NCBI GenBank assembly: GCA_963763775.1
Contig: CAVXPZ010000004.1
Location: forward strand, 288,001-352,000
Origin: an uncultured Chloroflexia bacterium
GTDB lineage: Bacteria > Chloroflexota > Limnocylindria > Limnocylindrales > CSP1-4
Length of the DNA stretch: 64,000 nucleotides
Direction of reading: 5' to 3'
Shown here: in pieces, positions 1 through 64,000 of the stretch
Position numbering within the stretch: position 1 is the first letter of the stretch
Layout of the letters: the number at the start of each line of letters is the position of its first letter
Program-made: the position numbers and the translations under genes
The notes under the pieces: model-generated
What the model saw: the letters and a program-made list of their open reading frames with translations, nothing else
What the model was told of the DNA's origin: nothing
Databases searched by the model: none

Positions 1-510
1 GGCGAGATCGTCCGGTCGGTCCCGCCCGGGGCTAGTGCCCCCGTCCACGGCCCCGAACGCCTGCTGGATCCGCTCCGCCACGAACGCCAGGCGCGTCTCG
101 GCCTCGAAGGCGTCGTCGACGCAGCCGAGGGCGTCATGGAGCCGCGAGACCTGGCGCCGCAGGCCCGGATCCGCGAGCACCGGCTGGTCCACCGCGCGAC
201 CGACGAGCGCGTCCCCGATGACCGCCGGCTCCAGGTAGATCGCGCGCTTCTGGTAGCCGCCCGACCGCCCGGGCCGGCCGTCGTGGACGACGCCCGGCGG
301 CAGCAGGGACACCATCGATGGCTCGGCGCCGCGCGCGTGGCGGTCGAGGTCGTAGGCGACGGATCCCTCGTCGACCAGGAACAGGGTCCACGTGTCGTGC
401 GTGTGCGGCGGGTAGGCGTGGCTCGCGAACCGCGCCCGCAGCACCTCGCGGACGCCCGGCACCGGCGGACGCCACGCCCTGACGGAGTCCTCACCCTCGA
501 CGGCGATCAC
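1..510 (-). CDS. AraC family transcriptional regulator (N-terminal cupin ligand-binding domain; 3' end runs off the window)
   Basis: Manual translation from GTG at 510 gives MIAVEGEDSVRAWRPPVPGVREVLRARFASHAYPPHTHDTWTLFLVDEG, typical of AraC ligand-binding domains. TACGAT -10 lies 6 nt upstream. Divergent from a LysE gene. Confidence 0.85.
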   Translation of the reverse strand, partial: MIAVEGEDSVRAWRPPVPGVREVLRARFASHAYPPHTHDTWTLFLVDEGSVAYDLDRHARGAEPSMVSLLPPGVVHDGRPGRSGGYQKRAIYLEPAVIGDALVGRAVDQPVLADPGLRRQVSRLHDALGCVDDAFEAETRLAFVAERIQQAFGAVDGGTSPGRDRPDDLA

Positions 511-560
511 CGCAGGATCGTACAAGACCTCGCGCGACAGACGCCGCCTACGGTGGCCCG

Positions 561-1151
561 GTGGAACAGCTCCTCGCACTCGTCGCGTTCTCGTTCGTGA
601 GCTCGGTCACGCCCGGGCCGAACAACGTGCTGTTGTGGGCCTCGGGCGCCTCGTTCGGGCTTCGGCGGACGCTCCCGCACGTGCTCGGCACGGCGCTCGG
701 GATCGGGGCGATGGCCCTGGCGGCGGCATTCGGTGCCGCGGCCGTCATCGCGGCCGTGCCGAGCGTCGCGACGCTGATGAAGGTGGCGGGCTCGATCTAT
801 CTCGTGTGGCTGGCGTGGCGGATCGCTCGGTCCGGCGCCGTGGACCCGGCGGACACGGCCGCCCGCCCGCTCGGGTTGTTCGGGGCCGCCGGGTTCCAGA
901 TGCTCAATCCGAAGGCGTGGATCTTCGCGCTCGGTGCCGTGACGACGTTCCGGCTCACCACGTTGCCGGCCACGGTGGGCAGCGGCGTCGTGGCGCTCAC
1001 GATGATGGCCGTGATCGTGCCGAGTGCGCTGCTCTGGGCCGGCGCGGGCGGCGCGCTCGGCCGGTTCGTCGAACGGCCGCGAACTCGCCGGATCGTGAAC
1101 CTCGCGCTCGCCGCGATGTTGCTCGCGACGGTCGGGCTGGTCTGGCTCTAG
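561..1151 (+). CDS. LysE/RhtB family amino acid exporter
   Basis: SSVTPGPNN and FQMLNPKAW motifs; hydrophobic, 196 aa. Confidence 0.92.
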   Translation: MEQLLALVAFSFVSSVTPGPNNVLLWASGASFGLRRTLPHVLGTALGIGAMALAAAFGAAAVIAAVPSVATLMKVAGSIYLVWLAWRIARSGAVDPADTAARPLGLFGAAGFQMLNPKAWIFALGAVTTFRLTTLPATVGSGVVALTMMAVIVPSALLWAGAGGALGRFVERPRTRRIVNLALAAMLLATVGLVWL

Positions 1152-1154
1152 GGG

Positions 1155-1544
1155 TCAGTCCCGCGGCTGCAGCACCGAGAGGATGTTCCCGGCCGGGTCG
1201 CGGAACCACGCGATGACCGGGCCGCTGTCGCCGCGGGCGATGCCCTTCGGATCGGTCTGGATGTACTCGTTGTCGTAGTGCTCCATCGTGACGCCGGCCG
1301 CGACCAGCGCGTCGACGGCCGCCTCGATGTCGTCGACGACGATATTCAGCACCGTGTAGCCCGCCGGCTGGTGGTTCGGCGACGGGTAGATGATGACCCG
1401 CTGGCCGCCCGCGCCGTGGATCTCGAGCAGGCCCATCTCCTGGGCGTCCCGGACGTCGAGGCCGAGCGTGCCTTCGTAGAACGAGCGAGCCGCCTCGGTA
1501 TCGACGACGGCGAAACTCGAGAACATCGCGTTGTCCTTGAACAT
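1155..1544 (-). CDS. VOC family (glyoxalase/bleomycin resistance) protein
   Basis: MFKDNAMFSSFAVVD...ARSFYEGTLGL...AWFRDPAGNILSV; GGAGG RBS upstream. Forms the 3' part of ORF 1155..2771. Confidence 0.9.
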   Translation of the reverse strand: MFKDNAMFSSFAVVDTEAARSFYEGTLGLDVRDAQEMGLLEIHGAGGQRVIIYPSPNHQPAGYTVLNIVVDDIEAAVDALVAAGVTMEHYDNEYIQTDPKGIARGDSGPVIAWFRDPAGNILSVLQPRD

Positions 1545-1578
1545 CGGTTCCTCCATTGATGTGGGCGGTGGCCGGGAC

Positions 1579-2771
1579 CTACGTCCAGGCCACCCGCCAG
1601 ACGCGCCAAAGAGCGGCGGGATCGGACAGGGGGTCGCCGTGGACGAGGGCGAAGTCGGCCGGCCCGCCCTCTCGGATGACGCCGGCCTCGGGCTCGCCGA
1701 GGAGCTCGCCGCCACGCCACGTGGCGGCCCCGAGGGCTTCCCACGGTGCCAGCCCGGCCGCGACCAGGCACTCGACCTCCCACGCGAGCTGGTTCGCCCG
1801 CGTCGAGCCACCGCCGAAGTCCGTCCCGGTCGCGATCGCGACGCCGGCGGCGTGCGCGAGCCGGACGCTCTCCTCGGCGCGTTCGCGTCGCACCGCGCCC
1901 GCGGCGCGGCGCTCCGGGTCAGTGAACCGCGGGATCGTCGTGGTCGTGCCGAAGACGCCCCACGACCGGAAGATCGCGAGCGTGGAGACCAGCGCGGTCC
2001 CCTTGCGCAGCCATCTCCGCGACAAGGTCCGCGTCGAGCTCCATGCCGTGCTCGAGCGAGTCCACGCCGGCCGCGACCCCGACACGGGCGCCGGCGATCT
2101 CCGAGGAGTGCGCCGTGACCTTGGAGCCGCGCGCGTGGGCGGCCACCACGACCGGCGCGACCTCCTCCGCGGTCCACGGGGCGACGCCCCGCTCCGGCCC
2201 GTCCAGGTAGAGCTTCAGGAAGTCGGCGCCGTCGTCGAGCTGGCCCATCGCGTTCCTGAGGAGCTCGTCGGCGTCGCTGGCCGCCACGACCCGCTCGCCC
2301 GGGATCGTCCCGGTCCGGTCCAGCCACGTGCCAGCGGCCCGGACCATCGGGTAGCCGGCTCGGCCGTGCCAACGGTCGCGGACGCCCAGGCTCAGGGCGC
2401 GGGTGCGGCCGTCCACGGGATCCGTGACGCGCGGCGCGCCGACGTCGCGTGCCCATCGGACGCCGGCCGCGGTCATCAGTCGGGCATTGCGCTCGGCGAC
2501 GTCGAGCATGCGGTCCACGGGGTCGTCGAGGCGCTCGAGCCAGTGCGCCCCGCCCGGCAGGGTCAGAGTGGCTGTGGCAGTCCACCAGGCCCGGGACGAT
2601 GGTCGAGCCGCTCGCGTCGACGACCTCTGCCCCTGGCGGGACGGGCCCCTCGTCGTCGCTCGGGCGGATCCAGGCGATGCGGCCGTCGGTGACGAGCACG
2701 CTCACGCCGACGTCGAGGCGATCCGATCGGCCATCGGCGGTGGCGCCGTCGCGATAGAGGGTGGTGGTCAC
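1579..2771 (-). CDS. Amidohydrolase family protein (frameshifted in this sequence)
   Basis: IVPGLVDCHSH, KVTAHS, SLEHG and GTDFGG...GGPADFALVHGDPL are spread over three frames. Confidence 0.85.
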
Positions 2772-2863
2772 CCGCGCATCCTACGCGCGACGGCCGTCCC
2801 GTCTCGCGCGCGACGCGCTCGCCGGCGTGTCAGCCTTGTCGCAGACACGGAGGAGGTGGCTGG

Positions 2864-3758
2864 ATGAAGATCGGGGTCAACGTCCCGCAAGGCTGGGTCG
2901 GCGAGTACGACGGCTGGGATCCGCTCGACGCGTGGCGACGGACCACGGAGGTCGCCCAGCAAGCCGACCGGCTCGGCTTCGAGTCGATCTGGCTGTTCGA
3001 CCACTTCACCACGGTCCCCCGCCCCACCGACGAGATCACGTTCGAGTCGTTCACGGCCCTCTCCGCCCTTGGCCGCTGTGACGACGCGCGTCCGCCTCGG
3101 CCACGTCGTGATCTGCACGGCGTTCCGCAATCCGGCGCTCACCGCGAAGATGATCTCGACGATGGATGCGATCAGCGGCGGGCGGATGGAGCTCGGCATC
3201 GGCGCCGGGTGGAAGCGCGACGAGTGGCGCTCCTACGGCTACGGCTTCCCCGAGACGAAGGAGCGGCTCGCACGGCTCGGCGACGACCTCGGCGTCATCA
3301 CGGCGATGCTCGCGGGGGACAAGCACGACCACGCGACGTACGAGGGCCCGTACGCGCAGGTCCACGACGCGATCAACGTCCCGAAACCCATCCAGCGTCC
3401 GCGCGTCCCGATCATGGTCGGCGGCAACGGACCCAACGTGACCTGGCGGCTCGCGGCGAGGTACGCGGATGAGCTGAACCTCGACGGGTTGTCGCCAGCC
3501 GAGGTCGCCGAGGCGCTCCCCGTGATCCGGGCCCGGTGCGAGGAGATCGGGCGGGACCCGGCCACGCTCCCGGTCTCGGTCCACCTGTGGGGCGAGACGA
3601 TCGCCAAGCCCGGTGCCTCGCGCGTCGCCGATCTCGCCGGCTACCGCGAGGTCGGCGTCAGCCGCGTCATGGGCCTGGTCTGGGCGTCGGCGACCAACGA
3701 CGAGGCCCTGGAGTCGCTCGCGGAGGACGCGCGCGCCGCGGGGATCGAGATCGGATAG
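2864..3758 (+). CDS. LLM class (probably F420-dependent) oxidoreductase, frameshift near 3070
   Basis: MKIGVNVPQGW...GFESIWLFDHF continues in the next frame as RVRLGHVVICTAFRNPALTAKM...GIGAGW...PIMVGGNG. Confidence 0.88.
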
Positions 3759-3840
3759 ACCCCGTCACCGGGCAGCCGAACGCCCGGCCGGAGGATCCGA
3801 CCGGGCGTCGACGGGCGCTGGGCGGCGTACCCGCCCGAGG

Positions 3841-4670
3841 CTACAGCTCGAGCTTGTCCATGCGCCACGTCGCGAAGGCGACGAGTGCGACCACCGCGAT
3901 CGCCCACGCGATCGGCGTGACGAACCCGGCATCGGCGCCGGCGCCCATGGCCGACGGCCCACGTGCAGGATCGAGGTCGGCAGGAAGGCCGAGACATCGA
4001 CTGGCAGCAGCCCCGCGAGCATCCCCGGCAGGAAGAACGCCGCGATCCCGATCGCCGCGACCGCGGCCTGGTTCGAGACGACGGTCGAGGCCGCGAGCAC
4101 GACCGCGACGATCGAACGCGACCGAGGCGGCGCATCCCGACCGCGGCGATGACGACGACGCTCGCGGACGAGCGTCCCGTACAGGACGGCCACGACGGCC
4201 GACGATCACGGCGAGCGGCACGATGCCGGCGACGATCGCGATCGACCACCGAGGCGGCGGCCCACTTCGAGAGCCAGATCGCGCCGCGCGAGACGGGCTT
4301 GGAGGCGACCCACGAGAGGGTCCCGCGGTCGCGTTCCGCGACGAGCAGGCTCATCGACGCGAAGATCGCGACGACGACGAAGATCTGCGAGCCGATGGCC
4401 GCCAGGAAGTTGTCGAGCGGGACGAGCGAGACGCTCTTGGGGACGGTCGCGCCTTCCGGCGACGTTGGCGATGATCCACGTGCGTGATGGCGCCGTTCGC
4501 CGCGGAGAGGACCATGAACAGGCGTCGTGACGATGAGGATCACCCACGGCCGCTTGCCGTGCGCCCACTCGCCGAGGTCCTTGCGGACCATCGGGCCGAA
4601 GCCCGATGAGGCGGCCGCTGGGCGAGCGCCCGGCGGTCCGGGCGGAGGACGAGACGATCGAGGCGGTCAT
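3841..4670 (-). CDS. ABC transporter permease (frameshifted)
   Basis: ERDRGTLSWVASKPVSRGAIWLSKW motif; hydrophobic fragments in several frames ending MDKLEL; follows the ABC ATPase. Confidence 0.8.
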
Positions 4671-5632
4671 GCCGCACGCTCCTTGGTGTCGACGAGGCGA
4701 AGGAAGACGTCTTCCAGCCCGAGGCGGACGAGGTGGTTCTCGCTGACGATCAGGCCGTGGTCGACGGCGAAGCGGGTGATGCGCGGCCTGGACGGCGGTG
4801 GTGGCGCCCGGCTCGGATCCGGACGATGTAGGTGCGAAGCGTCGGCGTCGCGCTCGGCCGGCTCGACCGAGACGACGCCGGGGATCGCGGTCAGGGCGAC
4901 GGCGGTCGCGTCGTCGGCGCCGCCGAGGACGACCCGGAGCTGGTCCTGGTCGAAGCTCGCGAGGAGCTCGGCGGTGGGGGCGGAGCGGACGAGCCGGCCG
5001 CCATCGAGGATCGCGACGTGGTCGCTGACGCGTTCGACGTCGTCGAGGATGTGGGTGGAGTAGAAGACCGTGACCTCGCCCCGGAGTTCGCGCATCAGGT
5101 CGAGGACCTCGCGGCGACCGATCGGGTCGAGGGCGCTGACGGGCTCGTCGAGCAGGAGCACGGCCGGCGAGCCGACGAGGGCCTGGGCGATGCCGAGGCG
5201 CTGGCGCATGCCGCCGGAGTACGTGTCCGTCCGGCGGTCCGCGGCGTCGGCGAGGCCGACCCGGGCGAGGATGGCCGCGATCCGTGCCGTCGTCGGCCCG
5301 GCCCGTCGGCCGGATAGAGCGAGGCGACGAACCGCAGCGTCTCGCGACCGGTCATCCAGTCGTAGAACCGCGGCTCCTGGGCGAGGTAGCCGACCTCGCG
5401 CCGGTAGCCGGCGCCGGCGTGGACGGGGATCCCGGCGACCGACGCGCGTGCCGCTGGTCGGCTTGGTGAGGCCGGCGAGCATCTTGATGGTGGTCGACTT
5501 CCCGGCGCCGTTGGGGCCGAGGAAGCCGTAGATCGAGCCCGCCGGCACGTCGAGGGTGAGGTCGGTCAGTGCCGCCACGCCCGGGTAGTGCTTCGTGAGT
5601 CCGACCGTCGAGATGGCCGAGTCGTGTGTCAT
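4667..5632 (-). CDS. ABC transporter ATP-binding protein (internal frameshifts)
   Basis: Walker A GPNGAGKS, signature YSGGMRQR, Walker B LLLDEP, STH. Confidence 0.92.
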   Translation of the reverse strand: MTHDSAISTVGLTKHYPGVAALTDLTLDVPAGSIYGFLGPNGAGKSTTIKMLAGLTKPTSGTRVGRRDPRPRRRRLPARGRLPRPGAAVLRLDDRSRDAAVRRLALSGRRAGPTTARIAAILARVGLADAADRRTDTYSGGMRQRLGIAQALVGSPAVLLLDEPVSALDPIGRREVLDLMRELRGEVTVFYSTHILDDVERVSDHVAILDGGRLVRSAPTAELLASFDQDQLRVVLGGADDATAVALTAIPGVVSVEPAERDADASHLHRPDPSRAPPPPSRPRITRFAVDHGLIVSENHLVRLGLEDVFLRLVDTKERAA

Positions 5633-5800
5633 CCGAGTGATCTCCGGTGTCGTGCGAACGGGGCGTTCGCGCTGACATCAGGTTCGGTCGCGAGGCGCCG
5701 GCGTCGTCGGTCCCTGGTCTCGAAGTCCGGTCGCCGCCTGGGTGCGGTCGCGGCGGTCAGCTCATCCCGCGGTATCGGTCGGGCGTCATCCCGACCTCCG

Positions 5801-6486
5801 TCACGCGTCGATCGAGCCTGGACGGATGAGCCCGGCCTCGTAGGCCAGCACGACGGCCTGGGCGCGGTCGCGCAGCTCGAGCTTGTCGAACAGGTGCGAG
5901 ACATGGGTCTTGACGGTCGGTTCGGCGAGCACCAGCTCGCTCGGCGATCTCGCGGTTCGACAGGCCGCGCCCGACGAGCTTCAGGACCTCGATCTCGCGC
6001 TCGGTCAGGTCTCGGAGGGCGGCGTTGCGCTCGTCGTTGACCGGCGGCAGCCGGTCGGCGAACCGGTCGAGCAGGCGTCGCGTGACGGCCGGGGCCAGGA
6101 GCGCGTCGCCGGCGGCGACGATCTTGATCGCGACGACGAAGTCCGCGGGCGTGACGTCCTTGAGCAGGAACCCGCTGGCGCCCGCGCGGAGGGCCTCGAC
6201 GACGTTCTCGTCGGCATCGAACGTGGTCAGGACGAGGACGCGCGTCGTTCGGTGCGACGCCGTCCTTGACGATCCGGCGCGTCGCCTCGATGCCGTCGAG
6301 GACGGGCATCCGGATGTCCATCACGACGACATCGGGACGCAGCCGCTCGGCGGCCGCCACGCCGTCCCGCCCGTCGGCCGCCTCGCCCACGACCTCGATG
6401 TCCGGCTGGTCGTCGAGGATCATCCGGAAGCCGGTCCGGACCAGCTCCTGGTCGTCGACCAGGATGACCCGGATCGGCTCGCTCAC
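5801..6486 (-). CDS. NarL/LuxR family response regulator (frameshifted)
   Basis: [16 protein letters not shown]...[10 protein letters not shown]; the C-terminal [15 protein letters not shown] lies in another frame and ends at TGA 5801-5803. Confidence 0.88.
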
Positions 6487-7677
6487 GACGCGGCCGCCGG
6501 GCCGGGCTCGATCGGCAGCCGGGCGACGACCCGGAACCCGTCGGCGTCGGGCCGGTCTCGAGCTCGCCGCCGAACAGCGCCACGCGCTCGCGCATGCCGA
6601 TGAGCCCGCGACCGCCCGGGTCCCAGCTCACCGAGGTCGCGGTGGCCCGACCCACCCTGGTCGGTGACCTCGATCTCGAGGGCGCGGGGCTCGTAGCCGA
6701 GGCGGACCCGTGCCCGCGCGCCGCGGGCGTGCTTGAGCGTGTTGGTCAGCGCCTCCTGGACGATGCGGTAGGCGGACAGCTCGACCCCGTCATCGAGCGG
6801 CCGGCGCTCGCCGTCGACCGAGAGCTCGACGGCAGACCGGCCGCGCGGACCTCCTCGATGAGCTCGCCGAGGCGGGCGAGGCCGGGCATGTGGCTCGCGC
6901 GCGGCGCTCGCCGCGTCGGCGACGGCGTCGCCCGAGGATGCCGAGCATCCGGCGCATGTCGGTCAGCGCCTGGCGGCTGGTCCGGTCGATCGCCTCGAGC
7001 GCGGACTTCGCCTGTTCGGGCCGCTGGTCGAGCGCCGGTCAGGCCGGCACCGGCCTGGATGACGATCACGCTCACATGGTGCGTCACGATGTCGTGCAGC
7101 TCACGGGCGATCCGCTCGCGCTCGTCCTGGACGGCGCGCCGCGCCCGCTCGTCGCGGTCGGCCTCCAGGATGCGGGCGTTCTCCTCGATGGCGGCGGTGT
7201 AGCGGCGACGCGTCCGGACCCAGTCGCCGAGCGCCCAGATCACGCCGACCGCGAGCATCGTCGAGATCATCCCGGTCAGGGCGCCGACGAGGCCGACCTT
7301 CGCGGCGGTGAGCCCGATGAACGAGCCGGCCATGATGATCGCGGCCGGCGCCGAGACGCGGCGGTCGTAGCGCTCCGCGACCGTGAACAGCGCCACGAGC
7401 GACCCGAACCCCTCGTTGACCGAGATGCCGGTCGCCATGGAGGCGTGCAGGACGGTCGCCCCGAGGCTCACGGCGAACACCGGGAGGGCCATCGCCGGCG
7501 GAAGACGAGCGGCAACGACTCCATCAGGAGCAGGAAGACGCTCAGGGCCTCGCGACTGCCCGTGGATGGGTCGCCGCTGGCCACCGAGACGAGCGAGAGC
7601 CCGGCCAGGCTGACGGCGATGAACCCGTCGACGACCAGGGGGTTGGCGGCGATGGTGCGCCGCAGGTTCGTGATCAC
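6483..7677 (-). CDS. Membrane sensor histidine kinase, HisKA_3 type (frameshifted)
   Basis: N-terminal TM segments, ERERIARELHDIVTHHVS, GRGLIGMRERV...GFRVVARLP. Confidence 0.88.
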
Positions 7678-7897
7678 GACCGTAGCCTACGGTGCGGACC
7701 AGCGCCGGCACATCGTCCTGCGGGGTGATTCCGCACCAAGACCCCGGGATGAGACACGGGTCGACGCGCACGAGTCGACGAGAGCCGCACAATCGGCGGA
7801 GGTACCGGTCCCGGGTGGCCCGACTAGGCCTCTGGCGCCGGCGCGTGCGGGCCCCGTACGCTGTTGCGGTCGGTCAACACCGTCCCCGGTGGAGGCC

Positions 7898-7973
7898 GAT
7901 CGACAATGGCAAACCCGTCGCGAGGCGGGGACGCAAAGCCACGGGCCTCTCGCAGGTAGCCGGGCTGCCGATC
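7898..7973 (+). promoter_or_regulatory. c-di-GMP-I (GEMM) riboswitch
   Basis: GATCG-ACAAT-GGCAAACCCGTC-GCGA-GGCGGGGACGCAAAGCC-ACGGGCCT...AGGTAGCCGGGCTGC-CGATC. Has the GEMM-I hallmarks GCAAACC, a GNRA tetraloop, GGACGCAAAGCC and AGCCGGGYTGCC. P1 = GATCG/CGATC. Confidence 0.88.
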
Positions 7974-7985
7974 AGGAGGTGGACC

Positions 7986-8093
7986 GTGGAGGTCCAAGGC
8001 TCCACGCGCGTGCGGGTCGCCGTTCGCGCGGTCCTGAATCTCGGCCTGGTGGTCGCCCTCGTGCTTGCCACGGCGGCGAACTTCCACGGCTGA
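7986..8093 (+). CDS. 35-aa single-TM small protein under the riboswitch
   Basis: AGGAGGT RBS at 7974-7980, GTG at 7986; MEVQGSTRVRVAVRAVLNLGLVVALVLATAANFHG*; followed by a hairpin. Confidence 0.7.
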   Translation: MEVQGSTRVRVAVRAVLNLGLVVALVLATAANFHG

Positions 8094-8100
8094 AACGCCG

Positions 8101-8133
8101 ACGGCCGTCGGGCTTCGTCCCGGCGGCCGTTTC
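8101..8133 (+). terminator. Putative intrinsic terminator
   Basis: Stem ACGGCCGTCGGG / CCCGGCGGCCGT followed by a short T run, right after the peptide stop. Confidence 0.55.
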
Positions 8134-8338
8134 GCGTCCTCCGCGGCCACGTCCGGCCTCTTGCGACAGGTTGCAGATCGGGGCTATCCAGAACGCCGAT
8201 CATGGGGTAGGCTTGACGAGTAACCGCTGCGGCAAATGTGTCTGCAGCACAAAAACAGCACTCGACGCAAACGCGGACTCCTCTCTCGACTGACGCGAGA
8301 ACCCACGGGATCGCGCCGGGAGCAAGAGGAGTCTCTCT

Positions 8339-8692
8339 TTGTTCAACGATAAGAATCTGACCTGTGCGGACTGTGGACAGGAATTCGTGTTCACCGCGTC
8401 CGAGCAGGACTTCTACAGCCAGCGCGGCTTCACCGAGCCGCGCCGGTGCCCCTCCTGCCGCGCCAGCCGCAAGGCTGCCCGCGACTCGGGTGGTGGTAGC
8501 TCGTACGGCGGCGGGTACTCGTCCGGCGCCGGCAGCTACGGTGGTGGCGGTGGCGGCGGGTACGACCGCGGCCCCCGCGAGATGTTCGCGGCGACCTGTT
8601 CGTCCTGCGGCAAGGAGGCTCAGGTCCCCTTCCGCCCGACGAGCGGCAAGCCCGTCTATTGCAGCGACTGCTTCCGCAGCCAGCGCGGCTAA
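8339..8692 (+). CDS. Zinc-ribbon / CxxC-x17-CxxC domain protein
   Basis: DKNLTCADCGQEFVFTASEQDFY...PRRCPSCR, a Gly-rich linker, then ATCSSCGKEAQVPFRP...PVYCSDCF. TTG start with GAGGAG RBS. Confidence 0.93.
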   Translation: MFNDKNLTCADCGQEFVFTASEQDFYSQRGFTEPRRCPSCRASRKAARDSGGGSSYGGGYSSGAGSYGGGGGGGYDRGPREMFAATCSSCGKEAQVPFRPTSGKPVYCSDCFRSQRG

Positions 8693-8821
8693 CCAGATCC
8701 TCTTGCGCGGGCCGGTGAACGGCCCGCAACCAGCGTGATCTCCGACCCGGGTCGTCAGTCGACCCGGGTCGATCGAATTCCCGGGCCGGTCAGCACCAAG
8801 GCGTGCCCGAGGTAGGGGGCG

Positions 8822-9220
8822 TCAGCCGGCCCCGGTGAACGGTGGCTCATCCTCCCTGAGCGGGCGGAAACGGAGCCCCGACCAGACCTCGTCGACGGCG
8901 ACCTGCGTGATCGGCCGCATCCCGTACGCGGCGACCATCGGCCAGAGGCTGTCGCGGTTGATGTCGGCGCGGTTGCCCTTCGGATAGGCGATCCAGAACA
9001 CCGGGACACGGGCCAGGTCCGACGCGTGCTGCTCGAGGGCAGCGCGGGCCGCGTCGCCGTCCGGGGCGAACACGACCGCGACGTCGCCGTCGGCGAGCGA
9101 CTCGACGACAGCCGCGCCAGCCGGCAGCGGCATGATCAGGGCCTCACGGGCCGGGTCGGAGAGCCACACGCGCGTTCCCGGCTTGATCAGGAGCTTCGCC
9201 GCGACGGGTCGATCGCTCAC
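8822..9220 (-). CDS. Conserved hypothetical protein (DUF3052-like)
   Basis: AAKLLIKPG...FWIAYPKG..ADINRD...QVAVDEVWSGLRFR; GTGA overlap with the upstream stop. Confidence 0.75.
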   Translation of the reverse strand: MSDRPVAAKLLIKPGTRVWLSDPAREALIMPLPAGAAVVESLADGDVAVVFAPDGDAARAALEQHASDLARVPVFWIAYPKGNRADINRDSLWPMVAAYGMRPITQVAVDEVWSGLRFRPLREDEPPFTGAG

Positions 9221-10626
9221 GCGGACGCGGACGGGTCCGAGCCGGTCGCCGATGGCGTCGGCGGGATGTTCTGGTTCGATCGGAAGAGGTTCGTCGGGTC
9301 GTATCGCGCCTTGATCGCGGCCAGGCGGTCCCAGGTCGGCCCCGGGTACGCGGCGTGGATCCGCGCCTCGCCCTCGTCGGCGACGAAGTTCACGTAGGCG
9401 GCGTCGTCTCCCTGGTACAGCGCGGCCGAGAAGTCCCGGACCCAGCGCTCCCGGACGGCCTGGTCGTCCGGGCCGTCGTAGAACGCCGCGACGTTGACCA
9501 TGATCCGGCTCGCCCGATGCGCATACGCGGTGGCATCGGCCGGGACCCGGGCGGCGGCGCCGCCGAGGACGCGCAGCTGGGCCACGCGCACGGACGCATC
9601 GGACGCCTGAAGCCACGAGAGCATCGTGTCGGCCTCGTCGGAGCCGACGTGGTCCATGTACATGGTTCGCGAGATCGCGGTCGGGTGGTAGTCCGGGTCT
9701 TCCGGGCCGTAGATCTCCGGATACCGCATCGGCCGCACCAGGTCGCCCAGGGGGGTCGCGAGCGCCCGGAACGGCGCCATCGCCGCCTCGCCGGCCTCGA
9801 CCGGCCCAAGGTGACACATGATCGCGAAGTTCACGACCTGGCCGTGGTGCTCCTCGGCCACGAATGGCATCGGCGGGCACGGCATGACGTTCGCGATCGC
9901 CGACAGGGCCTCAGGGGCGGCCTCGGCCGCCGCGATGAACCCGGCGATCGACTCCGGGGTCGCCGGCAGGATGAGGAGCCCGCCCACGACCTGGTCGATC
10001 GGGTGCAGCCGGAACTTGAACCGAGTGGCGACCCCGAAGTTGCCGCCGCCGCCGCGGATCGCCCAGAACAGGTCCGCGTTCGTCTCGGCATCGGCCATGA
10101 GGAACTCGCCGTCGGCGGTCACGATCTCGGCGGCCAGCAGGGAGTCGATGGTCAGTCCGTACGCCCGAACCAGGAATCCGACGCCGCCGCCCAGGGTGAT
10201 GCCGCCGATCCCCACCGAGCCCGTGTCGCCGAACCCGACGACGAAGCCGTGCGCATCGAGCGCCGTCGTGAGCGCCACGGCGGTGAGCCCCGTCTCCGCC
10301 CAGGCGGTCTGCGCTTCCGCGTCCACCTCGAGGCCGGTCATGTCGTGGAGGTCGAGCACGATCCCGTCATCGACGACCCCATGGCCCGAGGCGCTGTGTC
10401 CGCCGCTTCGCACGCTCAGCGGGAGGCCGCTCTCGCGCGCCAGCCCGATGACCCGCTGGACGTCGCTGACATCCGCCACGCGCACGATGACGGCGGGCCG
10501 CCGATCCATGCCGCCCAGGAAGAGCTGGCGCGCCTGGTCGTACTCGGGATCGCCCGGGGCGATCACCTGCCCGTGGATCGCCTCGCGGAGGGACGGGAGC
10601 GAGACGGCGCCGATGGTCGTGGACAT
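9217..10626 (-). CDS. FAD-binding oxidoreductase (berberine-bridge/VAO family)
   Basis: VRSGGHS, LFWAIRGGGGNFG, RLAAIKARYDPTNLF. Confidence 0.93.
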   Translation of the reverse strand: MSTTIGAVSLPSLREAIHGQVIAPGDPEYDQARQLFLGGMDRRPAVIVRVADVSDVQRVIGLARESGLPLSVRSGGHSASGHGVVDDGIVLDLHDMTGLEVDAEAQTAWAETGLTAVALTTALDAHGFVVGFGDTGSVGIGGITLGGGVGFLVRAYGLTIDSLLAAEIVTADGEFLMADAETNADLFWAIRGGGGNFGVATRFKFRLHPIDQVVGGLLILPATPESIAGFIAAAEAAPEALSAIANVMPCPPMPFVAEEHHGQVVNFAIMCHLGPVEAGEAAMAPFRALATPLGDLVRPMRYPEIYGPEDPDYHPTAISRTMYMDHVGSDEADTMLSWLQASDASVRVAQLRVLGGAAARVPADATAYAHRASRIMVNVAAFYDGPDDQAVRERWVRDFSAALYQGDDAAYVNFVADEGEARIHAAYPGPTWDRLAAIKARYDPTNLFRSNQNIPPTPSATGSDPSASA

Positions 10627-10761
10627 GCGGGCTTCCCCCTGATGCGGATGCCTCGATGGTACCGGCGGGACCACGGTCCCGCATCGGACAGGACCGTTGT
10701 CGGGCGCCTCTGGAGGTGCCGGGCGTGTACCGTGCGCGTTGTCGCCACGCAGGAGGTCGGG

Positions 10762-11424
10762 TTGTCGAGTCGTCGATCGGTCATCGCCGCGCTGGTCGTC
10801 GTCCTGGTCGTCGCGATGGTCGCCGCGTGCGACCCGGCCACGCCGTCACCTTCTCCGTCGTCGAGCGCCGGCCAGGCCGTCGCGCCATCCGCGGATACGG
10901 CCTCGGCGTCGGCCACGGCCGAGAGCAGCGAAACCGCCGCGCCGACCCCCACGCCGACGCCGGCCGGCCCGACGCCGGTCCCGACGCCCGCGCCGTGGCT
11001 CGGCTACACATCGGCACGCAACAAGTACGCCGTGTCGTATCCGCCCGATTGGATCGTCACGCCGGGGACGGCCAAGTACGCGGACCAGATCGACGACGGG
11101 GCGGCGCACTACGTCTACGTCTCACGCGACACGGTGAAGGGCACCGCGTCGCTGGCGCTGACGGTGACGCACGCCATCGCGACGATCAAGAAGCGCTACC
11201 AGGCCAAACTCGTCTCGAGCGTGAAGGCTCGCCAGGGCGGGTACCCGGGCCGGCTGCTGACGTTCACCGGCACGGACAACGGGCGGGACGTCTACATCCA
11301 GGAGCTGATCCTGGCGAAGGGCAAGGTGGCGTACTTCGTCGACATGTTCAGCGACACCGGTAACGCGAAGGCCGACAACGCGCTGTTCAAGACGATCTAC
11401 AAGACGTTCAAGCCCAAGGGCTGA
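10762..11424 (+). CDS. Putative lipoprotein (PsbP/DcrB-like fold)
   Basis: AGGAGG RBS plus TTG; signal peptide ending VAAC; Pro/Ser/Thr linker; YAVSYPPDW domain. Confidence 0.7.
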   Translation: MSSRRSVIAALVVVLVVAMVAACDPATPSPSPSSSAGQAVAPSADTASASATAESSETAAPTPTPTPAGPTPVPTPAPWLGYTSARNKYAVSYPPDWIVTPGTAKYADQIDDGAAHYVYVSRDTVKGTASLALTVTHAIATIKKRYQAKLVSSVKARQGGYPGRLLTFTGTDNGRDVYIQELILAKGKVAYFVDMFSDTGNAKADNALFKTIYKTFKPKG

Positions 11425-11458
11425 CGGGGCGGGCGAGGCGCCGTCCCACGACGATGCG

Positions 11459-12800
11459 TCAGTCGGCGTGGCCGATGCGCACGTGTTCGATGCCGTCGCG
11501 GAGGGTCGCGACCGCGGCGAGGGCCCAGGATCGGGCCGCACCCTCCATCCCGCCTCGATCGTCCGGGTCCAGCCCCGTGAGGATGCGGCGATACGACTCC
11601 ACCTGGTACAGCGCCCCGACGACGAGGGCGAGGTCGCCGGCTTCCACCAGCTCGGCGGGCGCCAGGACGTCCGCCCATGCCTCGAGGTAGGCGTCGCGGA
11701 GCGCTCGTCGCGCGGCGATGTCCTTCGTCCGCGTGACGTACACGGCGAGGTCCAGGAACGGGTGGGCGACCGCGGCGTCGGACCAGTCGAAGAGCAGCGG
11801 GCCGTCCGGCGTGACCGCCACGTTCCACGGGTGGAGGTCACCGTGCAGGATCGTCGCCGGCGGGCCGATCTCGGCCAGGCGCGAGACAGGCCGCCGTGAG
11901 CGCGGGGAGCGCGGCGTCCCACTCGGCCCGCTCGGCCTCTCTGAGCTCACTCAGGAGCGGCTCGGTCGAGGCGAGGGTCGGGAGGATCGCCGCGAGGCCG
12001 TCGAGCGTCCGCACCTCGGCCCCGGCACGGACGAGCGCGTCCGTCCGCCCGCTCCACTCGCGCTGGAGACGCGCGTAGACCTGCAGCCCCGGCGCCCACG
12101 CCTCGGGTGGTTCGTCGCCGATCACGTGCGAGCCGTGGTCGCGCATCAGCAGCCAGCCCTCCGTCGGCTCGACGGCGATCACGCGGGTGACCGATCCCGG
12201 GGTGGCCGCCGCGAGGCAGGCGGTGATCGCGGCTTCATGGGGAAAGACCCTCGGGGTGGCCTTCAGGTAGACGTCACCGGAGGCGGTCGGGGCGCGAAGC
12301 ACCATCGAGATGCCCCACGTGTAGGCGACCTCCCACGGGCCGGCCGCCGGCATCCCGGCGGCCGCCAGGCGTTGGACTGCCCAGGCCGTCACCCGTGCGA
12401 ACCAGCCGGGATGCGCCCACGCCGGATCGTCGGGCGTCGGGCCGTTGACGCGCCGCTGGATCCATCGGGGGAGGATCGTCCGAAGCTCGACCGGCTCGAG
12501 CGCCTCCACGGGCAGGGCGAGGCGATCGGTCCACGCGAGACCGACCGGAGCTTCGGGCCCGATGGTCTCGAGATCCACCACCACGAGGGTCGCCTCACCG
12601 GTCGAGTCCGTTCGTGCATAGCCGACGCGGAGCACGGGAGGCACCGATCCCAACAGGTCGCCGATCGCCGCGAGTGCCGCCGGCAGCTGGAACTCGCCGT
12701 CCACCACGGTCGTGGGGAGCGACGCCAGATCGTCCGCCCTCGTCAGGAGGTCCGGTCGCTCGGGATGCGGGACGAGGACGACGATCTCACACCGTGGCAT
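11459..12800 (-). CDS. Aminoglycoside phosphotransferase (APH)-family kinase, frameshift near 11880
   Basis: VYLKAT...HEAAIT; TILHGDLHPWNV...LFDWSDA. Confidence 0.85.
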
Positions 12801-12858
12801 CGGCGCATGGTACCGGCGCCCTGTGCGACCCCGTGCGTCTCGTCGGTCGGATGCCCGG

Positions 12859-14351
12859 CTACGAGGCGGGAGGAGCCGGCGGGGTCGGCGGGGTGAAGGT
12901 CGAGGCGCTGGGCCATGAGGTCGGCGACCTGCGTCTGGCCGTCGTAGGCCGCGTCGCCGGCCGTGCCGCTCGTCTGGATGGTCAGGGTGCCGCCGTCGCC
13001 GTAGTCGATGATGTACGAGTAGAGGGTGGTCCCGACCGGCGTCCCGCTCTCGGCCGCGGTCGAGGTCGCCTCGACGAGCGTGGCCTGGAGACCGGACACC
13101 GTCGCCTCGACGGTCTGCACGACGTCCCAGTTCGCGGGGTCCGTGGCGGCGGCGACCGCGTCGTCGTACGAGGCGACGTCCGGCTTCACGGTGATCGCCG
13201 ACGTCCGGGCTCGCTGCCATCGGACGGCACGGTGATGGGGTTCGGGTCGAAGTATCGGCAGGCGGCGGCCGGCGGCTCCGACACGGTGTGCCACGAGGAC
13301 GGGTAGACGATCGACGCGAGCTGCGCGCCGCTCGGGCTGCTGACCGTGCAGCTGGATGCCGGCGGCGTGGACGGCAGCGGCGGCAGGGTCGGTGCCGGCG
13401 TGGGCTTCGGCGTCGGGGTCGGCGTGGGCTTGGGCGTCGGCGCCGGGGTGTCGGTCGGCTTCGGCGTGGCGCTCCCTGAGGGCTTGGCCGACGGACTCGC
13501 CGTGGGCTTCGGCGTCGGGGTCGGGGTGGGCTTCGCCGTCGGCTCGGCCGACGGGACCGGCGGGACGGAGGCCTCCGCCTCGGCCCGCGGCCTGGTCATC
13601 GCGACGATGACCTCGTCGTTCCGGTCACGCAGCACCACGGCGAGCCCGCGCGCCTCGATGAAGGCGGCGCCCTCGAGCGCCTGGAGAAAGGCGGACTCCT
13701 GGGTCATCACGTCGTCGGCGCACGTCTGGCGCGTCGTCGCGAGCCGGCTGATCTTCACGATCGTGCCGTTGGTCCCATAGATGCCGTCATACGTGTTGCA
13801 GCCGCTCGAGCCGCCGACGTTCGTGATCCCGAAGACGGCCGTCAGCTCGGTGCCACTGATCGGGATCGTCTGGGAACCCGGCGTCGTCGCGAACGAGTCG
13901 ACGTTCCACTTCCCGAGCAGCGGGTTCTGTGGCGCGGCGTCGAAGACGAGCAGGACCTGGGCGCCGGCGCCGAAGATCGTGAGCACACCGTCACGGATGC
14001 CGAAGAAGCGGCTCTCGTGGAGCGTCGTCAGATAGGTCGACTCGAACGTCATCGAGATGTCGTCGCAGGCCTTCTGCGTGGCGTGGACCTGCGAGATCAG
14101 CAGGGTCCGGCCGCTGGCGCGAGCGAGCGCGCCGTAGTCATTGCAGCCGGCGAACCCGTCGACGCGATCGCCCGGTGAACTTGGCGTCCGCGTACAGCGC
14201 CTCGGGCACGATCTCGAGCGTCCCGCCGTTGGCGTACGACCGCAGGACCCAGTTCGTCCCCTGCGAGCTCGCCGCCGGATCCGGCGCCGGGCGAACACGC
14301 CACGACGCCGAGGGCGAGACCGATCAGGACCGCGAGCCACCGGATCCGCAT
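12859..14351 (-). CDS. META (HslJ) domain lipoprotein with Pro/Thr linker (frameshifted)
   Basis: Lipobox GVVAC; two META repeats (GFAGCNDY, GSSGCNTY..TTRQTC..QESAFL); PTPTPKP linker. Confidence 0.8.
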
Positions 14352-14352
14352 G

Positions 14353-14616
14353 TCAGGCGGACTTGCTGCCGACGTACAGGGCGAACAGCCGGAGGGCGTA
14401 GCCGAAGCCGGCGACGACGAACGAGAGGAAGATCGGCACGCCGATCGCGCCCGCCGAGATCGCGAAGGCTTCGAAGAGGTTGAACGCCGGGCGCTGGGCC
14501 AGGTCGATCCACCAGAGGACGCCCGCGACCAGCGAGTAGATCACGAAGATCCATCCGACATACACGAAGAACGTCCCGATGGACGCCAGGCGGCGGACAT
14601 CGTTCATGAGGTCCAT
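14353..14616 (-). CDS. Small membrane protein (87 aa)
   Basis: GGAGGA RBS; two hydrophobic helices. Confidence 0.7.
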   Translation of the reverse strand: MDLMNDVRRLASIGTFFVYVGWIFVIYSLVAGVLWWIDLAQRPAFNLFEAFAISAGAIGVPIFLSFVVAGFGYALRLFALYVGSKSA

Positions 14617-14709
14617 GGGGATCCTCCTGCGGCAAGCGGTGTGAGACCCATCGAACCACGGGGCGTCAATGCCCCCATCACCCGGACGGGATGAAATCGC
14701 CCGTCCGGC

Positions 14710-16497
14710 CTAGCGGAGGACCTGGTAGACCACCTTCACGCGGACCTTGTAGACGTAGTAGACGCCGCCGGCCGCCGACACCACGCCGCGGACCACGCGA
14801 CCGCTGCGGTTGGCCGTGATGCTGCCACCCGTGCTGTACCACTTCGTCCCGCTGCCGCCGATCGTTCTGACGCGGTCGAAGCAGCCGAGGTCCCAGGAGT
14901 GCGCGACGTAGGCGCACCACGCGAAGTCCTGCATCCCGATGGCGCTCGACGGAGCCGTCTTCGGGCCCTTCGCGTAGACCTGGAAGGAGAGGGACTTGTA
15001 CCGCGTCGCGCTCGGGATCGAGAACTGATACCCGACGTTCTTGATGACGGACCGCGCGTCCAGCTTGGCGTACCCCGACTTCGACACAAGGATGGGGCTG
15101 CTTTGTGCTGAGATCGACCGGCCCGCCTTCGTGACGTAGGTCGTCTTGGTCACGAGCTTCTTCTGGCTCAGCGTCGTGTACTTGGTCACGACGAGCGTGT
15201 TGCCCGAGCCGTCGTGCAGGGTCTGGACGACCTTGTAGCGACCCGACGCGAGCATCGTGCCCGCCGAGTTGCGGCCGGACCAGCCGTAGCTGTAGGCGCC
15301 GCTGCCCAGCGCGATCGACGTCGACAGCACGCGCTTGTTGCTCGAGTTGTACGCGCGGATGACGACGCTGATGGGCTCGTTGCGCATCCCGCCGATCAGC
15401 ACCTTGTCCCGGTAGCCGTCCTTCGCCGGGTAGAAGGTCGTCACGTCGATCGACACGCCGGTGGCGTCCACGGCGGTGTCCGGGACATCGGTCACGTCGA
15501 TGACGACCTGGGTGCTCGTCGAGGTCAGCACGCCGGCATTCCCCGAGTAGACGGCCTCGTAGGTGTATGACCCGGTGGCCAGGCCGCTGCCGAGGTCGCA
15601 GGTCGTCCCGGACGTATCGACGGGGACGTCCTGGCAGTCCGGACCGCCGCCGGCCACGGCATTGAAGTCGATGGTGGCGCCGGCGTCGTAACCGGCCGGC
15701 GCCGTGACGTCCGCGGTGAGGACCGCGTCGCTCCCGACCACGATCGTGCCGGGTCCGCTGAGGGACACCGATGACGGCTGGGGATCGTCCGGCACCGCCA
15801 CGATGTCGAACGAGAACGGGTCGCTGACCGAGCTGACGGCGGCGTCGTTGCCGGAGTAGGTCGCCGTATAGGTGTACGGGCCGACCGCCAGGCCGCTCCC
15901 GAGGTCGCACAGGGTGCCGGACGTGTCCACGTCGACGTCCGTGCAGTCCGGTCCCCCGCCGGCGGTCGCGTGGAAGGTGATCTTCGCCCCGACCTGGTAG
16001 CCGGCGTTCGCGACGACATCCGCCGTCAGCGTCACGTCATCGCCGGCGAAGGCCGAGGACGGGCCGGTGATCGTCGTCGATGAGGGACCGGGCGTCGGCG
16101 GGGGCGGTGCCACGGCGACGACGTCGAAGGTCAGCGGATCGCTCGGCGGCGACGGATCGGCGATCGAGTTGCCGGAGTACGTCGCCTCGAAGGTATACGA
16201 GCCGACCGCGAGGCTGGAGCCGAGGTGGCAGACCGTCCCCGAGGTGTCCACGGCGGCCGTGCAATCGGGCATGGCGTCCGAGGTCTCGTGGAACGTGACG
16301 ATCGCGCCCTCGGTGTCGTAGCCGGGGTCGGCCGTGATCGTCGCCGTCAGCTGGACGTCCGTGCCTTCATCGACATCGGCGACCGGACCGGCGAGCGTGA
16401 CGGACGACGGCGTCCCGGCGAACGCGACGGAGGCGGGGAGCAGGCTCGCGAGCAACACGAGCGTGACGAGGCCGGCGGTGATCCTGGCGCGACGCAC
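14710..16497 (-). CDS. Secreted Ig-like repeat protein with FlgD-Ig-like C-terminal region
   Basis: Signal peptide; three Big-like repeats (C...VDTSGT.C.LGS.LA.G.YT..A.YSGN); FYPAKDG...WSGRNSAG...GRYKV. Confidence 0.8.
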   Translation of the reverse strand: MRRARITAGLVTLVLLASLLPASVAFAGTPSSVTLAGPVADVDEGTDVQLTATITADPGYDTEGAIVTFHETSDAMPDCTAAVDTSGTVCHLGSSLAVGSYTFEATYSGNSIADPSPPSDPLTFDVVAVAPPPPTPGPSSTTITGPSSAFAGDDVTLTADVVANAGYQVGAKITFHATAGGGPDCTDVDVDTSGTLCDLGSGLAVGPYTYTATYSGNDAAVSSVSDPFSFDIVAVPDDPQPSSVSLSGPGTIVVGSDAVLTADVTAPAGYDAGATIDFNAVAGGGPDCQDVPVDTSGTTCDLGSGLATGSYTYEAVYSGNAGVLTSTSTQVVIDVTDVPDTAVDATGVSIDVTTFYPAKDGYRDKVLIGGMRNEPISVVIRAYNSSNKRVLSTSIALGSGAYSYGWSGRNSAGTMLASGRYKVVQTLHDGSGNTLVVTKYTTLSQKKLVTKTTYVTKAGRSISAQSSPILVSKSGYAKLDARSVIKNVGYQFSIPSATRYKSLSFQVYAKGPKTAPSSAIGMQDFAWCAYVAHSWDLGCFDRVRTIGGSGTKWYSTGGSITANRSGRVVRGVVSAAGGVYYVYKVRVKVVYQVLR

Positions 16498-16633
16498 GAA
16501 TCCCTCGATTCAGGTTGGGCCGACACGCCCGGTCGTCCGAGCCCCCGGAGCCTATCGTCGGGACGACGCCGCCACAATCGAGACGAACGGGTCATCCGCG
16601 GCAGTACCCCTTGCGTCGACGCACCGGGCCGCG

Positions 16634-17515
16634 CTAGGGCGACGCCCACATCCCGAGGCCCTCGTCGCGGGCCTGCGCCTGCGCGGCGACCAGGTCGTCG
16701 ACGTATCGCACGTCCGGCGGGAACGTCGTCACGTTCGCGAGCCCGTCGCGGACCAGCTCGAGCCCGACGAGGACGAGGTGGCCGTCGCGCTCGACCCATA
16801 CGTCGCGCAACAGCCGCCCGAACCGGTCGGTGTCGGAGACGTCCTTCTCCAGTGTCACCGCCTTCCCGTCGACGAGGCGGCGATTCGCGGCGGCGGCCTC
16901 CTCTGCGAAGGGCTGGACCGGCGTGTCGGGCTTGACCGACTCCGGCGTGTCCATGCCGATGTACCGCAGCCGATAGGACTTGCCCCGGATCTCGACGATG
17001 ACGGTGTCGCCGTCGACGACGCGGGTGATCGTGGCGGCAGTGGTCGGGCCGGTCGGCCGGTCGGGCCGGTCGGCCCGGTCGGCCCGGTCGGCGGGTGCGA
17101 GCTGGCCGCGTCCGATGTGCGTCGCGGCGGACGTCGCGGACACGGCTCCGGGGTCGGTCTCGGCCGGTCTCGCGGGGGTCGTCGTGGGGGCGGCCGCTCC
17201 GGCGCCGCGACCGCCCAGGAGGGCCAGGGCCAGCAACCCGACGATGACCACGGCGGCCACGGCGATGACCCGGACGACCCACGGGCCCTGCACCGGGCGA
17301 CGCGGGCCAGGATCGCCGGCGTCCTGGTGGCGGTCGCCGACGGCGCGAAGTCCGGGCGTCACGTCACCGGGATCGACGACCCGCGGCTCCGGATGGTCGC
17401 CTTCGCCGAGCGGCGTCGTCCGCCAGCGATCCCCGACGTAGAACCCGCACGACCAGCAGTAGTCGGGCTGATCGTGCAGCGGGACGCCACATCGAGGACA
17501 GACCGGGTCCGGCAC
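16634..17515 (-). CDS. Thermonuclease (SNase) family protein with N-terminal zinc ribbon and TM helix
   Basis: RVVDGDT, RYIGMDTPE, DRFGRLLRDV, GLGMW; N-terminal CPRC...CWSC. Confidence 0.9.
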   Translation of the reverse strand: MPDPVCPRCGVPLHDQPDYCWSCGFYVGDRWRTTPLGEGDHPEPRVVDPGDVTPGLRAVGDRHQDAGDPGPRRPVQGPWVVRVIAVAAVVIVGLLALALLGGRGAGAAAPTTTPARPAETDPGAVSATSAATHIGRGQLAPADRADRADRPDRPTGPTTAATITRVVDGDTVIVEIRGKSYRLRYIGMDTPESVKPDTPVQPFAEEAAAANRRLVDGKAVTLEKDVSDTDRFGRLLRDVWVERDGHLVLVGLELVRDGLANVTTFPPDVRYVDDLVAAQAQARDEGLGMWASP

Positions 17516-17602
17516 GCGGGCAGCCTAGCAGGGGGTCATCGACCGAGGGTCCCGCCCCCGGGCGGGCACGCAACGGTGTCCTCGCCAAGGCGTCGGCGGA
17601 GG

Positions 17603-18835
17603 CTAGGGGCCGGTCGCCCCCTGCAGCGAGAAGGACCAGTCCGAGCAGGTCGACGTGATCGTCAATACCGCCTCGGTGAAGCCGATCCGTTCGGTGCGCT
17701 GCCCGGAGCGCTGCTCGCTCGGCTTGACGGTGATCGTGCCGCTCAGGGGATCCCCGCTGGCCGGCTCGAGGCGCCAGTCCAGCGCACACCCACGGGTCAC
17801 CGTCGACCCGAGCTCCCAGTGCACGACGACCTGCGGGTCACCGAAACCCACGGATCGCCAGCTGTAGATGCCGGCGGCGCCGCGCAGGGTCGTGGGGGCG
17901 GAGCCGTAGACCGTCACCGGGTCGATGCCGACCAGCCGCGGGAGCGCGGTCCCGGCGGGTGCGGGCGTGGCGCCCGTCACCGGCAGCGGCGGCGCGCTCC
18001 AGATCCCGAGGGCGCCGGTCTGCGCCGTCTGCTGGGCGGCGGCGAGCCGTGCCTGGTACTTGAGGTCCGGGGCGACGGCGTCGACCCGGGCGAGACCTTG
18101 CCCGACCAGCTGCAGCCCGACCAGCGTCATCACGCCGTCCTGCTCGACCCAGACGTCGCGGAGGAGCTGGCCGTGGGCATCGGTGTCGGTCTGCTCCCGC
18201 TCGAGGACCACGTTCGCGCTGCTCACGAGTCGGCGGTTCGCGTCGGCCGCCTCACGGCCCATGAACTCCACCGGCTGGTCGACGCTCACCGACGCCGGCG
18301 CATCGATGCCGAGGTACCGGACACGATATTCCGTGCCCTCGACCGAGACGATGATCGTGTCGCCGTCGACGACCCGCGTGACGGTGGCCTTCGTCGTCGG
18401 ACCCGTCGGGGCGAAGATCGGCGTGGCGGTCGGCGAGGCGCTCGGGAGGACGGCCGCCGGCACGATCGCGCCAGCCTCCGCCGCGGCGGACGGCGCCGAC
18501 GAGCCCGACCCGGTCACGGCGGTCGTGACGCCGTTGCCGGCACCGAGCGCCAGAAGCCCGACCACGGCGATGCCGAGAACGGCGGCGGCCCCGATGGGGA
18601 TGTACCGGCGCCACCTGCGGCTGTCCGCCCGGCCCGCTTGGCGCGCGGTGCCGGCCGCCCGCGTCGCCGACGGGGAGGCGCCAGGATCGACCGTCGATCG
18701 AGCATACGGCCCGAGCGGCAGCTCGCCGCGGGCGTCGAGCTCGTCGTAGTCGAGCCCGCACGCGAGGCAGTACCGGAAAAGGGCGACTCTGTGTGTCCCG
18801 CAATCGGGGCAGAACTCGTCGAGCAATGCGACCAA
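17603..18835 (-). CDS. Second thermonuclease family protein with N-terminal zinc ribbon, TM helix and C-terminal extension
   Basis: RVVDGDT, RYLGIDAPA, DAHGQLLRDV, GIW; N-terminal CPDC...CLAC. Start codon uncertain. Confidence 0.85.
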   Translation of the reverse strand: MVALLDEFCPDCGTHRVALFRYCLACGLDYDELDARGELPLGPYARSTVDPGASPSATRAAGTARQAGRADSRRWRRYIPIGAAAVLGIAVVGLLALGAGNGVTTAVTGSGSSAPSAAAEAGAIVPAAVLPSASPTATPIFAPTGPTTKATVTRVVDGDTIIVSVEGTEYRVRYLGIDAPASVSVDQPVEFMGREAADANRRLVSSANVVLEREQTDTDAHGQLLRDVWVEQDGVMTLVGLQLVGQGLARVDAVAPDLKYQARLAAAQQTAQTGALGIWSAPPLPVTGATPAPAGTALPRLVGIDPVTVYGSAPTTLRGAAGIYSWRSVGFGDPQVVVHWELGSTVTRGCALDWRLEPASGDPLSGTITVKPSEQRSGQRTERIGFTEAVLTITSTCSDWSFSLQGATGP

Positions 18836-19047
18836 CCTTGCCGGTCCGACCCTGCCCGTGTGGCCGCGTACGCGCGCGACCCCTCCTGACCGGGCGGGCC
18901 AGCCGGATTCACGACTCTACCGCTCCCCAGACCATGGTCAATCTGGCGGGGCGGACCGGGACGATATTCTGGTGCGCCGCGACAACCCACGCAAGGGCCA
19001 CGCAGACCGCCGTCAACAGGCCGATCGCCAACGAGGTGCACGCCGTC

Positions 19048-19422
19048 ATGAGTTACCTGGTCGACTTCGATGAACTGCCCCGGATCGACGTGTGGGGCGA
19101 GACGGTCCGGGCCAGGGCGGTCGATGGCGCGAGGTGTTCGCTGGCCCTCGTGGAGCTCGCCCCGGGCGCGCTCGTACCCGAGCACCGCCACCACAACGAG
19201 CAGATGGGCACCGTGCTCCTCGGCAGCATCACCTTCACGGTCGACGACGAGACGCGGACGCTGACCCGAGGCGGGACGTGGCGGATCCCCTCGGACCATC
19301 CGCACCATGCGGTCGCCGGCCCCGACGGCGCCCTCGTCATCGACATCTTCTCGCCCACTCGCGATGACTGGGACACGCTCCCGCATGGCGATCCGCACCC
19401 CGTCCCGTGGCCCGACCGGTGA
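19048..19422 (+). CDS. Cupin domain protein
   Basis: VPEHRHHNEQ...IPSDHPH...DIFSPTRDDW. Confidence 0.88.
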   Translation: MSYLVDFDELPRIDVWGETVRARAVDGARCSLALVELAPGALVPEHRHHNEQMGTVLLGSITFTVDDETRTLTRGGTWRIPSDHPHHAVAGPDGALVIDIFSPTRDDWDTLPHGDPHPVPWPDR

Positions 19423-19534
19423 GGTCGCGAGGCCGAATCGTCGACCCGTGGCAGACTGACACCGCACGACGGCGTCGACCGGTCGTCAACGGAGGGTGTC
19501 GGTGGGCGAACAGGGAACCCAGTCGGACGGAGAT

Positions 19535-20422
19535 ATGACGACCGACGACGGTCCGGCGGTCGATCCCGCCGAAGGCTACGTGCCGGGCCTGACGCCGGAC
19601 CCGACCTCCACCCGGAAGGCGTCGGCGCCGCGCCCACCGACCACGCGCACCCCCACGCCGCGCATGCCCGGGTCGACGCCGCCCCGCAGCGCGGGGTACT
19701 GGCCAGCGGTCGCGATCATCGCGATCGTGGTCGCAACGGCGGGCTGGACGACGGTCGCCGTGATGGCCCTCAACAACAACGACAACGGCGGGAGCGCGGC
19801 CGCACTGGAGACGCCTGCCGCGTCGGACGCCGTCGTGGACCCGAACGCGAGTGATGACCCCGGGACGGACTTCAGCGACGCGCCGGTCGATGACAGCCAC
19901 GACGCGCCGGATCTCGAAGCGCTGCTCCCGACCGCGATCGGCGACACCGCGCTCAGCCTCCAGAGCTGGACCGGCGATTCGCTCCTCACCGCGGGCGACC
20001 CGTGGAGTGATTCCGTCACGGCATTCCTGACGACGGTCGGCAAGACCCCGGCCGACCTGAGCGCCGCCCAGGCGTTCGATGCCACGGAGGCCACGGACCA
20101 CAGCGTCGGCGTCTTCCGCCTCGATGGCGTTCCGACCAAGGCCCTCCGAGACGCGATGATCGCGGCCTGGAAGGAGAGCTACCCGGACCTCAAGGTCTCC
20201 ACGATCAAGCTCGACGGCACCGAGGTCACGAAGGGCGACTTCGGGCAGGACGCGATCGACAGCTACTGGTACGAGAAGGACGGGCTCGTCTACGACATCG
20301 AGACCTCGGACGAGAAGGTCGCGACGACGCTGGTCACCGGCATCCGGGACGGCACGCTCCCCACCGGGACCCCGGCCGCGGCCGGCTCCGAAGCGCCGTC
20401 CGAGTCGCCCGCGCCGAGCTGA
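19535..20422 (+). CDS. Hypothetical single-TM protein
   Basis: Pro-rich N-terminus, TM helix, acidic extracellular domain; codon pattern typical of the genome. Confidence 0.7.
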   Translation: MTTDDGPAVDPAEGYVPGLTPDPTSTRKASAPRPPTTRTPTPRMPGSTPPRSAGYWPAVAIIAIVVATAGWTTVAVMALNNNDNGGSAAALETPAASDAVVDPNASDDPGTDFSDAPVDDSHDAPDLEALLPTAIGDTALSLQSWTGDSLLTAGDPWSDSVTAFLTTVGKTPADLSAAQAFDATEATDHSVGVFRLDGVPTKALRDAMIAAWKESYPDLKVSTIKLDGTEVTKGDFGQDAIDSYWYEKDGLVYDIETSDEKVATTLVTGIRDGTLPTGTPAAAGSEAPSESPAPS

Positions 20423-20425
20423 GGC

Positions 20426-21244
20426 GTGCCGGAGACCTACACGCACGGGCATCACGAGAGCGTCCTTCGGTCGCATCGCTGGCGGACGGCCGAGAACTCG
20501 GCCGCGTATCTGCTGCCGCGACTGGCGCCGGGCCAGTCGCTCCTCGACGTCGGATGCGGTCCGGGCACGATCACGATCGACCTCGCGCGGCGGGTCGCCC
20601 CGGGTCGGGTCATCGGCATCGACGCGGTCGACGAGCCGCTGATCGCCGCCCGGGCCGATGCGGCGGCGGCCGGACTCGACACGGTCGCCTTCGAGGTCGG
20701 TGACGCGTACGCGCTCGCGTTCGAGGCCGAGCGGTTCGACGTCGTGCACGCGCACCAGGTGCTCCAGCATCTCGGCGACCCGGTCGCCGCGCTCCGCGAG
20801 ATGGGTCGCGTCTGCCGGGTCGACGGGGTCGTCGCGGCGCGCGACAGCGACTACGCGGCGATGACGTGGTTCCCGGCCCATCCGGGACTCGACCGATGGC
20901 TGGCCCTCTATCAGGCCGTTGCCAGGCAGAACGGCGGCGAGCCGGATGCTGGCCGCCGCCTCCTGTCGTGGGCGCAGGCCGCCGGGTTCTCCGAGATCGC
21001 GCCGTCCGCGAGCGTCTGGTGCTTCGCGACGCCCGAGGATCGGGCGTGGTGGGGGGGCCTGTGGGCCGATCGGGTCACCCGCTCCGCGTTCGCCGACCAG
21101 GCGGTCGCGGCGGGACTCGCCGACGCCACGGGACTCGGGCAGATCGCCGATGCGTGGCGGGCATGGTCCGCGGAGCCGGACGGGTGGTTCATCGTCCCGT
21201 GCGGAGAGGTGCTCTGCCGCCGACCTCGTATCCTGTCGGCGTGA
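20426..21244 (+). CDS. Class I SAM-dependent methyltransferase
   Basis: LLDVGCGPGTIT, FDVVHAHQVLQHL. Confidence 0.92.
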   Translation: MPETYTHGHHESVLRSHRWRTAENSAAYLLPRLAPGQSLLDVGCGPGTITIDLARRVAPGRVIGIDAVDEPLIAARADAAAAGLDTVAFEVGDAYALAFEAERFDVVHAHQVLQHLGDPVAALREMGRVCRVDGVVAARDSDYAAMTWFPAHPGLDRWLALYQAVARQNGGEPDAGRRLLSWAQAAGFSEIAPSASVWCFATPEDRAWWGGLWADRVTRSAFADQAVAAGLADATGLGQIADAWRAWSAEPDGWFIVPCGEVLCRRPRILSA

Positions 21245-22086
21245 GCCTGTACCGCATCGACGACCCGCCGAGGCTGATCGCCCCGACGCTGCTCGCAGCG
21301 TTCGACGGCTGGGTGGATGCGGGCTCGGCGGCCACCACCGCGCTCGAGCAGCTGACCGATGAAGCGCCGGTGGTCGCCACCTTCGACGCCGACCGACTCT
21401 TCGACTACCGCGCTCGCCGCCCGCCCCTCGAGATCGTCGACGGGCGGCTGACCGAGCTCACGTGGCCCGAGCTCGTCCTCCGGCATATCCGCATCGAGGA
21501 GCGAGATCTGCTGGTGCTCGCCGGTCCGGAGCCCGACTATCGGTGGCGCGAGCTCGTGCGATCGGCGACCGAACTCGCCCAGCGCCTCGGCGTCGCGGAG
21601 TGGATCAGCCTGGGAGCGATCCCGGCAGCCGTGCCGCACACGCGCTCGGTGCCGATCCTGGGCACGGAGTCGGCGCCCGGCCTGCTGCGCGCCGACGTCC
21701 CGGCGGGCCCGGCCGGCGTGTTGCGCGTGCCGTCGGCGCTGGTCTCCGCGCTGGAATTCGAGGCGTCCGAGGCCGGCATCCCGTCGATGGGCTACTTCGC
21801 CCAGGTCCCCCACTACGTGTCCGGCCCCTATCCGGCCGCTTCCGTGGCGCTCCTCGAGACGCTCGGGCAGCACCTGGGGATCCGGATGCCGACGGGCGAG
21901 CTCGCCGAGGAGGCGCAGCAACTCCGCACGCGCCTCGATGCCGCCGCCGCGATCGAGGAGACGACCCGGACGTACGTGGAGCGCCTCGAGGCGATGGTCG
22001 ACGAGCAGCGACTGCCCGCCGGCGACGACCTCATCGCCGACATCGAGCGGTTCCTTCGCGAGGGCGGCGAGAGCGCCTCGCGCTGA
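21241..22086 (+). CDS. PAC2 family (proteasome assembly chaperone-like) protein
   Basis: AFDGWVDAG, FDYRARRP, GPEPDYRW, VPHTR, QVPHY; GTGA overlap with the methyltransferase stop. Confidence 0.9.
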   Translation: MSLYRIDDPPRLIAPTLLAAFDGWVDAGSAATTALEQLTDEAPVVATFDADRLFDYRARRPPLEIVDGRLTELTWPELVLRHIRIEERDLLVLAGPEPDYRWRELVRSATELAQRLGVAEWISLGAIPAAVPHTRSVPILGTESAPGLLRADVPAGPAGVLRVPSALVSALEFEASEAGIPSMGYFAQVPHYVSGPYPAASVALLETLGQHLGIRMPTGELAEEAQQLRTRLDAAAAIEETTRTYVERLEAMVDEQRLPAGDDLIADIERFLREGGESASR

Positions 22087-22149
22087 CGGGTCCGCCTCCG
22101 GGCACGCAGGCCTGACCCTGGCATCGTGGCGCCAACTGGACATGCCAGA

Positions 22150-22172
22150 TACATGCCATCGAGCGTCATGAA
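22150..22172. promoter_or_regulatory. Putative WYL-regulator operator (copy 1)
   Basis: TACATGCCA-N5-CGTCATGAA imperfect palindrome just upstream of the WYL gene's -10 (TATCCT 22179). Confidence 0.55.
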
Positions 22173-22190
22173 GCGCGGTATCCTGCCGGG

Positions 22191-23401
22191 ATGCGTGCGA
22201 GTCGCCTCGTCAACCTGCTGCTGCTGCTCCAGACGCGTGGTGGGCTGACCGCCGCCGAACTGGCCCGCGAGCTCGAGGTCTCGGTCCGCACGATCCATCG
22301 CGACGTCGAGGCGTTGAGCGCCGCCGGTGTCCCGATCTACGCGGACCGTGGACCGCATGGCGGGATCCGCCTCGTCGACGGCTACCGGACCCGACTCACC
22401 GGCATGACCGCCGAAGAGGCCGAGGCCCTGTTCCTGTCCGGCCTGCCCGGCCCCGCGGCGGAACTCGGGCTCGGGACGGTCGTGACCGCGGCCCGGCTCA
22501 AGGTCCTGGCGGCGCTGCCGACGGAGCTGCGATCGCGGGCGTCCAGGCTCGTCGAGCGGTTCCACCTCGACGCCGCCGGCTGGTTCCAGGCGAGCGAGCC
22601 GGTCCCCCACCTCGCCGTGCTCGCCCAGTCCGTCTGGGACGCGAAGCTCGCGCGGATCGAGTACGAGCGCGGCGGCGGGGCGGTCGTGCGCGTCGTGGCG
22701 CCGCTCGGCCTCGTGCTCAAGGGCGGCGTCTGGTACCTCGTCGCGATCACCGACGAGCAGATCCGGACGTACCGGGTGTCGCGCGTGGTCGGAGCGGTCG
22801 TCCTCGACGAGAAGGCGCCCGGCCATCGGACTTCGATCTCGCCGCCTACTGGACGGCGTCGAGTGCCGCGTTCGAGCGCGACATCCCACGCGTCACCGTC
22901 GAGGTCCGCCTCCCCCAGGCGCGCCTGGAACGACTGGCCGACGTCGTGGGGCTCTCGACCGTCCAGGCGGCGGAGCGGCTTGACGACCCCGACCCCGACT
23001 GGGTCCGGCTCCGCTTCCAGGTGAACTGGCCGGATGAGGTCCCCGGCCACATGCTCGCGATGGGGTCGAGCCTCGAGGTGCTCGCCCCCGCCGAGATCCG
23101 GGAGCGGGTCATCGCGACCGCGCGCCGGATCATCGAACGCTACGAGCGCGACGAACCCGAGATCGGGCGCGACGGTCCACAGGCGGACGGCGGCCTGCCC
23201 GGACCCGACGAGGCGACGGACGCGGTGGGCAGAGCAGGTCCGGCGGAGCGTGCCGCGAGGGCGGAGACCGAGGCGAGGCGGCGGGCGCCGTGTGATCCAC
23301 GTGGGCCCGCCGCGCGGCGTCCCGGGCCTCGCGCCGCGCGAGGTGCAGCCATCGCAGATGGTGCGTGGCCTTCATGTCCCGGTCCCTGTCGGACTGACTG
23401 A
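22191..23401 (+). CDS. HTH-WYL-WCX transcriptional regulator (YafY/PafBC-like), frameshift near 22825; 3' end uncertain
   Basis: MRASRLVNLLLLLQ...EVSVRTIHRD, PLGLVLKGGVWYLVA, YRVSR; WCX segment EVLAPAEIRERV in the next frame. Confidence 0.9.
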
Positions 23402-23426
23402 GTCGGGCGAGTTCCAGCAGGTGCAT
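23130..23426 (-). CDS. Putative small protein
   Basis: GAGGAG RBS, ATG at 23426 (MHLLELARLSQSDRDRDMKATHHLRW...). Overlaps the low-complexity tail of the WYL ORF. Confidence 0.4.
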   Translation of the reverse strand: MHLLELARLSQSDRDRDMKATHHLRWLHLARREARDAARRAHVDHTAPAASPRSPPSRHAPPDLLCPPRPSPRRVRAGRRPPVDRRARSRVRRARSVR

Positions 23427-23492
23427 GGCGGCAGCTCCTCGGCTGGCGGCGATCGTTCGTGGTCGCTTCGTTCCTGTGGAGTGTCCCGCACG

Positions 23493-23515
23493 TACCTGCC
23501 AGGTCTTGTCATGTA
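23493..23515. promoter_or_regulatory. Putative WYL-regulator operator (copy 2)
   Basis: TACCTGCCA-N5-TGTCATGTA, same 9-5-9 geometry as 22150-22172. Confidence 0.55.
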
Positions 23516-23564
23516 CGTCCGCGGCGCCGCGCACGTCGGTCGGTCGTCTCGGAAACCGGCCCGC

Positions 23565-23930
23565 ATGCGTGCGGTGACTCCTGGGACCCGCCGCGGGACC
23601 CGCCAGGGCCGCAGACCATCCCGATCGCCTTCCCGTAGGCATCCGGTGACTGCGCGACGCGTGATCACGCGCCGAGACCCGCTGGACCGGGAGTAGCAGT
23701 CAGGTCATGACTGGCGGCCGGCGATCGCGGCCGCTAGGGCACTGTCGGCCCGGGGATCGCGCTGCGGTTCTTCGCATCCATTCACCAAGCGATGCCTGGT
23801 GGGCTCGCTGCCCCTCCACGCCGCGAATCCAGGCCGATCACGTCGCCCTAGTCATGGCCGTGGTCGCCCACGAAGCGAGCCGTGTCCAACGAGCCCCGTT
23901 CAGCTGCAGAGGCCCCGTTCCATGACTAGG
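23565..23930. repeat. Array A of degenerate 15-bp palindromes (AGTCAYS-N-SRTGACT)
   Basis: Units start at 23565, 23637, 23698, 23780, 23850 and 23913. Confidence 0.6.
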
Positions 23931-24222
23931 TGAGAAGCGAACAGTTCAAGCTTCGGCGCCACGGCACTCCCCAGGCGCTGCCTCAGAGGCCCGACACGGA
24001 ACGACCGCCAGGTCCCGAAGGGCCTGACGGTCGAATGAGATCTGACGGACCACCGCACTGGCAGTATTGCCGGCTCCGCCGCCGCCCGGCATCCCGCCGG
24101 AGGGTCGACGCGCCGCCGGTCGAAGGTCTCGTTGTCCGGCGGTCCGTTCGTGATGACCACACCGTACGACCCGGTCAGCGATGCGATACCTGCCATCCGT
24201 CCTCTTTCGGCATGGACGAATG

Positions 24223-25827
24223 TCATCCCACCGACGTCAGCGCGGGGCCCGAGGCGGCGACCGGGCCTGAGGCGGCGACCGGGCCTGACTCGCCATGGCC
24301 CGAGGCGGTCTCCACGCCCGATGCCTCGAGCGCCCGGTCCGGCAGCCAGATCAGGGCCACCAGGGCACCCGCGACCGCGAACCCGATGCCGATGAGCGAG
24401 GTCGTCGACATCGCGTCGACGAACGCCGCGCGTGCCGACTCCAACAGCGCCAAGCCGGCCTCGCCGCCGATCGTCCCGGCGACCGCGGCCGCGCCCATGA
24501 GGGAGTCGCGGGCCGCTGCCGCGGCATCGGGCGGCAGCGCAGCCGTCGACGCGGCCATGGCCGAGGCGTACATCGCCGCGAAGAGGCTGCCCAGGATCGC
24601 GACGCCGAACGCGCCACCGATCTCGCGGACGGTGTCGTTCACCGCCGACCCCACGCCGAATTGCTCCTTGGGAAGGGCGCCCATGATCGCGTCGGTGGCC
24701 GGCGTCATCGCGAGGGCGATGCCCGCGGCGAGGACGAACAGCACCAGCCCGACGTGAAGGTCTGACGACGCCACGCCCACCGTGGCCAGGAGGCCCATCC
24801 CCGCGGCGACGACCAGCAGGCCCGTGGCGGTCGTGATCCGCGCTCCGAGGGACGTCGTGGCCTTCGCGGCGATCGGCGAGACGGCGATCACGCCGATGGC
24901 GATCGGGATGAACCGGAGACCCGTGTCGAACGCCGACAGCCCGAGCACGCCCTGGAGGTACTGCGTCAGGAAGAACAGCGCCCCCATCAGCGAGAAGAAG
25001 ACCAGCGTGACGCTCAGGCTGGCGGCCGTGAAGCGCGGGTTCTCGAACAGGTGGACGTCGAGCATCGGGAATTCCACGCGACGCTCCCACGCGAAGAACA
25101 GGCTGAGCAGGACCGCCGCGGCCGCGAGCGAGCCGATGATCACGGGGTCGGTCCAGCCCCGCGATGGGATCTCGATGATCCCGTAGACGAGCGTCACGAG
25201 GCCGCCGACCGAGAGGATCGCGCCGACCGGGTCGAGCGGCACGCGGCCGGGAGCACGGGACTCGGGGATGATCGCCAGAGCCGCGACGATGCCGACGATG
25301 ACGAACGGGATGTTGACGAGGAAGACGGACCCCCAGGCGAAGTGCTCGAGCAGCCAGCCTCCGAGGACCGGGCCGACCACGATGCCGAGGCCGCTCACCG
25401 ACGACCAGACGGCGATCGCCTTCGGGCGCTCGTCGGACTCGAAGACGTCGCCGATGATCGACAGCGTCGAGGGCATCGTGAACGCGGCTCCGAGACCCAT
25501 GAAGGCCCGCAGCAGGATCAGCTGGTCGGCTGTCTGGACGAACGGAGCGAACGCGGACCCGATGCCGAACAGCGCCAGACCGACCACCAGCGCCCGCCGG
25601 CGGCCGTATCGATCCGACAGGGCGCCCGCGACGAGCAGCATGCCGGCGAAGACCAGGACGTACGCGTCGACCATCCACTGGAGCTGGCTGGACGTGGCGG
25701 ACAGGTCGCGGGCGAGCGTCGGCAGCGCGACGTTGAGGATCGTGTTGTCAAGGCTCACGCCGAACAGCGCGAGGATGAGGACGCCGAGGATCCACCATCG
25801 GCGTGCGTGGACCTGGGTGCGGGTCAT
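24223..25827 (-). CDS. DHA2 (EmrB/QacA) family MFS efflux permease
   Basis: LDNTILNVALP, GALSDRYGRRR, WGSVFLVNIP; 14-TM pattern. Confidence 0.93.
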   Translation of the reverse strand: MTRTQVHARRWWILGVLILALFGVSLDNTILNVALPTLARDLSATSSQLQWMVDAYVLVFAGMLLVAGALSDRYGRRRALVVGLALFGIGSAFAPFVQTADQLILLRAFMGLGAAFTMPSTLSIIGDVFESDERPKAIAVWSSVSGLGIVVGPVLGGWLLEHFAWGSVFLVNIPFVIVGIVAALAIIPESRAPGRVPLDPVGAILSVGGLVTLVYGIIEIPSRGWTDPVIIGSLAAAAVLLSLFFAWERRVEFPMLDVHLFENPRFTAASLSVTLVFFSLMGALFFLTQYLQGVLGLSAFDTGLRFIPIAIGVIAVSPIAAKATTSLGARITTATGLLVVAAGMGLLATVGVASSDLHVGLVLFVLAAGIALAMTPATDAIMGALPKEQFGVGSAVNDTVREIGGAFGVAILGSLFAAMYASAMAASTAALPPDAAAAARDSLMGAAAVAGTIGGEAGLALLESARAAFVDAMSTTSLIGIGFAVAGALVALIWLPDRALEASGVETASGHGESGPVAASGPVAASGPALTSVG

Positions 25828-25846
25828 GTCGTGCGGGCTCCTTGCT

Positions 25847-25937
25847 CGTACACTGTTCGAGTCGGGTCGACGGGGAACGTTACTAGTACACTGTGCGAGC
25901 GTCAAGTACACTGTACTGGACAGACGTACGTCGTACG
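25847..25937. promoter_or_regulatory. TetR operator repeats in the divergent promoter
   Basis: CGTACACTGTTCG (25847), AGTACACTGTGCG (25885), AGTACACTGTACT (25905), CGTACGTCGTACG (25925). Confidence 0.7.
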
Positions 25938-25975
25938 ACTGCGACGGATGACGTAGCTGGAGGCGACGGAACGCG

Positions 25976-26755
25976 ATGCCCACCGACCGACGCCGCGAGC
26001 GACTGGGCGACCTGCCCTGGGCGTCCCCGGCGGCGACCGACGGCCGGGCGCCCCTGACCCGCGAGGAGATCGTCGTCGCCGGTATCGCCTTGCTCGATCG
26101 GGAGGGGCCCGATGCCCTCTCGATGCGCCGCCTCGGCAAGGAGCTCGATGCGGGCGCGACGTCGCTCTACTGGCATGTCAAGGACAAGGACCAGTTGCTC
26201 GACCTGATCGTCGATGCCGTCATCGGCGAGGTGATGGGCGAGGTGACGCCGGATCCCGCCAGCCCGTGGCGGGATCGACTTCGTGACCTCGCGCGCGCGG
26301 TGCGTCAGGTCCTGATCCGCCACCGCAACGTCGCGCCCCTCCTCGGCGAACGGCCGACGATCGGCCCGGCCGCGCTCGATGCGGCCGAGTACACCATGGC
26401 GATCCTGCGCGACGCCGGGTTCGACGACCGCGCCACCTCCATGGCCTCTGGCGCGCTGATCAACTATGCGGCGGGTTTCGCCCTGTTCGAGTCGAAGAAC
26501 CCGGGTGGCGCGGACTCGCCGGAGGCACGCGCCCAGGCCGAGGCGATCATGGCCTACTTCCGCGGTCTCCCACCCGATCGCTACCCGACGCTGCTGGCGA
26601 TCGCGGACCAGTCCATCACCGAGGACGAGCAGTTCGACTACGGCCTGGACCGGCTCCTGGACGGCCTCGAGGCCGACCTCAAGAGCGGCCCCGCGAACCC
26701 GGCGCGGAGAGATCCCGCCGAGGACCGCGGCCCGAATACGATCCTGACGCACTGA
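25976..26755 (+). CDS. TetR family regulator (TetR_C domain)
   Basis: LTREEIV...LSMRRLGKEL..GATSLYWHVKDKDQL; FDYGLDRLLDGL. Confidence 0.93.
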   Translation: MPTDRRRERLGDLPWASPAATDGRAPLTREEIVVAGIALLDREGPDALSMRRLGKELDAGATSLYWHVKDKDQLLDLIVDAVIGEVMGEVTPDPASPWRDRLRDLARAVRQVLIRHRNVAPLLGERPTIGPAALDAAEYTMAILRDAGFDDRATSMASGALINYAAGFALFESKNPGGADSPEARAQAEAIMAYFRGLPPDRYPTLLAIADQSITEDEQFDYGLDRLLDGLEADLKSGPANPARRDPAEDRGPNTILTH

Positions 26756-26890
26756 TCCGCCGGCGCCCGACCAGCCTGCCGGCCGCAACGCCGACGTGAT
26801 GCGAACCGGTCGGGACGAAAGGACACCGGAGCACCGAATTCGTAGGATGGACGTCCGGGAGGCCACCGTCCCGACCCACGAGGTCCCGCC

Positions 26891-27766
26891 ATGTCGTTCG
26901 ATCCCGGCGCGCAGCTCGATCCATCACAGGTCACCGACCGGCGCGGCATGGGCCGGAACGGCGGGATCGCCATCGGCGGAGGCGGGATCGGCCTGATCCT
27001 GATCCTGGCGTACACGCTGCTCGGCGGGAACCCGAACGACATCTCGGGCCTGCTCGAACCGGGCGCGGTGACCGGCGCGGGGCCGGCGAGCTCAGCCCTC
27101 GCGACGGACTGCAAGACCGGGCAGGACGCGAACACTCGCGACGACTGCCGGATCCTGGGCTATGTCAACAGCATCCAGGCCTACTGGTCGACTGAGTTCG
27201 GTCAGTCGTCGAGCGGCCGTTACCAGCCGGCGAACACCGTGCTCTTCAGCGGCGCCATGGACAGCGGCTGCGGCACGGCCAGCGCGGCCACGGGCCCGTT
27301 CTACTGTCCGCCGGACCAGCTCGTCTACCTCGACCTCGGGTTCTTCGACGAGCTGCGGTCGCGGTTCGGCGCCACCGGCGGGTCGTTCGCGCAGGGCTAC
27401 GTCGTCGCGCACGAGTACGGCCACCACGTCCAGGACCTCCTCGGCATCCTCGGCAGCCGTGCCGCGACCGGGACCGGAGCCACCGGCGGCTCCGTCCGCA
27501 CGGAGCTCCAGGCCGACTGCCTCGCGGGCGTCTGGGCCAACCACGCGGAGGCCGGCATCCTCGCCCCGCTCACGGACGCCGAGATCGCCGACGGCCTCGA
27601 TGCCGCGGCCGCCGTCGGCGACGACCGGATCCAGGAGGCCGTGAACGGCCAGGTCGACCCCGAAGGGTGGACCCACGGGTCCGCGGCCCAGCGTCAGAAG
27701 TGGTTCACGATCGGCTACGACGGCGGCACCGCCGGGGACTGCGACACGTTCAGCGGCGGTCTGTAG
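26891..27766 (+). CDS. Neutral zinc metallopeptidase (YpfJ-like)
   Basis: GPFYCPPD, YVVAHEYGHHVQ, ELQADC, THGSAAQR. Confidence 0.93.
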   Translation: MSFDPGAQLDPSQVTDRRGMGRNGGIAIGGGGIGLILILAYTLLGGNPNDISGLLEPGAVTGAGPASSALATDCKTGQDANTRDDCRILGYVNSIQAYWSTEFGQSSSGRYQPANTVLFSGAMDSGCGTASAATGPFYCPPDQLVYLDLGFFDELRSRFGATGGSFAQGYVVAHEYGHHVQDLLGILGSRAATGTGATGGSVRTELQADCLAGVWANHAEAGILAPLTDAEIADGLDAAAAVGDDRIQEAVNGQVDPEGWTHGSAAQRQKWFTIGYDGGTAGDCDTFSGGL

Positions 27767-27832
27767 GCGCGCACCCGGCAGAACGCCCGGCACCCGCCCC
27801 ATCCCAGCACCGGTGGGCCGGCCGACCCTGTC

Positions 27833-28453
27833 CTATCCGACCGGGAGCAGGTCGGCGAGCCGCCGGTCCGCGCTCGCGATCGCCTCGGCCGGATCGCCGC
27901 CACGACGGGGGACGGCGATCTCGATGCGGATGTCGCCCGTGGCGAGGGCATCGTCGGCGTGCCGGTACGCCCGTTCGATCCGGGAGGCCAAGTGCGCGGC
28001 TTCGTCCTCGTTCGTCTCGGGCAGCATGACCAGGAAGCGCTCGGGCGCCGAGCGCACGGCCCGGTCGGTCTCTCGAGCCTCGCGGCCGAGGACCTCGGCG
28101 AACCGGACGGCCAGCCCGTCCGAGCCGGCCGTGGTGGCATCGACCGTGAGGTCCACCACGAGGATCGCCAGCGCTCGCCCATAGCGAGCCTGTCGGGCGC
28201 CTTCGTGCCGGAGCGCCTGCGCCCATTCGGCGCTGCTGTCGAGGGCCATCGACGGCCGTCGGTGGTAGCGATGGGACCGGGTCCGTCGACGGCGGACCTG
28301 CGGACCGTCGAGGAATGCCTCGATCCGGTCGGCGGCCTCCTCCTCGTGGTGATGCTCGGGGAGGGTGAACTTCGGCGAGCGGCGGACTCTCGGCGCGGCG
28401 GCGGGCCGGACGGCGGGCGCCGGCGTGGGGGTCTCGTCGTGCGCCTCGGTCAT
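27833..28453 (-). CDS. Degenerate GGDEF-domain protein
   Basis: RYGRALAILVVDL...RETDRAVRSAPERFLVMLPET...ADRRL; GGDEF is replaced by APERF. Confidence 0.7.
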   Translation of the reverse strand: MTEAHDETPTPAPAVRPAAAPRVRRSPKFTLPEHHHEEEAADRIEAFLDGPQVRRRRTRSHRYHRRPSMALDSSAEWAQALRHEGARQARYGRALAILVVDLTVDATTAGSDGLAVRFAEVLGREARETDRAVRSAPERFLVMLPETNEDEAAHLASRIERAYRHADDALATGDIRIEIAVPRRGGDPAEAIASADRRLADLLPVG

Positions 28454-28544
28454 CGGGTCAAGGATACCGGCGCTCGCCCTTGACCGCCCCGGCGCCCGGA
28501 CAGGCGGGCTCCCGTGGCTCCACGCGGACGACCGACCTCCAGGA

Positions 28545-29465
28545 TCAGCCGAACGAGGACGCCCGTGCGGCTCCGGCAGCGACGCGCGCCTCGAACCGCT
28601 TCGCGGCCTCGTCGAGGCTGGCCAGGTGCTCGGCGAGGCGTTCGCGTGCGGCCTCGGCCGCCGCATCGAGGCCGGTCAGCTCGAAGATGCCCCAGTGCTT
28701 GATGATCGGCAGCAGGACCTCGTCGCGGTGGATCCGCAGGTCGTAGATGCCGGCCTTCGCGATCTGGGCGGCCTTGCGCATGAAGCCGGGGATCCCGGCG
28801 CCCGGCATCTCGAAGGCGAGCACCTCGTCGACGATCGCGCGGACCGCGGCCGACGGATAGAGCTTGAGCGCCGCCCCGAGGATGTCGCGGTAGAACACCA
28901 TGTGCAGGTTCTCGTCGGCGGCGATCCGGACCATGATCCGGTCCGCGACCGGGTCGTCGGAGTAGCGGCCGGTGTTCCGGTGCGAGATCCGCGTGGCCAG
29001 CTCCTGGAACGCGACGTAGGCGAGGCCGCGCAGCGGGTCGGGCGACTTCCGGTCGTAGCCCTGCTGGAGCTGGGTCATGCGGCCGCGCTCGAGCAGGATG
29101 GGATCGATGTTGCGGGTGACGGTCAGGTAGTCGCGCAGCACGATCGCGTGCCGGCCCTCCTCCGCCGTCCAGCGGCCGATCCAGTTGATCCACGCCCCAT
29201 CGCCGCTGCCGAACATCCCGTGGATCAGCCGGTGGTACGAGGGCAGGTTGTCCTCGGTGAGGAGATTGACCTCGAACGCCGTCTGCGCGACGCCCGTCAG
29301 GCGTGGCTGCTCGGGTGTCCACGGGTCCTTGTCGAAGTCGCGCCCCAGGCGGTACGGGATGTAATCGTGGGGGAACCACTCCTGGGCCACCGCCGCGTGT
29401 CGGTCGTAGAGCCGGCCCGCCTCGGGTTCGAGCTCGATCAGGAGGGCGCGCTCGTCATAGGTCAT
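28545..29465 (-). CDS. Acyl-ACP desaturase (actinobacterial DesA1-like)
   Basis: LLTEDNLPSYH, WTAEEGRH, FQELATRISH, ADENLH di-iron motifs. Confidence 0.93.
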   Translation of the reverse strand: MTYDERALLIELEPEAGRLYDRHAAVAQEWFPHDYIPYRLGRDFDKDPWTPEQPRLTGVAQTAFEVNLLTEDNLPSYHRLIHGMFGSGDGAWINWIGRWTAEEGRHAIVLRDYLTVTRNIDPILLERGRMTQLQQGYDRKSPDPLRGLAYVAFQELATRISHRNTGRYSDDPVADRIMVRIAADENLHMVFYRDILGAALKLYPSAAVRAIVDEVLAFEMPGAGIPGFMRKAAQIAKAGIYDLRIHRDEVLLPIIKHWGIFELTGLDAAAEAARERLAEHLASLDEAAKRFEARVAAGAARASSFG

Positions 29466-29556
29466 GCCGGTAGGCTAGCCGTCGACCGCGTTCGCGTCTC
29501 GTGAGACCGGTGCGGACCTGCACGGGCCCTCGGCGGTCTCGGGTAGGCTCTGCGCG

Positions 29557-30342
29557 ATGCGGACCGTGAAGGCGACCCGATACGTGACGGCCCTGCGCGA
29601 GGGCGGCTCGCTGCCGGGGCTCGTCGAGGCGGACGACGACGGCCTCTACGTCGTCAAGTTCCACGGTGCCGGCCAGGGTCCGCGCGCCCTCGTCGCCGAG
29701 TGGCTCGGCGGCGAGATCGCCCGGGCGCTCGGTCTCGCCGTGCCCGACCTCGTCGCGGTCGATCTCGACCCGGCGCTCGGCGACGCCGAACCGCACCAGG
29801 AGATCCAGGACCTCGTGCGCGCGAGCGGCGGCCTGAACCTGGGGCTCGACTTCCTGCCCGGGGCGCTGATGTTCAACCCGGCGTCGGCGACGTCCCTCGC
29901 GGCGATGGACCCGGAGACCGCCGCATCGATCGTGTGGCTGGACGGGCTCATCACGAACCCGGACCGGTCCGTCCAGAACCCGAACCTGCTCGTCTGGCAC
30001 GGTCGGACCTGGCTCATCGACCATGGTGCCGCCCTCTACATCCACCACACGTGGCGCGACCCCGAGGCACACGCCAGGCGGCCGTTCGACCGGCTCGCGG
30101 GCCACGTCCTGCTGCCGTTCGCTGGCTCGCTCGCCGATGCCGACGCTCGCCTCGCCGGACGCGTGGACGCCGCGCTCCTGCGCGACCTCGTCGACCAGAT
30201 CCCCGATGTCTGGCTGCCGTCGGATCCGCTCGGCGGCGACGCCGCGTCGCAGCGCCGACGATACGTCGACTACCTCGGCCGCCGGCTCGAGGCGCCGCGA
30301 CCGTTCGTCGAGGACGCCGAGCGTGCCCGTGCCGCCGCATGA
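29557..30342 (+). CDS. HipA-like kinase
   Basis: LREGGSLPG, YVVKF.GAGQG, NPDRS..NPNLL, LIDHG. Confidence 0.88.
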   Translation: MRTVKATRYVTALREGGSLPGLVEADDDGLYVVKFHGAGQGPRALVAEWLGGEIARALGLAVPDLVAVDLDPALGDAEPHQEIQDLVRASGGLNLGLDFLPGALMFNPASATSLAAMDPETAASIVWLDGLITNPDRSVQNPNLLVWHGRTWLIDHGAALYIHHTWRDPEAHARRPFDRLAGHVLLPFAGSLADADARLAGRVDAALLRDLVDQIPDVWLPSDPLGGDAASQRRRYVDYLGRRLEAPRPFVEDAERARAAA

Positions 30343-30373
30343 CCAGGACGCCGGGGTGAGCGGCGTGGGCCCG

Positions 30374-30769
30374 ATGAGCAGCGACCCGTCGGGGCGTGAT
30401 GTCTTCCAGTACGCGGTCGTCCGGGTGGTCCCGCGCGTGGAACGCGGTGAACAGCTCAACGTCGGTGTGATCCTGCTGTGCCGGGGCCGGCGCTATCTGG
30501 GGGCGAAGGTCGTCCTCGACGAGCGGCGGCTCAGCGCCCTCGCGCCGGAGCTCGATCTCGATGCGATCCGTCCGCATCTCGACGCGATCGAGCGGATCGC
30601 CGCCGGCGACCCGACGGCCGGGCCGATCGCCCGGCTGGACGCCGCCGAGCGGTTCCACTGGCTCGTCTCGCCCGCGAGCACGATCATCCAGCCATCGGAG
30701 GTCCACACGGGGCTGAGCGACGACCCGGCTCGCGAGCTGGACGACCTGGTCGAGAAACTGGTCCGGTAG
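30374..30769 (+). CDS. DUF3037 domain protein
   Basis: FQYAVVRVVPRVERGEQLNVG...RFHWL.SPASTIIQ.S.VHTG. Confidence 0.9.
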   Translation: MSSDPSGRDVFQYAVVRVVPRVERGEQLNVGVILLCRGRRYLGAKVVLDERRLSALAPELDLDAIRPHLDAIERIAAGDPTAGPIARLDAAERFHWLVSPASTIIQPSEVHTGLSDDPARELDDLVEKLVR

Positions 30770-30790
30770 GGAGGGAGCCCCGGCGCGCGA

Positions 30791-31171
30791 TCAGGCGGCG
30801 AGATCGTCCGCGATGACCTCGATCATCGGCGCGTAGGCGGTCATGGTCGCGGGATCCTGGTTCCGCCACGCGTGCGTGCTGATCCACTCCGCGAGCCACT
30901 GCCGCTCGACGGGATCCGTGATGACCCTGGCCGTCGCCGGGACGTCGGCCACGACCGGACCCTTCAGATGGACGACCACTCGCGGATCCGCCTCGAGATT
31001 GAGGAGCCACGCTCGCTTGCGGTCGGCCCGAGGCATGCCCGAGATGTAGATCCGGCCATCGATCACGTGGTCGACGATCTCGATGCGCCTCGGCTGACCC
31101 GTCTTGCGGCCGATGGTGGTGATGTCGATCGTCTGCCCGTGCCGCAATGCGCGGCTGACCTGTTCGTCCAT
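30791..31171 (-). CDS. F420-dependent nitroreductase/DUF385-like protein
   Basis: DITTIGRKTGQPRRIEI, WLLNLEADP. Confidence 0.8.
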   Translation of the reverse strand: MDEQVSRALRHGQTIDITTIGRKTGQPRRIEIVDHVIDGRIYISGMPRADRKRAWLLNLEADPRVVVHLKGPVVADVPATARVITDPVERQWLAEWISTHAWRNQDPATMTAYAPMIEVIADDLAA

Positions 31172-31203
31172 GGCGGGGGTCGTGCTCCTCGTCCGCTGTT
31201 TGG

Positions 31204-31221
31204 TAGTTGCGAGAGCAACTA
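31204..31221. promoter_or_regulatory. Palindromic operator (MarR-like)
   Basis: Perfect inverted repeat TAGTTGC-GAGA-GCAACTA upstream of the 31171 gene. Confidence 0.6.
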
Positions 31222-31278
31222 GCCTACGTCGGACGCCGCGGTCGCGCAAACACCGGGTAGCGCCTGCTCGGGCGGGAC

Positions 31279-31854
31279 TCAGCCCTTGGCGGTCTTCGCC
31301 GCCTTCGCCTCGGCCTTTCGTGCGCGCTTGCCGGCCTGGTACGCGGCCAGCGACTCCGGCGAGTCGACATCGGCCAGCGTCGGGTTCGTGGTCACGACCG
31401 CCTCCCAGCCGGTCGGGTGGACGCCGAACCGTTTGGTCAGGATCGCGACCAGGGTCTTCGCCTTCATGTCGCCGATGCCGGGCAGACCGAGCAGGCGCGC
31501 CTCGAGATCCTTGCCGGTCGCGGCCTCCGACCACACTCGGCCGGCGTCGTTGCCGTACTCGTCGGCGATCGCCCGGCACAGGTCCTGGACGCGCGTCGCC
31601 ATCGCGCCAGGGAACCGGTGGAGCGCCGGCGGCTTGCGGAACACGGCGTCGAGGTCGGCCGGTTCCATGCCGGCGATCTTCGCGGCATCGAGATGCCCGA
31701 GCCGTCGCTGGAGCTCGAGCGGGCCGCTGAACGCCTTCTGGACGGTCACCTGCTGGTCGAGCTCGAAGCCGATGAGCAGGGCGAGCGGGTCGGTCGCGAG
31801 GAGGCGGTCCGCCTCGTCGTCACCGGTGAACGGCAGTCGGTCGATGGTGGTCAT
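31279..31854 (-). CDS. HhH-GPD-type base excision repair protein
   Basis: DPLALLIGFELDQQ, PALHRFPGAMA, LPGIGDMKAK. Confidence 0.9.
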   Translation of the reverse strand: MTTIDRLPFTGDDEADRLLATDPLALLIGFELDQQVTVQKAFSGPLELQRRLGHLDAAKIAGMEPADLDAVFRKPPALHRFPGAMATRVQDLCRAIADEYGNDAGRVWSEAATGKDLEARLLGLPGIGDMKAKTLVAILTKRFGVHPTGWEAVVTTNPTLADVDSPESLAAYQAGKRARKAEAKAAKTAKG

Positions 31855-31890
31855 GGCGGCATGGTAGCCCGCGCTGCTACCCTCCGGACG

Positions 31891-33141
31891 ATGGCCCTCG
31901 ACCCCCGCCGCCCTCGCCTCATCGCCGCACGCCACCTCCTCGATGTCGCGACCGGGTCGTGGCTCGACGACCGTCGGATCCTCGTCGCGGCGGATCGGAT
32001 CGAGGCGGTCCTCGGACCCGGCGATCCGGTGCCCGACGACGCCCTGCCGATCACCGTTCGCGGCGACTGGGTCGTCCCGGGTCTCATCGACTGCCACAGC
32101 CACCAGATCGGCGAGATGGAATACGCGGGCATCCCGGCGATCGACGCCTCCCCCGCGCAGGAGGCGATGAGCGGCGTCCGCAACGCCCGCGACACGCTCC
32201 GAGCCGGGTTCACGACGGTGCGCGATGTCGGCACGTTCTGGGCGTTCGTCGACGTGGCGCTGCGAGATGCCATCGACGCCGGCTGGACGCCCGGACCCCG
32301 GATGCAGTGCGCGGGCGCCTACATCACGTGCCCGGGCGGCGGCGGCGAGGTCACGGGCGACGCCCCGTCGATGCGTCTGCCGGACGGGCTCCGGTTCGGC
32401 GTGGTCCGCGATGCGGACGAGGTCCGCGCCAGGGTCCGGGCACTGGTCGCCGGCGGCGCCGACGTCATCAAGTGCATCGTCACGGGCGCGGTCCTCACGC
32501 GCGGCACCGACCCGGATGCCGTGGAACTCGCCGAACCGCTGGTCCGTGCCGCCGTCGAGGAAGCCGCGGCGCATGGCCGGTTCGTGGCCGCCCACGCCCA
32601 CGGCACCGAGGGGATCAAGGTCGCGATCCGCGCCGGCGTCCGGTCGATCGAGCACGGGTCGCTCATCGACGACGAGGGGATCGCGATGCTCGCCGACACG
32701 GGGACCTACTGGGTTGCCGACGTCTATGACGGCGACTGGATCGCCGAGGAAGGCCGCCGGTCGGGTTGGCCAGCCGAGACGATGGCGAAGAACGAGGCGA
32801 CCACCCAGGCCCAGCGCGACGGGTTCTCGAAGGCCGTGGCCGCGGGCGTCCGGCTCGCCTACGGCACCGACAGCGGCGTCTACCCGCACCGGATGGTCGC
32901 GATCCAGCTCGGCTACCAGGTCCGGTTGGGTCAGACGCCCGCGGAAGCGATCCGCTCCGCGACCCTGACCGCGGCGGAGTGCCTCGGCTGGGACGACCGC
33001 GTCGGATCGTTCTCGCCGGGCCGCTTCGCGGACCTCGTCACCGTCGACGCGGACCCGCTGACCGACATCGAGGTCCTGCGCCGGCCGACGGCGGTCATGA
33101 AGGGCGGCGAGCTGGTGGACCTGGGAGCGGTCAGCGACTGA
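31891..33141 (+). CDS. Amidohydrolase (Xaa-Pro dipeptidase-like)
   Basis: PGLIDCHSH, GFTTVRDVG, AAHAHG, SIEHG, YGTDSG. Confidence 0.92.
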   Translation: MALDPRRPRLIAARHLLDVATGSWLDDRRILVAADRIEAVLGPGDPVPDDALPITVRGDWVVPGLIDCHSHQIGEMEYAGIPAIDASPAQEAMSGVRNARDTLRAGFTTVRDVGTFWAFVDVALRDAIDAGWTPGPRMQCAGAYITCPGGGGEVTGDAPSMRLPDGLRFGVVRDADEVRARVRALVAGGADVIKCIVTGAVLTRGTDPDAVELAEPLVRAAVEEAAAHGRFVAAHAHGTEGIKVAIRAGVRSIEHGSLIDDEGIAMLADTGTYWVADVYDGDWIAEEGRRSGWPAETMAKNEATTQAQRDGFSKAVAAGVRLAYGTDSGVYPHRMVAIQLGYQVRLGQTPAEAIRSATLTAAECLGWDDRVGSFSPGRFADLVTVDADPLTDIEVLRRPTAVMKGGELVDLGAVSD

Positions 33142-33400
33142 CCGCCGATCGGCGACCGGACCGCGAGCCCGTCCGGGATGGGCCGGGGATCATCGCGGAT
33201 CCGAGCGCGATCAGCCCACGACCCAGTCGAAACCGCACCCGCAGCACCGGCCCGACGTGGACCCCGGCGGCTGAGCCATCCGGACCGTCCACCGTCCGGA
33301 CGCGGTGGCGCTCGTCGTGGAAGCCCGCGATCCGATCGCTGACGGTCTCGAAGGGCAGGTCGAACGTCGAACGGGCTGGTTCCGGGGACAGGCAGGACAT
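33131..33400 (-). CDS. Hypothetical small protein
   Basis: GAGGAG RBS and ATG at 33400; no recognisable family. Confidence 0.4.
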   Translation of the reverse strand: MSCLSPEPARSTFDLPFETVSDRIAGFHDERHRVRTVDGPDGSAAGVHVGPVLRVRFRLGRGLIALGSAMIPGPSRTGSRSGRRSAVSR

Positions 33401-33467
33401 CAGGGCACTCCTCACGTGGTGGCCGGGGCGTCGAGTCGGCGCTGGACGCGGGACGAGACGGACTCGT

Positions 33468-33872
33468 TCATTCGATCGCGATCCGGACGCCGTCGCCGTC
33501 GTCGTCGATCTGGACGATCGGGCCCTTGAAGCCCGACGCGAGGGCCGCGCGGATGCGGTCGGCCATCGACTCCGTCAGGCCCGGGATGCTGTCGATCGCG
33601 GCCCGGCCCAGCGCGAGCGGGACACGCAGGTTCACGACCTGGCGGCCCTCATCGCTGATCTCGATCCGGATGGCGCGCGCGGGGGCGTCGTCGGAGGACG
33701 CCTTCGACGCCCCCTCGAACGCGCGCTGGTCGGAGTCGGTGTCATAGGGGGCGGCCGCCTCGGCGGCGGCCGACCGGCCATCGAGGGCATCGAGGATCGG
33801 GCCGGCCTCCTCGGCCGTGAGGCGACCCTCGGCCACGAGGCGGAGGACCTGGTCGAGCGCGTCGTCAGGCAT
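33468..33872 (-). CDS. SHOCT-like domain protein
   Basis: VLRLVAEGRLTAEEA...VNLRVPL...GPIVQIDD. Confidence 0.8.
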   Translation of the reverse strand: MPDDALDQVLRLVAEGRLTAEEAGPILDALDGRSAAAEAAAPYDTDSDQRAFEGASKASSDDAPARAIRIEISDEGRQVVNLRVPLALGRAAIDSIPGLTESMADRIRAALASGFKGPIVQIDDDGDGVRIAIE

Positions 33873-34953
33873 CGGTCGAGTCCTCGGCGGGCGCCGCGAT
33901 GACGCCATCGGAACCGGGATCTGGATCGGCCGTCGCGGCCGTCGCCTCGGCCGGGATGTCCGCATCGAGGGAGGCGTCCCCATCGAGTCCGTCCAGCCGA
34001 CGCGTGGCCTCGTCGATGTCGATCTCGCCACGCTCGAGGGCGCGGAGGATGGACAGTCGCGCGGCTTCGGTCGGGTCCGCATCCGCGGCCACGTCATCGC
34101 TGACGGAGACCGCGGCCTCGCCACCATCGGCGTCGGCGGACGGTCCGGGGGCCGATATCAGGGCCTCGGGATCGGCATCGGGGCGAACGACCGGCGACGG
34201 TCGGACGAGCCGTACGTCGCCCGACGTGGACCGAACGTTCAAGGTGGGTCCGCCACGCCCGATCGTCACCGACCGGTGCCCGCGACCGCCGTCGGATCGG
34301 CCGTCCACCTCGGAGCGGAGGTCGCCCGTCACCGATCGCAGCTCCACGCGGACGTCGCCCGCGAGCGCGAGCAGCGCGTCGCCGCTCACGGTCTCGATGG
34401 AGAACGGTCCCGGGCCGGCAAGACGGCCGGCGATACGCAGGTCACCGCTGGTCGTGGACGCCCGGAGCGACGCGATGGTCGCGGCCCGCAAGGCGAGGTC
34501 GCCCGAGACGGTCCGGGCCTGCAGGAACGCATCGTCGACGACCGTCGCCTCGACGTCGCCGGACACCGCCTCGATCGTGAGGCGTCCAGCCACGCCGCGC
34601 AGCCGGACGTCGCCGGATGCCGTGCGGTATCGCTGCTCCCCGAGCAACCCCTCGACGACGATCTTGCCGCTCGCGGACTCGACGACCACGCTGGCCGATG
34701 CCGGGACGTCGATCTCGAGGTCGACCGAGCCACGACGGGATCCACCCGTGAACGGGTCGACGCCCGTACTGACGGCGAGGCTGCCGTCGCCCTTTTCGAT
34801 CTGGAGCGCCGAGCCGGTCTCGCCGTTGCCGTGGATCCGGACGGTGGTGCCCTCGACGCCCCGCAGTCGCACGGCGCCATGCCGAGTGCGGACGGAGACG
34901 ACGCCCCTCGCGCCGATGTCGTGGGCGAGCTCGATGGGGCTGGCCGCGGTCAT
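33865..34953 (-). CDS. DUF4097 beta-strand repeat protein with C-terminal SHOCT-like motif
   Basis: Repeated TxSGD motifs; ILRALERGEIDIDEA. Confidence 0.88.
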   Translation of the reverse strand: MTAASPIELAHDIGARGVVSVRTRHGAVRLRGVEGTTVRIHGNGETGSALQIEKGDGSLAVSTGVDPFTGGSRRGSVDLEIDVPASASVVVESASGKIVVEGLLGEQRYRTASGDVRLRGVAGRLTIEAVSGDVEATVVDDAFLQARTVSGDLALRAATIASLRASTTSGDLRIAGRLAGPGPFSIETVSGDALLALAGDVRVELRSVTGDLRSEVDGRSDGGRGHRSVTIGRGGPTLNVRSTSGDVRLVRPSPVVRPDADPEALISAPGPSADADGGEAAVSVSDDVAADADPTEAARLSILRALERGEIDIDEATRRLDGLDGDASLDADIPAEATAATADPDPGSDGVIAAPAEDSTDA

Positions 34954-35366
34954 CGTCGGGACCTCCCGAGCGCGCGGATCGCGGTGGCCGCGTCCTCGGC
35001 GCTCATCTCGTGACGGGCCAGCATCCCGAGGATCTCCTCGCGAGATTCCGGCGCGTTCGTGACCACGGTCGGGTCGTCGATCTCATCGGCGTCGGCGCGC
35101 GCTCCGAACCCGAGGGCTCGGACCAGGGCCTCGACGCGGGACCGGACCGTGGGATAGCTGATGCCGAGCTCGCGCTCCATCTCGCGGAGGTTGCCCCGCG
35201 ATCGCAGGAAGCTCTCGAGCAGCGCCAGCTGCTCGCGGTTCAGGCGGCCGAACCGGCCGACGCTGAAGTCGCCTTCCAGCGCGGTCCCGCAACTCCGGCA
35301 GTGCAGACGTGTGACGGAGAGCTCGCCGGCGCACACCGGACAGGTGGAGATGACGTCGTGTGCCAT
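34950..35366 (-). CDS. DUF2089 family zinc-ribbon/HTH protein
   Basis: CPVC...CRSCGT..EGDF, GNLREMERELGISYPTVRSR. Confidence 0.92.
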   Translation of the reverse strand: MAHDVISTCPVCAGELSVTRLHCRSCGTALEGDFSVGRFGRLNREQLALLESFLRSRGNLREMERELGISYPTVRSRVEALVRALGFGARADADEIDDPTVVTNAPESREEILGMLARHEMSAEDAATAIRALGRSRR

Positions 35367-35403
35367 AAGGTCGGTCCTTCGGTTCCTCGTGCGTGTGGCA
35401 CCT

Positions 35404-35450
35404 GTTGTAATACACGCCTTTCACTTTGTCAATATCCAACATCACTTTGT
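35404..35450 (-). promoter_or_regulatory. Sigma70-type promoter of the DUF2089 operon with a direct-repeat site
   Basis: Minus strand TTGACA (35432-35427), 17 nt, TACAAC. TCACTTTGT is repeated at 35421 and 35442. Confidence 0.65.
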
Positions 35451-35643
35451 GGCATGTCGCACCGGTGCAACGGCAACAGCGCCGTTCGCGCATCGTCAAC
35501 CGTCCATCCCGGGTCGGGAGCGTTTGCCGGGGCGACGAACCGGCCTTCGTCCGCTGGTCCGGATCGGGCCGTCGGCGAGACTGCTGGACATCGGGGTGAC
35601 CGGATGCGTCACCCAGGTGCAGGACCGGAAAGGAGACGAACCG

Positions 35644-35763
35644 ATGTCCGCTCACCAGCAGATCGTCCGGGCAGACCCACTCGGCGCCGTGCCGGCCGCC
35701 CTGGTCGTGATCATGGCCATCCTCGCGATGCTCGGCGTCATCGCCCACGCGGCAGTCCTCTAA
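35644..35763 (+). CDS. 39-aa single-TM small protein
   Basis: GAAAGGAGA RBS; MSAHQQIVRADPLGAVPAALVVIMAILAMLGVIAHAAVL*. Confidence 0.65.
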   Translation: MSAHQQIVRADPLGAVPAALVVIMAILAMLGVIAHAAVL

Positions 35764-35900
35764 GGGCTCGCCCTCGTCGACGCCGACGCTCCTCAGCTCT
35801 TCCCGGCCCCGGCAGGACGTCAGCCCTGACCGGGGCCTCCGTTCGCCCTGGGCGAGCTCGAGCGACGGCCGCAGCGGGGCGCTCATCGGATCGCCGTCCG

Positions 35901-36357
35901 CCGTGTCTCTGCTCGAGCGCGGGCGTTCGTCGGATCCCGCGCGCAGTCACCAGGTGCGTGCAATGCCAGTCAGGCGGTGCGGGATCCCTGAAGCGCGCCT
36001 CGAACTCCCGGCGCTCAGTCACCTGGTGACTGGTGGCACGTCGATCGGGCGTTTGAGACGTCGCTGGCTGCCCGGCGGCGTGGATAGGAGTCACCCCATG
36101 ACTGCGGCGCCGGCTCGGGTCACATCGTCCGGCGTGCTGGCGCGCGGCGAGGTGGAACAGCCGAGGCCCGCCGGCCCGGGTCGACCTGAACGGCCTTCTT
36201 CCGGTTCAGTCACCAGACGGGGCCTGTGTGCGCGGCTCCGGCGGATCTCGCGCTGCCGAGTCCTGGGGTGACTACGCAGCAGGCGAATCGACCCGATCTG
36301 GCCTTGGGAGCCTCCACAGGGGTCGACTGGTGACTGCGCGAGAAGGACGAGACACGG
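35901..36357. repeat. Array B of degenerate 15-bp palindromes (AGTCACC-N-GGTGACT) bounded by inverted repeats
   Basis: Units at 35945, 36017, 36089, 36208, 36259 and 36321. Inverted repeats CCGTGTCTC/GAGACACGG and CGCGCAGTCACCAG/CTGGTGACTGCGCG. Confidence 0.7.
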
Positions 36358-36371
36358 GCAGCGCGGACCGT

Positions 36372-36404
36372 GGATCCGAGGGCGGCCGCGGATCCGAGGG
36401 CGGC
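36372..36404. repeat. Short tandem duplication
   Basis: GGATCCGAGGGCGGC at 36372 and 36390 (18-bp period). Confidence 0.7.
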
Positions 36405-36430
36405 GCGCCCGGCCGTCGCGGACCAGGGGC

Positions 36431-36480
36431 TTGACACGCCGCCATTCACCGCCTACCGTCCGTTCAACAACTATTGAACG
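36431..36480 (+). promoter_or_regulatory. Sigma70 promoter with palindromic operator
   Basis: TTGACA (36431), 17 nt, TACCGT (36454); CGTTCAA-N6-TTGAACG at 36461-36480 covers the predicted start site. Confidence 0.75.
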
Positions 36481-36491
36481 ATGGTGACGAA

Positions 36492-37142
36492 GTGAACGCC
36501 GAACACGTGATGAACCCGAGCGAGACCCCGGCCGATCTCGGGCCGGAACCCATCCCCGAACTCCGCATCACCGACGTCGAGACGATCAAGGCCCTGTCCG
36601 ACCCGCTCCGGCTCCGGATCCTCGAGATCATGACCGCCGGCCAGGCCGAGACCTTCACCGTCAAGCGCCTGGCGGGCATGCTCGGCGTCAACCCGACCAA
36701 GCTCTACCACCACATCAACCTGCTCGCCGACCGGGGCCTGATCAACCCGGCCGGCCAGCGTGTCGTCTCCGGGATCATCGAGACGAGCTATCGAATCGCG
36801 CAGCTCAAGATCAACCTCGATCGATCCCTGCTGGCCAACGACAGCCCCGAACTGCACGACGTCCTCGTGACCGTCTTCGACGGCGCGCGGGACGACATCG
36901 AGCGCGGACTCCGGTCCGGCGCCATCGGCCTGTCCGAGGACGCCGAGCCGATCACCAGGCTGCTCCTCTCCAAGGGCATCGCCCGACTCTCCGCCGACCG
37001 GGCGGTGGAATTCCGGACCCGGATCATCGAGCTCTTCGAGGAGTTCGACACGGACCAGCTCGACGCCGAGGCCAGGCCCTATGGGCTCGTCTTCGGCTTC
37101 TATCCGATGCCGGACCTGGCATCGGCGGAGGATGACGAATGA
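36492..37142 (+). CDS. ArsR-like winged-HTH transcriptional regulator
   Basis: IKALSDPLRLRIL...TVKRLA...KLYHHINLL. Start could be 36492 or 36510. Confidence 0.88.
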   Translation: MNAEHVMNPSETPADLGPEPIPELRITDVETIKALSDPLRLRILEIMTAGQAETFTVKRLAGMLGVNPTKLYHHINLLADRGLINPAGQRVVSGIIETSYRIAQLKINLDRSLLANDSPELHDVLVTVFDGARDDIERGLRSGAIGLSEDAEPITRLLLSKGIARLSADRAVEFRTRIIELFEEFDTDQLDAEARPYGLVFGFYPMPDLASAEDDE

Positions 37143-38470
37143 CCGACCAGCCGGCCGCCGCGGCGATGAACGTGCGCGGCGTGCTCCGACTCCCCGACTT
37201 CCGACGCCTGTGGGGCGCCCAGGCGATCTCCGACGTCGGCGACGGCCTGACGATGCTGACGCTGATGCTCGTCGTCAACCAGCTGACGCACTCGACCCTG
37301 GCGCTCGCGGCCGTCGCGATCGCCCTGGCGATCCCGCCGCTCACGATCGGCATCGTGGCGGGCTCCTACGTGGACCGCTGGGACCGTCGTCGGATCATGA
37401 TCGTGGCCGACGCGTCGCGGGCCGTCATCGTGCTCGGCTTCGTGCTCGCCGCCCGGGCGGAGATGATCCCGCTGGTCATCGTCCTCGGCTTCGTGCAGTC
37501 GTCGATCGGCACGTTCTTCAGCCCGGCACGCGGGGCGCTCGTCCCGCGAGTCGTCCCCGCCGAGGGTCTCCTTGCGGCCAACTCGATCACCCAGGCGACC
37601 CGGGTGATCGCCGGTGTCCTCGGCAGCGCGATGGCCGGGATCATCGTCGGCGTCGCGGGCATGACCTGGCCGGCCTTCGTCATCGATGCCGCCACGTTCG
37701 CCATCTCGGCGCTCATCATCCTCCGGGTGACCCCCGCGCTCGGGCGCCCGACCGCCAGGGAGCGGCAGGCGGTCGGCAGTGTCGGAGCCTCCGTGATGGA
37801 GGGCCTGCGGTTCGTCGCCGGCTCACGTCTCCTCGGCACGACGCTTCTCGCGCTGACCGTGGTGATGCTCGGCCTCGGCGCCATCAACGTCCTGTTCCTG
37901 CCGCTCATCGTCAACGTCCTCCAGGTCAACCCGGCCTGGCTCGGGGCGGTCGACCTCGCCCAGAGCGCGTCCATGATCCTGTCCGCCGGCCTCGTGGCGG
38001 TCCTTGCCGCGCGCATCCGGCCGACGACGCTCGTCACGGTCTCGATCCTCGGCGTCGCCGTGCTGATCGGGCTCGTCGGCGCCACGACCCATGTCGCGCA
38101 GGTCCTTCTGCTCCTCTTCGGGATCGGCTGGTTCGTCACCCCGGTGCAGGCCGCCGTGGTCACGATCTTCCAGACCGGGGTCCCGGACGAGAAGCGCGGA
38201 CGCGCGATGGCCACGCTCCAGGCGGCGATGTCCGGCGCGAGCGTCGCCTCGATGGCGCTCGCCGGGATCTTCGGGGAGCTGGTGGGCGTTCGGACCGTCT
38301 TCTTCCTGGGGGCCCTGGTCGTCGCCACCGGTGGCATCGCGGCCGCGTTCCTCTATCGCGGCCTGCCGAAGGACACGGCCGAGACGGCCCCCGACGGCAC
38401 GCAGGCCGACGGTGCCGTGGACGAGCGGTCGGACGGCCCGATCGACCTGGGCGAGGGCGCCACCGCCTGA
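37139..38470 (+). CDS. MFS transporter (DHA3/MFS_3-like)
   Basis: FRRLWGAQAISDVGD, GSYVDRWDRRRIM, RGRA. Confidence 0.9.
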   Translation: MTDQPAAAAMNVRGVLRLPDFRRLWGAQAISDVGDGLTMLTLMLVVNQLTHSTLALAAVAIALAIPPLTIGIVAGSYVDRWDRRRIMIVADASRAVIVLGFVLAARAEMIPLVIVLGFVQSSIGTFFSPARGALVPRVVPAEGLLAANSITQATRVIAGVLGSAMAGIIVGVAGMTWPAFVIDAATFAISALIILRVTPALGRPTARERQAVGSVGASVMEGLRFVAGSRLLGTTLLALTVVMLGLGAINVLFLPLIVNVLQVNPAWLGAVDLAQSASMILSAGLVAVLAARIRPTTLVTVSILGVAVLIGLVGATTHVAQVLLLLFGIGWFVTPVQAAVVTIFQTGVPDEKRGRAMATLQAAMSGASVASMALAGIFGELVGVRTVFFLGALVVATGGIAAAFLYRGLPKDTAETAPDGTQADGAVDERSDGPIDLGEGATA

Positions 38471-38521
38471 CCCGGCGACCGCGCCACGTTCGGGCCCCGA
38501 GACGGCCCTCGGAACAAACCA

Positions 38522-38549
38522 GAAGCCCGGCGTCGAGACGCCGGGCTTC
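38522..38549. terminator. Bidirectional terminator-like hairpin
   Basis: Perfect stem GAAGCCCGGCGTC-GA-GACGCCGGGCTTC between convergent genes. Confidence 0.7.
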
Positions 38550-38576
38550 GTCGTGGGCCGATGCGTGCGGCCGAGG

Positions 38577-39422
38577 TCAGCTGCCGGCGCGCACCTGGCT
38601 GGCGGTCACGGTCAGCTTGCCGATCACGGAGTGGTAGTACCGACTCGCCGCGTACGGGTCCATCCAGGCCGTCGTCCCGGGCGTCCGGCTCGACGCGAAC
38701 TTGAAGTCGCGGGTCCCGGTCCAGGCGGGATCGACCCGGAAGATCTCGCCGATCGTCTTGTTCGACAGGATGAGCGACTTGATGATCGTCGAGATGCTGT
38801 CGATGCCGTTGGCGAAGACGGCGCTCGCCCCGGCGCGGAGGAAGCCGGCGCCGTAGTTGTCGACGCGCTTCTTCGCGGTGGTCTTCGTCGGATTGGCCCG
38901 GCCCCACTCCGAGTCACCCGAGGCGTAGCAGAGGCGGTTCAGGATGAAGACCGCGTTCTTCTGCACCTTGAGCGTCTTGACGTAGTCCTCGCCGTAGTAC
39001 TTGGTGTTGTTGTTCCCCTTCGCGGCAAGCGCGTTCAGACCGAACCCGTCCTTTCGGTCCGAGTAGAAGGCGCCGTACGGGCTGGGATGGCCGTTGCCGT
39101 GCCCGAGGTAGATCACGATGTTCGCCCCGACCGCCGCGGCCTTGACCTTGGCCCACGTCGCGTTGGGGGTGTAGACCTCTTTGACGGTGGCCCCGTAGGA
39201 GCGGGCCTGCGCGGCGTAGCGCTTGGCGTTCGAGAGGTAGTTCGCGGTGCTGGAGCCGACCGGGCCGACGATCACGACCACCTTGACCGAGGCGGCGGAG
39301 GCTGGGGTCGGGTCCACCGCGAGGCCGCCGAAGGCGACGACCGCGGCGAGGATGGGCAGGACCGACAGGCGGAGCCATCGGCTGGAAGACGCCCGCTGGG
39401 CGCCGTTGTCGTGGACCTGCAA
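38577..39422 (-). CDS. Secreted basic hypothetical protein
   Basis: GGAGGAGG RBS plus TTG; signal peptide; KVVVIVGP...IYLGHGNG...LNRLCYASG (a His/Cys pair that may be peptidase-like). Confidence 0.75.
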   Translation of the reverse strand: MQVHDNGAQRASSSRWLRLSVLPILAAVVAFGGLAVDPTPASAASVKVVVIVGPVGSSTANYLSNAKRYAAQARSYGATVKEVYTPNATWAKVKAAAVGANIVIYLGHGNGHPSPYGAFYSDRKDGFGLNALAAKGNNNTKYYGEDYVKTLKVQKNAVFILNRLCYASGDSEWGRANPTKTTAKKRVDNYGAGFLRAGASAVFANGIDSISTIIKSLILSNKTIGEIFRVDPAWTGTRDFKFASSRTPGTTAWMDPYAASRYYHSVIGKLTVTASQVRAGS

Positions 39423-39834
39423 CGCTCTTGCCTCCTCCCTGCCGGAACACCGCGCGGGGGCGCGGCGACGGTGGGTGTTGCCGCCGGCGACAGGAGGGTG
39501 CGGACGACCGACTCGTTCGCGAGGGCGTGGATCGGGTGAGCCGATCCGGGGCCGTCGGGTGGGGGTTCCCGACGAGGTGACAGGGTCCTGCCGTGGGGGG
39601 CGGCGGTCTTCGATTGTGCCTGTCTGTGGGCTCTGGCCTTGGGGGCTCACCACGAAGTATGCCAGTCCGGGAGGCTGCCTGCCGAGGACGACCTTCGGGT
39701 CGTCGGAGCCAGCCGAACGGGCTGCGCACGGGCGCACCACCGGTTTTGGGCTATGCTCGCGACGCCCGGGCGTCTCCGGGCCACGGCCCACACCGCCGTG
39801 ACGTGCCCCCAAGATCCCGCCCAGGAGCCCCCGC

Positions 39835-41097
39835 TTGACCTTCGATACGCTCGGCCTGTCGGCCGATCTCCTCCGCACCGTCGCGGAAGAGGGCTATGAG
39901 GCCCCCACCCCGGTCCAGGCCCAGGCCATCCCGTACGTGCTCGAGGGACGAGACGTCCTCGCTGCGGCCCAGACCGGCACCGGCAAGACCGCGGCCTTCG
40001 TCCTCCCCATCCTCGATCGCCTCCGCGGCCAGGCCAACACGAGCTTCTCGCCCGCTCGCCATCCCGTGCGCTCGCTCATCCTCGTCCCGACGCGCGAGCT
40101 CGCGATGCAGGTCGACGAGAGCGTCCGGACGTACGGCCGGACGGTGCCCCTCCGGTCGACCGTCGTCTACGGCGGCATCCCGATGGACCCGCAGATCAAG
40201 GCGCTGCGAGGCGGCATCGAGATCCTGGTGGCCACGCCGGGCCGGCTGCTCGACCTCGTCGGCCAGAAGGTGGCCAACCTCGGCCAGGTGGAGATCCTCG
40301 TCCTCGACGAGGCGGACCGCATGCTCGACATGGGGTTCCTCCCCGACATCCAGAAGATCATCGCGCTGCTGCCGCCCCGCCGGCAGAACCTCATGTTCTC
40401 CGCGACGTTCTCGGACGACATCCGGCGGCTTTCGGGGACGATCCTCCGGGACCCGGTCACGGTCGAGGTCGCGCCGCGCAACACCGCCGCCGAGGCGGTC
40501 GAGCAGCTCGTCTACCCGGTCGACCGCGACCGCAAGGAAGCGCTCCTCGCCCACCTGATCCGGTCCCGCGACATGCACCAGGTGCTCGTCTTCACGCGCA
40601 CGAAGCTCGCCGCGACGCGGCTCGCGAACCGGCTCGACCGCGAGGGCCTCGATGCCGTCGCGATCCACTCGGACCGCTCGCAGCCCGAGCGCACGAAGGC
40701 CCTCGAGGGATTCAAGAACGGCGACATCCGGGTGCTCGTCGCCACGGACGTCGCGGCACGCGGGCTCGACATCGAGGACCTGCCGGCCGTCGTCAACTTC
40801 GAGCTCCCGTGGAACCCGCAGGACTACATCCACCGCATCGGCCGGACGGGACGCGCCGGCGCGACCGGCGAGGCCATCTCGCTCGTCTGCATGGACGAGG
40901 TGGACCTGCTGCGCGGCATCCAGCGGATGCTCAAGCGAGCGATCCCGTGGACCGTCGAGGAGGGCTTCATCCCGGACCGCAATGTCGAGGCGCGGCCGCT
41001 CTCGATGCGGGCGGGGCACGCCCGGACGGGGACGGAGCATCACGCCCACCGTAAGCCGGTCCGGCGGACCGGGCGGGTGGAGAGCGGTCGTCGCTAG
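39835..41097 (+). CDS. rhlE: DEAD-box RNA helicase (RhlE-like)
   Basis: Q motif, AQTGTGKT, PTRELA, DEAD, SAT, ARGLD, HRIGRTGR. Confidence 0.93.
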   Translation: MTFDTLGLSADLLRTVAEEGYEAPTPVQAQAIPYVLEGRDVLAAAQTGTGKTAAFVLPILDRLRGQANTSFSPARHPVRSLILVPTRELAMQVDESVRTYGRTVPLRSTVVYGGIPMDPQIKALRGGIEILVATPGRLLDLVGQKVANLGQVEILVLDEADRMLDMGFLPDIQKIIALLPPRRQNLMFSATFSDDIRRLSGTILRDPVTVEVAPRNTAAEAVEQLVYPVDRDRKEALLAHLIRSRDMHQVLVFTRTKLAATRLANRLDREGLDAVAIHSDRSQPERTKALEGFKNGDIRVLVATDVAARGLDIEDLPAVVNFELPWNPQDYIHRIGRTGRAGATGEAISLVCMDEVDLLRGIQRMLKRAIPWTVEEGFIPDRNVEARPLSMRAGHARTGTEHHAHRKPVRRTGRVESGRR

Positions 41098-41127
41098 GCG
41101 TCCCGCCAGGCGATCGCCGGTCTGCCG

Positions 41128-41640
41128 CTAGGCGGTCGCCGCCGCCGGGTCGTCCATCGCGGCGCCCGGGAAGAAGAACCCGAGCATGAGGTCCGCTGCC
41201 ACGCGGTCGACACCGTAGCGGTTGACCAGCGCGTGATGGCACTCGATCGCCTGGGTCGGATCGGCCAGCAGCGCGAGCCGGACATCGCGCAGCATCACGA
41301 ACTCGCCGCTGGGTCGGGTCAGCGCGCGGCCCGGGTCGAACCCGGGCAGGGTCGGGAGCTCGCCGGCGAGGCGATACGGCCCCACGTCGAGCTCGAGGCT
41401 GTGCCAGGCGGCATGCGCCGCGAGGAACGGGTCGTCGTCGGAGACGACGATCAGCACGTCGTCGCTGGCGATCGTCGTGTCGCCGGCCGGCCCGGTCGCC
41501 ACGCCGTCGAGGGCCTGCCAGGTCGTGCCGGTCATCGGGAGCTCGCTCGCGGTCTCGAGGAAGTCGCGCAGTTGCCCGACACGGGCGAACGTGCCGGAGG
41601 CGATGCCCTCGCTCATGTACGCGTCCACGTGGATCGGCAT
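41128..41640 (-). CDS. Hypothetical protein
   Basis: 170-aa ORF with genome-typical codons; no family recognised with confidence. Confidence 0.65.
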   Translation of the reverse strand: MPIHVDAYMSEGIASGTFARVGQLRDFLETASELPMTGTTWQALDGVATGPAGDTTIASDDVLIVVSDDDPFLAAHAAWHSLELDVGPYRLAGELPTLPGFDPGRALTRPSGEFVMLRDVRLALLADPTQAIECHHALVNRYGVDRVAADLMLGFFFPGAAMDDPAAATA

Positions 41641-41734
41641 CGAGCAACCTCGAGCGTGGCCGCACTGTGCGCCACGCGCGCGCGCCCGGGAACGACCCGT
41701 CCGTACCCGATCCCAGCCGCCGGAGGTACGGTCG

Positions 41735-42976
41735 TCAGCGGTTCGCGCGGCAGTCCGGACAGCCGCTCGGCGGCGCCAGGACCAGCCGGAGGAGCGACCG
41801 CGCGATGATGGCCGGGTCGGTCCGTGACTGGTTGGACAGGACCGCGATCGCGATCCGCTCGTTCGGGAGCCAGCGCATCAGCGACCGAAAGCCCAGCAAT
41901 CGGCCGGAGTGACCCCACGCGGGGTGCCCGCCGAGCTCGATGGCCTGCACGCCGAGGCCGTACGGGATCGCCGGACCCAAGGGGGCCGTCCGGGCGACGT
42001 CGTCGAACATCGCCTGGACCGAATCGGGCGACACGACGTGGCCGTTGTACAGGGCACGGGCCCAGTAGACGAGGTCCATGGGAGTCGAGGCGATGGCGCC
42101 GGCGCCGCCGGCCGCGGTCACGACCGACGTGAACGGCGCGACCGTGCTCCCGTCGGAGAGATCGATGGGCGACGCGTGCCCGGGCGCGAATCGATAGCCG
42201 TGGGCGACCGGACCGGCAGGCTTGTGGTCCACCTGGTCGAACGTGTGGGCCAGCCCGAGCGGGCCGAAGAACCGCTCCTGGAGCTGCTGGCCGAGCGGCG
42301 CCCCGCCGACGCGCTCCGCGAGCATCCCGAGGATCAGGTAGTTCGTGTTCGAGTAGTGCCACCCCTTCCCCGGCGGGAAGTACGGCTTGCCGACGTATCG
42401 GAACGCGCGCGCCGCACTCCACACGCGGCCGCGATCCGTGAGCAGGGCATGGTCGATGCGCGGGTCGAAGAAGAAGTCGCGCAGCCCGCTCGTGTGGTCG
42501 AGCAGCTGGCGGACCGTGATCCGCCGGTCGATCGGCAGCGACGGCAGGTATCGCCGCACGGGCAGGTCGAGGCCGATCTTCCCGTCGTCGCGGAGGGCCA
42601 TGATCAGGGCCGCGGTGAAGGTCTTGCTCACGCTCGCGAGCGCGAACGCGGTGTCCGGTGTCACGGCCGTCCCCGCGGCGACGTCGGCCAGGCCGCTGGT
42701 CCCGAGCCAGCTGGTCCCGTCGGGGAACAGGATCGCGACGGAGACCCCGGGCACGGCCTCCTTGACCGCCAGGTGGTCGAGCCGTCGCTGGAGGGCGGCA
42801 CGGAGGGCCGGTGTGGAGGTCGGCCCGCTCGGAACGCGAACGGACCGGGCATCGATGACGTCCGGCTTGTCGTCCGGCGTCACGGCCCCGGCAGCCGGGG
42901 CGGCGAACGAGGCGGCGACCGCCGCGACGAGCGTCCCGAGGATGAGGCGGCGCACGAGGCGGCGGCGGGGTCGCAT
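41735..42976 (-). CDS. Secreted serine hydrolase (beta-lactamase/D-Ala-D-Ala carboxypeptidase family)
   Basis: SVSK, LLDHTSG, YSN and GHSG motifs; signal peptide. Confidence 0.92.
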   Translation of the reverse strand: MRPRRRLVRRLILGTLVAAVAASFAAPAAGAVTPDDKPDVIDARSVRVPSGPTSTPALRAALQRRLDHLAVKEAVPGVSVAILFPDGTSWLGTSGLADVAAGTAVTPDTAFALASVSKTFTAALIMALRDDGKIGLDLPVRRYLPSLPIDRRITVRQLLDHTSGLRDFFFDPRIDHALLTDRGRVWSAARAFRYVGKPYFPPGKGWHYSNTNYLILGMLAERVGGAPLGQQLQERFFGPLGLAHTFDQVDHKPAGPVAHGYRFAPGHASPIDLSDGSTVAPFTSVVTAAGGAGAIASTPMDLVYWARALYNGHVVSPDSVQAMFDDVARTAPLGPAIPYGLGVQAIELGGHPAWGHSGRLLGFRSLMRWLPNERIAIAVLSNQSRTDPAIIARSLLRLVLAPPSGCPDCRANR

Positions 42977-43021
42977 GTCGGTGGCACGATAGCGCAGGCG
43001 TCCCCGAGTACCATCCGGAGC

Positions 43022-44249
43022 ATGACCCCCGACCGTTCCGCCGCCGCCCTGCTTCGTGCCGTCGATCTCATGGCCGATGGGCCGGTGCCCTGGGGGCGTC
43101 CGTTGCCGCCCACGGGCGCCGGCGTCTTCGTCGTGGAGCTCGCGGACCCACGCCCGTCCGCGCCCATCGAGCTGTCGCGGGTCGGCAAGTGGATCGAGCG
43201 CGTGCCGGATCTCCGTCTCGACGGCGAGCGGCCCGCATCGCGTGCGCTCTCCGCGCGGCTCGCCGCGTTCTGGATCCCTTCGGCGCCCGTGCTGTACATC
43301 GGGTCGTCGACGCAGTCGGTCAGCCGGCGCGTCGCGGCCATCCAGGGCACGACCCTCGGGGACCGGCGGCCGTCCGCCGGCGGGCACTGGCTGCAGACCC
43401 TCACGATGCCGCCGAGCGCACGGGTCTGGTGGGCGACCACCGCGGCCGTCGAGGAGTACGAGGACGCGCTGCTCACCGCGTTCGCCTCGGCCCTCGAGGC
43501 CGGCGATGTCGCCTCGCTTCCGGACCGTGACGTGATCCTGCCGTTCGCGACGCTCGCCCGGCCGACCGGCGAGCGCAAGCGGACCGGGCTCAGCGGGTCG
43601 CTGCTGCCCGAAGCCAAGGAACCGCCGCGCCCCCCGACGCGGATCGTCAACGTGCCCGACGGCGATGCCGAGGGCGCGCATGGCGAACCGCCGGCCCCGC
43701 GATCGACGGCGCCCGTCGACGGGGGCACGGAAGCCGGCGGCGACCGCGGTCGCGGCGGGCTCGGTCCCGCCCGGACCGGCGCCGATCGCCCCGGACGCGA
43801 CGCACCTCACGGTCGATGGCGAGGCGCGCCTGCGCGCCGAGCTGGACGGCCTCATCCGCGTCAAGCGGCCCGAGGTGATCGCCCGGATCCGCTCTGCGAA
43901 GGAACTCGGCGACCTGAAGGAGAACGCCGACTACAGCGCCGCGCGCGAGGAGCAGTCGTTCCTGGAGGGCCGCATCCAGGCCATCGAGGCGCGCCTGCGG
44001 ACCGCCAAGGTCGTCGAGGCGCCGGAGGCGGGGGGACGCGTGGGGCTCGGGTCGGTCGTCACGCTCGAGCTCGACGGCGAGGAGGATCGCCTCACGATCG
44101 TCGGGACCGCCGAGTCGGACCCGACGACGGGCCGGATCTCCTCGGCGTCACCGGTGGGGCGAGCCCTGCTGGGTCATGCGTCCGGCGACGAGGTCGTGAT
44201 CGTCACCCCGATGGGCGACCAGCGCTATCGGATCGTGGCGGTCGACTGA
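43022..44249 (+). CDS. greA: GreA/GreB elongation factor with a long N-terminal GIY-YIG-like domain (frameshift near 43700)
   Basis: C-terminal GDLKENADYSAAREEQ...ISSASPVGRALLG; N-terminal GVFVV...VLYIGSS...GGHWL...EEYEDALL...LPFA. Confidence 0.75.
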
Positions 44250-44280
44250 CCGCGCTGGACGCGGCGGCGCGCCCGGAGCG

Positions 44281-44946
44281 TCAGGCCTGCGGCGTATCCA
44301 CCATCTTGTGCTCCACGGCGTACAGGGCCGCCTGGGTGCGGGACGCCAGGCCGAGCTTGCCGAGGATGTTCGAGACGTAGGTCCGGGCGGTCCGCTCCGT
44401 GATGAACAGGGTCGCGCCGATCTCCTTGTTGCTCATCCCCTGCCCGAGCAGCCGGAGCACGTCCTTCTCGCGATCCGTGAGCGGCTCGGCGAGGTCGTCG
44501 TCCGACGACTTGCGAGTCCGCATCCGCTGCGCGAGCAGTCGGGCGACGGCCGGGTCGAGATGGACCTCGCCGGCGTAGGCCGCGCGCACGGCGGCGGCGA
44601 CCTCCTCGGCCTCGGCGTCCTTGAGGACGTACCCGGACGCGCCGGCCTCGAGGGCGGCCGTGACCTTCTCCTCCTCGATGAAGGAGGTCATCGTCACGAT
44701 CTCCGTCTCGGGCCGCTCCGCCTTGATCCGACCGATGGCCGTGATCCCGTCCATGTTCGGCATCAGGAGATCCATCAGGATCACGTCCGGCTCGAGCCGA
44801 CGGGCCATGGCGACGCCTTCGGAGCCGTCGGCGGCCTCGCCGACGACCTCGAGATCGGGCTGGAGGTCCAGGAAGACCCGGAGGCCCGTTCGGACGACGG
44901 AGTGGTCGTCGACGATCAGGACCCGGATGGTGGTCGGCTCGGTCAC
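44281..44946 (-). CDS. NarL/LuxR family response regulator
   Basis: VLIVDDHSVVR, MDLLMP, LTDREKDVL...SRTQAALYA. Confidence 0.93.
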   Translation of the reverse strand: MTEPTTIRVLIVDDHSVVRTGLRVFLDLQPDLEVVGEAADGSEGVAMARRLEPDVILMDLLMPNMDGITAIGRIKAERPETEIVTMTSFIEEEKVTAALEAGASGYVLKDAEAEEVAAAVRAAYAGEVHLDPAVARLLAQRMRTRKSSDDDLAEPLTDREKDVLRLLGQGMSNKEIGATLFITERTARTYVSNILGKLGLASRTQAALYAVEHKMVDTPQA

Positions 44947-45019
44947 GTGTCCTCCGGACGGGTGCGGCGCGCGATTCGGGAGCAGGGACGAGTCTATCAA
45001 AGGAGCACCCTCGATCCGG

Positions 45020-45421
45020 TCATGGGACGGCCTGTCGGCCGGTCGCGATGATGGCCGCGACGAGCTCGCTCGGTCGGAACGTCTTGCGCACGATGCCGTC
45101 CGCCTTGGTCGCGAGGGTCTCGCGGTCGGGGCAGTCCGACTGGCCCAGGACGAGGATCCGCACGTGCGGCGCCGCCGCCCGAAGCCGGTCGATGCAGTCG
45201 AGGCCGTCCTCGGTCGCCGGGAGCCTCGGGTCGATGACGACGACGTCCGGCGACGCCGACGCGACGAGGTCGATGGCGGCGCTGACCTTGCCCGCGCTGC
45301 CGACGACCACGACGTCGTGCCCGATCCCCAGCAGCCCGGTCAGGCTCTCCCGTACCCGGTCGTCCGAATCGACGATCAGGACCCGGAGCGGTGCGGCGGC
45401 CCGGATGACGGGTTCGTCCAT
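45020..45421 (-). CDS. Stand-alone receiver (REC) domain protein
   Basis: RVLIVDSD...PDVVVIDPRLP...IVRK. Confidence 0.8.
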   Translation of the reverse strand: MDEPVIRAAAPLRVLIVDSDDRVRESLTGLLGIGHDVVVVGSAGKVSAAIDLVASASPDVVVIDPRLPATEDGLDCIDRLRAAAPHVRILVLGQSDCPDRETLATKADGIVRKTFRPSELVAAIIATGRQAVP

Positions 45422-45509
45422 ATGCCCGTCATGGTCGGGGCGGCGACGAGGGCCACGGAACGGACGCTTGCCGAGGGACGCCTCGGCCGAACGACGGCCG
45501 CGACCTACG

Positions 45510-48500
45510 TCATCGGTCGCGGATGGACGGCGTCGGGGCCGGCCCGCGTCGGGCGCCGGGCTCGGAGCCCGCCCCGAGGGTGGCGTCCGGGACGAGGACC
45601 TCGATCGTGGTGCCCTTGCCCGGCACGCTCTTGCAGGTGAAGGTCGCGCCGATCCGCGCCGCGCGGGCCTCCATGCCCGCGAGCCCGAGATGACCCGCCG
45701 GCACGGACGCCGGGTCGAACCCCCTGCCGTCGTCCTGGACCCGGAGCCGGACGCCCGCGCGCGTCCGGCCGAGCTCGACGCGCACCTGCTGTGCCGTGGC
45801 GTGCTTCACGACGTTGTGCAGCGCCTCCTGCGCGATCCGGTACAGCGCTTCCTCCACGGGCAGCGGCAGGCGCTCCTCGAGATCGCTCTCCACCACGACC
45901 GGCAGCCCGATCCGACCCTGGAGCGCGGCCGTGTGCGTCTTGAGCGCGCGCGACAGGCCGTCCTGCTCGAGGTTGCCGGGGCGCAGCTCGAAGATGAGCG
46001 CGCGCATCTCGGCGAGGGCCTCGCGCTGGAGCTCGCGCAACTGCGTGATCTGCGCCTTCGCGGCGTCGACATCGCGCTCGAGCAGGAGCTCGACGGAGCG
46101 CGAGACGAGCGTCATCGAGAACAGTGCCTGGGTCACCGAGTCGTGCAGTTCCCGGGCAAGGTGGGCGCGCTCCTCGCCGGCCGCCAGCTCGCCGGCCTGG
46201 CGGCGAAGGTCGCGTTCCAGGCGCTCGCGCTCGCCGACGTCCCGCGCCGCTCCGTGGGCGCCGACGAAGCGGTCCTCCTCGACCATGCCGATGCCGTTGA
46301 TCTCGACGAGGACGTCGTGGCCGTCCGCGTGCCGGAACGGCAGACGGGAGCGGTGCACCGACGTCGGGTGCCGGCTCAGCCACTTGAAGCGGACCTCGGC
46401 CTCGCGCCGTGAGCCTTCCGCGAAGACCTCCCAGTACTCGCGGCCGATGAGCACCGAGGACGGCATGCCCAGCATCGACTCGGCGGCCTCGCTCACGAAG
46501 GTGAGGCGGCCGCCGGCGTCGGTGACCCACACGAGGTCCGGCGAGGACGACACGAGGTAGCGGTAGCGCTCCTCGGAGCTGCGCAGCTCGCGCTGGAGCC
46601 GCTCGCGCTCGGAGATGTCGCGGGTCGCGCCGTGGATGCCGGCGAACCGCCCGTCCGCGCCCACGATCCCGATCGAGTGGACCTCGACCGGCGTGCGCCG
46701 GCCCTCGCGGCCCACCAGGACCAGCTCGGCCACCTGCTGGGTCCCGGGATCGGCCATGAGCCGTTCCCAGCGGTCGGCCGCGACCGCCAGGGACGCGGGG
46801 TCGACGATGGTCGAGAAGTGCCGATCCGTCAGCTCGGCCGGGCTGAAGCCGGTCATGCCCTCGATCGCCTCGGAGAGGAACGTGAACTGGCCGTCGGGGT
46901 CGGTCGCGAAGACGACATCGGGGGAGTTCTCGACCAGGAAGCGGTAGCGCTCTTCCGACTCGCGCAGTTCCCGCTCGAGGCGCTCCTGCTCGCTGACGCC
47001 CCGGACCGTGCCCTGGACGCCGGCGAAGACGCCGTCCTCCCAGACCGAGACCGACGAGATCTCGCCCGGGAAGACCGTCCCGTCCCGATGGCGGAGGAGG
47101 TAGCGGAAGCGCCGGATGACGTCGCGTTCCTCGTGCTGCTCCTCGAAGTTCGCGATCGCCTCCTGAAGCGACTCGGGCGCGGTCAGGTCCGCGAAGGTCA
47201 GGTCCGCGGCCTCCGCCGGCGTCCACCCGAAGAGCGCCTCGGCGCCCTCGGCCACGAACAGGAAGCGGCCCTGCGCGTCGCAGCGATAGATGACGTCGGG
47301 CGTGGTCTGCACGAGCTGGCGGAACCGCGTCTCCGACTCGCGCAGCTCCCGCTCCAAGCGGTCCCGCTCGCGCATGTCCCGCACGGAGCCGTTCGCGCCC
47401 GCGAACTGGCCGCGCTCGTCGAGGAGGGCGGTCGCGATGAACTCGGCGGGGACCGCCTCGCCGTCCCGACCGAGGAGGTTGACGCGCCCCCGGAGTTCCT
47501 GGCCGCTCTCGGCGAGGCCCATGGTCCAGTCGAGCTCGGCGACGTCTCGGGAGGTGTCGTGGAGCAGGACCCCGAAGTGCTGGCCGAGCAGGTCCTCGGC
47601 GAGCCGGCCCGTCATCCGCTCGACCGCGTCGGACAGGAACGAGAGCCGGGAGTCGGGACCGATCGACCAGACGAGGTCCGGGGCGTTCTCGACGAGGTAG
47701 CGATAGCGCTCCTCGGACTCCGTGAGGCGCGTCAGCAGCGTCGAGTTCGTGATCGCGATGGCCGCCTGGTCGGCGAGGCCCTGGAGCAGGTCCAGCTCGT
47801 CGGCCTGGAATTCGCGCGGCGTCCGGGACGACACCGCGAGGGTGCCGATGACCTCGCCGCCCGGCGCCCGGAGCGGCGCGGCGGCCATGCCGCGCAAGCC
47901 GAGCTTCTCCGCGACCTCGACGTCCTCCGGCTCCTGCGGGATGCGCGTGTCGCGCAGGTAGTCGGCGGTGGCCACCGGGACGCGCGCCTGCGCGGCGAGG
48001 CCGTTGATGCCACCGCCGAGCGGGAACTCCATCGAGAGCAGCCACCCCTCGGTCTCGCTGTCCGCCCCGCCCTGGAGGACGACCGGGATGAGGTACGTGC
48101 CGTCCTCGGACATCCGCGTGAGATGGGCCGCGTCGGTGCCCAGCAGGCGCTTCGCCTCGTCGACGACGCGCTCGAGGATGGCGTCGGGCTCGCGCAAGGC
48201 GGCGATGCTCGCGGTGATGTCGCGGAGCGACCGCTCGGTGTCGGCGCGGCGCTCGATCGCCAGTCGCGAGCGCTCCAGCTCCTCGATGAGCCGGGCGTTC
48301 GTGATGGCGATGGCGGCCTGGTCGGCGAGGCCGCCGAGGATCGCCTCGTCGATCGCGTCGAAGCGGTAGGCGTCCTTGCTGTACACCTCGATGGCTCCGA
48401 GGGGGCCCTCGTCGCCGATGATCGGCGCGACGATGAGGTCGCCGATGCCCGTGGACGCCGCCATCTCGTCCGACGCCGGGACGTGCTCGAAGTCGCCGGT

Positions 48501-51500
48501 CAGGTAATCGCCTGCGGCGATGACCCGGCGCTCGAGCATCGCCCGTCCGGCGAGGCCCTCGCCCAGGTGGAGCCGTGACGTGGCGACGGCCGCCTGCTGT
48601 TCCGGCGTCAAGCCGGCGTGGTACGCGGTGACCAGGACGCCCTCGACGGTGTCGAATTCGTCGATGACGGCGCCATCGGCCCGGAGCAGCCGGAACGCTT
48701 CGTCGACGATGCGCTGGAGGAGGCCGATCGGCTCCCGGATCGACGTGATCCGCGTCGCGATCTCGCGCAGCGCGTGCTCGGCCACCGCCCGGCGCTCGAG
48801 GTGATCCCGTGACCGGGCGAGCTCGTCCATGAGCCGCGCGTTCCGGATGGCGATCGACGCCTGCGTGGCCAGCGCGGTCAGGACCTCGAGGTCGGCGTCG
48901 TCGTAGGCACCGGACCGCCGCGAGACGACCGAGATGGTCCCGATGGGCCCCGCCTCGGCGGAGAGCGGCGTGGACATCACCGCACGGATCCCCATGGCGC
49001 GGATGAAGGCGTCGATCTCGGGCTGATGGTCGAAGCGCTCGTCCTCGAGGTAGTCGCGCGTCAGGATCGCCTGTTGCTCCGCGAACGCCCGGCCGGCGAC
49101 GGCCTGGCCCGGCTTGAGACCGCCGCTCTGCGCCCAGTCCGGGACGACCGACATCGCCTCGCCGGCGGCATAGGACCAGCGGAGCGCGTCGATCTCCGGG
49201 TCGTACTGGTCGATCCGAGCGCCGTCCGAGTCGAGGAGGCGAGCGGCCTCCTCCACGATCCGCTGGAGCACCTCGGCCGGGTCGAGGATCGCGGACACCC
49301 GGGCGGCGATCTCGCGCAGCGTCCGCTCCGAATCCGCGCGGCGGGCGATCTCGGACCGCGAGCGCTCGAGCTCGTCGATGAGGTTCGCGTTGGCGATGGC
49401 GACGGCCGCCTGGTCCGCGAGGGCCGCGAGCAGGCCCGCATCCGCCTCGTCGAAGGCCGCGACCCGGTCGCCGTAGACCGTGATCGCCCCGATGACGATG
49501 TCGCGGTGGATCAGTGGCGCGGCGATGACCGACCGGATCGCCGCGGCGCGGACGAAGTCGTCGCGGCCGGGCGTGTGGGTGAACCGGTCGTCCGCGAGGT
49601 AGTCGTCGGTCCACTCGACGCGGCGCGTGGTCAGGGCCAGGCCGGACACCCCGGCGTCGGCCTGGAGCTCGACCTCGCTCAGGAGGGGCTTGCTGGCGAC
49701 CGCTCGCTGACCGGCTTCCTGGGCCGTCCAGACCTCGGCCATGGCGGCGTCGCCGACCATGTCGATCATGGCGCCGGTGGCCCCGAGCAACCGGACCGAG
49801 GCGTCGATCACCGACTGGAGGATCTCGTCCTTGTCGCGCATGGCGCTGACCCGGGCGGCGATCTCGCGGAGCGTCCGCTCGGCGTCGGCGGTGTGGGCGA
49901 GGTCCTCCCGGGAGCGCGCCAGCTCGTCGATGAGCCGGGCGTTCGTGATCGCGATCGCCGCCTGGCTCGCGAGCGCCCCGATGAGCGAGGCGTCCGTCTC
50001 GGTGAAGGCGTCGCGGCGCCGGGAGTAGACCTCGATGACCCCGAGCGGCCCGGCGTCGCCGGTGATCGGCGCGGCGATCATCGAGTGGAACCCCGTGCGT
50101 TCGTAGAACTCGGTGGACTCGGGCGACGGCGGGAACTGGTCGACGAGGTCGCCGCCGGCCAGCACGACGCGGTCCTCCGCGACGGCGGTGCCGGTGGCCC
50201 CGACGCCGACCGAGATCCAGAGCTGACGCCGTTCCTCGTCCGTGAAGATCTCGCGGAGCCCGTCGTCGAAGGCCCAGTGCAGGTTCCCGGTCGAGGGGTC
50301 GAGGAGGTCGAGGATCGCCCCGTCGCCGCGGACGAGCCGGACGGCCTGCCCCACGACGTCCTGGAGGATCTCGTCGGGCTCGCGCATGACCGTGATACGG
50401 GCGGCGATCTCGCGCAGCGCCTGCTCCGCCTCCGCGCGCCGGCCGAGGGCGTCGCGGGACCGGTCGAGCTCGTCGATCAGGCGCGTCGTCGTGATGGTGA
50501 TCGCGGCCTGGTCCGCGATGGCGACGAGGAGGGCGGCGTCGGCGTCGGACCACGCGTCGGGCCGGTCCGTGTAGATCGTCACCGCACCGAACGGGCCGGC
50601 CTCGCCGATCAACGGCGCGGCCATGACCGACTGGATCCCGGTGCCAGAGATGTAGGTGTCGGCGCCGAGCCCGTGCGGGAACCGCTGGTCGTGGAGGTAA
50701 TCGCCCGTCCAGGTCGCGCGGCCGTGGACCACGGCCTGGCCGGCCACGCCCTGCTCGAGCGTCTCGTCGGGATCGTCCGGCCACTGCTCGTCGTCGGGGC
50801 GCTGCGCGCCGGAGGCATAGGCCCAGCGCAGCAGGCCGGAGACGGGATCGAGCAGGTCGATCCGCGCGCCGTCGGCCCGGAGGAGGCGTGCCGCCTCGTC
50901 GACCGCGCTCTGCAGGACCGCGGGGAGGTCCGACGCGGCGCTGATGCGGGCGGCGATCTCGCGCAGCGAGCGCTCGACCTCGGCGCGCTTGGCGAGTTCC
51001 ACCCGGGAGTGGTCGAGGGCGTCGATGAGTCGGGCATTCGCCATCGCCGCGGCGGCGTGGTCCGCGAGCGCCCGGACGAGCGCGACCTGCGGCGGGTCGA
51101 AGGCGGCCGGCTTGGCGCTGAACGCCCCGAGCGCGCCGTAGATGGTGCCGCCGTTGATCAGCGGCGCCGCGACCATCGAGCGGATCCCGATGTCCGCCAC
51201 GACGCGATCGGTCCCCTCGGCATGCTCGATCGCCGGGTCGGCCAGGTAGTCGTCGGTCCCGACGACGTTGCGCTCCGCGACCGCCCGGCCGAAGATCCCC
51301 ACCCCCATCGGCAGCACGATCGAGCGGACCCAGGCCCGGCTTCGTGGACTCCGGATCCCCGCGTCGTGCGCGAACCGCAGGTGGCCCGTCTCGGGATCGA
51401 CGAGGTAGACCATCGCGCCGTCCGCCTCGAGCAGCCGGGCGGTCTCCGCGACCGCCGAGACGAGCTGGTCGTGGATGTCGCCGTGCCCGCCGTCGGGGTC

Positions 51501-51608
51501 ACCGGGACCTCGCGGCGAGGCCGCCTTCGGGGAGGTCGTCCGCCGCTTGGGCGCGACCTCGCCGGGCGGCTGCCTGGGCGTTCGCGCGCGCGGGATCTGT
51601 GTGGCCAC
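45510..51608 (-). CDS. Giant cytoplasmic sensor histidine kinase: 7 GAF + 4 PAS + HisKA_3 + HATPase
   Basis: Seven LREIA...AIxNARL-type GAF repeats; four ExR(Y/F)RxLVxxxPD PAS repeats; ERAHLARELHDSVTQ; DDGRGF. GTG start placed at 51608 because TATCCT lies 6 nt upstream. Confidence 0.92.
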   Translation of the reverse strand: MATQIPRARTPRQPPGEVAPKRRTTSPKAASPRGPGDPDGGHGDIHDQLVSAVAETARLLEADGAMVYLVDPETGHLRFAHDAGIRSPRSRAWVRSIVLPMGVGIFGRAVAERNVVGTDDYLADPAIEHAEGTDRVVADIGIRSMVAAPLINGGTIYGALGAFSAKPAAFDPPQVALVRALADHAAAAMANARLIDALDHSRVELAKRAEVERSLREIAARISAASDLPAVLQSAVDEAARLLRADGARIDLLDPVSGLLRWAYASGAQRPDDEQWPDDPDETLEQGVAGQAVVHGRATWTGDYLHDQRFPHGLGADTYISGTGIQSVMAAPLIGEAGPFGAVTIYTDRPDAWSDADAALLVAIADQAAITITTTRLIDELDRSRDALGRRAEAEQALREIAARITVMREPDEILQDVVGQAVRLVRGDGAILDLLDPSTGNLHWAFDDGLREIFTDEERRQLWISVGVGATGTAVAEDRVVLAGGDLVDQFPPSPESTEFYERTGFHSMIAAPITGDAGPLGVIEVYSRRRDAFTETDASLIGALASQAAIAITNARLIDELARSREDLAHTADAERTLREIAARVSAMRDKDEILQSVIDASVRLLGATGAMIDMVGDAAMAEVWTAQEAGQRAVASKPLLSEVELQADAGVSGLALTTRRVEWTDDYLADDRFTHTPGRDDFVRAAAIRSVIAAPLIHRDIVIGAITVYGDRVAAFDEADAGLLAALADQAAVAIANANLIDELERSRSEIARRADSERTLREIAARVSAILDPAEVLQRIVEEAARLLDSDGARIDQYDPEIDALRWSYAAGEAMSVVPDWAQSGGLKPGQAVAGRAFAEQQAILTRDYLEDERFDHQPEIDAFIRAMGIRAVMSTPLSAEAGPIGTISVVSRRSGAYDDADLEVLTALATQASIAIRNARLMDELARSRDHLERRAVAEHALREIATRITSIREPIGLLQRIVDEAFRLLRADGAVIDEFDTVEGVLVTAYHAGLTPEQQAAVATSRLHLGEGLAGRAMLERRVIAAGDYLTGDFEHVPASDEMAASTGIGDLIVAPIIGDEGPLGAIEVYSKDAYRFDAIDEAILGGLADQAAIAITNARLIEELERSRLAIERRADTERSLRDITASIAALREPDAILERVVDEAKRLLGTDAAHLTRMSEDGTYLIPVVLQGGADSETEGWLLSMEFPLGGGINGLAAQARVPVATADYLRDTRIPQEPEDVEVAEKLGLRGMAAAPLRAPGGEVIGTLAVSSRTPREFQADELDLLQGLADQAAIAITNSTLLTRLTESEERYRYLVENAPDLVWSIGPDSRLSFLSDAVERMTGRLAEDLLGQHFGVLLHDTSRDVAELDWTMGLAESGQELRGRVNLLGRDGEAVPAEFIATALLDERGQFAGANGSVRDMRERDRLERELRESETRFRQLVQTTPDVIYRCDAQGRFLFVAEGAEALFGWTPAEAADLTFADLTAPESLQEAIANFEEQHEERDVIRRFRYLLRHRDGTVFPGEISSVSVWEDGVFAGVQGTVRGVSEQERLERELRESEERYRFLVENSPDVVFATDPDGQFTFLSEAIEGMTGFSPAELTDRHFSTIVDPASLAVAADRWERLMADPGTQQVAELVLVGREGRRTPVEVHSIGIVGADGRFAGIHGATRDISERERLQRELRSSEERYRYLVSSSPDLVWVTDAGGRLTFVSEAAESMLGMPSSVLIGREYWEVFAEGSRREAEVRFKWLSRHPTSVHRSRLPFRHADGHDVLVEINGIGMVEEDRFVGAHGAARDVGERERLERDLRRQAGELAAGEERAHLARELHDSVTQALFSMTLVSRSVELLLERDVDAAKAQITQLRELQREALAEMRALIFELRPGNLEQDGLSRALKTHTAALQGRIGLPVVVESDLEERLPLPVEEALYRIAQEALHNVVKHATAQQVRVELGRTRAGVRLRVQDDGRGFDPASVPAGHLGLAGMEARAARIGATFTCKSVPGKGTTIEVLVPDATLGAGSEPGARRGPAPTPSIRDR

Positions 51609-51834
51609 GGTCCGAGGATACGACGCCGCCACGAGCGCGGGCATCGCCGTTCGCCGATGCCGTCTACGTCATCCGGCCGAGGCTGACCCCGACGCCCGTC
51701 GGGCGCCCGAGGGGCGCGACCGTCGCCGTCAGATGAGGACGACCGCCCACCGTCCCCGGGGAGCACCGCTTCCACGATGCCGATCACCGGCACCTGCTCG
51801 CCGGACCTTCGAGAGCACAGAGGTCACCAACGAG

Positions 51835-52263
51835 ATGTTCGCCTCCCGAACCACGCTCCGCGCGTCCGACGTCGCGCTCCGCGCCATCATCGTCGTCCTG
51901 GCCCTGTCCACGGGCTACATCCACTCCACGCTCGGCGGTCTGCTGTTCACGCTGAACGCCGTGGGCTACGCGACCTTCGCCGTCGCGATGATCATCCCGC
52001 TCGCGCTCGCCGTCCGGTTCCGCTGGGCCATCCGCCTGGCGCTCATCGGCTACGCCGCCACCACGATCATCGGCTGGGCGATCCAGGGCCCGTACTTCTC
52101 GACCGCGTACGTCGCGAAGGCCATCGAGGTCGCCCTGATCGTCGCTGTCGCCGTCGACTTCGCCCGCATGGACGGCAACCCGGTCGACGTCGTCAAGGGC
52201 GAGCTGGCCGCCTTCGGCTCGTTCGTGGCCAGGGTCCGCGGCACCGCCGCCGCCGGCGCCTAG
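51835..52263 (+). CDS. Membrane protein
   Basis: Four hydrophobic segments; TGYIH motif. Confidence 0.75.
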   Translation: MFASRTTLRASDVALRAIIVVLALSTGYIHSTLGGLLFTLNAVGYATFAVAMIIPLALAVRFRWAIRLALIGYAATTIIGWAIQGPYFSTAYVAKAIEVALIVAVAVDFARMDGNPVDVVKGELAAFGSFVARVRGTAAAGA

Positions 52264-52294
52264 TCCCATCACGCTCGATCACCAGGAGTCCGAC

Positions 52295-52696
52295 ATGAAG
52301 CGCCTGACCCTCTCCATCGGCCTGGTCGCCCTGGCCGCCGTGCTCGCCGCCTGCTCGGGCGCGTCGGCCGCTCCTGCGGTGACCGACGCTCCGGCCGCCA
52401 CGACCGATCCCGCCGGTCCCTCCGGCACCACGGTCGCCATCGTCGCCAAGGACATCAAGTTCCAGCAGACCGACGTCGCGGTCGCCGCGGGCCAGCCGGT
52501 CACGATCGACTTCGACAACCAGGACGGGGCGCCGCACAACATCGCGATCTCGGATGCCTCCGGGGCCCAGGTGTTCAAGGGCGACATCGTCGCGGGGTCG
52601 AAGGTCACGTACTCGGTCCCGGCCCTCGCCGCCGGCAGGTACACCTTCGTCTGCGACGTCCATCCCGACATGAAGGGGACGATCACCGCGAAGTGA
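52295..52696 (+). CDS. Cupredoxin (blue copper) lipoprotein
   Basis: Lipobox LAAC; PHN...CDVHPDM type-1 copper ligands. Confidence 0.9.
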   Translation: MKRLTLSIGLVALAAVLAACSGASAAPAVTDAPAATTDPAGPSGTTVAIVAKDIKFQQTDVAVAAGQPVTIDFDNQDGAPHNIAISDASGAQVFKGDIVAGSKVTYSVPALAAGRYTFVCDVHPDMKGTITAK

Positions 52697-52818
52697 TCGC
52701 TCGCCAGCACGCATCCCGAGGTCCCGGTCATCGGCCGGGACCTCGGCGTTTGTCCGGTCGGCGACGGGTCGCCATCATGGTGACTCCCGGCACGCCCGCA
52801 ACGAGGAGCCCACCATCG

Positions 52819-53736
52819 ATGCTTGAAGTCCGCGACCTCGCCAAGCGCTACGGCGCCGTCGTCGCGCTCGACGGCGCGAGCTTCGAGGCGCGGCCGGGCC
52901 GGATCGTCGGCTTCCTCGGCCCCAACGGGGCGGGCAAGACCACCACCATGCGCTGCATCTTCGGGCTCGCCTTCCCCGACCGCGGCGAGGTCCGCTGGAA
53001 GGGGGCGACCGTCGAGCGCACGGCGCGTCTGCGGTTCGGGTACATGCCGGAACAGCGCGGCCTGTACCCGAGGATGCGCGTCGCCGAACAGCTCAGCTAC
53101 TTCGCCCAGCAGCACGGGATGCGCGGCAAGGACGCCGATGCCGCGGCCGCGCGCTGGCTCGACCGGATGGGCCTCGCCGACCGCGCGAAGTCCAAGCTGG
53201 AGGAGTTGTCGCACGGCAACCAGCAGCGCGTGCAGCTCGCCACCGCCCTCGTCCACGACCCGGAGCTGCTCGTGCTCGACGAGCCGTTCTCCGGCCTCGA
53301 CCCCATCGGCATCGCGACGATGACCGAGGTCATCCGCGAACGGGCGTCGGCCGGCGTCGGCGTGGTCTTCTCCAGCCACCAGCTCGACCTGGTGGAGGAC
53401 GTCTGCGAGGACGTCGTGATCATCGCGCGCGGCCGGATCGTGGCCGCGGGCGGGATCGACGAGCTCAAGTCCGCCTCGGGCCGTCAGCATCTCGAGATCG
53501 AGGTCGTCGGCTCGGGCGGCGCGTGGCTCGACGGTCGCGCCGATCTGTCCGTGCTGGAGCGCGACGGCGACTCGGTGAAGCTCCTGGTCGACCGTTCCGT
53601 CGACCTCGACCAGCTCCTGTCCGCGGCACGTGCGGCGGGCGTGGTCCGGCGGTTCGCCTACCAGCCGCCGAGACTGTCCGAACTGTTCATGGAGGCCGTC
53701 GCCCCGACGGCGGCGGGTCAGGAGGCGGAGCGATGA
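52819..53736 (+). CDS. ABC transporter ATP-binding protein
   Basis: GPNGAGKT, LSHGNQQR, LDEPFSGLD. Confidence 0.93.
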   Translation: MLEVRDLAKRYGAVVALDGASFEARPGRIVGFLGPNGAGKTTTMRCIFGLAFPDRGEVRWKGATVERTARLRFGYMPEQRGLYPRMRVAEQLSYFAQQHGMRGKDADAAAARWLDRMGLADRAKSKLEELSHGNQQRVQLATALVHDPELLVLDEPFSGLDPIGIATMTEVIRERASAGVGVVFSSHQLDLVEDVCEDVVIIARGRIVAAGGIDELKSASGRQHLEIEVVGSGGAWLDGRADLSVLERDGDSVKLLVDRSVDLDQLLSAARAAGVVRRFAYQPPRLSELFMEAVAPTAAGQEAER

Positions 53737-54929
53737 GCCGATGGCGCAGCGTCTGGCTGGTCGCCAGGCGGGAGATCCTCGAGCGCGGTCGTAGCCGCGG
53801 GTTCATCCTGAGCGTGGCCTTCACGACGCTCATCGTCGTCGGATCGTTCGTCGTCCCGGCCCTCCTGTTCAGCGGGCCGGACGTCGCCAAGGTGGGCGTC
53901 GTCGACCCGCCGCCGACGACCCTCGAGGCGACGATCACCGTCATCGCGAAGGGCGCCGACCGGGCGCTGGTGTTCGTGCCGTTCGCCGACCGGGCCGCCG
54001 CGGAGGCCGCCCTGAAGGCCGGCGATGTCGAGGCGGTCGTCGACGTCCCGGCCGACCTGTCGCGGCCGGGCGAGGTCGTCTACAAGGCGTCGGCCGACGA
54101 CTTCCTCCAGAGCGTCATCGGCGGCGCGGTGGCGTCGTTGCGGACGAACGCCCTGCTCGCGGGGAGCGGCGTGGACCCTGGCGCGCTGGCCGACGCGGCG
54201 GCCCAGCCGAAGGCCATCGAACTGGATCCCCAGACCGACGCCGATCGCGCGCGGTTCCTCGTCGCGAACATCGGCGCCGTGCTCATCCTCGTGGGCATCT
54301 TCTCGTTCGGGTTCACGGTCCTGACCGGCGTCGTCGAGGAGAAGCAGAGCCGTGTCGTCGAGGTCGTCCTATCCACCGTGCGCGCGCGCGACCTCCTCAT
54401 GGGCAAGGTCCTGGGCATCGGCGTCCTGGGCGTCGTGCAGCTGGGGGTGTTCGTGGTCGCGGCGCTGATCGCGGCCCAGCTGACGTCGCGGCTCGTCCTG
54501 CCGAGCACGACGCCCGGCGCGATCGCGCTCCTCGCCGTGTGGTTCATCCTCGGCTACACGCTCTACTCCACCGCTTTGGGCTTCCTGGGGGCGCTCGCGT
54601 CCAGGATGGAGGAGGCCTCCAACGCGTCGACCCCCGTGACGATGATCGCGATGATCAGCTACTTCGTCGCGATCTTCGCGGTCGCGTCCGACCCGAGCGG
54701 CATCGTGGCCACGGTCGCGACGTTCCTCCCGCCGTCGGCGCCGTTCGTGGTGCCGCTCCGGGCGGCGTTCGACGCCATCCCGCCGTGGCAGATCGGGCTC
54801 TCGATCCTCGTGACGATGGCCGCGATCTACCTGCTGTTCGTCATCGGGGCGCGCGTCTACGCCGGGGCGGTGCTCCAGATGGGCGGGCGCATGAAGATCC
54901 GCGACGCGTGGCGGTCGGCCGGCAAGTAG
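53733..54929 (+). CDS. ABC-2 permease (NatB/YhaP-like)
   Basis: GVVEEKQSRVVEVVLS...LLMGKVLG. Confidence 0.9.
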   Translation: MSRWRSVWLVARREILERGRSRGFILSVAFTTLIVVGSFVVPALLFSGPDVAKVGVVDPPPTTLEATITVIAKGADRALVFVPFADRAAAEAALKAGDVEAVVDVPADLSRPGEVVYKASADDFLQSVIGGAVASLRTNALLAGSGVDPGALADAAAQPKAIELDPQTDADRARFLVANIGAVLILVGIFSFGFTVLTGVVEEKQSRVVEVVLSTVRARDLLMGKVLGIGVLGVVQLGVFVVAALIAAQLTSRLVLPSTTPGAIALLAVWFILGYTLYSTALGFLGALASRMEEASNASTPVTMIAMISYFVAIFAVASDPSGIVATVATFLPPSAPFVVPLRAAFDAIPPWQIGLSILVTMAAIYLLFVIGARVYAGAVLQMGGRMKIRDAWRSAGK

Positions 54930-54947
54930 TCCGGACCGGCTGCGCGG

Positions 54948-55926
54948 TCAGTCGAGCGGCTCGAACAGCCCGGGCGTCCCGCCCGCGTGCCAGAAGACGA
55001 CGGTCTCGCCGTCGATGACCCCGGCCTGCGCCCGCGCGACGAGCGCCGGCGAGGGCCTTGGCCGTGTAGATCGGGTCGACGAGGATGCCCTCGGTCCGGG
55101 CCAGGAGCCGCGCGGCGACGTCGGCGGCGATGGTCGGCCGGCCGTAGCCGTCGCCGAACTGCGAGGCATCGAGCTCGACGGGCATGGCCATGGCGTCGAC
55201 GCCGGCCGTCGCCGCGAGCGCGGCCACGCTGGCCTCGATCTCCGGCCGGATCTCGGCTTCCGAGCGTGCGACGAGTACGCCGGTCACCGCCGTCCCCTGC
55301 CCCGCCACGGCGCTGCCGACGATCAGGCCGGCCTGCGTCCCGCCCGTCGCCGACGGCACGACGATCCGGGACGGCCGGATCCCGGCCGCCACCGCCTGGG
55401 CGGCGAACTCGAGGGCGGCGAGGGCCTGGCCGGTCGCCCCGACGACGCCGCTGCCGCCGGCGCCGATGACGAACGGCCGGTGCCCGGCCTCGCGCAAGCC
55501 GTCGACCACCTCCGCGAGCAGGCTCTCGCGCTGCGAACGGTCGGCCGATTCCGTCTGGTGGACGGTCGCGCCGAGCATCTCGTCGAGCACGATCCCCGGG
55601 TTGGGCGGATCGGTCGCCGGCCCGGACAGGACGAGATGCACGCCCAGGCCAGCCGCCGCCCCGGCCGCGGCCGTGAGCCGGCAGTGGTTCGACCACCTTC
55701 GACCGACGGTCACCAGCGTGTCGGCGTCGTCGGCGAGGGCCGCCCCGACGAGGAACTCGAGATTCCGGAGCTTGTTCCCACCGAAGGCGAGCGGCAGCAG
55801 GTCCTCGCGCTTGGCCCAGACCTCGACCCGCCCGCCCAGGGCGGCGCTGAAGCGCGGCAACGCGTGGAGCGGCGAGGGACCGTCGAACAGGCGGAAACGC
55901 GGCAGGTCCGGCGTCCACGTGGTCAT
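54948..55926 (-). CDS. D-cysteine desulfhydrase / ACC deaminase family PLP enzyme (frameshift near 55050)
   Basis: KREDL...GGNKLR, SNHCR, TGGTQAG, DPIYTAKA; FWHAGG in the next frame. Confidence 0.88.
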
Positions 55927-55957
55927 CGAGTCGATGGTAGCCCCGTATCATCGGCCG

Positions 55958-56374
55958 ATGGCGACTCGGATCACCCCCGCCGACCGGTTCACGTCCGTCG
56001 GCCAGCACGCCGGGATGGAGCGGTCCATCGCGATCTCGACTCCGCTCGTCGGCAGCGTCCGGCTGTACTCGTCGATCGTGTCGACCGCGCCCGGCGACAA
56101 GACCCGGATCCACCACCATGGGGAGTGCGAGACCTCGATCTACATCCTGTCGGGGCGGGCGCGCTACACGTACGGCCCGACGGGCCTGGAGCACGGCTTC
56201 GACGGCGAGGCGGGCGACTTCATCTACATCCCGGCCGGCGAGATCCACGTCGAGGAGAACGCGTCGAGCACGGAGCCGCTCGTCGTGGTCCTGACGCGGA
56301 ACTGCCCGGATTCGCACGTCGAGTACATGGACGACGGACCGGACGGCTCGCTCGACGTCCCGGCGCCGTGCTGA
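55958..56374 (+). CDS. Cupin domain protein
   Basis: IHHHGECET...GDFIYIPAGEIHVE. Confidence 0.88.
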   Translation: MATRITPADRFTSVGQHAGMERSIAISTPLVGSVRLYSSIVSTAPGDKTRIHHHGECETSIYILSGRARYTYGPTGLEHGFDGEAGDFIYIPAGEIHVEENASSTEPLVVVLTRNCPDSHVEYMDDGPDGSLDVPAPC

Positions 56375-56399
56375 GCGGGCGACCGACACCGCCGCGCGC

Positions 56400-57521
56400 G
56401 TGACCGGCTGGCGGGACCGGCCGCTCGCGGACCTGCTCGACGCATCCGGCCTCGCCGGCGTCGCGGAGCAGCCCCTCGCGACCGACGGCTGGTCCGGGGC
56501 GACCTTCACGACGCTCGAGCGCGGCGACGAGCGTTTCGTCCTCAAGCGGGCGTCGCCCGCGACCGACTGGATCGTCCGCGCGACCGACGACCGCGCCATC
56601 CGGGAGGCGTGGCTCGCCGGCCAGGGCCTCCGCGACGAGCCCTGGCTCCGGCCGGCCGCGGCGCCCGTGACCGTCCCGTTCCTCGGCGCCGCCGCCGACC
56701 CGGCCGGGGCCGCCGTCATCCTCATGCCCGACCTCTCGCCCCAGCTGACCGCCTGGGCCCGCGTCGGCGACGGGCCGGTCCTCACCGCCGAGGCCGCCGA
56801 CCGCCTCATCCGGGGCATCGCGGCCCTCCACGCCCTGCCGTGGAGCGAGATCCTGGCGTCCCGGGCCGACCGGGACGGGGCGCCCGCCCCACCGTGGTGT
56901 CCGCTCCCGGAGCGGCTGACCCTCCTCACGCCCCGGTCGGCCGCCGGCTACGCGGCCCACGGCAATCCGGTCGGGGCGCGGTTCCTCGCGGGATGGGATG
57001 GCTTCGGCCGCCACGCGCCCGCCGCGGCACGCGACCTCGTCGAGCGACTCGCCGACGACCCCGGTCCGTTGGTCCGGGCGCTGGCGACCCTCCCCGTGGT
57101 CGGCCTCCACGGCGATGTCAAGCTCGCGAACGTCGCCCGCCACGCCGACGACACGCTCACGTTCATCGATTGGCAGATGACGCTCCGGGCGCCCGTGGCC
57201 GTCGAGCTCGGCTGGTGCATCGTGACCAACAGCGCCGAGCTGCCGGAGCCCCCCGACGCGGTGCTGCATCGCTACCGGGAGGCGATCGGTGCCGTGGCGG
57301 GCGGATGGCAGTTCGGCGGCGAGGTCCGCGGCCTGGACGCCCTCGTGGGCGACTGGGATCTCCAGGTCGATCTCGCGATGATCGTCGGGCTGCTCCTGCG
57401 CGGATGGCGCAAGGGCCTCGACACCGTGGCCGGCGCGACGCTCGGCTCCGGCATCGCGGCCGCGGACGACCTCGCCTGGTGGTGCGAGCGGGCGGTCGAC
57501 GCGGCGGAGCGGCGCCTCTAG
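56400..57521 (+). CDS. APH-family phosphotransferase
   Basis: FVLKR, LHGDVKLANV, FIDWQ. Confidence 0.88.
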   Translation: MTGWRDRPLADLLDASGLAGVAEQPLATDGWSGATFTTLERGDERFVLKRASPATDWIVRATDDRAIREAWLAGQGLRDEPWLRPAAAPVTVPFLGAAADPAGAAVILMPDLSPQLTAWARVGDGPVLTAEAADRLIRGIAALHALPWSEILASRADRDGAPAPPWCPLPERLTLLTPRSAAGYAAHGNPVGARFLAGWDGFGRHAPAAARDLVERLADDPGPLVRALATLPVVGLHGDVKLANVARHADDTLTFIDWQMTLRAPVAVELGWCIVTNSAELPEPPDAVLHRYREAIGAVAGGWQFGGEVRGLDALVGDWDLQVDLAMIVGLLLRGWRKGLDTVAGATLGSGIAAADDLAWWCERAVDAAERRL

Positions 57522-57525
57522 CCCG

Positions 57526-58329
57526 TCAGGAGGGCGCGGCGAGGTCCCGGCGCGGGAAGACGACCAGCGCGGCCGCCACGGCCACGACGATCACCGCGAT
57601 CAGCACGGCGAAGTCGGCCGTGTGCGGCAGGCCGGCGAGGTCGGCCTTCGCGTCGACGTAGTGGAAGAGCGAATACGGCTGCAGCCAGGCGGCCGCGGGC
57701 CACAGCGACCCGATGACCTCGAGGAAGTACGAGACCAGCACGAACGCGAGGCTGATCCCGATCGCCGGGGTCAGGCGATCGGACGCCGATGACGCGAGCA
57801 GGGCGATCGCGCCGAACGCCCAGAACAACAACGAGCCGTTGAACCACAGGATCGGCAGGTTCGCGGCGCCGAGCTCGGCCGTGCGGCCGGTGATGGCGGC
57901 GCCGAGCAGCGCACCGAGTGACAGCGCAGCGATCGTCACGGCCACGAAGGCGGCCGTCGCGAACGCCAGCGTCAGATAGACCCCGCGACGGCTGATCGGT
58001 CGAGAGAGGAGGACTTCGAGCGTCCCGCGCTGTCGCTCGCCGGCGATCGCGCTGGCCGCGAACCCGAGGGCGAAGACCAGGTTGAGCCCCACCGCGATGG
58101 GGTGGACGAAACCGACGGCGACCGAGCCCGCGAGGCTGAAGATGTCGCCACCGCCGAACTGGGCGAATTGGGGTGGGAGCGCACCGCTGTCGAACAGGTC
58201 CTGGAACTGCGACCCGAAGGCGTCGAACACGATGGGGAGCACCGCGCCCCAGGCGAGGAGCGCACCCGACACGACGAGCAGGCGCCAGCGGTTGGCGCGC
58301 CAGGTGTGGGCGAGGAGGGCGCGGTTCAT
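57526..58329 (-). CDS. ABC transporter permease
   Basis: AGERQRGTLEVLLSRPISR; C-terminal FPRRDL. Confidence 0.9.
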   Translation of the reverse strand: MNRALLAHTWRANRWRLLVVSGALLAWGAVLPIVFDAFGSQFQDLFDSGALPPQFAQFGGGDIFSLAGSVAVGFVHPIAVGLNLVFALGFAASAIAGERQRGTLEVLLSRPISRRGVYLTLAFATAAFVAVTIAALSLGALLGAAITGRTAELGAANLPILWFNGSLLFWAFGAIALLASSASDRLTPAIGISLAFVLVSYFLEVIGSLWPAAAWLQPYSLFHYVDAKADLAGLPHTADFAVLIAVIVVAVAAALVVFPRRDLAAPS

Positions 58330-59288
58330 GCCACCGCCCCGGTGCCGGCGCCTGTGCCGGCCGTGTCGCCAGGGCCGCTCGCGGCCGGTGACGGGTCGTC
58401 GGTCTCGTAGAACTCGAGGAACGCCTCCTCGAGGCGAGCCGGCTCGATGGTCATGTCCGTGATCGGCGCGCCGGCGATCGCCGCGAGGAACGGGCCGACA
58501 TCGCCCTCGAGGCGGCAGGTGAGCCGCCCGTCCGCGACCCGCACGTCGGAGACGCCCGCGACCCCGTCGAGAGCCGGCGCCGGCCCGGTCAGACGCAGCT
58601 CGACGTTCCGCTTGCGCCGGGCGAGCAGGGCCGGGATCTCTTCGAGGGCCACGAGACGCCCGGCGCGGACGATGGCGACGCGGTCGCAGACTCGCTCCAC
58701 CTCCGAGAGGATGTGGGACGAGAAGAAGACCGTCCGACCGGTCGCGCGCAACTCGTCGAGATACTCGTAGAAGGCTCGCTGCATCAGCGGGTCCAGGCCC
58801 TCGGTGGGCTCGTCGAGGATCGCGAGCTCCGGGTCGTGCTGGAGGGCCTGGACGATCCCGACCTTCTGGCGCATCCCGCGCGAGTAGTCGCGTACGGGTC
58901 GGCGCAGCGTGGCCGCCGACAGCTCGAGGCGCTCGGTCAGCTCCGCGCGCCGGACCGGCGGACGGCCCGAGAGTCGGGCCAGCTCGTCCAGCAGGCGCTC
59001 GCCGGTCAGGCCGTCCCAGAACGCGATGCCGCCGGGCAGGTAGCCGACCTGGCGGCGGATGGCCACGGAGTCGCGGACGATGTCGCGGCCGAGGACCGTC
59101 GCGCTGCCCGTCGTCGCGTGGAGGAAGCCCAGCAGCAGACGGATCGTGGTGCTCTTCCCGGCCCCGTTCGGCCCGAGGAAGCCGAAGATCTCGCCCTCCT
59201 GGACATCGATCGAGAGGTCACTCAGCGCAAGGGTCTCTCCCGAGCGCCCGTACCGCTTGCCCAGACCCCGCGTCTCGATGACCGCCAT
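58326..59288 (-). CDS. ABC transporter ATP-binding protein
   Basis: GPNGAGKS, YSRGMRQK, LDEPT. Confidence 0.93.
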   Translation of the reverse strand: MAVIETRGLGKRYGRSGETLALSDLSIDVQEGEIFGFLGPNGAGKSTTIRLLLGFLHATTGSATVLGRDIVRDSVAIRRQVGYLPGGIAFWDGLTGERLLDELARLSGRPPVRRAELTERLELSAATLRRPVRDYSRGMRQKVGIVQALQHDPELAILDEPTEGLDPLMQRAFYEYLDELRATGRTVFFSSHILSEVERVCDRVAIVRAGRLVALEEIPALLARRKRNVELRLTGPAPALDGVAGVSDVRVADGRLTCRLEGDVGPFLAAIAGAPITDMTIEPARLEEAFLEFYETDDPSPAASGPGDTAGTGAGTGAVA

Positions 59289-59325
59289 GAGGCACAGTAT
59301 CGGGGTATCGCAGCAGGAGAGACCG

Positions 59326-59706
59326 ATGCCCAAGACCGTGCCCCAGGGACCAGGGATCGAGGCGAGTGCCCTGCCGTTCAGCCAGGTCGTGGAGGCGAAC
59401 GGGTTCGTCTTCCTCGCCGGTCAGGTCGGCGGTGCCCCCGGCGGCAGCGGTGCCGTGCCGGGCGGCATCGAGGCCGAGACGCGCCAGATGCTCGACAACG
59501 TCGGCCGCCTGCTTGCGGCCGTCGGCCTCGGCTTCGGCGACGTCGTCAAGGCCACCGTCTACCTGCTCGACTTCAGCGAGTTCGCCGCGATGAACGCCGT
59601 CTACCGCGAGTACTTCCCGACCTTGCCGCCCACCCGTGCCACGGTCGGCGTGACGGCGCTCGCGGCCGACTACCGCGTCGAGATCGAGGTCATCGCCGCC
59701 CGCTGA
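59326..59706 (+). CDS. RidA/YjgF family enamine deaminase
   Basis: PFSQ..., FLAGQ, MNAVY..YF...PPTR, VEIEVIA. Confidence 0.92.
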   Translation: MPKTVPQGPGIEASALPFSQVVEANGFVFLAGQVGGAPGGSGAVPGGIEAETRQMLDNVGRLLAAVGLGFGDVVKATVYLLDFSEFAAMNAVYREYFPTLPPTRATVGVTALAADYRVEIEVIAAR

Positions 59707-59709
59707 CCG

Positions 59710-60237
59710 TCACCCGCTGACGGCGAGTCCACCGAGGAAGGCCGCGACCCGGTCCAGCACGTCACCGAGCACCGGCTTCAGGGTGTGCCCGAGCCGCGGG
59801 TAGGTCACGAGCTCCCCGTGCGCGAGGCGTGGGACCGCGGCGCGCAGCAGGTCGATCCGCGCGAACGGGTCCGACTCGCCCGACAGCAGCAGGACGGGGC
59901 ACCGGATGGCCGGCCAGTGGGCGATCCGGGCGTCGGTCCGCTCCGGGGCGCCGGGCGGGTGGAGGGGATAGCTGAAGCACACGAGGGCCGCGTACGGGGC
60001 GCCTTCCGCGGCCGCGGCGAGGCTGGCCACGCGGCCGCCGAAGGAGTGCCCGCCGACGACGACGTCCGCGGCGGTGGGCACGGCCAGATGGAAGGCGGGC
60101 AGCGCGTCCTCGGCCTTGCGCCGAGGCAGGTCGATGGCCGTCGCCACGAGACCGCGAGCCCGCAGGCCGTCGACGAACGGCGCCATGCTCGCGGCCGTCC
60201 CGCTCGCTCCGTGGCCCAGGAAGATGCGCATGCCCAT
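59710..60237 (-). CDS. Alpha/beta hydrolase
   Basis: GHGASG, GGHSFGGR, YPLHPPG, GESDPF. Confidence 0.88.
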   Translation of the reverse strand: MGMRIFLGHGASGTAASMAPFVDGLRARGLVATAIDLPRRKAEDALPAFHLAVPTAADVVVGGHSFGGRVASLAAAAEGAPYAALVCFSYPLHPPGAPERTDARIAHWPAIRCPVLLLSGESDPFARIDLLRAAVPRLAHGELVTYPRLGHTLKPVLGDVLDRVAAFLGGLAVSG

Positions 60238-60355
60238 GCCGACAGGGTAGCCTTGTCGTCGGTCACCCGGGGTAGGACGTCATGGTCCCGTCGGGTCATG
60301 GTCGTCCCCAGGCCGCCGGGTCATCCTCCGGGTCGTGTCCACTCGAGGAAGCCCA

Positions 60356-61721
60356 TTGCCCGTCGCCGCACCGCATCGGTCGCGTCCGCCGCTCGCTCAC
60401 CGCTCGGCCGTCCTGGCCGCGATGGCGTCGGTCCTGCTGGTCGTCGTCGGCGCGCTCGCCGCGACCCCCGTGGTCCGGGCCGCGGATCCGGCGCCGTCCG
60501 GTCCGACCGTCCTCGGCGCGAAGGTGACGTTCTCCGGTCGCGGCTACGGCCACGGGGTCGGGATGTCGCAATACGGCGCGCGCGGCCGGGCGATCGACGG
60601 CCAGGACGCCGCCACGATCCTCGCGCACTACTACCAGGGCACGACGCTCGGCGAGCTCACGCCGGCGCCCGACATCCGGGTGATGGTCCTGTATCAGTGG
60701 AAGGCGACGGCCTCGAAGCCGTTCACGCTCTTCGGCCGGGCCACGGACTGGAGCATCGTCGGGATCGCGGGCGATCTTCCCGGCCGATGCCCGATTGACC
60801 ATGACCCCGACCACGACGACCGCCGGCGGCACGACGGCGACCACCTGGCGCCTGCGGATCGTGGCCCCGACCGGCGAGGTGCTCCTGGACCGGGCGTCCG
60901 CGGGCAAGATGACGCTGCGCGGCGTGGACGAGACATCGCGGTTCCAGGTGACGTCGAGACCGGGCACGAACGACCTGTACCGCGGGTCGCTGCGCGTGCT
61001 CGGGTCGGCGGTCTCGCCGACCGTGTCGGTCGTCGACCGGCTGCCGCTCGAGCAGTACCTGCGCGGCGTCGTGCCGGCCGAGATGCCGACGAGCTGGCCG
61101 ATCGAGGCGCTGCGCGCACAGGCGATCGCCGCGCGGTCGTACGCGGCGCACAAGCTGCGGCCGGGCGTCTCCTATTTCGACACGTGGGACGACAGTCGCT
61201 CGCAGGTGTACCGCGGCGTCCTGGCGGAACGTCCGGCCACCGACGCGGCCATCGCCGACACGGCGGGGATCGTCCTGTGGAGCGGCAAGAAGGTCGCCAA
61301 TGCGATGTTCCACTCCACGGGCGGCGGCGCGACCGAGAACAACGAGAACGTCTACGTCTCCGCCACCGGCAAGAAGGTCGCCGGCGCGGTGAGCTACCTG
61401 CGCGGGTCGCCCGACCGGCGCGAGGACGGCACGGCGTACGACGACGCGGCGCCGTACGCGACGTGGACGATGAAGGCGTACAAGCGCACGACGCTGTCGG
61501 GATGGTTCGCGGCGGATCCACGGACGAACGTCGGCACGTTGACGGCGCTCGACCTTCGGCACCGCGGCGTCTCGGGGCGGCTCATCAGCGTGACGCTCAT
61601 CGGATCGAAGGGGAAGAAGACCGTCTCGGGTGACGTGTTCCGGTCGATCCTCGACCGCGCCCGGCCGACGGGCGACCCGATGCTCCGCAGCACGCTCTTC
61701 GACACGTCTCCGATCCCCTGA
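60356..61721 (+). CDS. SpoIID/LytB domain protein (frameshift near 60790)
   Basis: GRGYGHGVGMSQYGA; YLRGVVPAEMP, ALRAQAIAARSY, SQVY. Confidence 0.88.
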
Positions 61722-61762
61722 CCAGGACGCGAGCCTGACCGGCGACGGTATGCTCGACGGCG

Positions 61763-62353
61763 ATGGCCGACATCGACCCCCGACCGCGATGCGCCTGGTC
61801 GAGCGCCTCGAGCCCGAACCCGGACCCCTTGATGGTCGCCTACCACGACGACGAATGGGGCACGCCCGTCACCGACGACCTCGAGCTCTTCGAGCGGCTG
61901 GCCCTCGAATCCTTCCAGGCCGGCCTGTCGTGGTCGACGATCCTTCGCAAGCGCGCGACCTTCCGCGCCGCGTTCCGAGGATTCGAACCGGGCACTGTCG
62001 CCCGGTTCGATGACGCCGATCGGGACCGGCTGATGGCCGATGCGGGGATCGTCCGCAATCGCGCCAAGATCGATGCCACCATCTCGAACGCCGGCTTGTT
62101 CCTCGAGACGTCGGCGGCGTTCGGGTCCTTCGATGCCTACCTGCGCTCGGTGGTGCCGGGGCCGCCGGCGCGACTGCCGCGCAGCGCGGGCTTCGGCGAC
62201 ATCCCGGCGACGACGACGGCCTCGGACGCGCTGTCGGCTGACCTGCGCCGGCGCGGCTTCCGGTTCGTCGGCTCGACGATCGTGTACGCGTTCATGCAGA
62301 GCGTGGGCCTCGTCGACGACCACGTGTCGACCTGCTTCCGGTACCGCGGCTGA
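61763..62353 (+). CDS. tag: DNA-3-methyladenine glycosylase I
   Basis: RCAW, YHDDEWG, LESFQAGLSW, IVRNRAKI, FVGST...DDH...C. Confidence 0.95.
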   Translation: MADIDPRPRCAWSSASSPNPDPLMVAYHDDEWGTPVTDDLELFERLALESFQAGLSWSTILRKRATFRAAFRGFEPGTVARFDDADRDRLMADAGIVRNRAKIDATISNAGLFLETSAAFGSFDAYLRSVVPGPPARLPRSAGFGDIPATTTASDALSADLRRRGFRFVGSTIVYAFMQSVGLVDDHVSTCFRYRG

Positions 62354-62361
62354 GCCATCGC

Positions 62362-63213
62362 TCACAGATCCCGGCGAGCCAGGCGCCAGCCGGCGAGCCC
62401 GAGCACGATCGCGACCCAGACGACCGACCAGAGGACGAATCCCAGCGGCGGCGACTGGAGGGCGAAGAACGGGTTGGCGGCCAGCCCCTCAGGGCTCCGG
62501 CCGGTGGCGAGCAGCGCGGCGGCGGGTGGCTCCAGGCCGTAGACGACCCCGCGCCAGAGGCCGTCGCTGGGAAAGAGCCACCGGCTCGCTTCCGCGGCGC
62601 CAGCGAGCGACTGGAGGTCGAAGGCCGACGCGACGGCGGCCATCACCCCCGCCATCCAGCCGACGCCGAACGCCACCACGGCCACCGCCCCGGCGCCGAT
62701 GGCCGGCAGGACCGATCCGAGGGCCAGCGTCAGCGACATGAGGAGCACGGCCTGCGCGGCGAGGAACGCCAGCGCCAGCACGGGCTGCGGTGGCCCGAAC
62801 CCGCTGATCGCGGTCACGACGAGGATGGCCAGCGCCCCGGATGCCGCGGTGTAGAGGACCACCACGAGGGCCAGGCCGAGCCATCGGCCCAGGAGGAAGT
62901 CCGCGCGGCGGATCGGACGCGCGAGCAAGGCCAGGGCCACGCCGGATTCGATGTCGCCGCCGATCGCCGGTGCTCCCAGGAAGGCCGCGGTCATCGCGAG
63001 GACGAAACTGAACATGAAGGCGATGAGGATCAGCACCTGCGAGACGCCGACCCGGATCTCGAGCTCAGGGACTCCCTCCTCGCGCGCGAGCGTCACGAGG
63101 CGCTCGACCCCGAAGGCGACGAGCCCCACGGAGACGATCGTCAAGGCGGCGAGCAGCCAGACGATCCGTCGGCGGACGAGCTCGCGGATCGTCAGCCGGG
63201 CGATGACGATCAC
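62362..63213 (-). CDS. ABC transporter permease
   Basis: DIESG..LLARPIRR...LGRW; C-terminal RRDL. Confidence 0.88.
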   Translation of the reverse strand: MIVIARLTIRELVRRRIVWLLAALTIVSVGLVAFGVERLVTLAREEGVPELEIRVGVSQVLILIAFMFSFVLAMTAAFLGAPAIGGDIESGVALALLARPIRRADFLLGRWLGLALVVVLYTAASGALAILVVTAISGFGPPQPVLALAFLAAQAVLLMSLTLALGSVLPAIGAGAVAVVAFGVGWMAGVMAAVASAFDLQSLAGAAEASRWLFPSDGLWRGVVYGLEPPAAALLATGRSPEGLAANPFFALQSPPLGFVLWSVVWVAIVLGLAGWRLARRDL

Positions 63214-64000
63214 GGGACCGGCGCCCCGCGGTCGTGGCCGACGAGTTCGAGGAACCGCGCTTCCAGCGAGCCGCGGCCGGGCTCGACGGCATGGACCCGG
63301 CCACCGGCCGCGACGATGGCCGCCACGAGGTCAGGGACCCGGTCGGCCGCCAGGGGATGGAAGGTCAGCCACTCGCCGTCGTCCTGGGGCGAGCCGAACG
63401 ACCCCAGCGTCGAACGCGCGTCGCCAGCCAGACCGGTGACGCGGATCCGCACGCCGTCGCCGGCGACGATGTCGTCGAGGCTGCCGGAGGCGACGACCCG
63501 GCCGTGGTTGACGATGACGACACGGTCGCAGACGCGCTCGACCTCGGTGAGCAGGTGCGAGTTCAGGATGACCGTGGCGCCGCGGTCGCGCGCCGCGCGG
63601 ACGATCTCGCGGACATCGGTCCGACCGACCGGATCGAGGGCGGACGTGGGCTCGTCGAGCAGCACGAGGTCCGGGGATCCGAGGAGGGCGACGCCGAGGC
63701 CGAGTCGCTGCTGCATCCCCTTGGAGAACGCGCCGACGGCGTCATCGGCGCGGTCCGCGAGGTCGACCTGGGCGAGGGCCTCCACCGCCGCCGTGGCCCG
63801 GCCTGTGGCCGGGATCCCGGCGAGTTCCGCGTGGAGGAGCAGCACCTCCCTGGCCCGGAGCCACGGCTGGTACCGGAAGAGTTCGGGGAGGTAGCCGATC
63901 CGGCGTCGCGCGGCGCGGTCGCCGAGCGGCGCCCCGAGCACGCGACCGGACCCGCTGGACGGCCGCGACAGCCCGAGCAGGAGTTTCACGGCGGTGGTCT
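63210..64000 (-). CDS. ABC transporter ATP-binding protein (5' end outside the window)
   Basis: FSKGMQQR, LDEPT, NSH; the Walker A end (KTT) is at the window edge. Confidence 0.9.
   Translation of the reverse strand, partial: TTAVKLLLGLSRPSSGSGRVLGAPLGDRAARRRIGYLPELFRYQPWLRAREVLLLHAELAGIPATGRATAAVEALAQVDLADRADDAVGAFSKGMQQRLGLGVALLGSPDLVLLDEPTSALDPVGRTDVREIVRAARDRGATVILNSHLLTEVERVCDRVVIVNHGRVVASGSLDDIVAGDGVRIRVTGLAGDARSTLGSFGSPQDDGEWLTFHPLAADRVPDLVAAIVAAGGRVHAVEPGRGSLEARFLELVGHDRGAPVP

Follow-up and report, generated by a model that had tools for sequence, protein, structure and literature searches.

A small dispersed intergenic repeat built of three palindromes in an uncultured Chloroflexia bacterium, with likeness to MITEs and REPINs

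Introduction

Among the small dispersed repeats of bacteria, MITEs such as Correia, ERIC/IRU, RUP, and bcr1 are 100-200 bp long and carry terminal inverted repeats. The BOX elements of pneumococci are modular boxA-boxB-boxC repeats, and we know of no transposase of their own. Another compact arrangement of multiple sites, the res site of Tn3/gamma-delta-type resolvases, holds three dimer-binding subsites within ~120 bp, and recombination between dispersed res-like copies would be deleterious. The catalog of small dispersed repeats is poor for uncultured high-G+C bacteria of the soil.

Here we analyze two clusters of palindromes, arrays A and B, in a 64-kb window (the whole stretch of DNA under study) of the genome of an uncultured Chloroflexia bacterium from soil, hereafter G000, whose assembly comprises 3.30 Mb in 4 contigs at 71% G+C and is 87% complete. 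We argue, with a probability of about 0.6, that both arrays belong to a lineage-amplified, MITE/REPIN-like dispersed repeat whose phased palindromes would be protein-binding sites on duplex DNA.

Palindrome Enrichment in Arrays A and B

A sequence-only reading of the window had listed six 15-mers in array A, and all six are present as given, starting at positions 23565 (ATGCGTGCGGTGACT), 23637, 23698, 23780, 23850, and 23913, with spacings of 72, 61, 82, 70, and 63 bp. The further likenesses that it listed were also re-found: the flank GGTGACTGCGCGA is shared between array A (23645) and array B (36329), GGTGACTCCT (23573) recurs as its reverse complement at 36086-36095, and array A holds an 11-bp inverted repeat (23847/23920).

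Allowing at most one mismatch, the pattern AGTCA-N5-TGACT has five matches in the window, and all five lie inside arrays A and B. The shuffle control that had been proposed as a check places these clusters beyond the dinucleotide-shuffled background, as the mean over 100 shuffles was 0.53 matches and the highest count 4, with none of the 100 reaching five. The whole 3.30-Mb assembly contains 19 such matches, nine of them exact. Half-sites (AGTCAY/RTGACT) number 477 in 3.30 Mb, or 0.144 per kb, compared with five in 348 bp of array A and eight in 385 bp of array B, and at least four half-sites fall within 500 bp at only five places genome-wide. Within array A, only the sites at 23637 and 23698 fit AGTCA-N5-TGACT with at most one mismatch; the site at 23565 is a single half-site, and those at 23780 and 23913 are arm cores and that at 23850 a central palindrome, all of one larger unit.

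The weakness of three of the six array A sites is the one point that speaks for chance groupings of a short G+C-rich motif as the explanation of the clusters. This explanation is refuted by the shuffle controls, the genome-wide half-site density, profile E-values that reach 1e-43, and a reversed-pattern control (1 match against 48 for the exact box pattern described below), and we find it scarcely credible.

Anatomy of the Repeat Unit

The repeat was defined by nhmmer profile searches seeded with array B and a similar stretch of contig 3, which converged; raw blastn searches of the genome with the two spacers gave too much noise to delimit the family, so that profiles were required. A covariance model, R1, was then built from seven units. 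These searches revise the anatomy of the arrays. A free-standing 15-bp palindrome in arrays of six had been proposed, and instead we find a unit of three palindromes with two tandem units in each array, as the scores of the unit model resolve the "six sites" into two units of three boxes each. The spacers of the two arrays had not been aligned in that reading, but the profile search aligns them. Arrays A and B thus each comprise two tandem copies of a single non-coding unit, one intact and one decayed.

The unit is ~165-190 bp long (157-195 bp over the copies measured) and forms a large imperfect palindrome that contains three 15-bp AGTC-N7-GACT palindromes. Its order is CTTCnCG(n3), the first palindrome, a central palindrome flanked by both boxes, the third palindrome, and (n3)CGnGAAG, with palindrome starts ~51 and 62 bp apart. 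In array A, the intact unit (A2) occupies 23756-23942 on the minus strand (nhmmer E 2.3e-27; R1 114.5 bits, E 2.1e-29, model positions 1-177), with arm cores at 23780-23794 and 23913-23927 and the central palindrome at 23850-23864. The decayed second unit, or fragments of one (A1), lies at 23565-23745, with palindromes or half-sites at 23565-23579, 23637-23651, and 23698-23712; R1 gives it only 5.2 bits (E 0.029, at 23637-23743), and an arm-like match covers 23639-23657 (E 0.0077). In array B, the intact unit occupies 36193-36359 on the plus strand (nhmmer E 5.6e-32; R1 142.2 bits), with its left arm at 36208-36228, central palindrome at 36259-36273, and right palindrome and arm at 36315-36335. 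Its decayed partner, assigned to the plus strand at 35923-36112, retains AGTCAC at 35946 and palindromes at 36017-36031 and 36089-36103, and is matched by R1 on both strands (21.2 bits at 35932-36050, plus, E 3.9e-6; 16.7 bits at 35923-36112, minus, E 4.9e-5). As the unit is almost symmetric, the orientation that the model assigns to a match is unreliable. No Pfam family was found in the ORFs overlapping the two arrays.

Full-length units number six in G000, and together with partial ones the repeat occupies about 12 intergenic loci. Besides those of arrays A and B, the profile search placed full units at C3:163427-163605, C3:215512-215698, C3:340693-340879, and C4:64756-64933. Partial or decayed copies lie near C2:129.2 kb, C4:239.3 kb, C4:246.7 kb, C1:159.8 kb, and C1:1458.1 kb, and a weak copy lies near C1:1113.5 kb. 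The G000 copies are old, their interiors being ~55-65% alike, and are marked by two derived features that are absent from other species, a degenerate first palindrome and extended arms (CAGACGGGnCCTGTG / CACAGGGGTCGnCTG). Inverted arms of ~40 bp surround the central palindrome, and all 12 arms of the six units can be aligned, the left arm reading CTTCnCGnnT-AGTCAC-CAG-nCGnnCCCTGTG. Left arms are closer to other left arms than to their own right arms, suggesting that all G000 copies derive from one asymmetric master.

Insertion Sites and Neighboring Features

Comparison with relatives shows that the units have been inserted into intergenic DNA in a lineage-specific manner, for the most part where two genes converge. 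Every unit locus in G000 is intergenic, several lie between convergent 3' ends, and many units lie just beyond gene 3' ends; housekeeping genes adjoin units, including 11 units in other species. Filled and empty sites contrast between relatives at two loci. At C3:215512, the space between two convergent genes measures ~290 bp in G000 and ~25-30 bp in G017 and G032. At array B, an insert of ~560 bp (35860-36425) that contains the array in G000 is missing from the orthologous spacer of G017, G043, and G061, where the distance from a conserved upstream terminator hairpin to the TTGACA promoter of an ArsR-like gene is 135-347 bp, compared with 692 bp in G000. The orthologous spacers compared from the five nearest relatives contain no unit.

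To the right of array B, GGATCCGAGGGCGGC occurs twice at 36372-36404, directly beside the array. Further on, at 36431-36479, the TTGACA hexamer is followed by a palindrome, GTTCAA-N6-TTGAAC, ahead of an operon encoding an ArsR-like HTH_20 protein and an MFS_3 protein. G017, G043, and G061 retain the hexamer and the half-sites of the palindrome, which is probably the operon's own operator.

At array A, the G000 segment 23515-23985 takes the place where G017 and G061 have a plus-strand DUF4112-like membrane protein gene (blastn of the locus against five relatives, with reading of L019:1514-2013 and L018), a gene that G000 lacks at this locus. DUF4112 is Pfam-confirmed in G127, G046, and G105, where a unit lies between a WYL regulator gene and a candidate RNA, with DUF4112 further on. 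A unit is therefore found at the same WYL/RNA-candidate locus in G000, G046, G105, and G127. Nevertheless, among 34 pieces of this locus (~29 species), only that of G046 scores with the unit model, so the link between unit and WYL gene is not general. The WYL regulator was accordingly rejected as a general binding partner of the unit, given this single scoring piece and a frameshifted gene in G000. The outcome of these comparisons is that both long "non-coding" spacers of the window are accounted for as insertions and that the DUF4112-like gene of relatives is shown to be absent from the array A locus of G000.

The WYL gene itself (HTH_11-WYL-WCX; 22191-23170, plus strand) is split over two frames that correspond to residues 1-207 and 210-329 of the G046 homolog, with a break near 22811-22817. 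Loss of a single base would explain the split, and the broken gene may represent either a true pseudogene or an artifact of assembly. Overlapping the 3' tail of the WYL frame is a small minus-strand ORF (23133-23426) that matches no Pfam family. A GAGGAG ribosome-binding site precedes its ATG (23426) by 8 nt, and relatives conserve both this start and the region upstream of it (23373-23515).

On its other side, array A adjoins a candidate structured RNA on the minus strand (24036-24170), with a promoter-like block at ~24200-24245. This candidate is 77-93% identical across the genus, compared with 71-78% for the neighboring coding sequence, and it is non-coding, as indels disrupt all reading frames. 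It folds as a rod of 28 pairs in which G-U-compatible changes favor the minus strand and one pair is compensatory (CG to UA in 4/26), and it has no Rfam match. It is single-copy, comes after a PAC2 gene in most species, and is present in 8/9 sampled genomes of the genus and in 17/44 of the family (four further genera), and in 0/106 genomes from other families of the class. Between array A and this candidate lies a terminator-like hairpin (23997-24040) that is conserved in G017 and G061; in several members of the genus (L107-L109, L112, L113, L116, L119, and L022), tandem TTGTTCTTCAG-like repeats adjoin the candidate where G000 has a hairpin. Elsewhere in the window, the MFS gene ends in two tandem copies of an 18-bp unit at its 3' side (24251-24287), and an Rfam match to the ASdes sRNA (29092-29159, plus strand; 50.3 bits against a gathering score of 40) lies within a fatty-acid desaturase gene of the opposite strand.

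Occurrence in Related Genomes

All genomes compared are MAGs that are 55-95% complete. The proposal that arrays A and B are members of one dispersed element class is borne out by the profile and R1 matches, and the dispersed copies likewise bear out the view that they are neither local operators nor the product of a recent A-to-B duplication. The suggested count of similar clusters finds them both elsewhere in G000 and in related MAGs. Searches with exact or near-exact patterns had made the family seem confined to G000. The sequence AGTCAYNNNRTGACT occurs seven times in G000 and at most once in any of 30 relatives, and the G000-type arm pattern has only two single one-mismatch matches in 130 other species of the genus, compared with three for the reversed control.

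R1 altered this view. With it, full-length units were detected in 21/130 other genomes of the genus, with 1-8 matches each, and in those species the design of the unit is easier to discern. In whole-genome searches, none of the five closest relatives of G000 had a match with E below 0.05. The exact box-plus-palindrome pattern has 48 matches in 10/131 genomes of the genus (one for the reversed control); G000 itself has none because its outer palindromes are degenerate. In a sample of 150 further genomes of the family, the covariance model search gave three matches at E <=1e-4. Those in G301 and G203, which belong to other genera, have triple AGTC-N7-GACT palindromes at spacings of 50-51 and 61-84 bp and different flanking boxes, while the third is without such palindromes and is probably false.

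A metagenome scan with the G000-type arm gave 35 matches, of which only L080 and L068 are members of the family. These two are contigs of a sister lineage that carry G000-type copies, one of them at an orthologous locus. In the wider scan of genome contigs, 14 single matches to the G000-type arm were judged to be chance, since the profile search gave no unit-length match for any of them. Plasmids and phages gave no blastn match to 35900-36400. Four DNA sequencing runs yielded only short contigs of low depth at 23674-24170, uninformative as to mechanism.

Duplex DNA Geometry and RNA Structure

The spacing check suggested at the outset shows that distances between palindromes fall into classes ~10-11 bp apart. 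Of 73 adjacent-palindrome distances, 66 belong to the classes 31-33, 41-42, 50-52, 61-62, and 71-75 bp, with a best period of ~10.5 bp (R 0.82), a count that is suggestive rather than a probability because there are few spacing classes among related copies. Palindrome offsets within the unit are nearly constant (18, 69, and 131), and the array A spacings (61-63, 70-72, and 82 bp) fall on the same ladder.

It is also conceivable that the units are genes for structured non-coding RNAs, or else elements of 3'-UTRs or terminators, in which the arms and palindromes would be RNA stems. The arms pair in predicted folds that are better than shuffles for two units, the intact unit of array B (z -2.14, DNA fold) and another (z -2.45), and the RNAalifold consensus has a long arm helix in which 11/32 pairs show at least one double change. 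The T-G combination is common at palindrome position 6/10 (30/91), and the position of many units just beyond gene 3' ends would suit such elements as well. However, the covariation term of the consensus is +1.95, which gives no net support, and the intact unit of array A folds no better than shuffles (z -0.96). Complementarity of flanks and boxes is about the same within units as between units (0.667 vs. 0.645 and 0.663 vs. 0.646), and position 5/11 of the palindrome alone co-varies (41/91 Watson-Crick pairs vs. ~26 expected from the marginals, by hand calculation). In addition, Rfam covariance models applied to positions 20000-40000 of the window at E up to 1 gave no match in either array, simple promoter and terminator scans of both spacers found none, and steps quantized at ~10.5 bp would be unexpected for RNA. 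We therefore regard RNA function as quite improbable. Together, the phasing and stem tests favor a protein that recognizes duplex DNA over an RNA or hairpins of single strands, and helical phasing along with the lack of stem covariation makes a trans-acting factor, as originally suggested, plausible.

Conservation of the unit gives conflicting results on constraint. Between G000 and the orthologous copy in L080, 156/180 positions are identical (86.7%), compared with 41-49% in the flanks and 79.5% in the adjacent coding sequence, which suggests selection on the whole unit. Between G131 and G128, whose flanking genes are nearly identical, the boxes are 90-100% and the spacers 37-60% identical (by reading of the alignment). 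On these alignments, the boxes appear to be the part that is always kept.

A different explanation of these features is that the units form a platform of fixed sites for some conserved host protein that binds DNA, for instance a regulator or a nucleoid/chromosome-organizing factor. The units would then be functional cis elements that come and go in ordinary evolution and are not copied. The 4-N7-4 palindrome geometry and helically phased spacing would suit such a platform, as would the architecture kept across genera though the flanking boxes differ, the high identity of the orthologous copy relative to its flanks, the lack of a transposase, RAYT, or regular target duplication (see below), and the occurrence of a unit at one WYL/RNA-candidate locus in four genomes. 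It is nevertheless somewhat unlikely. The six G000 copies with common derived arms argue for copying, and unrelated loci share entire 170-bp blocks, beyond the sites alone. Between convergent 3' ends, where many of the copies are found, no promoter is available for regulation. The same genes are present in the five nearest relatives, which lack the unit, and the WYL link is not general. More specifically, several units are not in the promoter position that characterizes transcription-factor operators, and the units are not retained at the orthologous spacers compared from the five nearest relatives.

Proposed Copying and Binding of the Unit

The RAYT family (Y1_Tnp, PF01797) was found in 0/131 genomes of the genus, G000 included, by a search that found it in 6/14 reference genomes. 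A REP/BIME/REPIN population maintained by a RAYT (Y1) transposase was considered since short G+C-rich inverted palindromes, extragenic clusters, and lineage-specific types fit published descriptions of REPINs and BIMEs (PMC3116915; PMC2817692). The absence of PF01797, about 12 loci instead of hundreds, and three palindromes per unit instead of a REP doublet bring this explanation close to refutation, and we rate it as highly improbable. A CRISPR-like array was also rejected, as the boxes are palindromic and three per unit, and there is no direct-repeat array.

Neither G000 nor any of the 10 genomes that contain exact boxes has two arms or boxes separated by 0.7-3 kb, and hence no parent insertion sequence is visible, although absence is not proven in assemblies that are 55-95% complete. 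Two units of G046 that are 1.8 kb apart were inspected for an intervening transposase, and the segment contains a DUF2269 membrane protein and an unassigned ORF. There is also no constant target-site duplication: the longest flanking direct repeat averages 6.9 bp, compared with 6.4 bp in cross-unit controls, and at 35/37 units the repeats are no longer than in controls. The other two units have direct repeats of 21 and 12 bp, which bracket L143 (G128:C2:194062-194528) and L024 (G000 C3:215.5 kb), respectively. As these repeats sit 8-17 bp outside the modeled ends, except for one L024 end that is 2 bp inside, the inserted segment at these two loci may be slightly larger than the modeled unit.

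The evidence is weighed here in favor of a lineage-amplified MITE/REPIN-like repeat that would bind protein. Since derived arms specific to the lineage are common to all six dispersed G000 copies, copying is the likelier origin, and the copies would have multiplied from one master within this lineage. The three palindromes may be sites at which a dimeric protein contacts the DNA duplex on one of its faces, and this putative binder could be the element's own mobilizing enzyme, a host protein that co-opts the element, or both. Under such a scheme, the unit would behave as a non-autonomous repeat of the MITE/REPIN type. Against the mobile part of this reading stand the low copy number (about 12 loci), the lack of a mobilizing enzyme, and the lack of a regular target-site duplication. 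In addition, the G000/L080 conservation and the persistence of the 51/62 architecture across genera are signs of function and speak against selfish spread.

A more speculative version, which we consider rather unlikely, is that the unit is the cis half of an undescribed REPIN-like partnership, in which one vertically inherited DNA-binding protein of this bacterial family would both copy and use the unit, binding as three dimers on one DNA face at ~5 and 6 helical turns, without RAYT or a known transposase. If such a partnership were true, the use of the unit could be as a chromosome-organizing, insulating, or termination site. More generally, if protein binding were shown, the family would be a tractable case of repeat amplification or co-option without RAYT or a parent insertion sequence.

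Comparison With Known Repeat Systems

The arrays had been put forward as the best candidate for an undescribed system in the window. This does not hold for the kind of element, which is known among bacterial small dispersed repeats. The text retrieved in a literature search does not describe this particular family, which does not show that no description exists, and a survey of MITEs across prokaryotes (PMC11602168) may include it.

Like REPINs and BIMEs, the unit combines short extragenic inverted palindromes into a larger hairpin-like structure that forms tandem clusters at some loci, and it has a lineage-specific sequence type, a location at gene 3' ends, and no coding capacity. Unlike them, it is unaccompanied by RAYT in 131/131 genomes of the genus and occupies about a dozen loci rather than hundreds, so that neither a cognate RAYT nor a high copy number (only five dense clusters in G000) links it to REPIN/RAYT systems. 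It also differs in having three palindromes at fixed, phased spacing and in what is conserved, namely the CTTCnCG boxes and the four outermost bases at either end of the palindrome (AGTC/GACT).

Compared with MITEs, whose features we take in part from a review (PMC10969869), the unit is similarly 100-200 bp long, and thus below 500 bp, and non-coding, with terminal inverted repeats of ~25-40 bp, an intergenic location, and multiple diverged, dispersed copies. It also shows filled and empty sites between relatives and folds as a long imperfect hairpin. It differs from MITEs in that we found neither a target-site duplication of constant length nor an autonomous parent insertion sequence with the same ends, in the internal copy of the terminal palindrome that carries both boxes, and in the conservation of one orthologous copy above the neighboring coding sequence. 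The unit behaves like a MITE or a REPIN yet fails the defining tests of both, as it comes with neither a parent insertion sequence nor a target duplication nor a RAYT.

Similar to BOX elements (see PMC3049150), the unit is a modular small interspersed repeat in which conserved boxes are split by variable stretches, but its sequence and host phylum are unrelated, and BOX modules are not three phased copies of one palindrome. By analogy with res sites, the three imperfect palindromes within 115-130 bp suggest that a three-dimer complex might form on duplex DNA; unlike res sites, the units are dispersed over about a dozen spacers, and no recombinase gene lies beside the copies examined.

Overall, the unit belongs to the bacterial small dispersed repeats (MITE/REP-BIME-REPIN/ERIC-like), although it fits no defined family. 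Its design is unusually regular, with one palindrome used three times at helically phased distances and an internal copy that carries both boxes.

What the first reader, a model, noticed from the sequence alone, without database searches (positions are those of the whole stretch)
35901..36357. Gene-free array of regularly interspaced 15-bp palindromes (AGTCACC-N-GGTGACT), array B
Seen: about 700 bp between the 39-aa peptide gene and the ArsR promoter has no credible ORF but holds six 15-mers: 35945 AGTCACC-A-GGTGCGT, 36017 AGTCACC-T-GGTGACT (perfect), 36089 AGTCACC-C-CATGACT, 36208 AGTCACC-A-GACGGGG, 36259 AGTCCTG-G-GGTGACT, 36321 GGTCGAC-T-GGTGACT. Start-to-start spacings are 72, 72, 119, 51 and 62 bp, with unrelated sequence between units. 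Seven exact AGTCACC/GGTGACT half-sites fall within 400 bp, while I noticed very few elsewhere. The block is bracketed by nested inverted repeats: CCGTGTCTC at 35901 with GAGACACGG at 36349, and the 14-bp CGCGCAGTCACCAG at 35940 with CTGGTGACTGCGCG at 36327. Known: the motif is not parS, matS (GTGAC-N3-GTCAC, opposite half-site order), attC or a CRISPR repeat, and no Cas, integrase or transposase gene is nearby. Inference: 51, 62 and 72 bp are close to 5, 6 and 7 helical turns, which suggests a phased multi-site platform for a dimeric DNA-binding protein (nucleoid organisation, partitioning or looping). Alternatively it could be a roughly 460-nt structured ncRNA or a processed repeat-spacer RNA array.
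Basis: partly seen in the sequence, partly recalled or inferred. Interest (0 to 1): 0.85.

Follow-up and report, generated by a model that had tools for sequence, protein, structure and literature searches.

The report
Dispersed palindromic repeat elements, not organiser
The gene-free "array" is real, but it is two neighbouring copies of a small non-coding palindromic repeat element that is scattered through this genome and its genus, inserted here between two conserved genes, much like the REP/REPIN repeats of other bacteria.

Summary
Seven of the genome's 129 AGTCACC/GGTGACT words lie in 391 bp, where 0.015 are expected.

The block is not a unique platform. It belongs to a non-coding repeat family present at about 10 intergenic loci in this genome. 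The family is found in part of one genus and almost nowhere else in the order.

Congeners carry the same core as tandem units of 61, 72 or 82 bp, or as ~150-bp three-site foldback elements. Array B is two such three-site elements.

They sit in a ~565-bp block missing from the same gene gap in 3 of 3 congeners. An orthologous array has 4 versus 3 units in two close relatives.

No ORF, Rfam family, Cas1, RAYT or DDE transposase was found.

Best reading: a REPIN/BIME-like repeat family without a known mobilising enzyme. The conserved cores and turn-spaced sites keep a protein-binding role open. Moderate interest.

The parts
35853..36420 (.). Lineage-specific non-coding block of about 565 bp that contains the whole array. 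Congeners G047 and G017 have 17 and 10 bp here; G065 has about 245 bp of unrelated sequence.
   Evidence: Three-way alignment A3; G065 locus read; R1 finds no significant site in those loci (best in-gap scores 12.9-13.2 bits, E 0.3-0.4).
35925..36110 (.). Element 1: three sites 72+72 bp apart. They are 35945-35959 (outward-facing terminal type), 36017-36031 (perfect central palindrome) and 36089-36103 (the CACCCCATG variant that also occurs in congeners).
   Evidence: R1 matches at 35920-35977(-), 35992-36049(-) and 36071-36128(+). Partial R2 match at 35933-36045, 24.5 bits. Paralogous to the array A region and to C3:340643-340939.
36196..36350 (+). Element 2: a canonical three-site foldback element. 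Terminal sites at 36208-36222 and 36321-36335 face outward; the central site is at 36259-36273. Spacings are 51+62 bp, and the 31-nt terminal inverted repeats run beyond the 15-mers (CTTCCGGTTCAGTCACC... / ...GGTGACTGCGCGAGAAG).
   Evidence: Inverted repeat I1; RNA fold -79 kcal/mol, z -3.63; 68% identical paralog at C3:163442-163589; R2 139.8 bits as a training copy; the same 51+62 layout in G024 and G050.
36104..36207 (.). The 119-bp gap between the two elements. It holds a 14-nt direct repeat (36108-36121 and 36169-36182, 61 bp apart), each copy followed by a degenerate GGTC... half-site.
   Evidence: family D10; sequence. Not analysed further.
36363..36404 (.). 18-bp tandem repeat (2.3 copies, GCGGCCGCGGATCCGAGG) at the right end of the inserted block. 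It is inverted relative to the TCGGATC motifs at 35886-35937 on the left end.
   Evidence: TRF; inverted repeats I9, I10 and I13 and direct repeat D9.
35644..35763 (+). Left flank: 39-aa hydrophobic peptide gene, conserved in G017, G047 and G065.
   Evidence: GC by codon position 0.78/0.40/0.88; orthologs read; no Pfam family.
35803..35839 (+). Left flank: hairpin (GGCCCCGGCAGG...CCTGACCGGGGCC) just after the peptide gene, nearly invariant in the congeners compared. Homology with congeners stops a few bases after it.
   Evidence: Alignment A3; exact match in G065.
36426..36480 (+). Right flank: conserved promoter-like stretch (TTGACA at 36431-36436, TACCGT at 36454-36459) and the palindrome GTTCAAC...TTGAAC (36462-36479) in front of the ArsR-type gene. 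Homology with congeners resumes here.
   Evidence: Alignment A3. The promoter reading is by eye; the consensus scan called nothing.
36474..37142 (+). Right flank: ArsR/HTH_20 regulator gene, followed by an MFS transporter gene (37139-38470).
   Evidence: Pfam HTH_20 9.5e-08; MFS_1 2.4e-29.
23560..23940 (.). The window's other array ('array A'), same family: R1 sites at 23619-23676 and 23680-23737, and an R2 foldback match at 23765-23939(-).
   Evidence: 28.9 and 26.9 bits; 35.3 bits, E 4.7e-7.

Best explanation
Array B is two adjacent copies, plus flanking debris, of a genus-specific non-coding palindromic repeat element. The element resembles the REPIN/BIME repeats of proteobacteria and the minisatellites of mycobacteria.

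Structure:
- The basic site is a symmetric core. In this genome it reads YAGTCACC-N-GGTGACTR. Across the genus it generalises to GTTCGGTCA-N5-TGACCGAAC or to YAGTC-N7-GACTR flanked by CTTCTCG/CGAGAAG.
- Sites occur singly, as ~150-bp three-site foldback elements (outward-facing end sites plus a central palindrome), or as head-to-tail units of 61, 72 or 82 bp.

Shown:
- The family is dispersed in intergenic DNA, mostly at gene 3' ends.
- The block holding array B is missing from the same gene gap in three congeners.
- Unit number changes between close relatives.
- The block codes for nothing.

Inferred:
- Units multiply in place by replication slippage or unequal recombination between the palindromes.
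- New loci arise by insertion into tolerant intergenic DNA through an unidentified route. No RAYT or common DDE transposase is detectable.
- The cores and their spacing are kept because they are what the propagation or recognition machinery sees, either a protein dimer on duplex DNA or a long hairpin.

At this locus the block most likely acts only as a passive spacer or insulator between the peptide gene's hairpin and the ArsR-type promoter.
For: 1. Family, not a unique array.
- Clusters of the half-site occur at C2:129226-129365, C3:163442-163580, C3:215527-215675, C3:340718-340877, C4:311575-311925, C4:239327-239486, C4:246683, C4:64773-64912 and C1:159764.
- 25 of 129 half-sites lie in 10 loci totalling 2,370 bp.
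- Paralogy extends through the 'spacers' (68% and 67%).

2. Congeners.
- G024 has 72-bp tandem units (TRF: period 72, 2.3 copies, 87% matches).
- The site model R1 finds matches in 33 of 61 genus genomes at E<=0.01, with 10-23 matches in G000, G017, G024, G063, G066 and G070.
- At E<=0.001 it hits 6 of 18 other genus members, 0 of 80 genomes in 25 other genera of the family, and 1 of 42 in the sister family.
- The foldback model R2 finds matches in 11 of 61 genus genomes, G000 included.

3. Insertion. The 39-aa gene, its hairpin and the ArsR promoter are conserved in G047, G017 and G065. The block between them measures 17, 10 and about 245 (unrelated) bp, against about 565 bp in G000. No significant R1 site lies in those gaps.

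4. Copy-number change. G024 and G070 share flanks but have 4 versus 3 units.

5. Non-coding. GC is flat across codon positions, 0 of 4 ORFs hit Pfam, and there is no Rfam match.

6. Genomic context, from 48 arrays or single sites. Of the 27 that lie between two resolvable genes, 15 are convergent, 8 co-directional and 4 divergent. Three more lie inside called ORFs and 18 are unresolved.

7. Foldback. Element 2 has 31-nt inverted ends and z = -3.63. The outer stem is kept in 5 of 5 G000 paralogs, and 11 of 40 predicted pairs show a two-sided change.

8. Published parallels.
- REPINs are inverted REP doublets that form hairpins.
- They form tandem clusters of up to four, spanning over 700 bp.
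- Disordered clusters arise by insertion next to existing copies.
- REPs also form evenly spaced tandem arrays.
Source: PMC3116915, abstract and sections 11 and 12 read.
Against: - No mobilising enzyme was found. Y1_Tnp/RAYT is absent in 0 of 9 genus genomes tested. rve, DDE_Tnp_1, DDE_3 and Transposase_mut are all absent from G000. G000 is 87% complete.
- No target-site duplication was seen by eye at 0 of 13 foldback copies.
- Copy number is low: 36 matches on both strands at E<=0.2 in G000, several of them probably chance. Classic REPs number in the hundreds.
- G000 copies are old (61-68% identical) yet keep their cores and the 51/62/72 spacings. Neutral decay would not predict this, so some function is suggested.
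- Gain versus loss at the orthologous gap is not rooted by a tree. Only three orthologous loci exist among the 61 genomes searched, G000 included.
- TRF does not detect array B itself as a tandem repeat.
Confidence: 0.6

Rival explanations
1. The element is a functional, helically phased platform. The three-site module and the tandem units are arrays of operators for an unidentified dimeric DNA-binding protein (nucleoid-associated, recombination accessory or silencing). That protein sits on one face of the helix and wraps or loops the DNA. The repeat family is then the set of its chromosomal binding loci.
For: - The core is symmetric. AGTC and GACT are separated by 7 bp, so half-site centres lie one turn apart. 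A weaker conserved block lies another ~10 bp out (CTTC/GAAG, 0.7-0.8 bits at +/-15 to 17).
- The inner 5-7 bp vary freely between genomes and are often not self-complementary (CCGGG, TGGGG, CCCCA, GGGGG, GGAGG, GCCCG).
- Unit lengths fall into classes of 61, 72 and 82 bp (plus 51-52 in G000), in arrays whose spacers are otherwise dissimilar.
- The 51+62 layout recurs in G000, G024 and G050.
- Cores are retained in copies whose spacers have decayed to about 60-68% identity.
Against: - The block is absent from the orthologous gap in 3 of 3 congeners.
- The family is patchy within one genus and not found in 25 neighbouring genera.
- Unit number varies between close relatives.
- No candidate partner gene is linked to the loci. 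The flanking DUF2089 HTH gene is also present where the array is absent.
- The length classes represent only 3-4 independent values, so phasing could be inheritance plus chance. By my rough estimate the chance is a few per cent.
- WW-dinucleotide periodicity is not significant in array B (p = 0.89). Elsewhere it coincides with harmonics of the unit length.
Confidence: 0.22
2. The element is a structured non-coding RNA, or an RNA-level element. The palindromes are hairpins in transcripts (3'-UTR stabilisers, terminators or processing sites), or the ~150-nt foldback is a small RNA gene.
For: - Element 2 folds into one long hairpin at -79 kcal/mol; 0 of 200 shuffles fold as well.
- Sites lie mostly just downstream of genes, often 20-100 bp from a stop codon.
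- At stem pair 19-33 of the site model the states are G-C 58, G-T 19, A-T 15 and A-C 1 of 97 distinct sites. G-U-type intermediates are seen; A-C ones are not.
Against: - No Rfam family matches, even at E<=5.
- There are 0 promoter-like and 0 terminator-like sites in 35300-36700, and no U-tract after the hairpins.
- Element 1 is not unusually stable (z = -1.76; 8 of 200 shuffles fold as well).
- Sites inside array B face both ways.
- The asymmetric apex occurs in both orientations (CATGGGG 23 versus CCCCATG 13 at pair 24-28).
- The G-T/A-T pattern rests on very few independent events, mainly G066 and G000, and the model's choice of strand favours G-T.
- Quantised spacing has no RNA rationale.
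- No RNA data were available.
Confidence: 0.1
3. The block is a CRISPR-like repeat-spacer array, a plasmid-type centromere (sopC/parS-like) or a decayed protein-coding gene.
For: Regular ~72-bp spacing of short palindromes in a gene-free stretch.
Against: - The repeats are only 15 nt long and degenerate, and TRF finds no array there.
- The 'spacers' are homologous between loci and genomes.
- There is no Cas1 in G000.
- The block does not match phages or plasmids.
- About 10 loci lie on all four contigs, not one per replicon.
- There is no coding signal and no Pfam hit.
Confidence: 0.02

Closest known systems
REPINs and REP clusters / BIMEs (REP doublets forming hairpins; Bertels & Rainey 2011, PMC3116915; abstract and sections 11-12 read)
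   Same: - Short extragenic palindromes.
- Inverted pairs with a spacer that fold into a long hairpin.
- They occur singly, as tandem clusters several hundred bp long, and as disordered clusters made by insertion next to an existing copy.
- Evenly spaced tandem arrays also exist; that paper reports spacings of 72 and 112 bp.
- Array B looks like two adjacent such units.
   Different: - No RAYT (Y1 transposase) in 0 of 9 genus genomes tested.
- Tens of sites per genome, not hundreds.
- Three sites per element (two ends plus a central palindrome), not two.
- No constant GTAG end.
- The host is labelled as an uncultured Chloroflexia MAG lineage (title of a congener's record).
MITEs (miniature inverted-repeat transposable elements)
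   Same: Length of 130-190 bp, no ORF, about 31-36-nt terminal inverted repeats, several diverged copies per genome, intergenic location.
   Different: - No target-site duplication was seen.
- No parent IS or common DDE transposase is present in G000.
- Relatives carry the same core as head-to-tail direct arrays, which cut-and-paste MITEs do not form.
Mycobacterial interspersed repetitive units and SMAG-type palindromic VNTRs (SMAG: PMC2613905, abstract and section 5 read; MIRU features recalled from memory)
   Same: Units of 40-100 bp in intergenic DNA, present as single units or head-to-tail clusters whose unit number differs between relatives: 4 versus 3 units in G024 and G070, and 61/72/82-bp units.
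   Different: Array B itself is not a clean tandem array, and its sites face both ways. MIRUs are described as lying within operons and sometimes carrying small ORFs (recalled); here the bias is towards convergent gene ends.
Multi-site accessory or centromere DNA: the three dimer-binding subsites of resolvase res sites, and the 43-bp sopC repeats (both recalled from memory, not tested)
   Same: Several imperfect palindromes at fixed spacing within 100-500 bp, a layout that suits cooperative binding of dimers.
   Different: Those sites lie next to their recombinase or partition genes and occur once per replicon. This family has about 10 loci and no linked gene.

Membership tests
REP / REPIN (RAYT-mobilised) | Short imperfect palindromes confined to extragenic DNA | tested here: met
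   No coding signal in the block. 45 of 48 arrays or single sites lie outside called ORFs.
REP / REPIN (RAYT-mobilised) | Inverted doublet plus spacer predicted to form a hairpin | tested here: met
   Element 2 has 31-nt inverted ends and z = -3.63. The outer stem is kept in 5 of 5 paralogs. Element 1 is weaker (z = -1.76).
REP / REPIN (RAYT-mobilised) | A RAYT (Y1_Tnp, PF01797) gene in the genome, typically beside a cluster | tested here: not met
   0 of 9 genus genomes (G000, G004, G015, G017, G024, G050, G063, G066, G070; completeness 60-93%). The control search found the family in 6 of 14 reference genomes.
REP / REPIN (RAYT-mobilised) | High copy number (hundreds per genome) | tested here: not met
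   36 matches on both strands at E<=0.2 in G000, which I collapsed by eye to about 27 distinct sites; several are doubtful.
REP / REPIN (RAYT-mobilised) | Conserved GTAG-type tetranucleotide at one end (stated for SMAG/REP in PMC2613905, section 5) | tested here: inconclusive
   Sites are preceded by YAG (TAG or CAG), and only some by GTAG.
MITE | Terminal inverted repeats, length under 600 bp, no ORF | tested here: met
MITE | Target-site duplication flanking each copy | tested here: not met
   No consistent direct repeat at 0 of 13 copies inspected by eye with 40-nt flanks. The copies are old, so decay could hide one.
MITE | Autonomous parent element with the same ends and a transposase | tested here: not met
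   G000 lacks rve, DDE_Tnp_1, DDE_3, Transposase_mut and Y1_Tnp. Other transposase families and other genomes were not searched.
Minisatellite / VNTR (MIRU- or SMAG-like) | Head-to-tail units of 40-100 bp in intergenic DNA | tested here: inconclusive
   Met in congeners (period 72; 61-, 72- and 82-bp arrays). Array B itself is not reported by TRF and has sites in both orientations.
Minisatellite / VNTR (MIRU- or SMAG-like) | Unit number varies at an orthologous locus | tested here: met
   G024 has 4 units and G070 has 3, between near-identical flanks.
CRISPR array | Near-identical repeats of 23 nt or more, separated by unique spacers, with cas genes | tested here: not met
   The repeats are 15-nt degenerate cores. 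Spacers are shared between loci. No Cas1 in G000. No phage or plasmid match.
Any Rfam RNA family | Match to a curated covariance model | tested here: not met
   Nothing reached a gathering score in the window at this place. At E<=5 there was only a chance snoRNA hit at 36439-36499.
Centromere / parS-type array | One array per replicon beside parAB-type genes | tested here: not met
   About 10 loci lie on 4 contigs. Neighbours of array B are DUF2089, DUF4097, ArsR-type and MFS genes. The presence of ParAB was not searched.

The most novel reading that the evidence does not exclude
The ~150-bp three-site module has end sites and a central palindrome 51 and 62 bp apart, with AGTC/GACT and CTTC/GAAG blocks each about one helical turn apart. 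It may be the conserved docking platform of a still unidentified protein in an uncultured, Chloroflexia-labelled soil lineage. That protein would be either a new kind of mobilising enzyme for REPIN-like DNA, unrelated to RAYTs and DDE transposases, or a nucleoid protein whose binding loci are copied around the genome. The 61/72/82-bp unit classes would then reflect selection for same-face phasing.
Probability: 0.2. Interest if true: 0.65.

Novelty: new variant of a known kind. Interest (0 to 1): 0.4.

Why it matters
Small intergenic repeats are well studied in proteobacteria and mycobacteria. I found no record of this family's sequences in print: the literal-sequence search returned 13 papers, all unrelated by title, and a keyword search returned only known systems.

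This family shows REPIN/BIME-like behaviour: dispersed palindromes, foldback units, tandem expansion, and insertion at gene ends. It does so in genomes where no RAYT (0 of 9) or common DDE transposase (G000 only) is detectable. That raises the question of what spreads or maintains it.

The practical consequences are modest:
- The repeats explain the long gene-free gaps in these genomes.
- They could serve as strain markers.
- They warn annotators not to read such arrays as regulatory platforms for the neighbouring genes.

The turn-quantised spacing is the one feature that could lead to something new.

Tried and rejected
- RNA evidence: no RNA holder was listed for 35300-36900.
- Laying contigs of four DNA runs gave only 150-270-nt pieces. 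None bridged the array, so they give no information on strain variation.
- A DNA-level BLAST of the block against 40 relatives found only 22-38-nt fragments. Covariance models were needed.
- The exact 23-mer of the G024 palindrome occurs in only one species genome of the genome-contig collection.
- WW-dinucleotide periodicity: not significant in array B (p = 0.89) or array A (p = 0.95). Where a 10.25-bp peak appears, it is a harmonic of the unit length. Dropped as evidence.
- Strand calls of model R1 are unreliable for near-symmetric sites. For example, the three L082 sites are called - + - although they read alike. Orientation-based arguments were therefore not used.
- New R1 hits in G000 outside the training loci look like chance palindromes, except perhaps C1:1113503.
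- The 9-bp outer inverted repeat (35901/36349) is treated as possibly chance.
- Earlier-findings look-ups returned nothing.
- A resemblance of the arm GGTCACCCGG to 11-nt direct-repeat boxes of OmpR/PhoB-type regulators is only recalled, was not tested, and is not used.
The comparison was then made from coordinates.
- Supplementary files of the two papers read were not consulted. Figures S7 and S8 of PMC3116915, on cluster layouts, might refine the comparison.
Full report
THE OBSERVATION

So are the two bracketing inverted repeats.

The window holds 11 exact AGTCACC/GGTGACT words, and 7 lie in 35945-36335. The whole 3.30-Mb, 4-contig genome holds 129. A 391-bp stretch therefore expects 0.015, and P(>=7) is about 4e-17, or 3e-13 after allowing for all such windows.

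The 710-bp gap between the 39-aa gene and the ArsR-type gene is non-coding:
- Its four ORFs of 68-122 aa have third-position GC of 0.64-0.76, against 0.86-0.95 in the neighbouring genes.
- Codon-position GC is flat.
- None of the four hits Pfam.

IT IS NOT A ONE-OFF

Other clusters of the same words lie on all four contigs, in small gene-free gaps. GC3-filtered ORFs show that most of these gaps lie between convergent genes. 25 of the 129 words fall in 10 loci that total 2,370 bp.

The similarity is not limited to the palindromes:
- 36208-36335 aligns along its length with C3:163442-163589 (68%).
- 35995-36147 aligns with the reverse strand of the window's other array near 23519-23672 (67%).

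So the sequence between units is not unrelated filler.

The conserved ends of the 36208-36335 copy run beyond the 15-mers (CTTCCGGTTCAGTCACC... / ...GGTGACTGCGCGAGAAG), giving 31-nt inverted arms (I1). The same outward-facing end motif recurs at C3:163449, C3:163572, C3:215534, C3:215668, C3:340725, C4:64780, C4:64904 and C1:159777.

Array B therefore resolves into two three-site elements:
- Element 1, about 35925-36110, with spacing 72+72.
- Element 2, 36196-36350, with spacing 51+62.

Each has two end sites facing outward and a central palindrome.

RELATIVES

A pattern scan of 40 relatives showed a variant palindrome, GGTCACC-N-GGTGACC, in congener G024 at 72-bp intervals. The fetched DNA shows clean head-to-tail 72-bp units whose palindrome extends to GTTCGGTCACC-N-GGTGACCGAAC (TRF period 72, 2.3 copies, 87% matches).

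I built a covariance model of the site (R1) from 39 sites in G000 and G024.
- It finds matches in 33 of 61 genomes of the genus at E<=0.01.
- There are 10-23 matches in G000, G017, G024, G063, G066 and G070.
- At E<=0.001 it finds 6 of 18 other genus members, 0 of 80 genomes from 25 other genera of the family, and 1 of 42 from the sister family.

The family is thus confined to one genus and is patchy within it. The public record title of the congener's contigs reads 'MAG: uncultured Chloroflexia bacterium'.

ARCHITECTURE ACROSS THE GENUS

From 150 aligned matches I kept 99 distinct sites in 48 arrays or singles. The 51 neighbour spacings cluster as follows:
- 60-62 bp: 10
- 71-75 bp: 26
- 81-82 bp: 5
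- 94-170 bp: 10, including 144 twice

The 61-, 72- and 82-bp classes occur in different genomes, in arrays whose spacers are otherwise dissimilar.

The stem-like part, GTTCGGTCA/TGACCGAAC, is conserved. The central 5 nt vary and are often not self-complementary.

A second model, R2, was built from the five G000 foldback copies. It finds related ~150-bp elements in 10 of 60 other genus genomes; the best scores are G050 at 48.9 bits, G015 at 38.2, G020 at 36.7 and G024 at 31. In these the conserved parts shrink to YAGTC-N7-GACTR plus CTTCTCG/CGAGAAG about one turn further out. The 50/51+62 layout recurs in G024 (two elements) and in G050 (one element, mirrored), as in element 2 of array B.

THE ORTHOLOGOUS GAP

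The ArsR-type gene has orthologs (E<=1e-20) in only 4 of 60 other genus genomes. Three of them, G047, G017 and G065, keep three features: the 39-aa peptide gene, the hairpin after it, and the promoter-like stretch before the regulator gene.

Between hairpin and promoter the lengths are:
- G047: 17 bp
- G017: 10 bp
- G065: about 245 bp of unrelated sequence
- G000: about 565 bp (35853-36420), holding the whole array

R1 with filters off finds no significant site in those gaps.

The array is therefore not a conserved feature of this locus. This spot is a variable insertion point. The direction of change (gain in G000 versus repeated loss) is inferred by parsimony, not rooted.

Separately, an array between near-identical flanks has 4 units in G024 and 3 in G070. 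This is minisatellite-like behaviour.

WHAT IT IS NOT

- No Rfam family matches.
- There is no promoter-like or terminator-like consensus in 35300-36700.
- There is no Cas1.
- There is no similarity to phage or plasmid records.
- No RAYT is present in 9 genus genomes.
- G000 has no rve, DDE_Tnp_1, DDE_3 or Transposase_mut.
- No target-site duplications are visible at 13 copies.

G000 is 87% complete, so absence is 'not found', not proof.

MECHANISM

What is shown:
- A dispersed non-coding family.
- A bias towards gene 3' ends. Among 27 arrays or singles lying between two resolvable genes, 15 are convergent, 8 co-directional and 4 divergent. Three more lie inside called ORFs and 18 are unresolved.
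- Lineage-specific presence at this locus.
- Unit-number change between relatives.

What is inferred:
- Tandem growth by slippage or unequal recombination.
- Dispersal by an unknown route.
- Retention of the cores because they are the recognised part.

This behaviour matches published REPIN and REP clusters. Those include inverted doublets that form hairpins, tandem clusters of over 700 bp, disordered clusters formed by insertion beside existing copies, and evenly spaced tandem REP arrays (PMC3116915, abstract and sections 11-12). It also matches palindromic VNTR families that occur singly or head-to-tail (PMC2613905, abstract and section 5).

Membership in the REP/RAYT family fails on the RAYT test. 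Membership in MITEs fails on the duplication and parent-element tests.

THE OPEN QUESTION

G000 copies are only 61-68% identical, yet they keep the cores and the 51/62/72 spacings. The conserved blocks sit about one helical turn apart, with unconstrained sequence between them.

The support is moderate:
- The length classes amount to three or four independent values.
- Dinucleotide periodicity adds nothing.
- No partner gene is linked.

For RNA-level hairpins the evidence is the stability of element 2 (z = -3.63) and a G-C / G-T / A-T series at one stem pair with almost no A-C (58/19/15/1 of 97). That series rests on few independent events and on a strand choice that favours G-T. Element 1 is not unusually stable (z = -1.76). 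No RNA data could be had.

VERDICT

This is a real and highly non-random feature, correctly described. It is best read as two adjacent members of an undescribed, genus-restricted, REPIN/BIME-like repeat family sitting in a lineage-specific insertion. It is not a dedicated chromosomal organiser or an ncRNA gene. Interest is moderate. The turn-quantised spacing and the lack of any known mobilising enzyme are the parts worth following.

Noticed in passing
window 35644-35763 and 35803-35839: A 39-aa gene encodes a peptide with a hydrophobic C-terminal half (coding-like GC 0.78/0.40/0.88). It is followed by a strong hairpin. Both are conserved upstream of the ArsR-type gene in G017, G047 and G065. 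No Pfam family matches.
   Followed up: partly
window 36426-36480: A conserved promoter-like stretch (TTGACA, 17 nt, TACCGT) and the palindrome GTTCAAC-N4-GTTGAAC-like (36462-36479) lie just before the ArsR-type gene. This is probably its own operator. It is kept in congeners that lack the array.
   Followed up: partly
L086 (G065), reverse strand about 1190-1434: The same hairpin-to-promoter gap holds about 245 bp of a different, unrelated sequence. This position therefore looks like a recurrent insertion or variable spot.
   Followed up: no
whole genome G000: AGTCACC/GGTGACT is scarce outside the repeat loci. There are 129 in 3.30 Mb (about 2.5 per 64 kb), whereas dinucleotide shuffles of the window give 6.4 per 64 kb.
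   Followed up: no
whole genome G000: No match to five transposase families (Y1_Tnp, rve, DDE_Tnp_1, DDE_3, Transposase_mut) or to Cas1, in a 4-contig assembly that is 87% complete. This suggests a genome with very few or no classical insertion sequences.
   Followed up: partly
window 7899-7973 and 29092-29159: Rfam gathering-level matches to a c-di-GMP-I-GGC riboswitch (75.5 bits) and to ASdes (50.3 bits). ASdes is a family described from mycobacteria, so the second match is unexpected for a lineage labelled Chloroflexia.
   Followed up: no
window 13378-13548: Nested 12/24/30/48-bp tandem repeats (GTCGGCGCCGGCGTGGGCTTCGGC-like, up to 13 copies). They are probably a repetitive coding segment.
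   Followed up: no
G009:C17:235-251 and G009:C301:3-19: Identical variant palindromes (CAGTCTCCAGATGACTG) sit at the very ends of two contigs of a fragmented congener assembly. This is expected if the repeats break short-read assemblies.
   Followed up: no
L040 (G063) about 1660-1800: A different short-period array: repeats of about 29 bp (GTCCGTTCAGTCACCCGGTGGCAGCCGCC-like), followed by 18-bp GGTGACCGCGCCCGTC-like units built from the same core.
   Followed up: no
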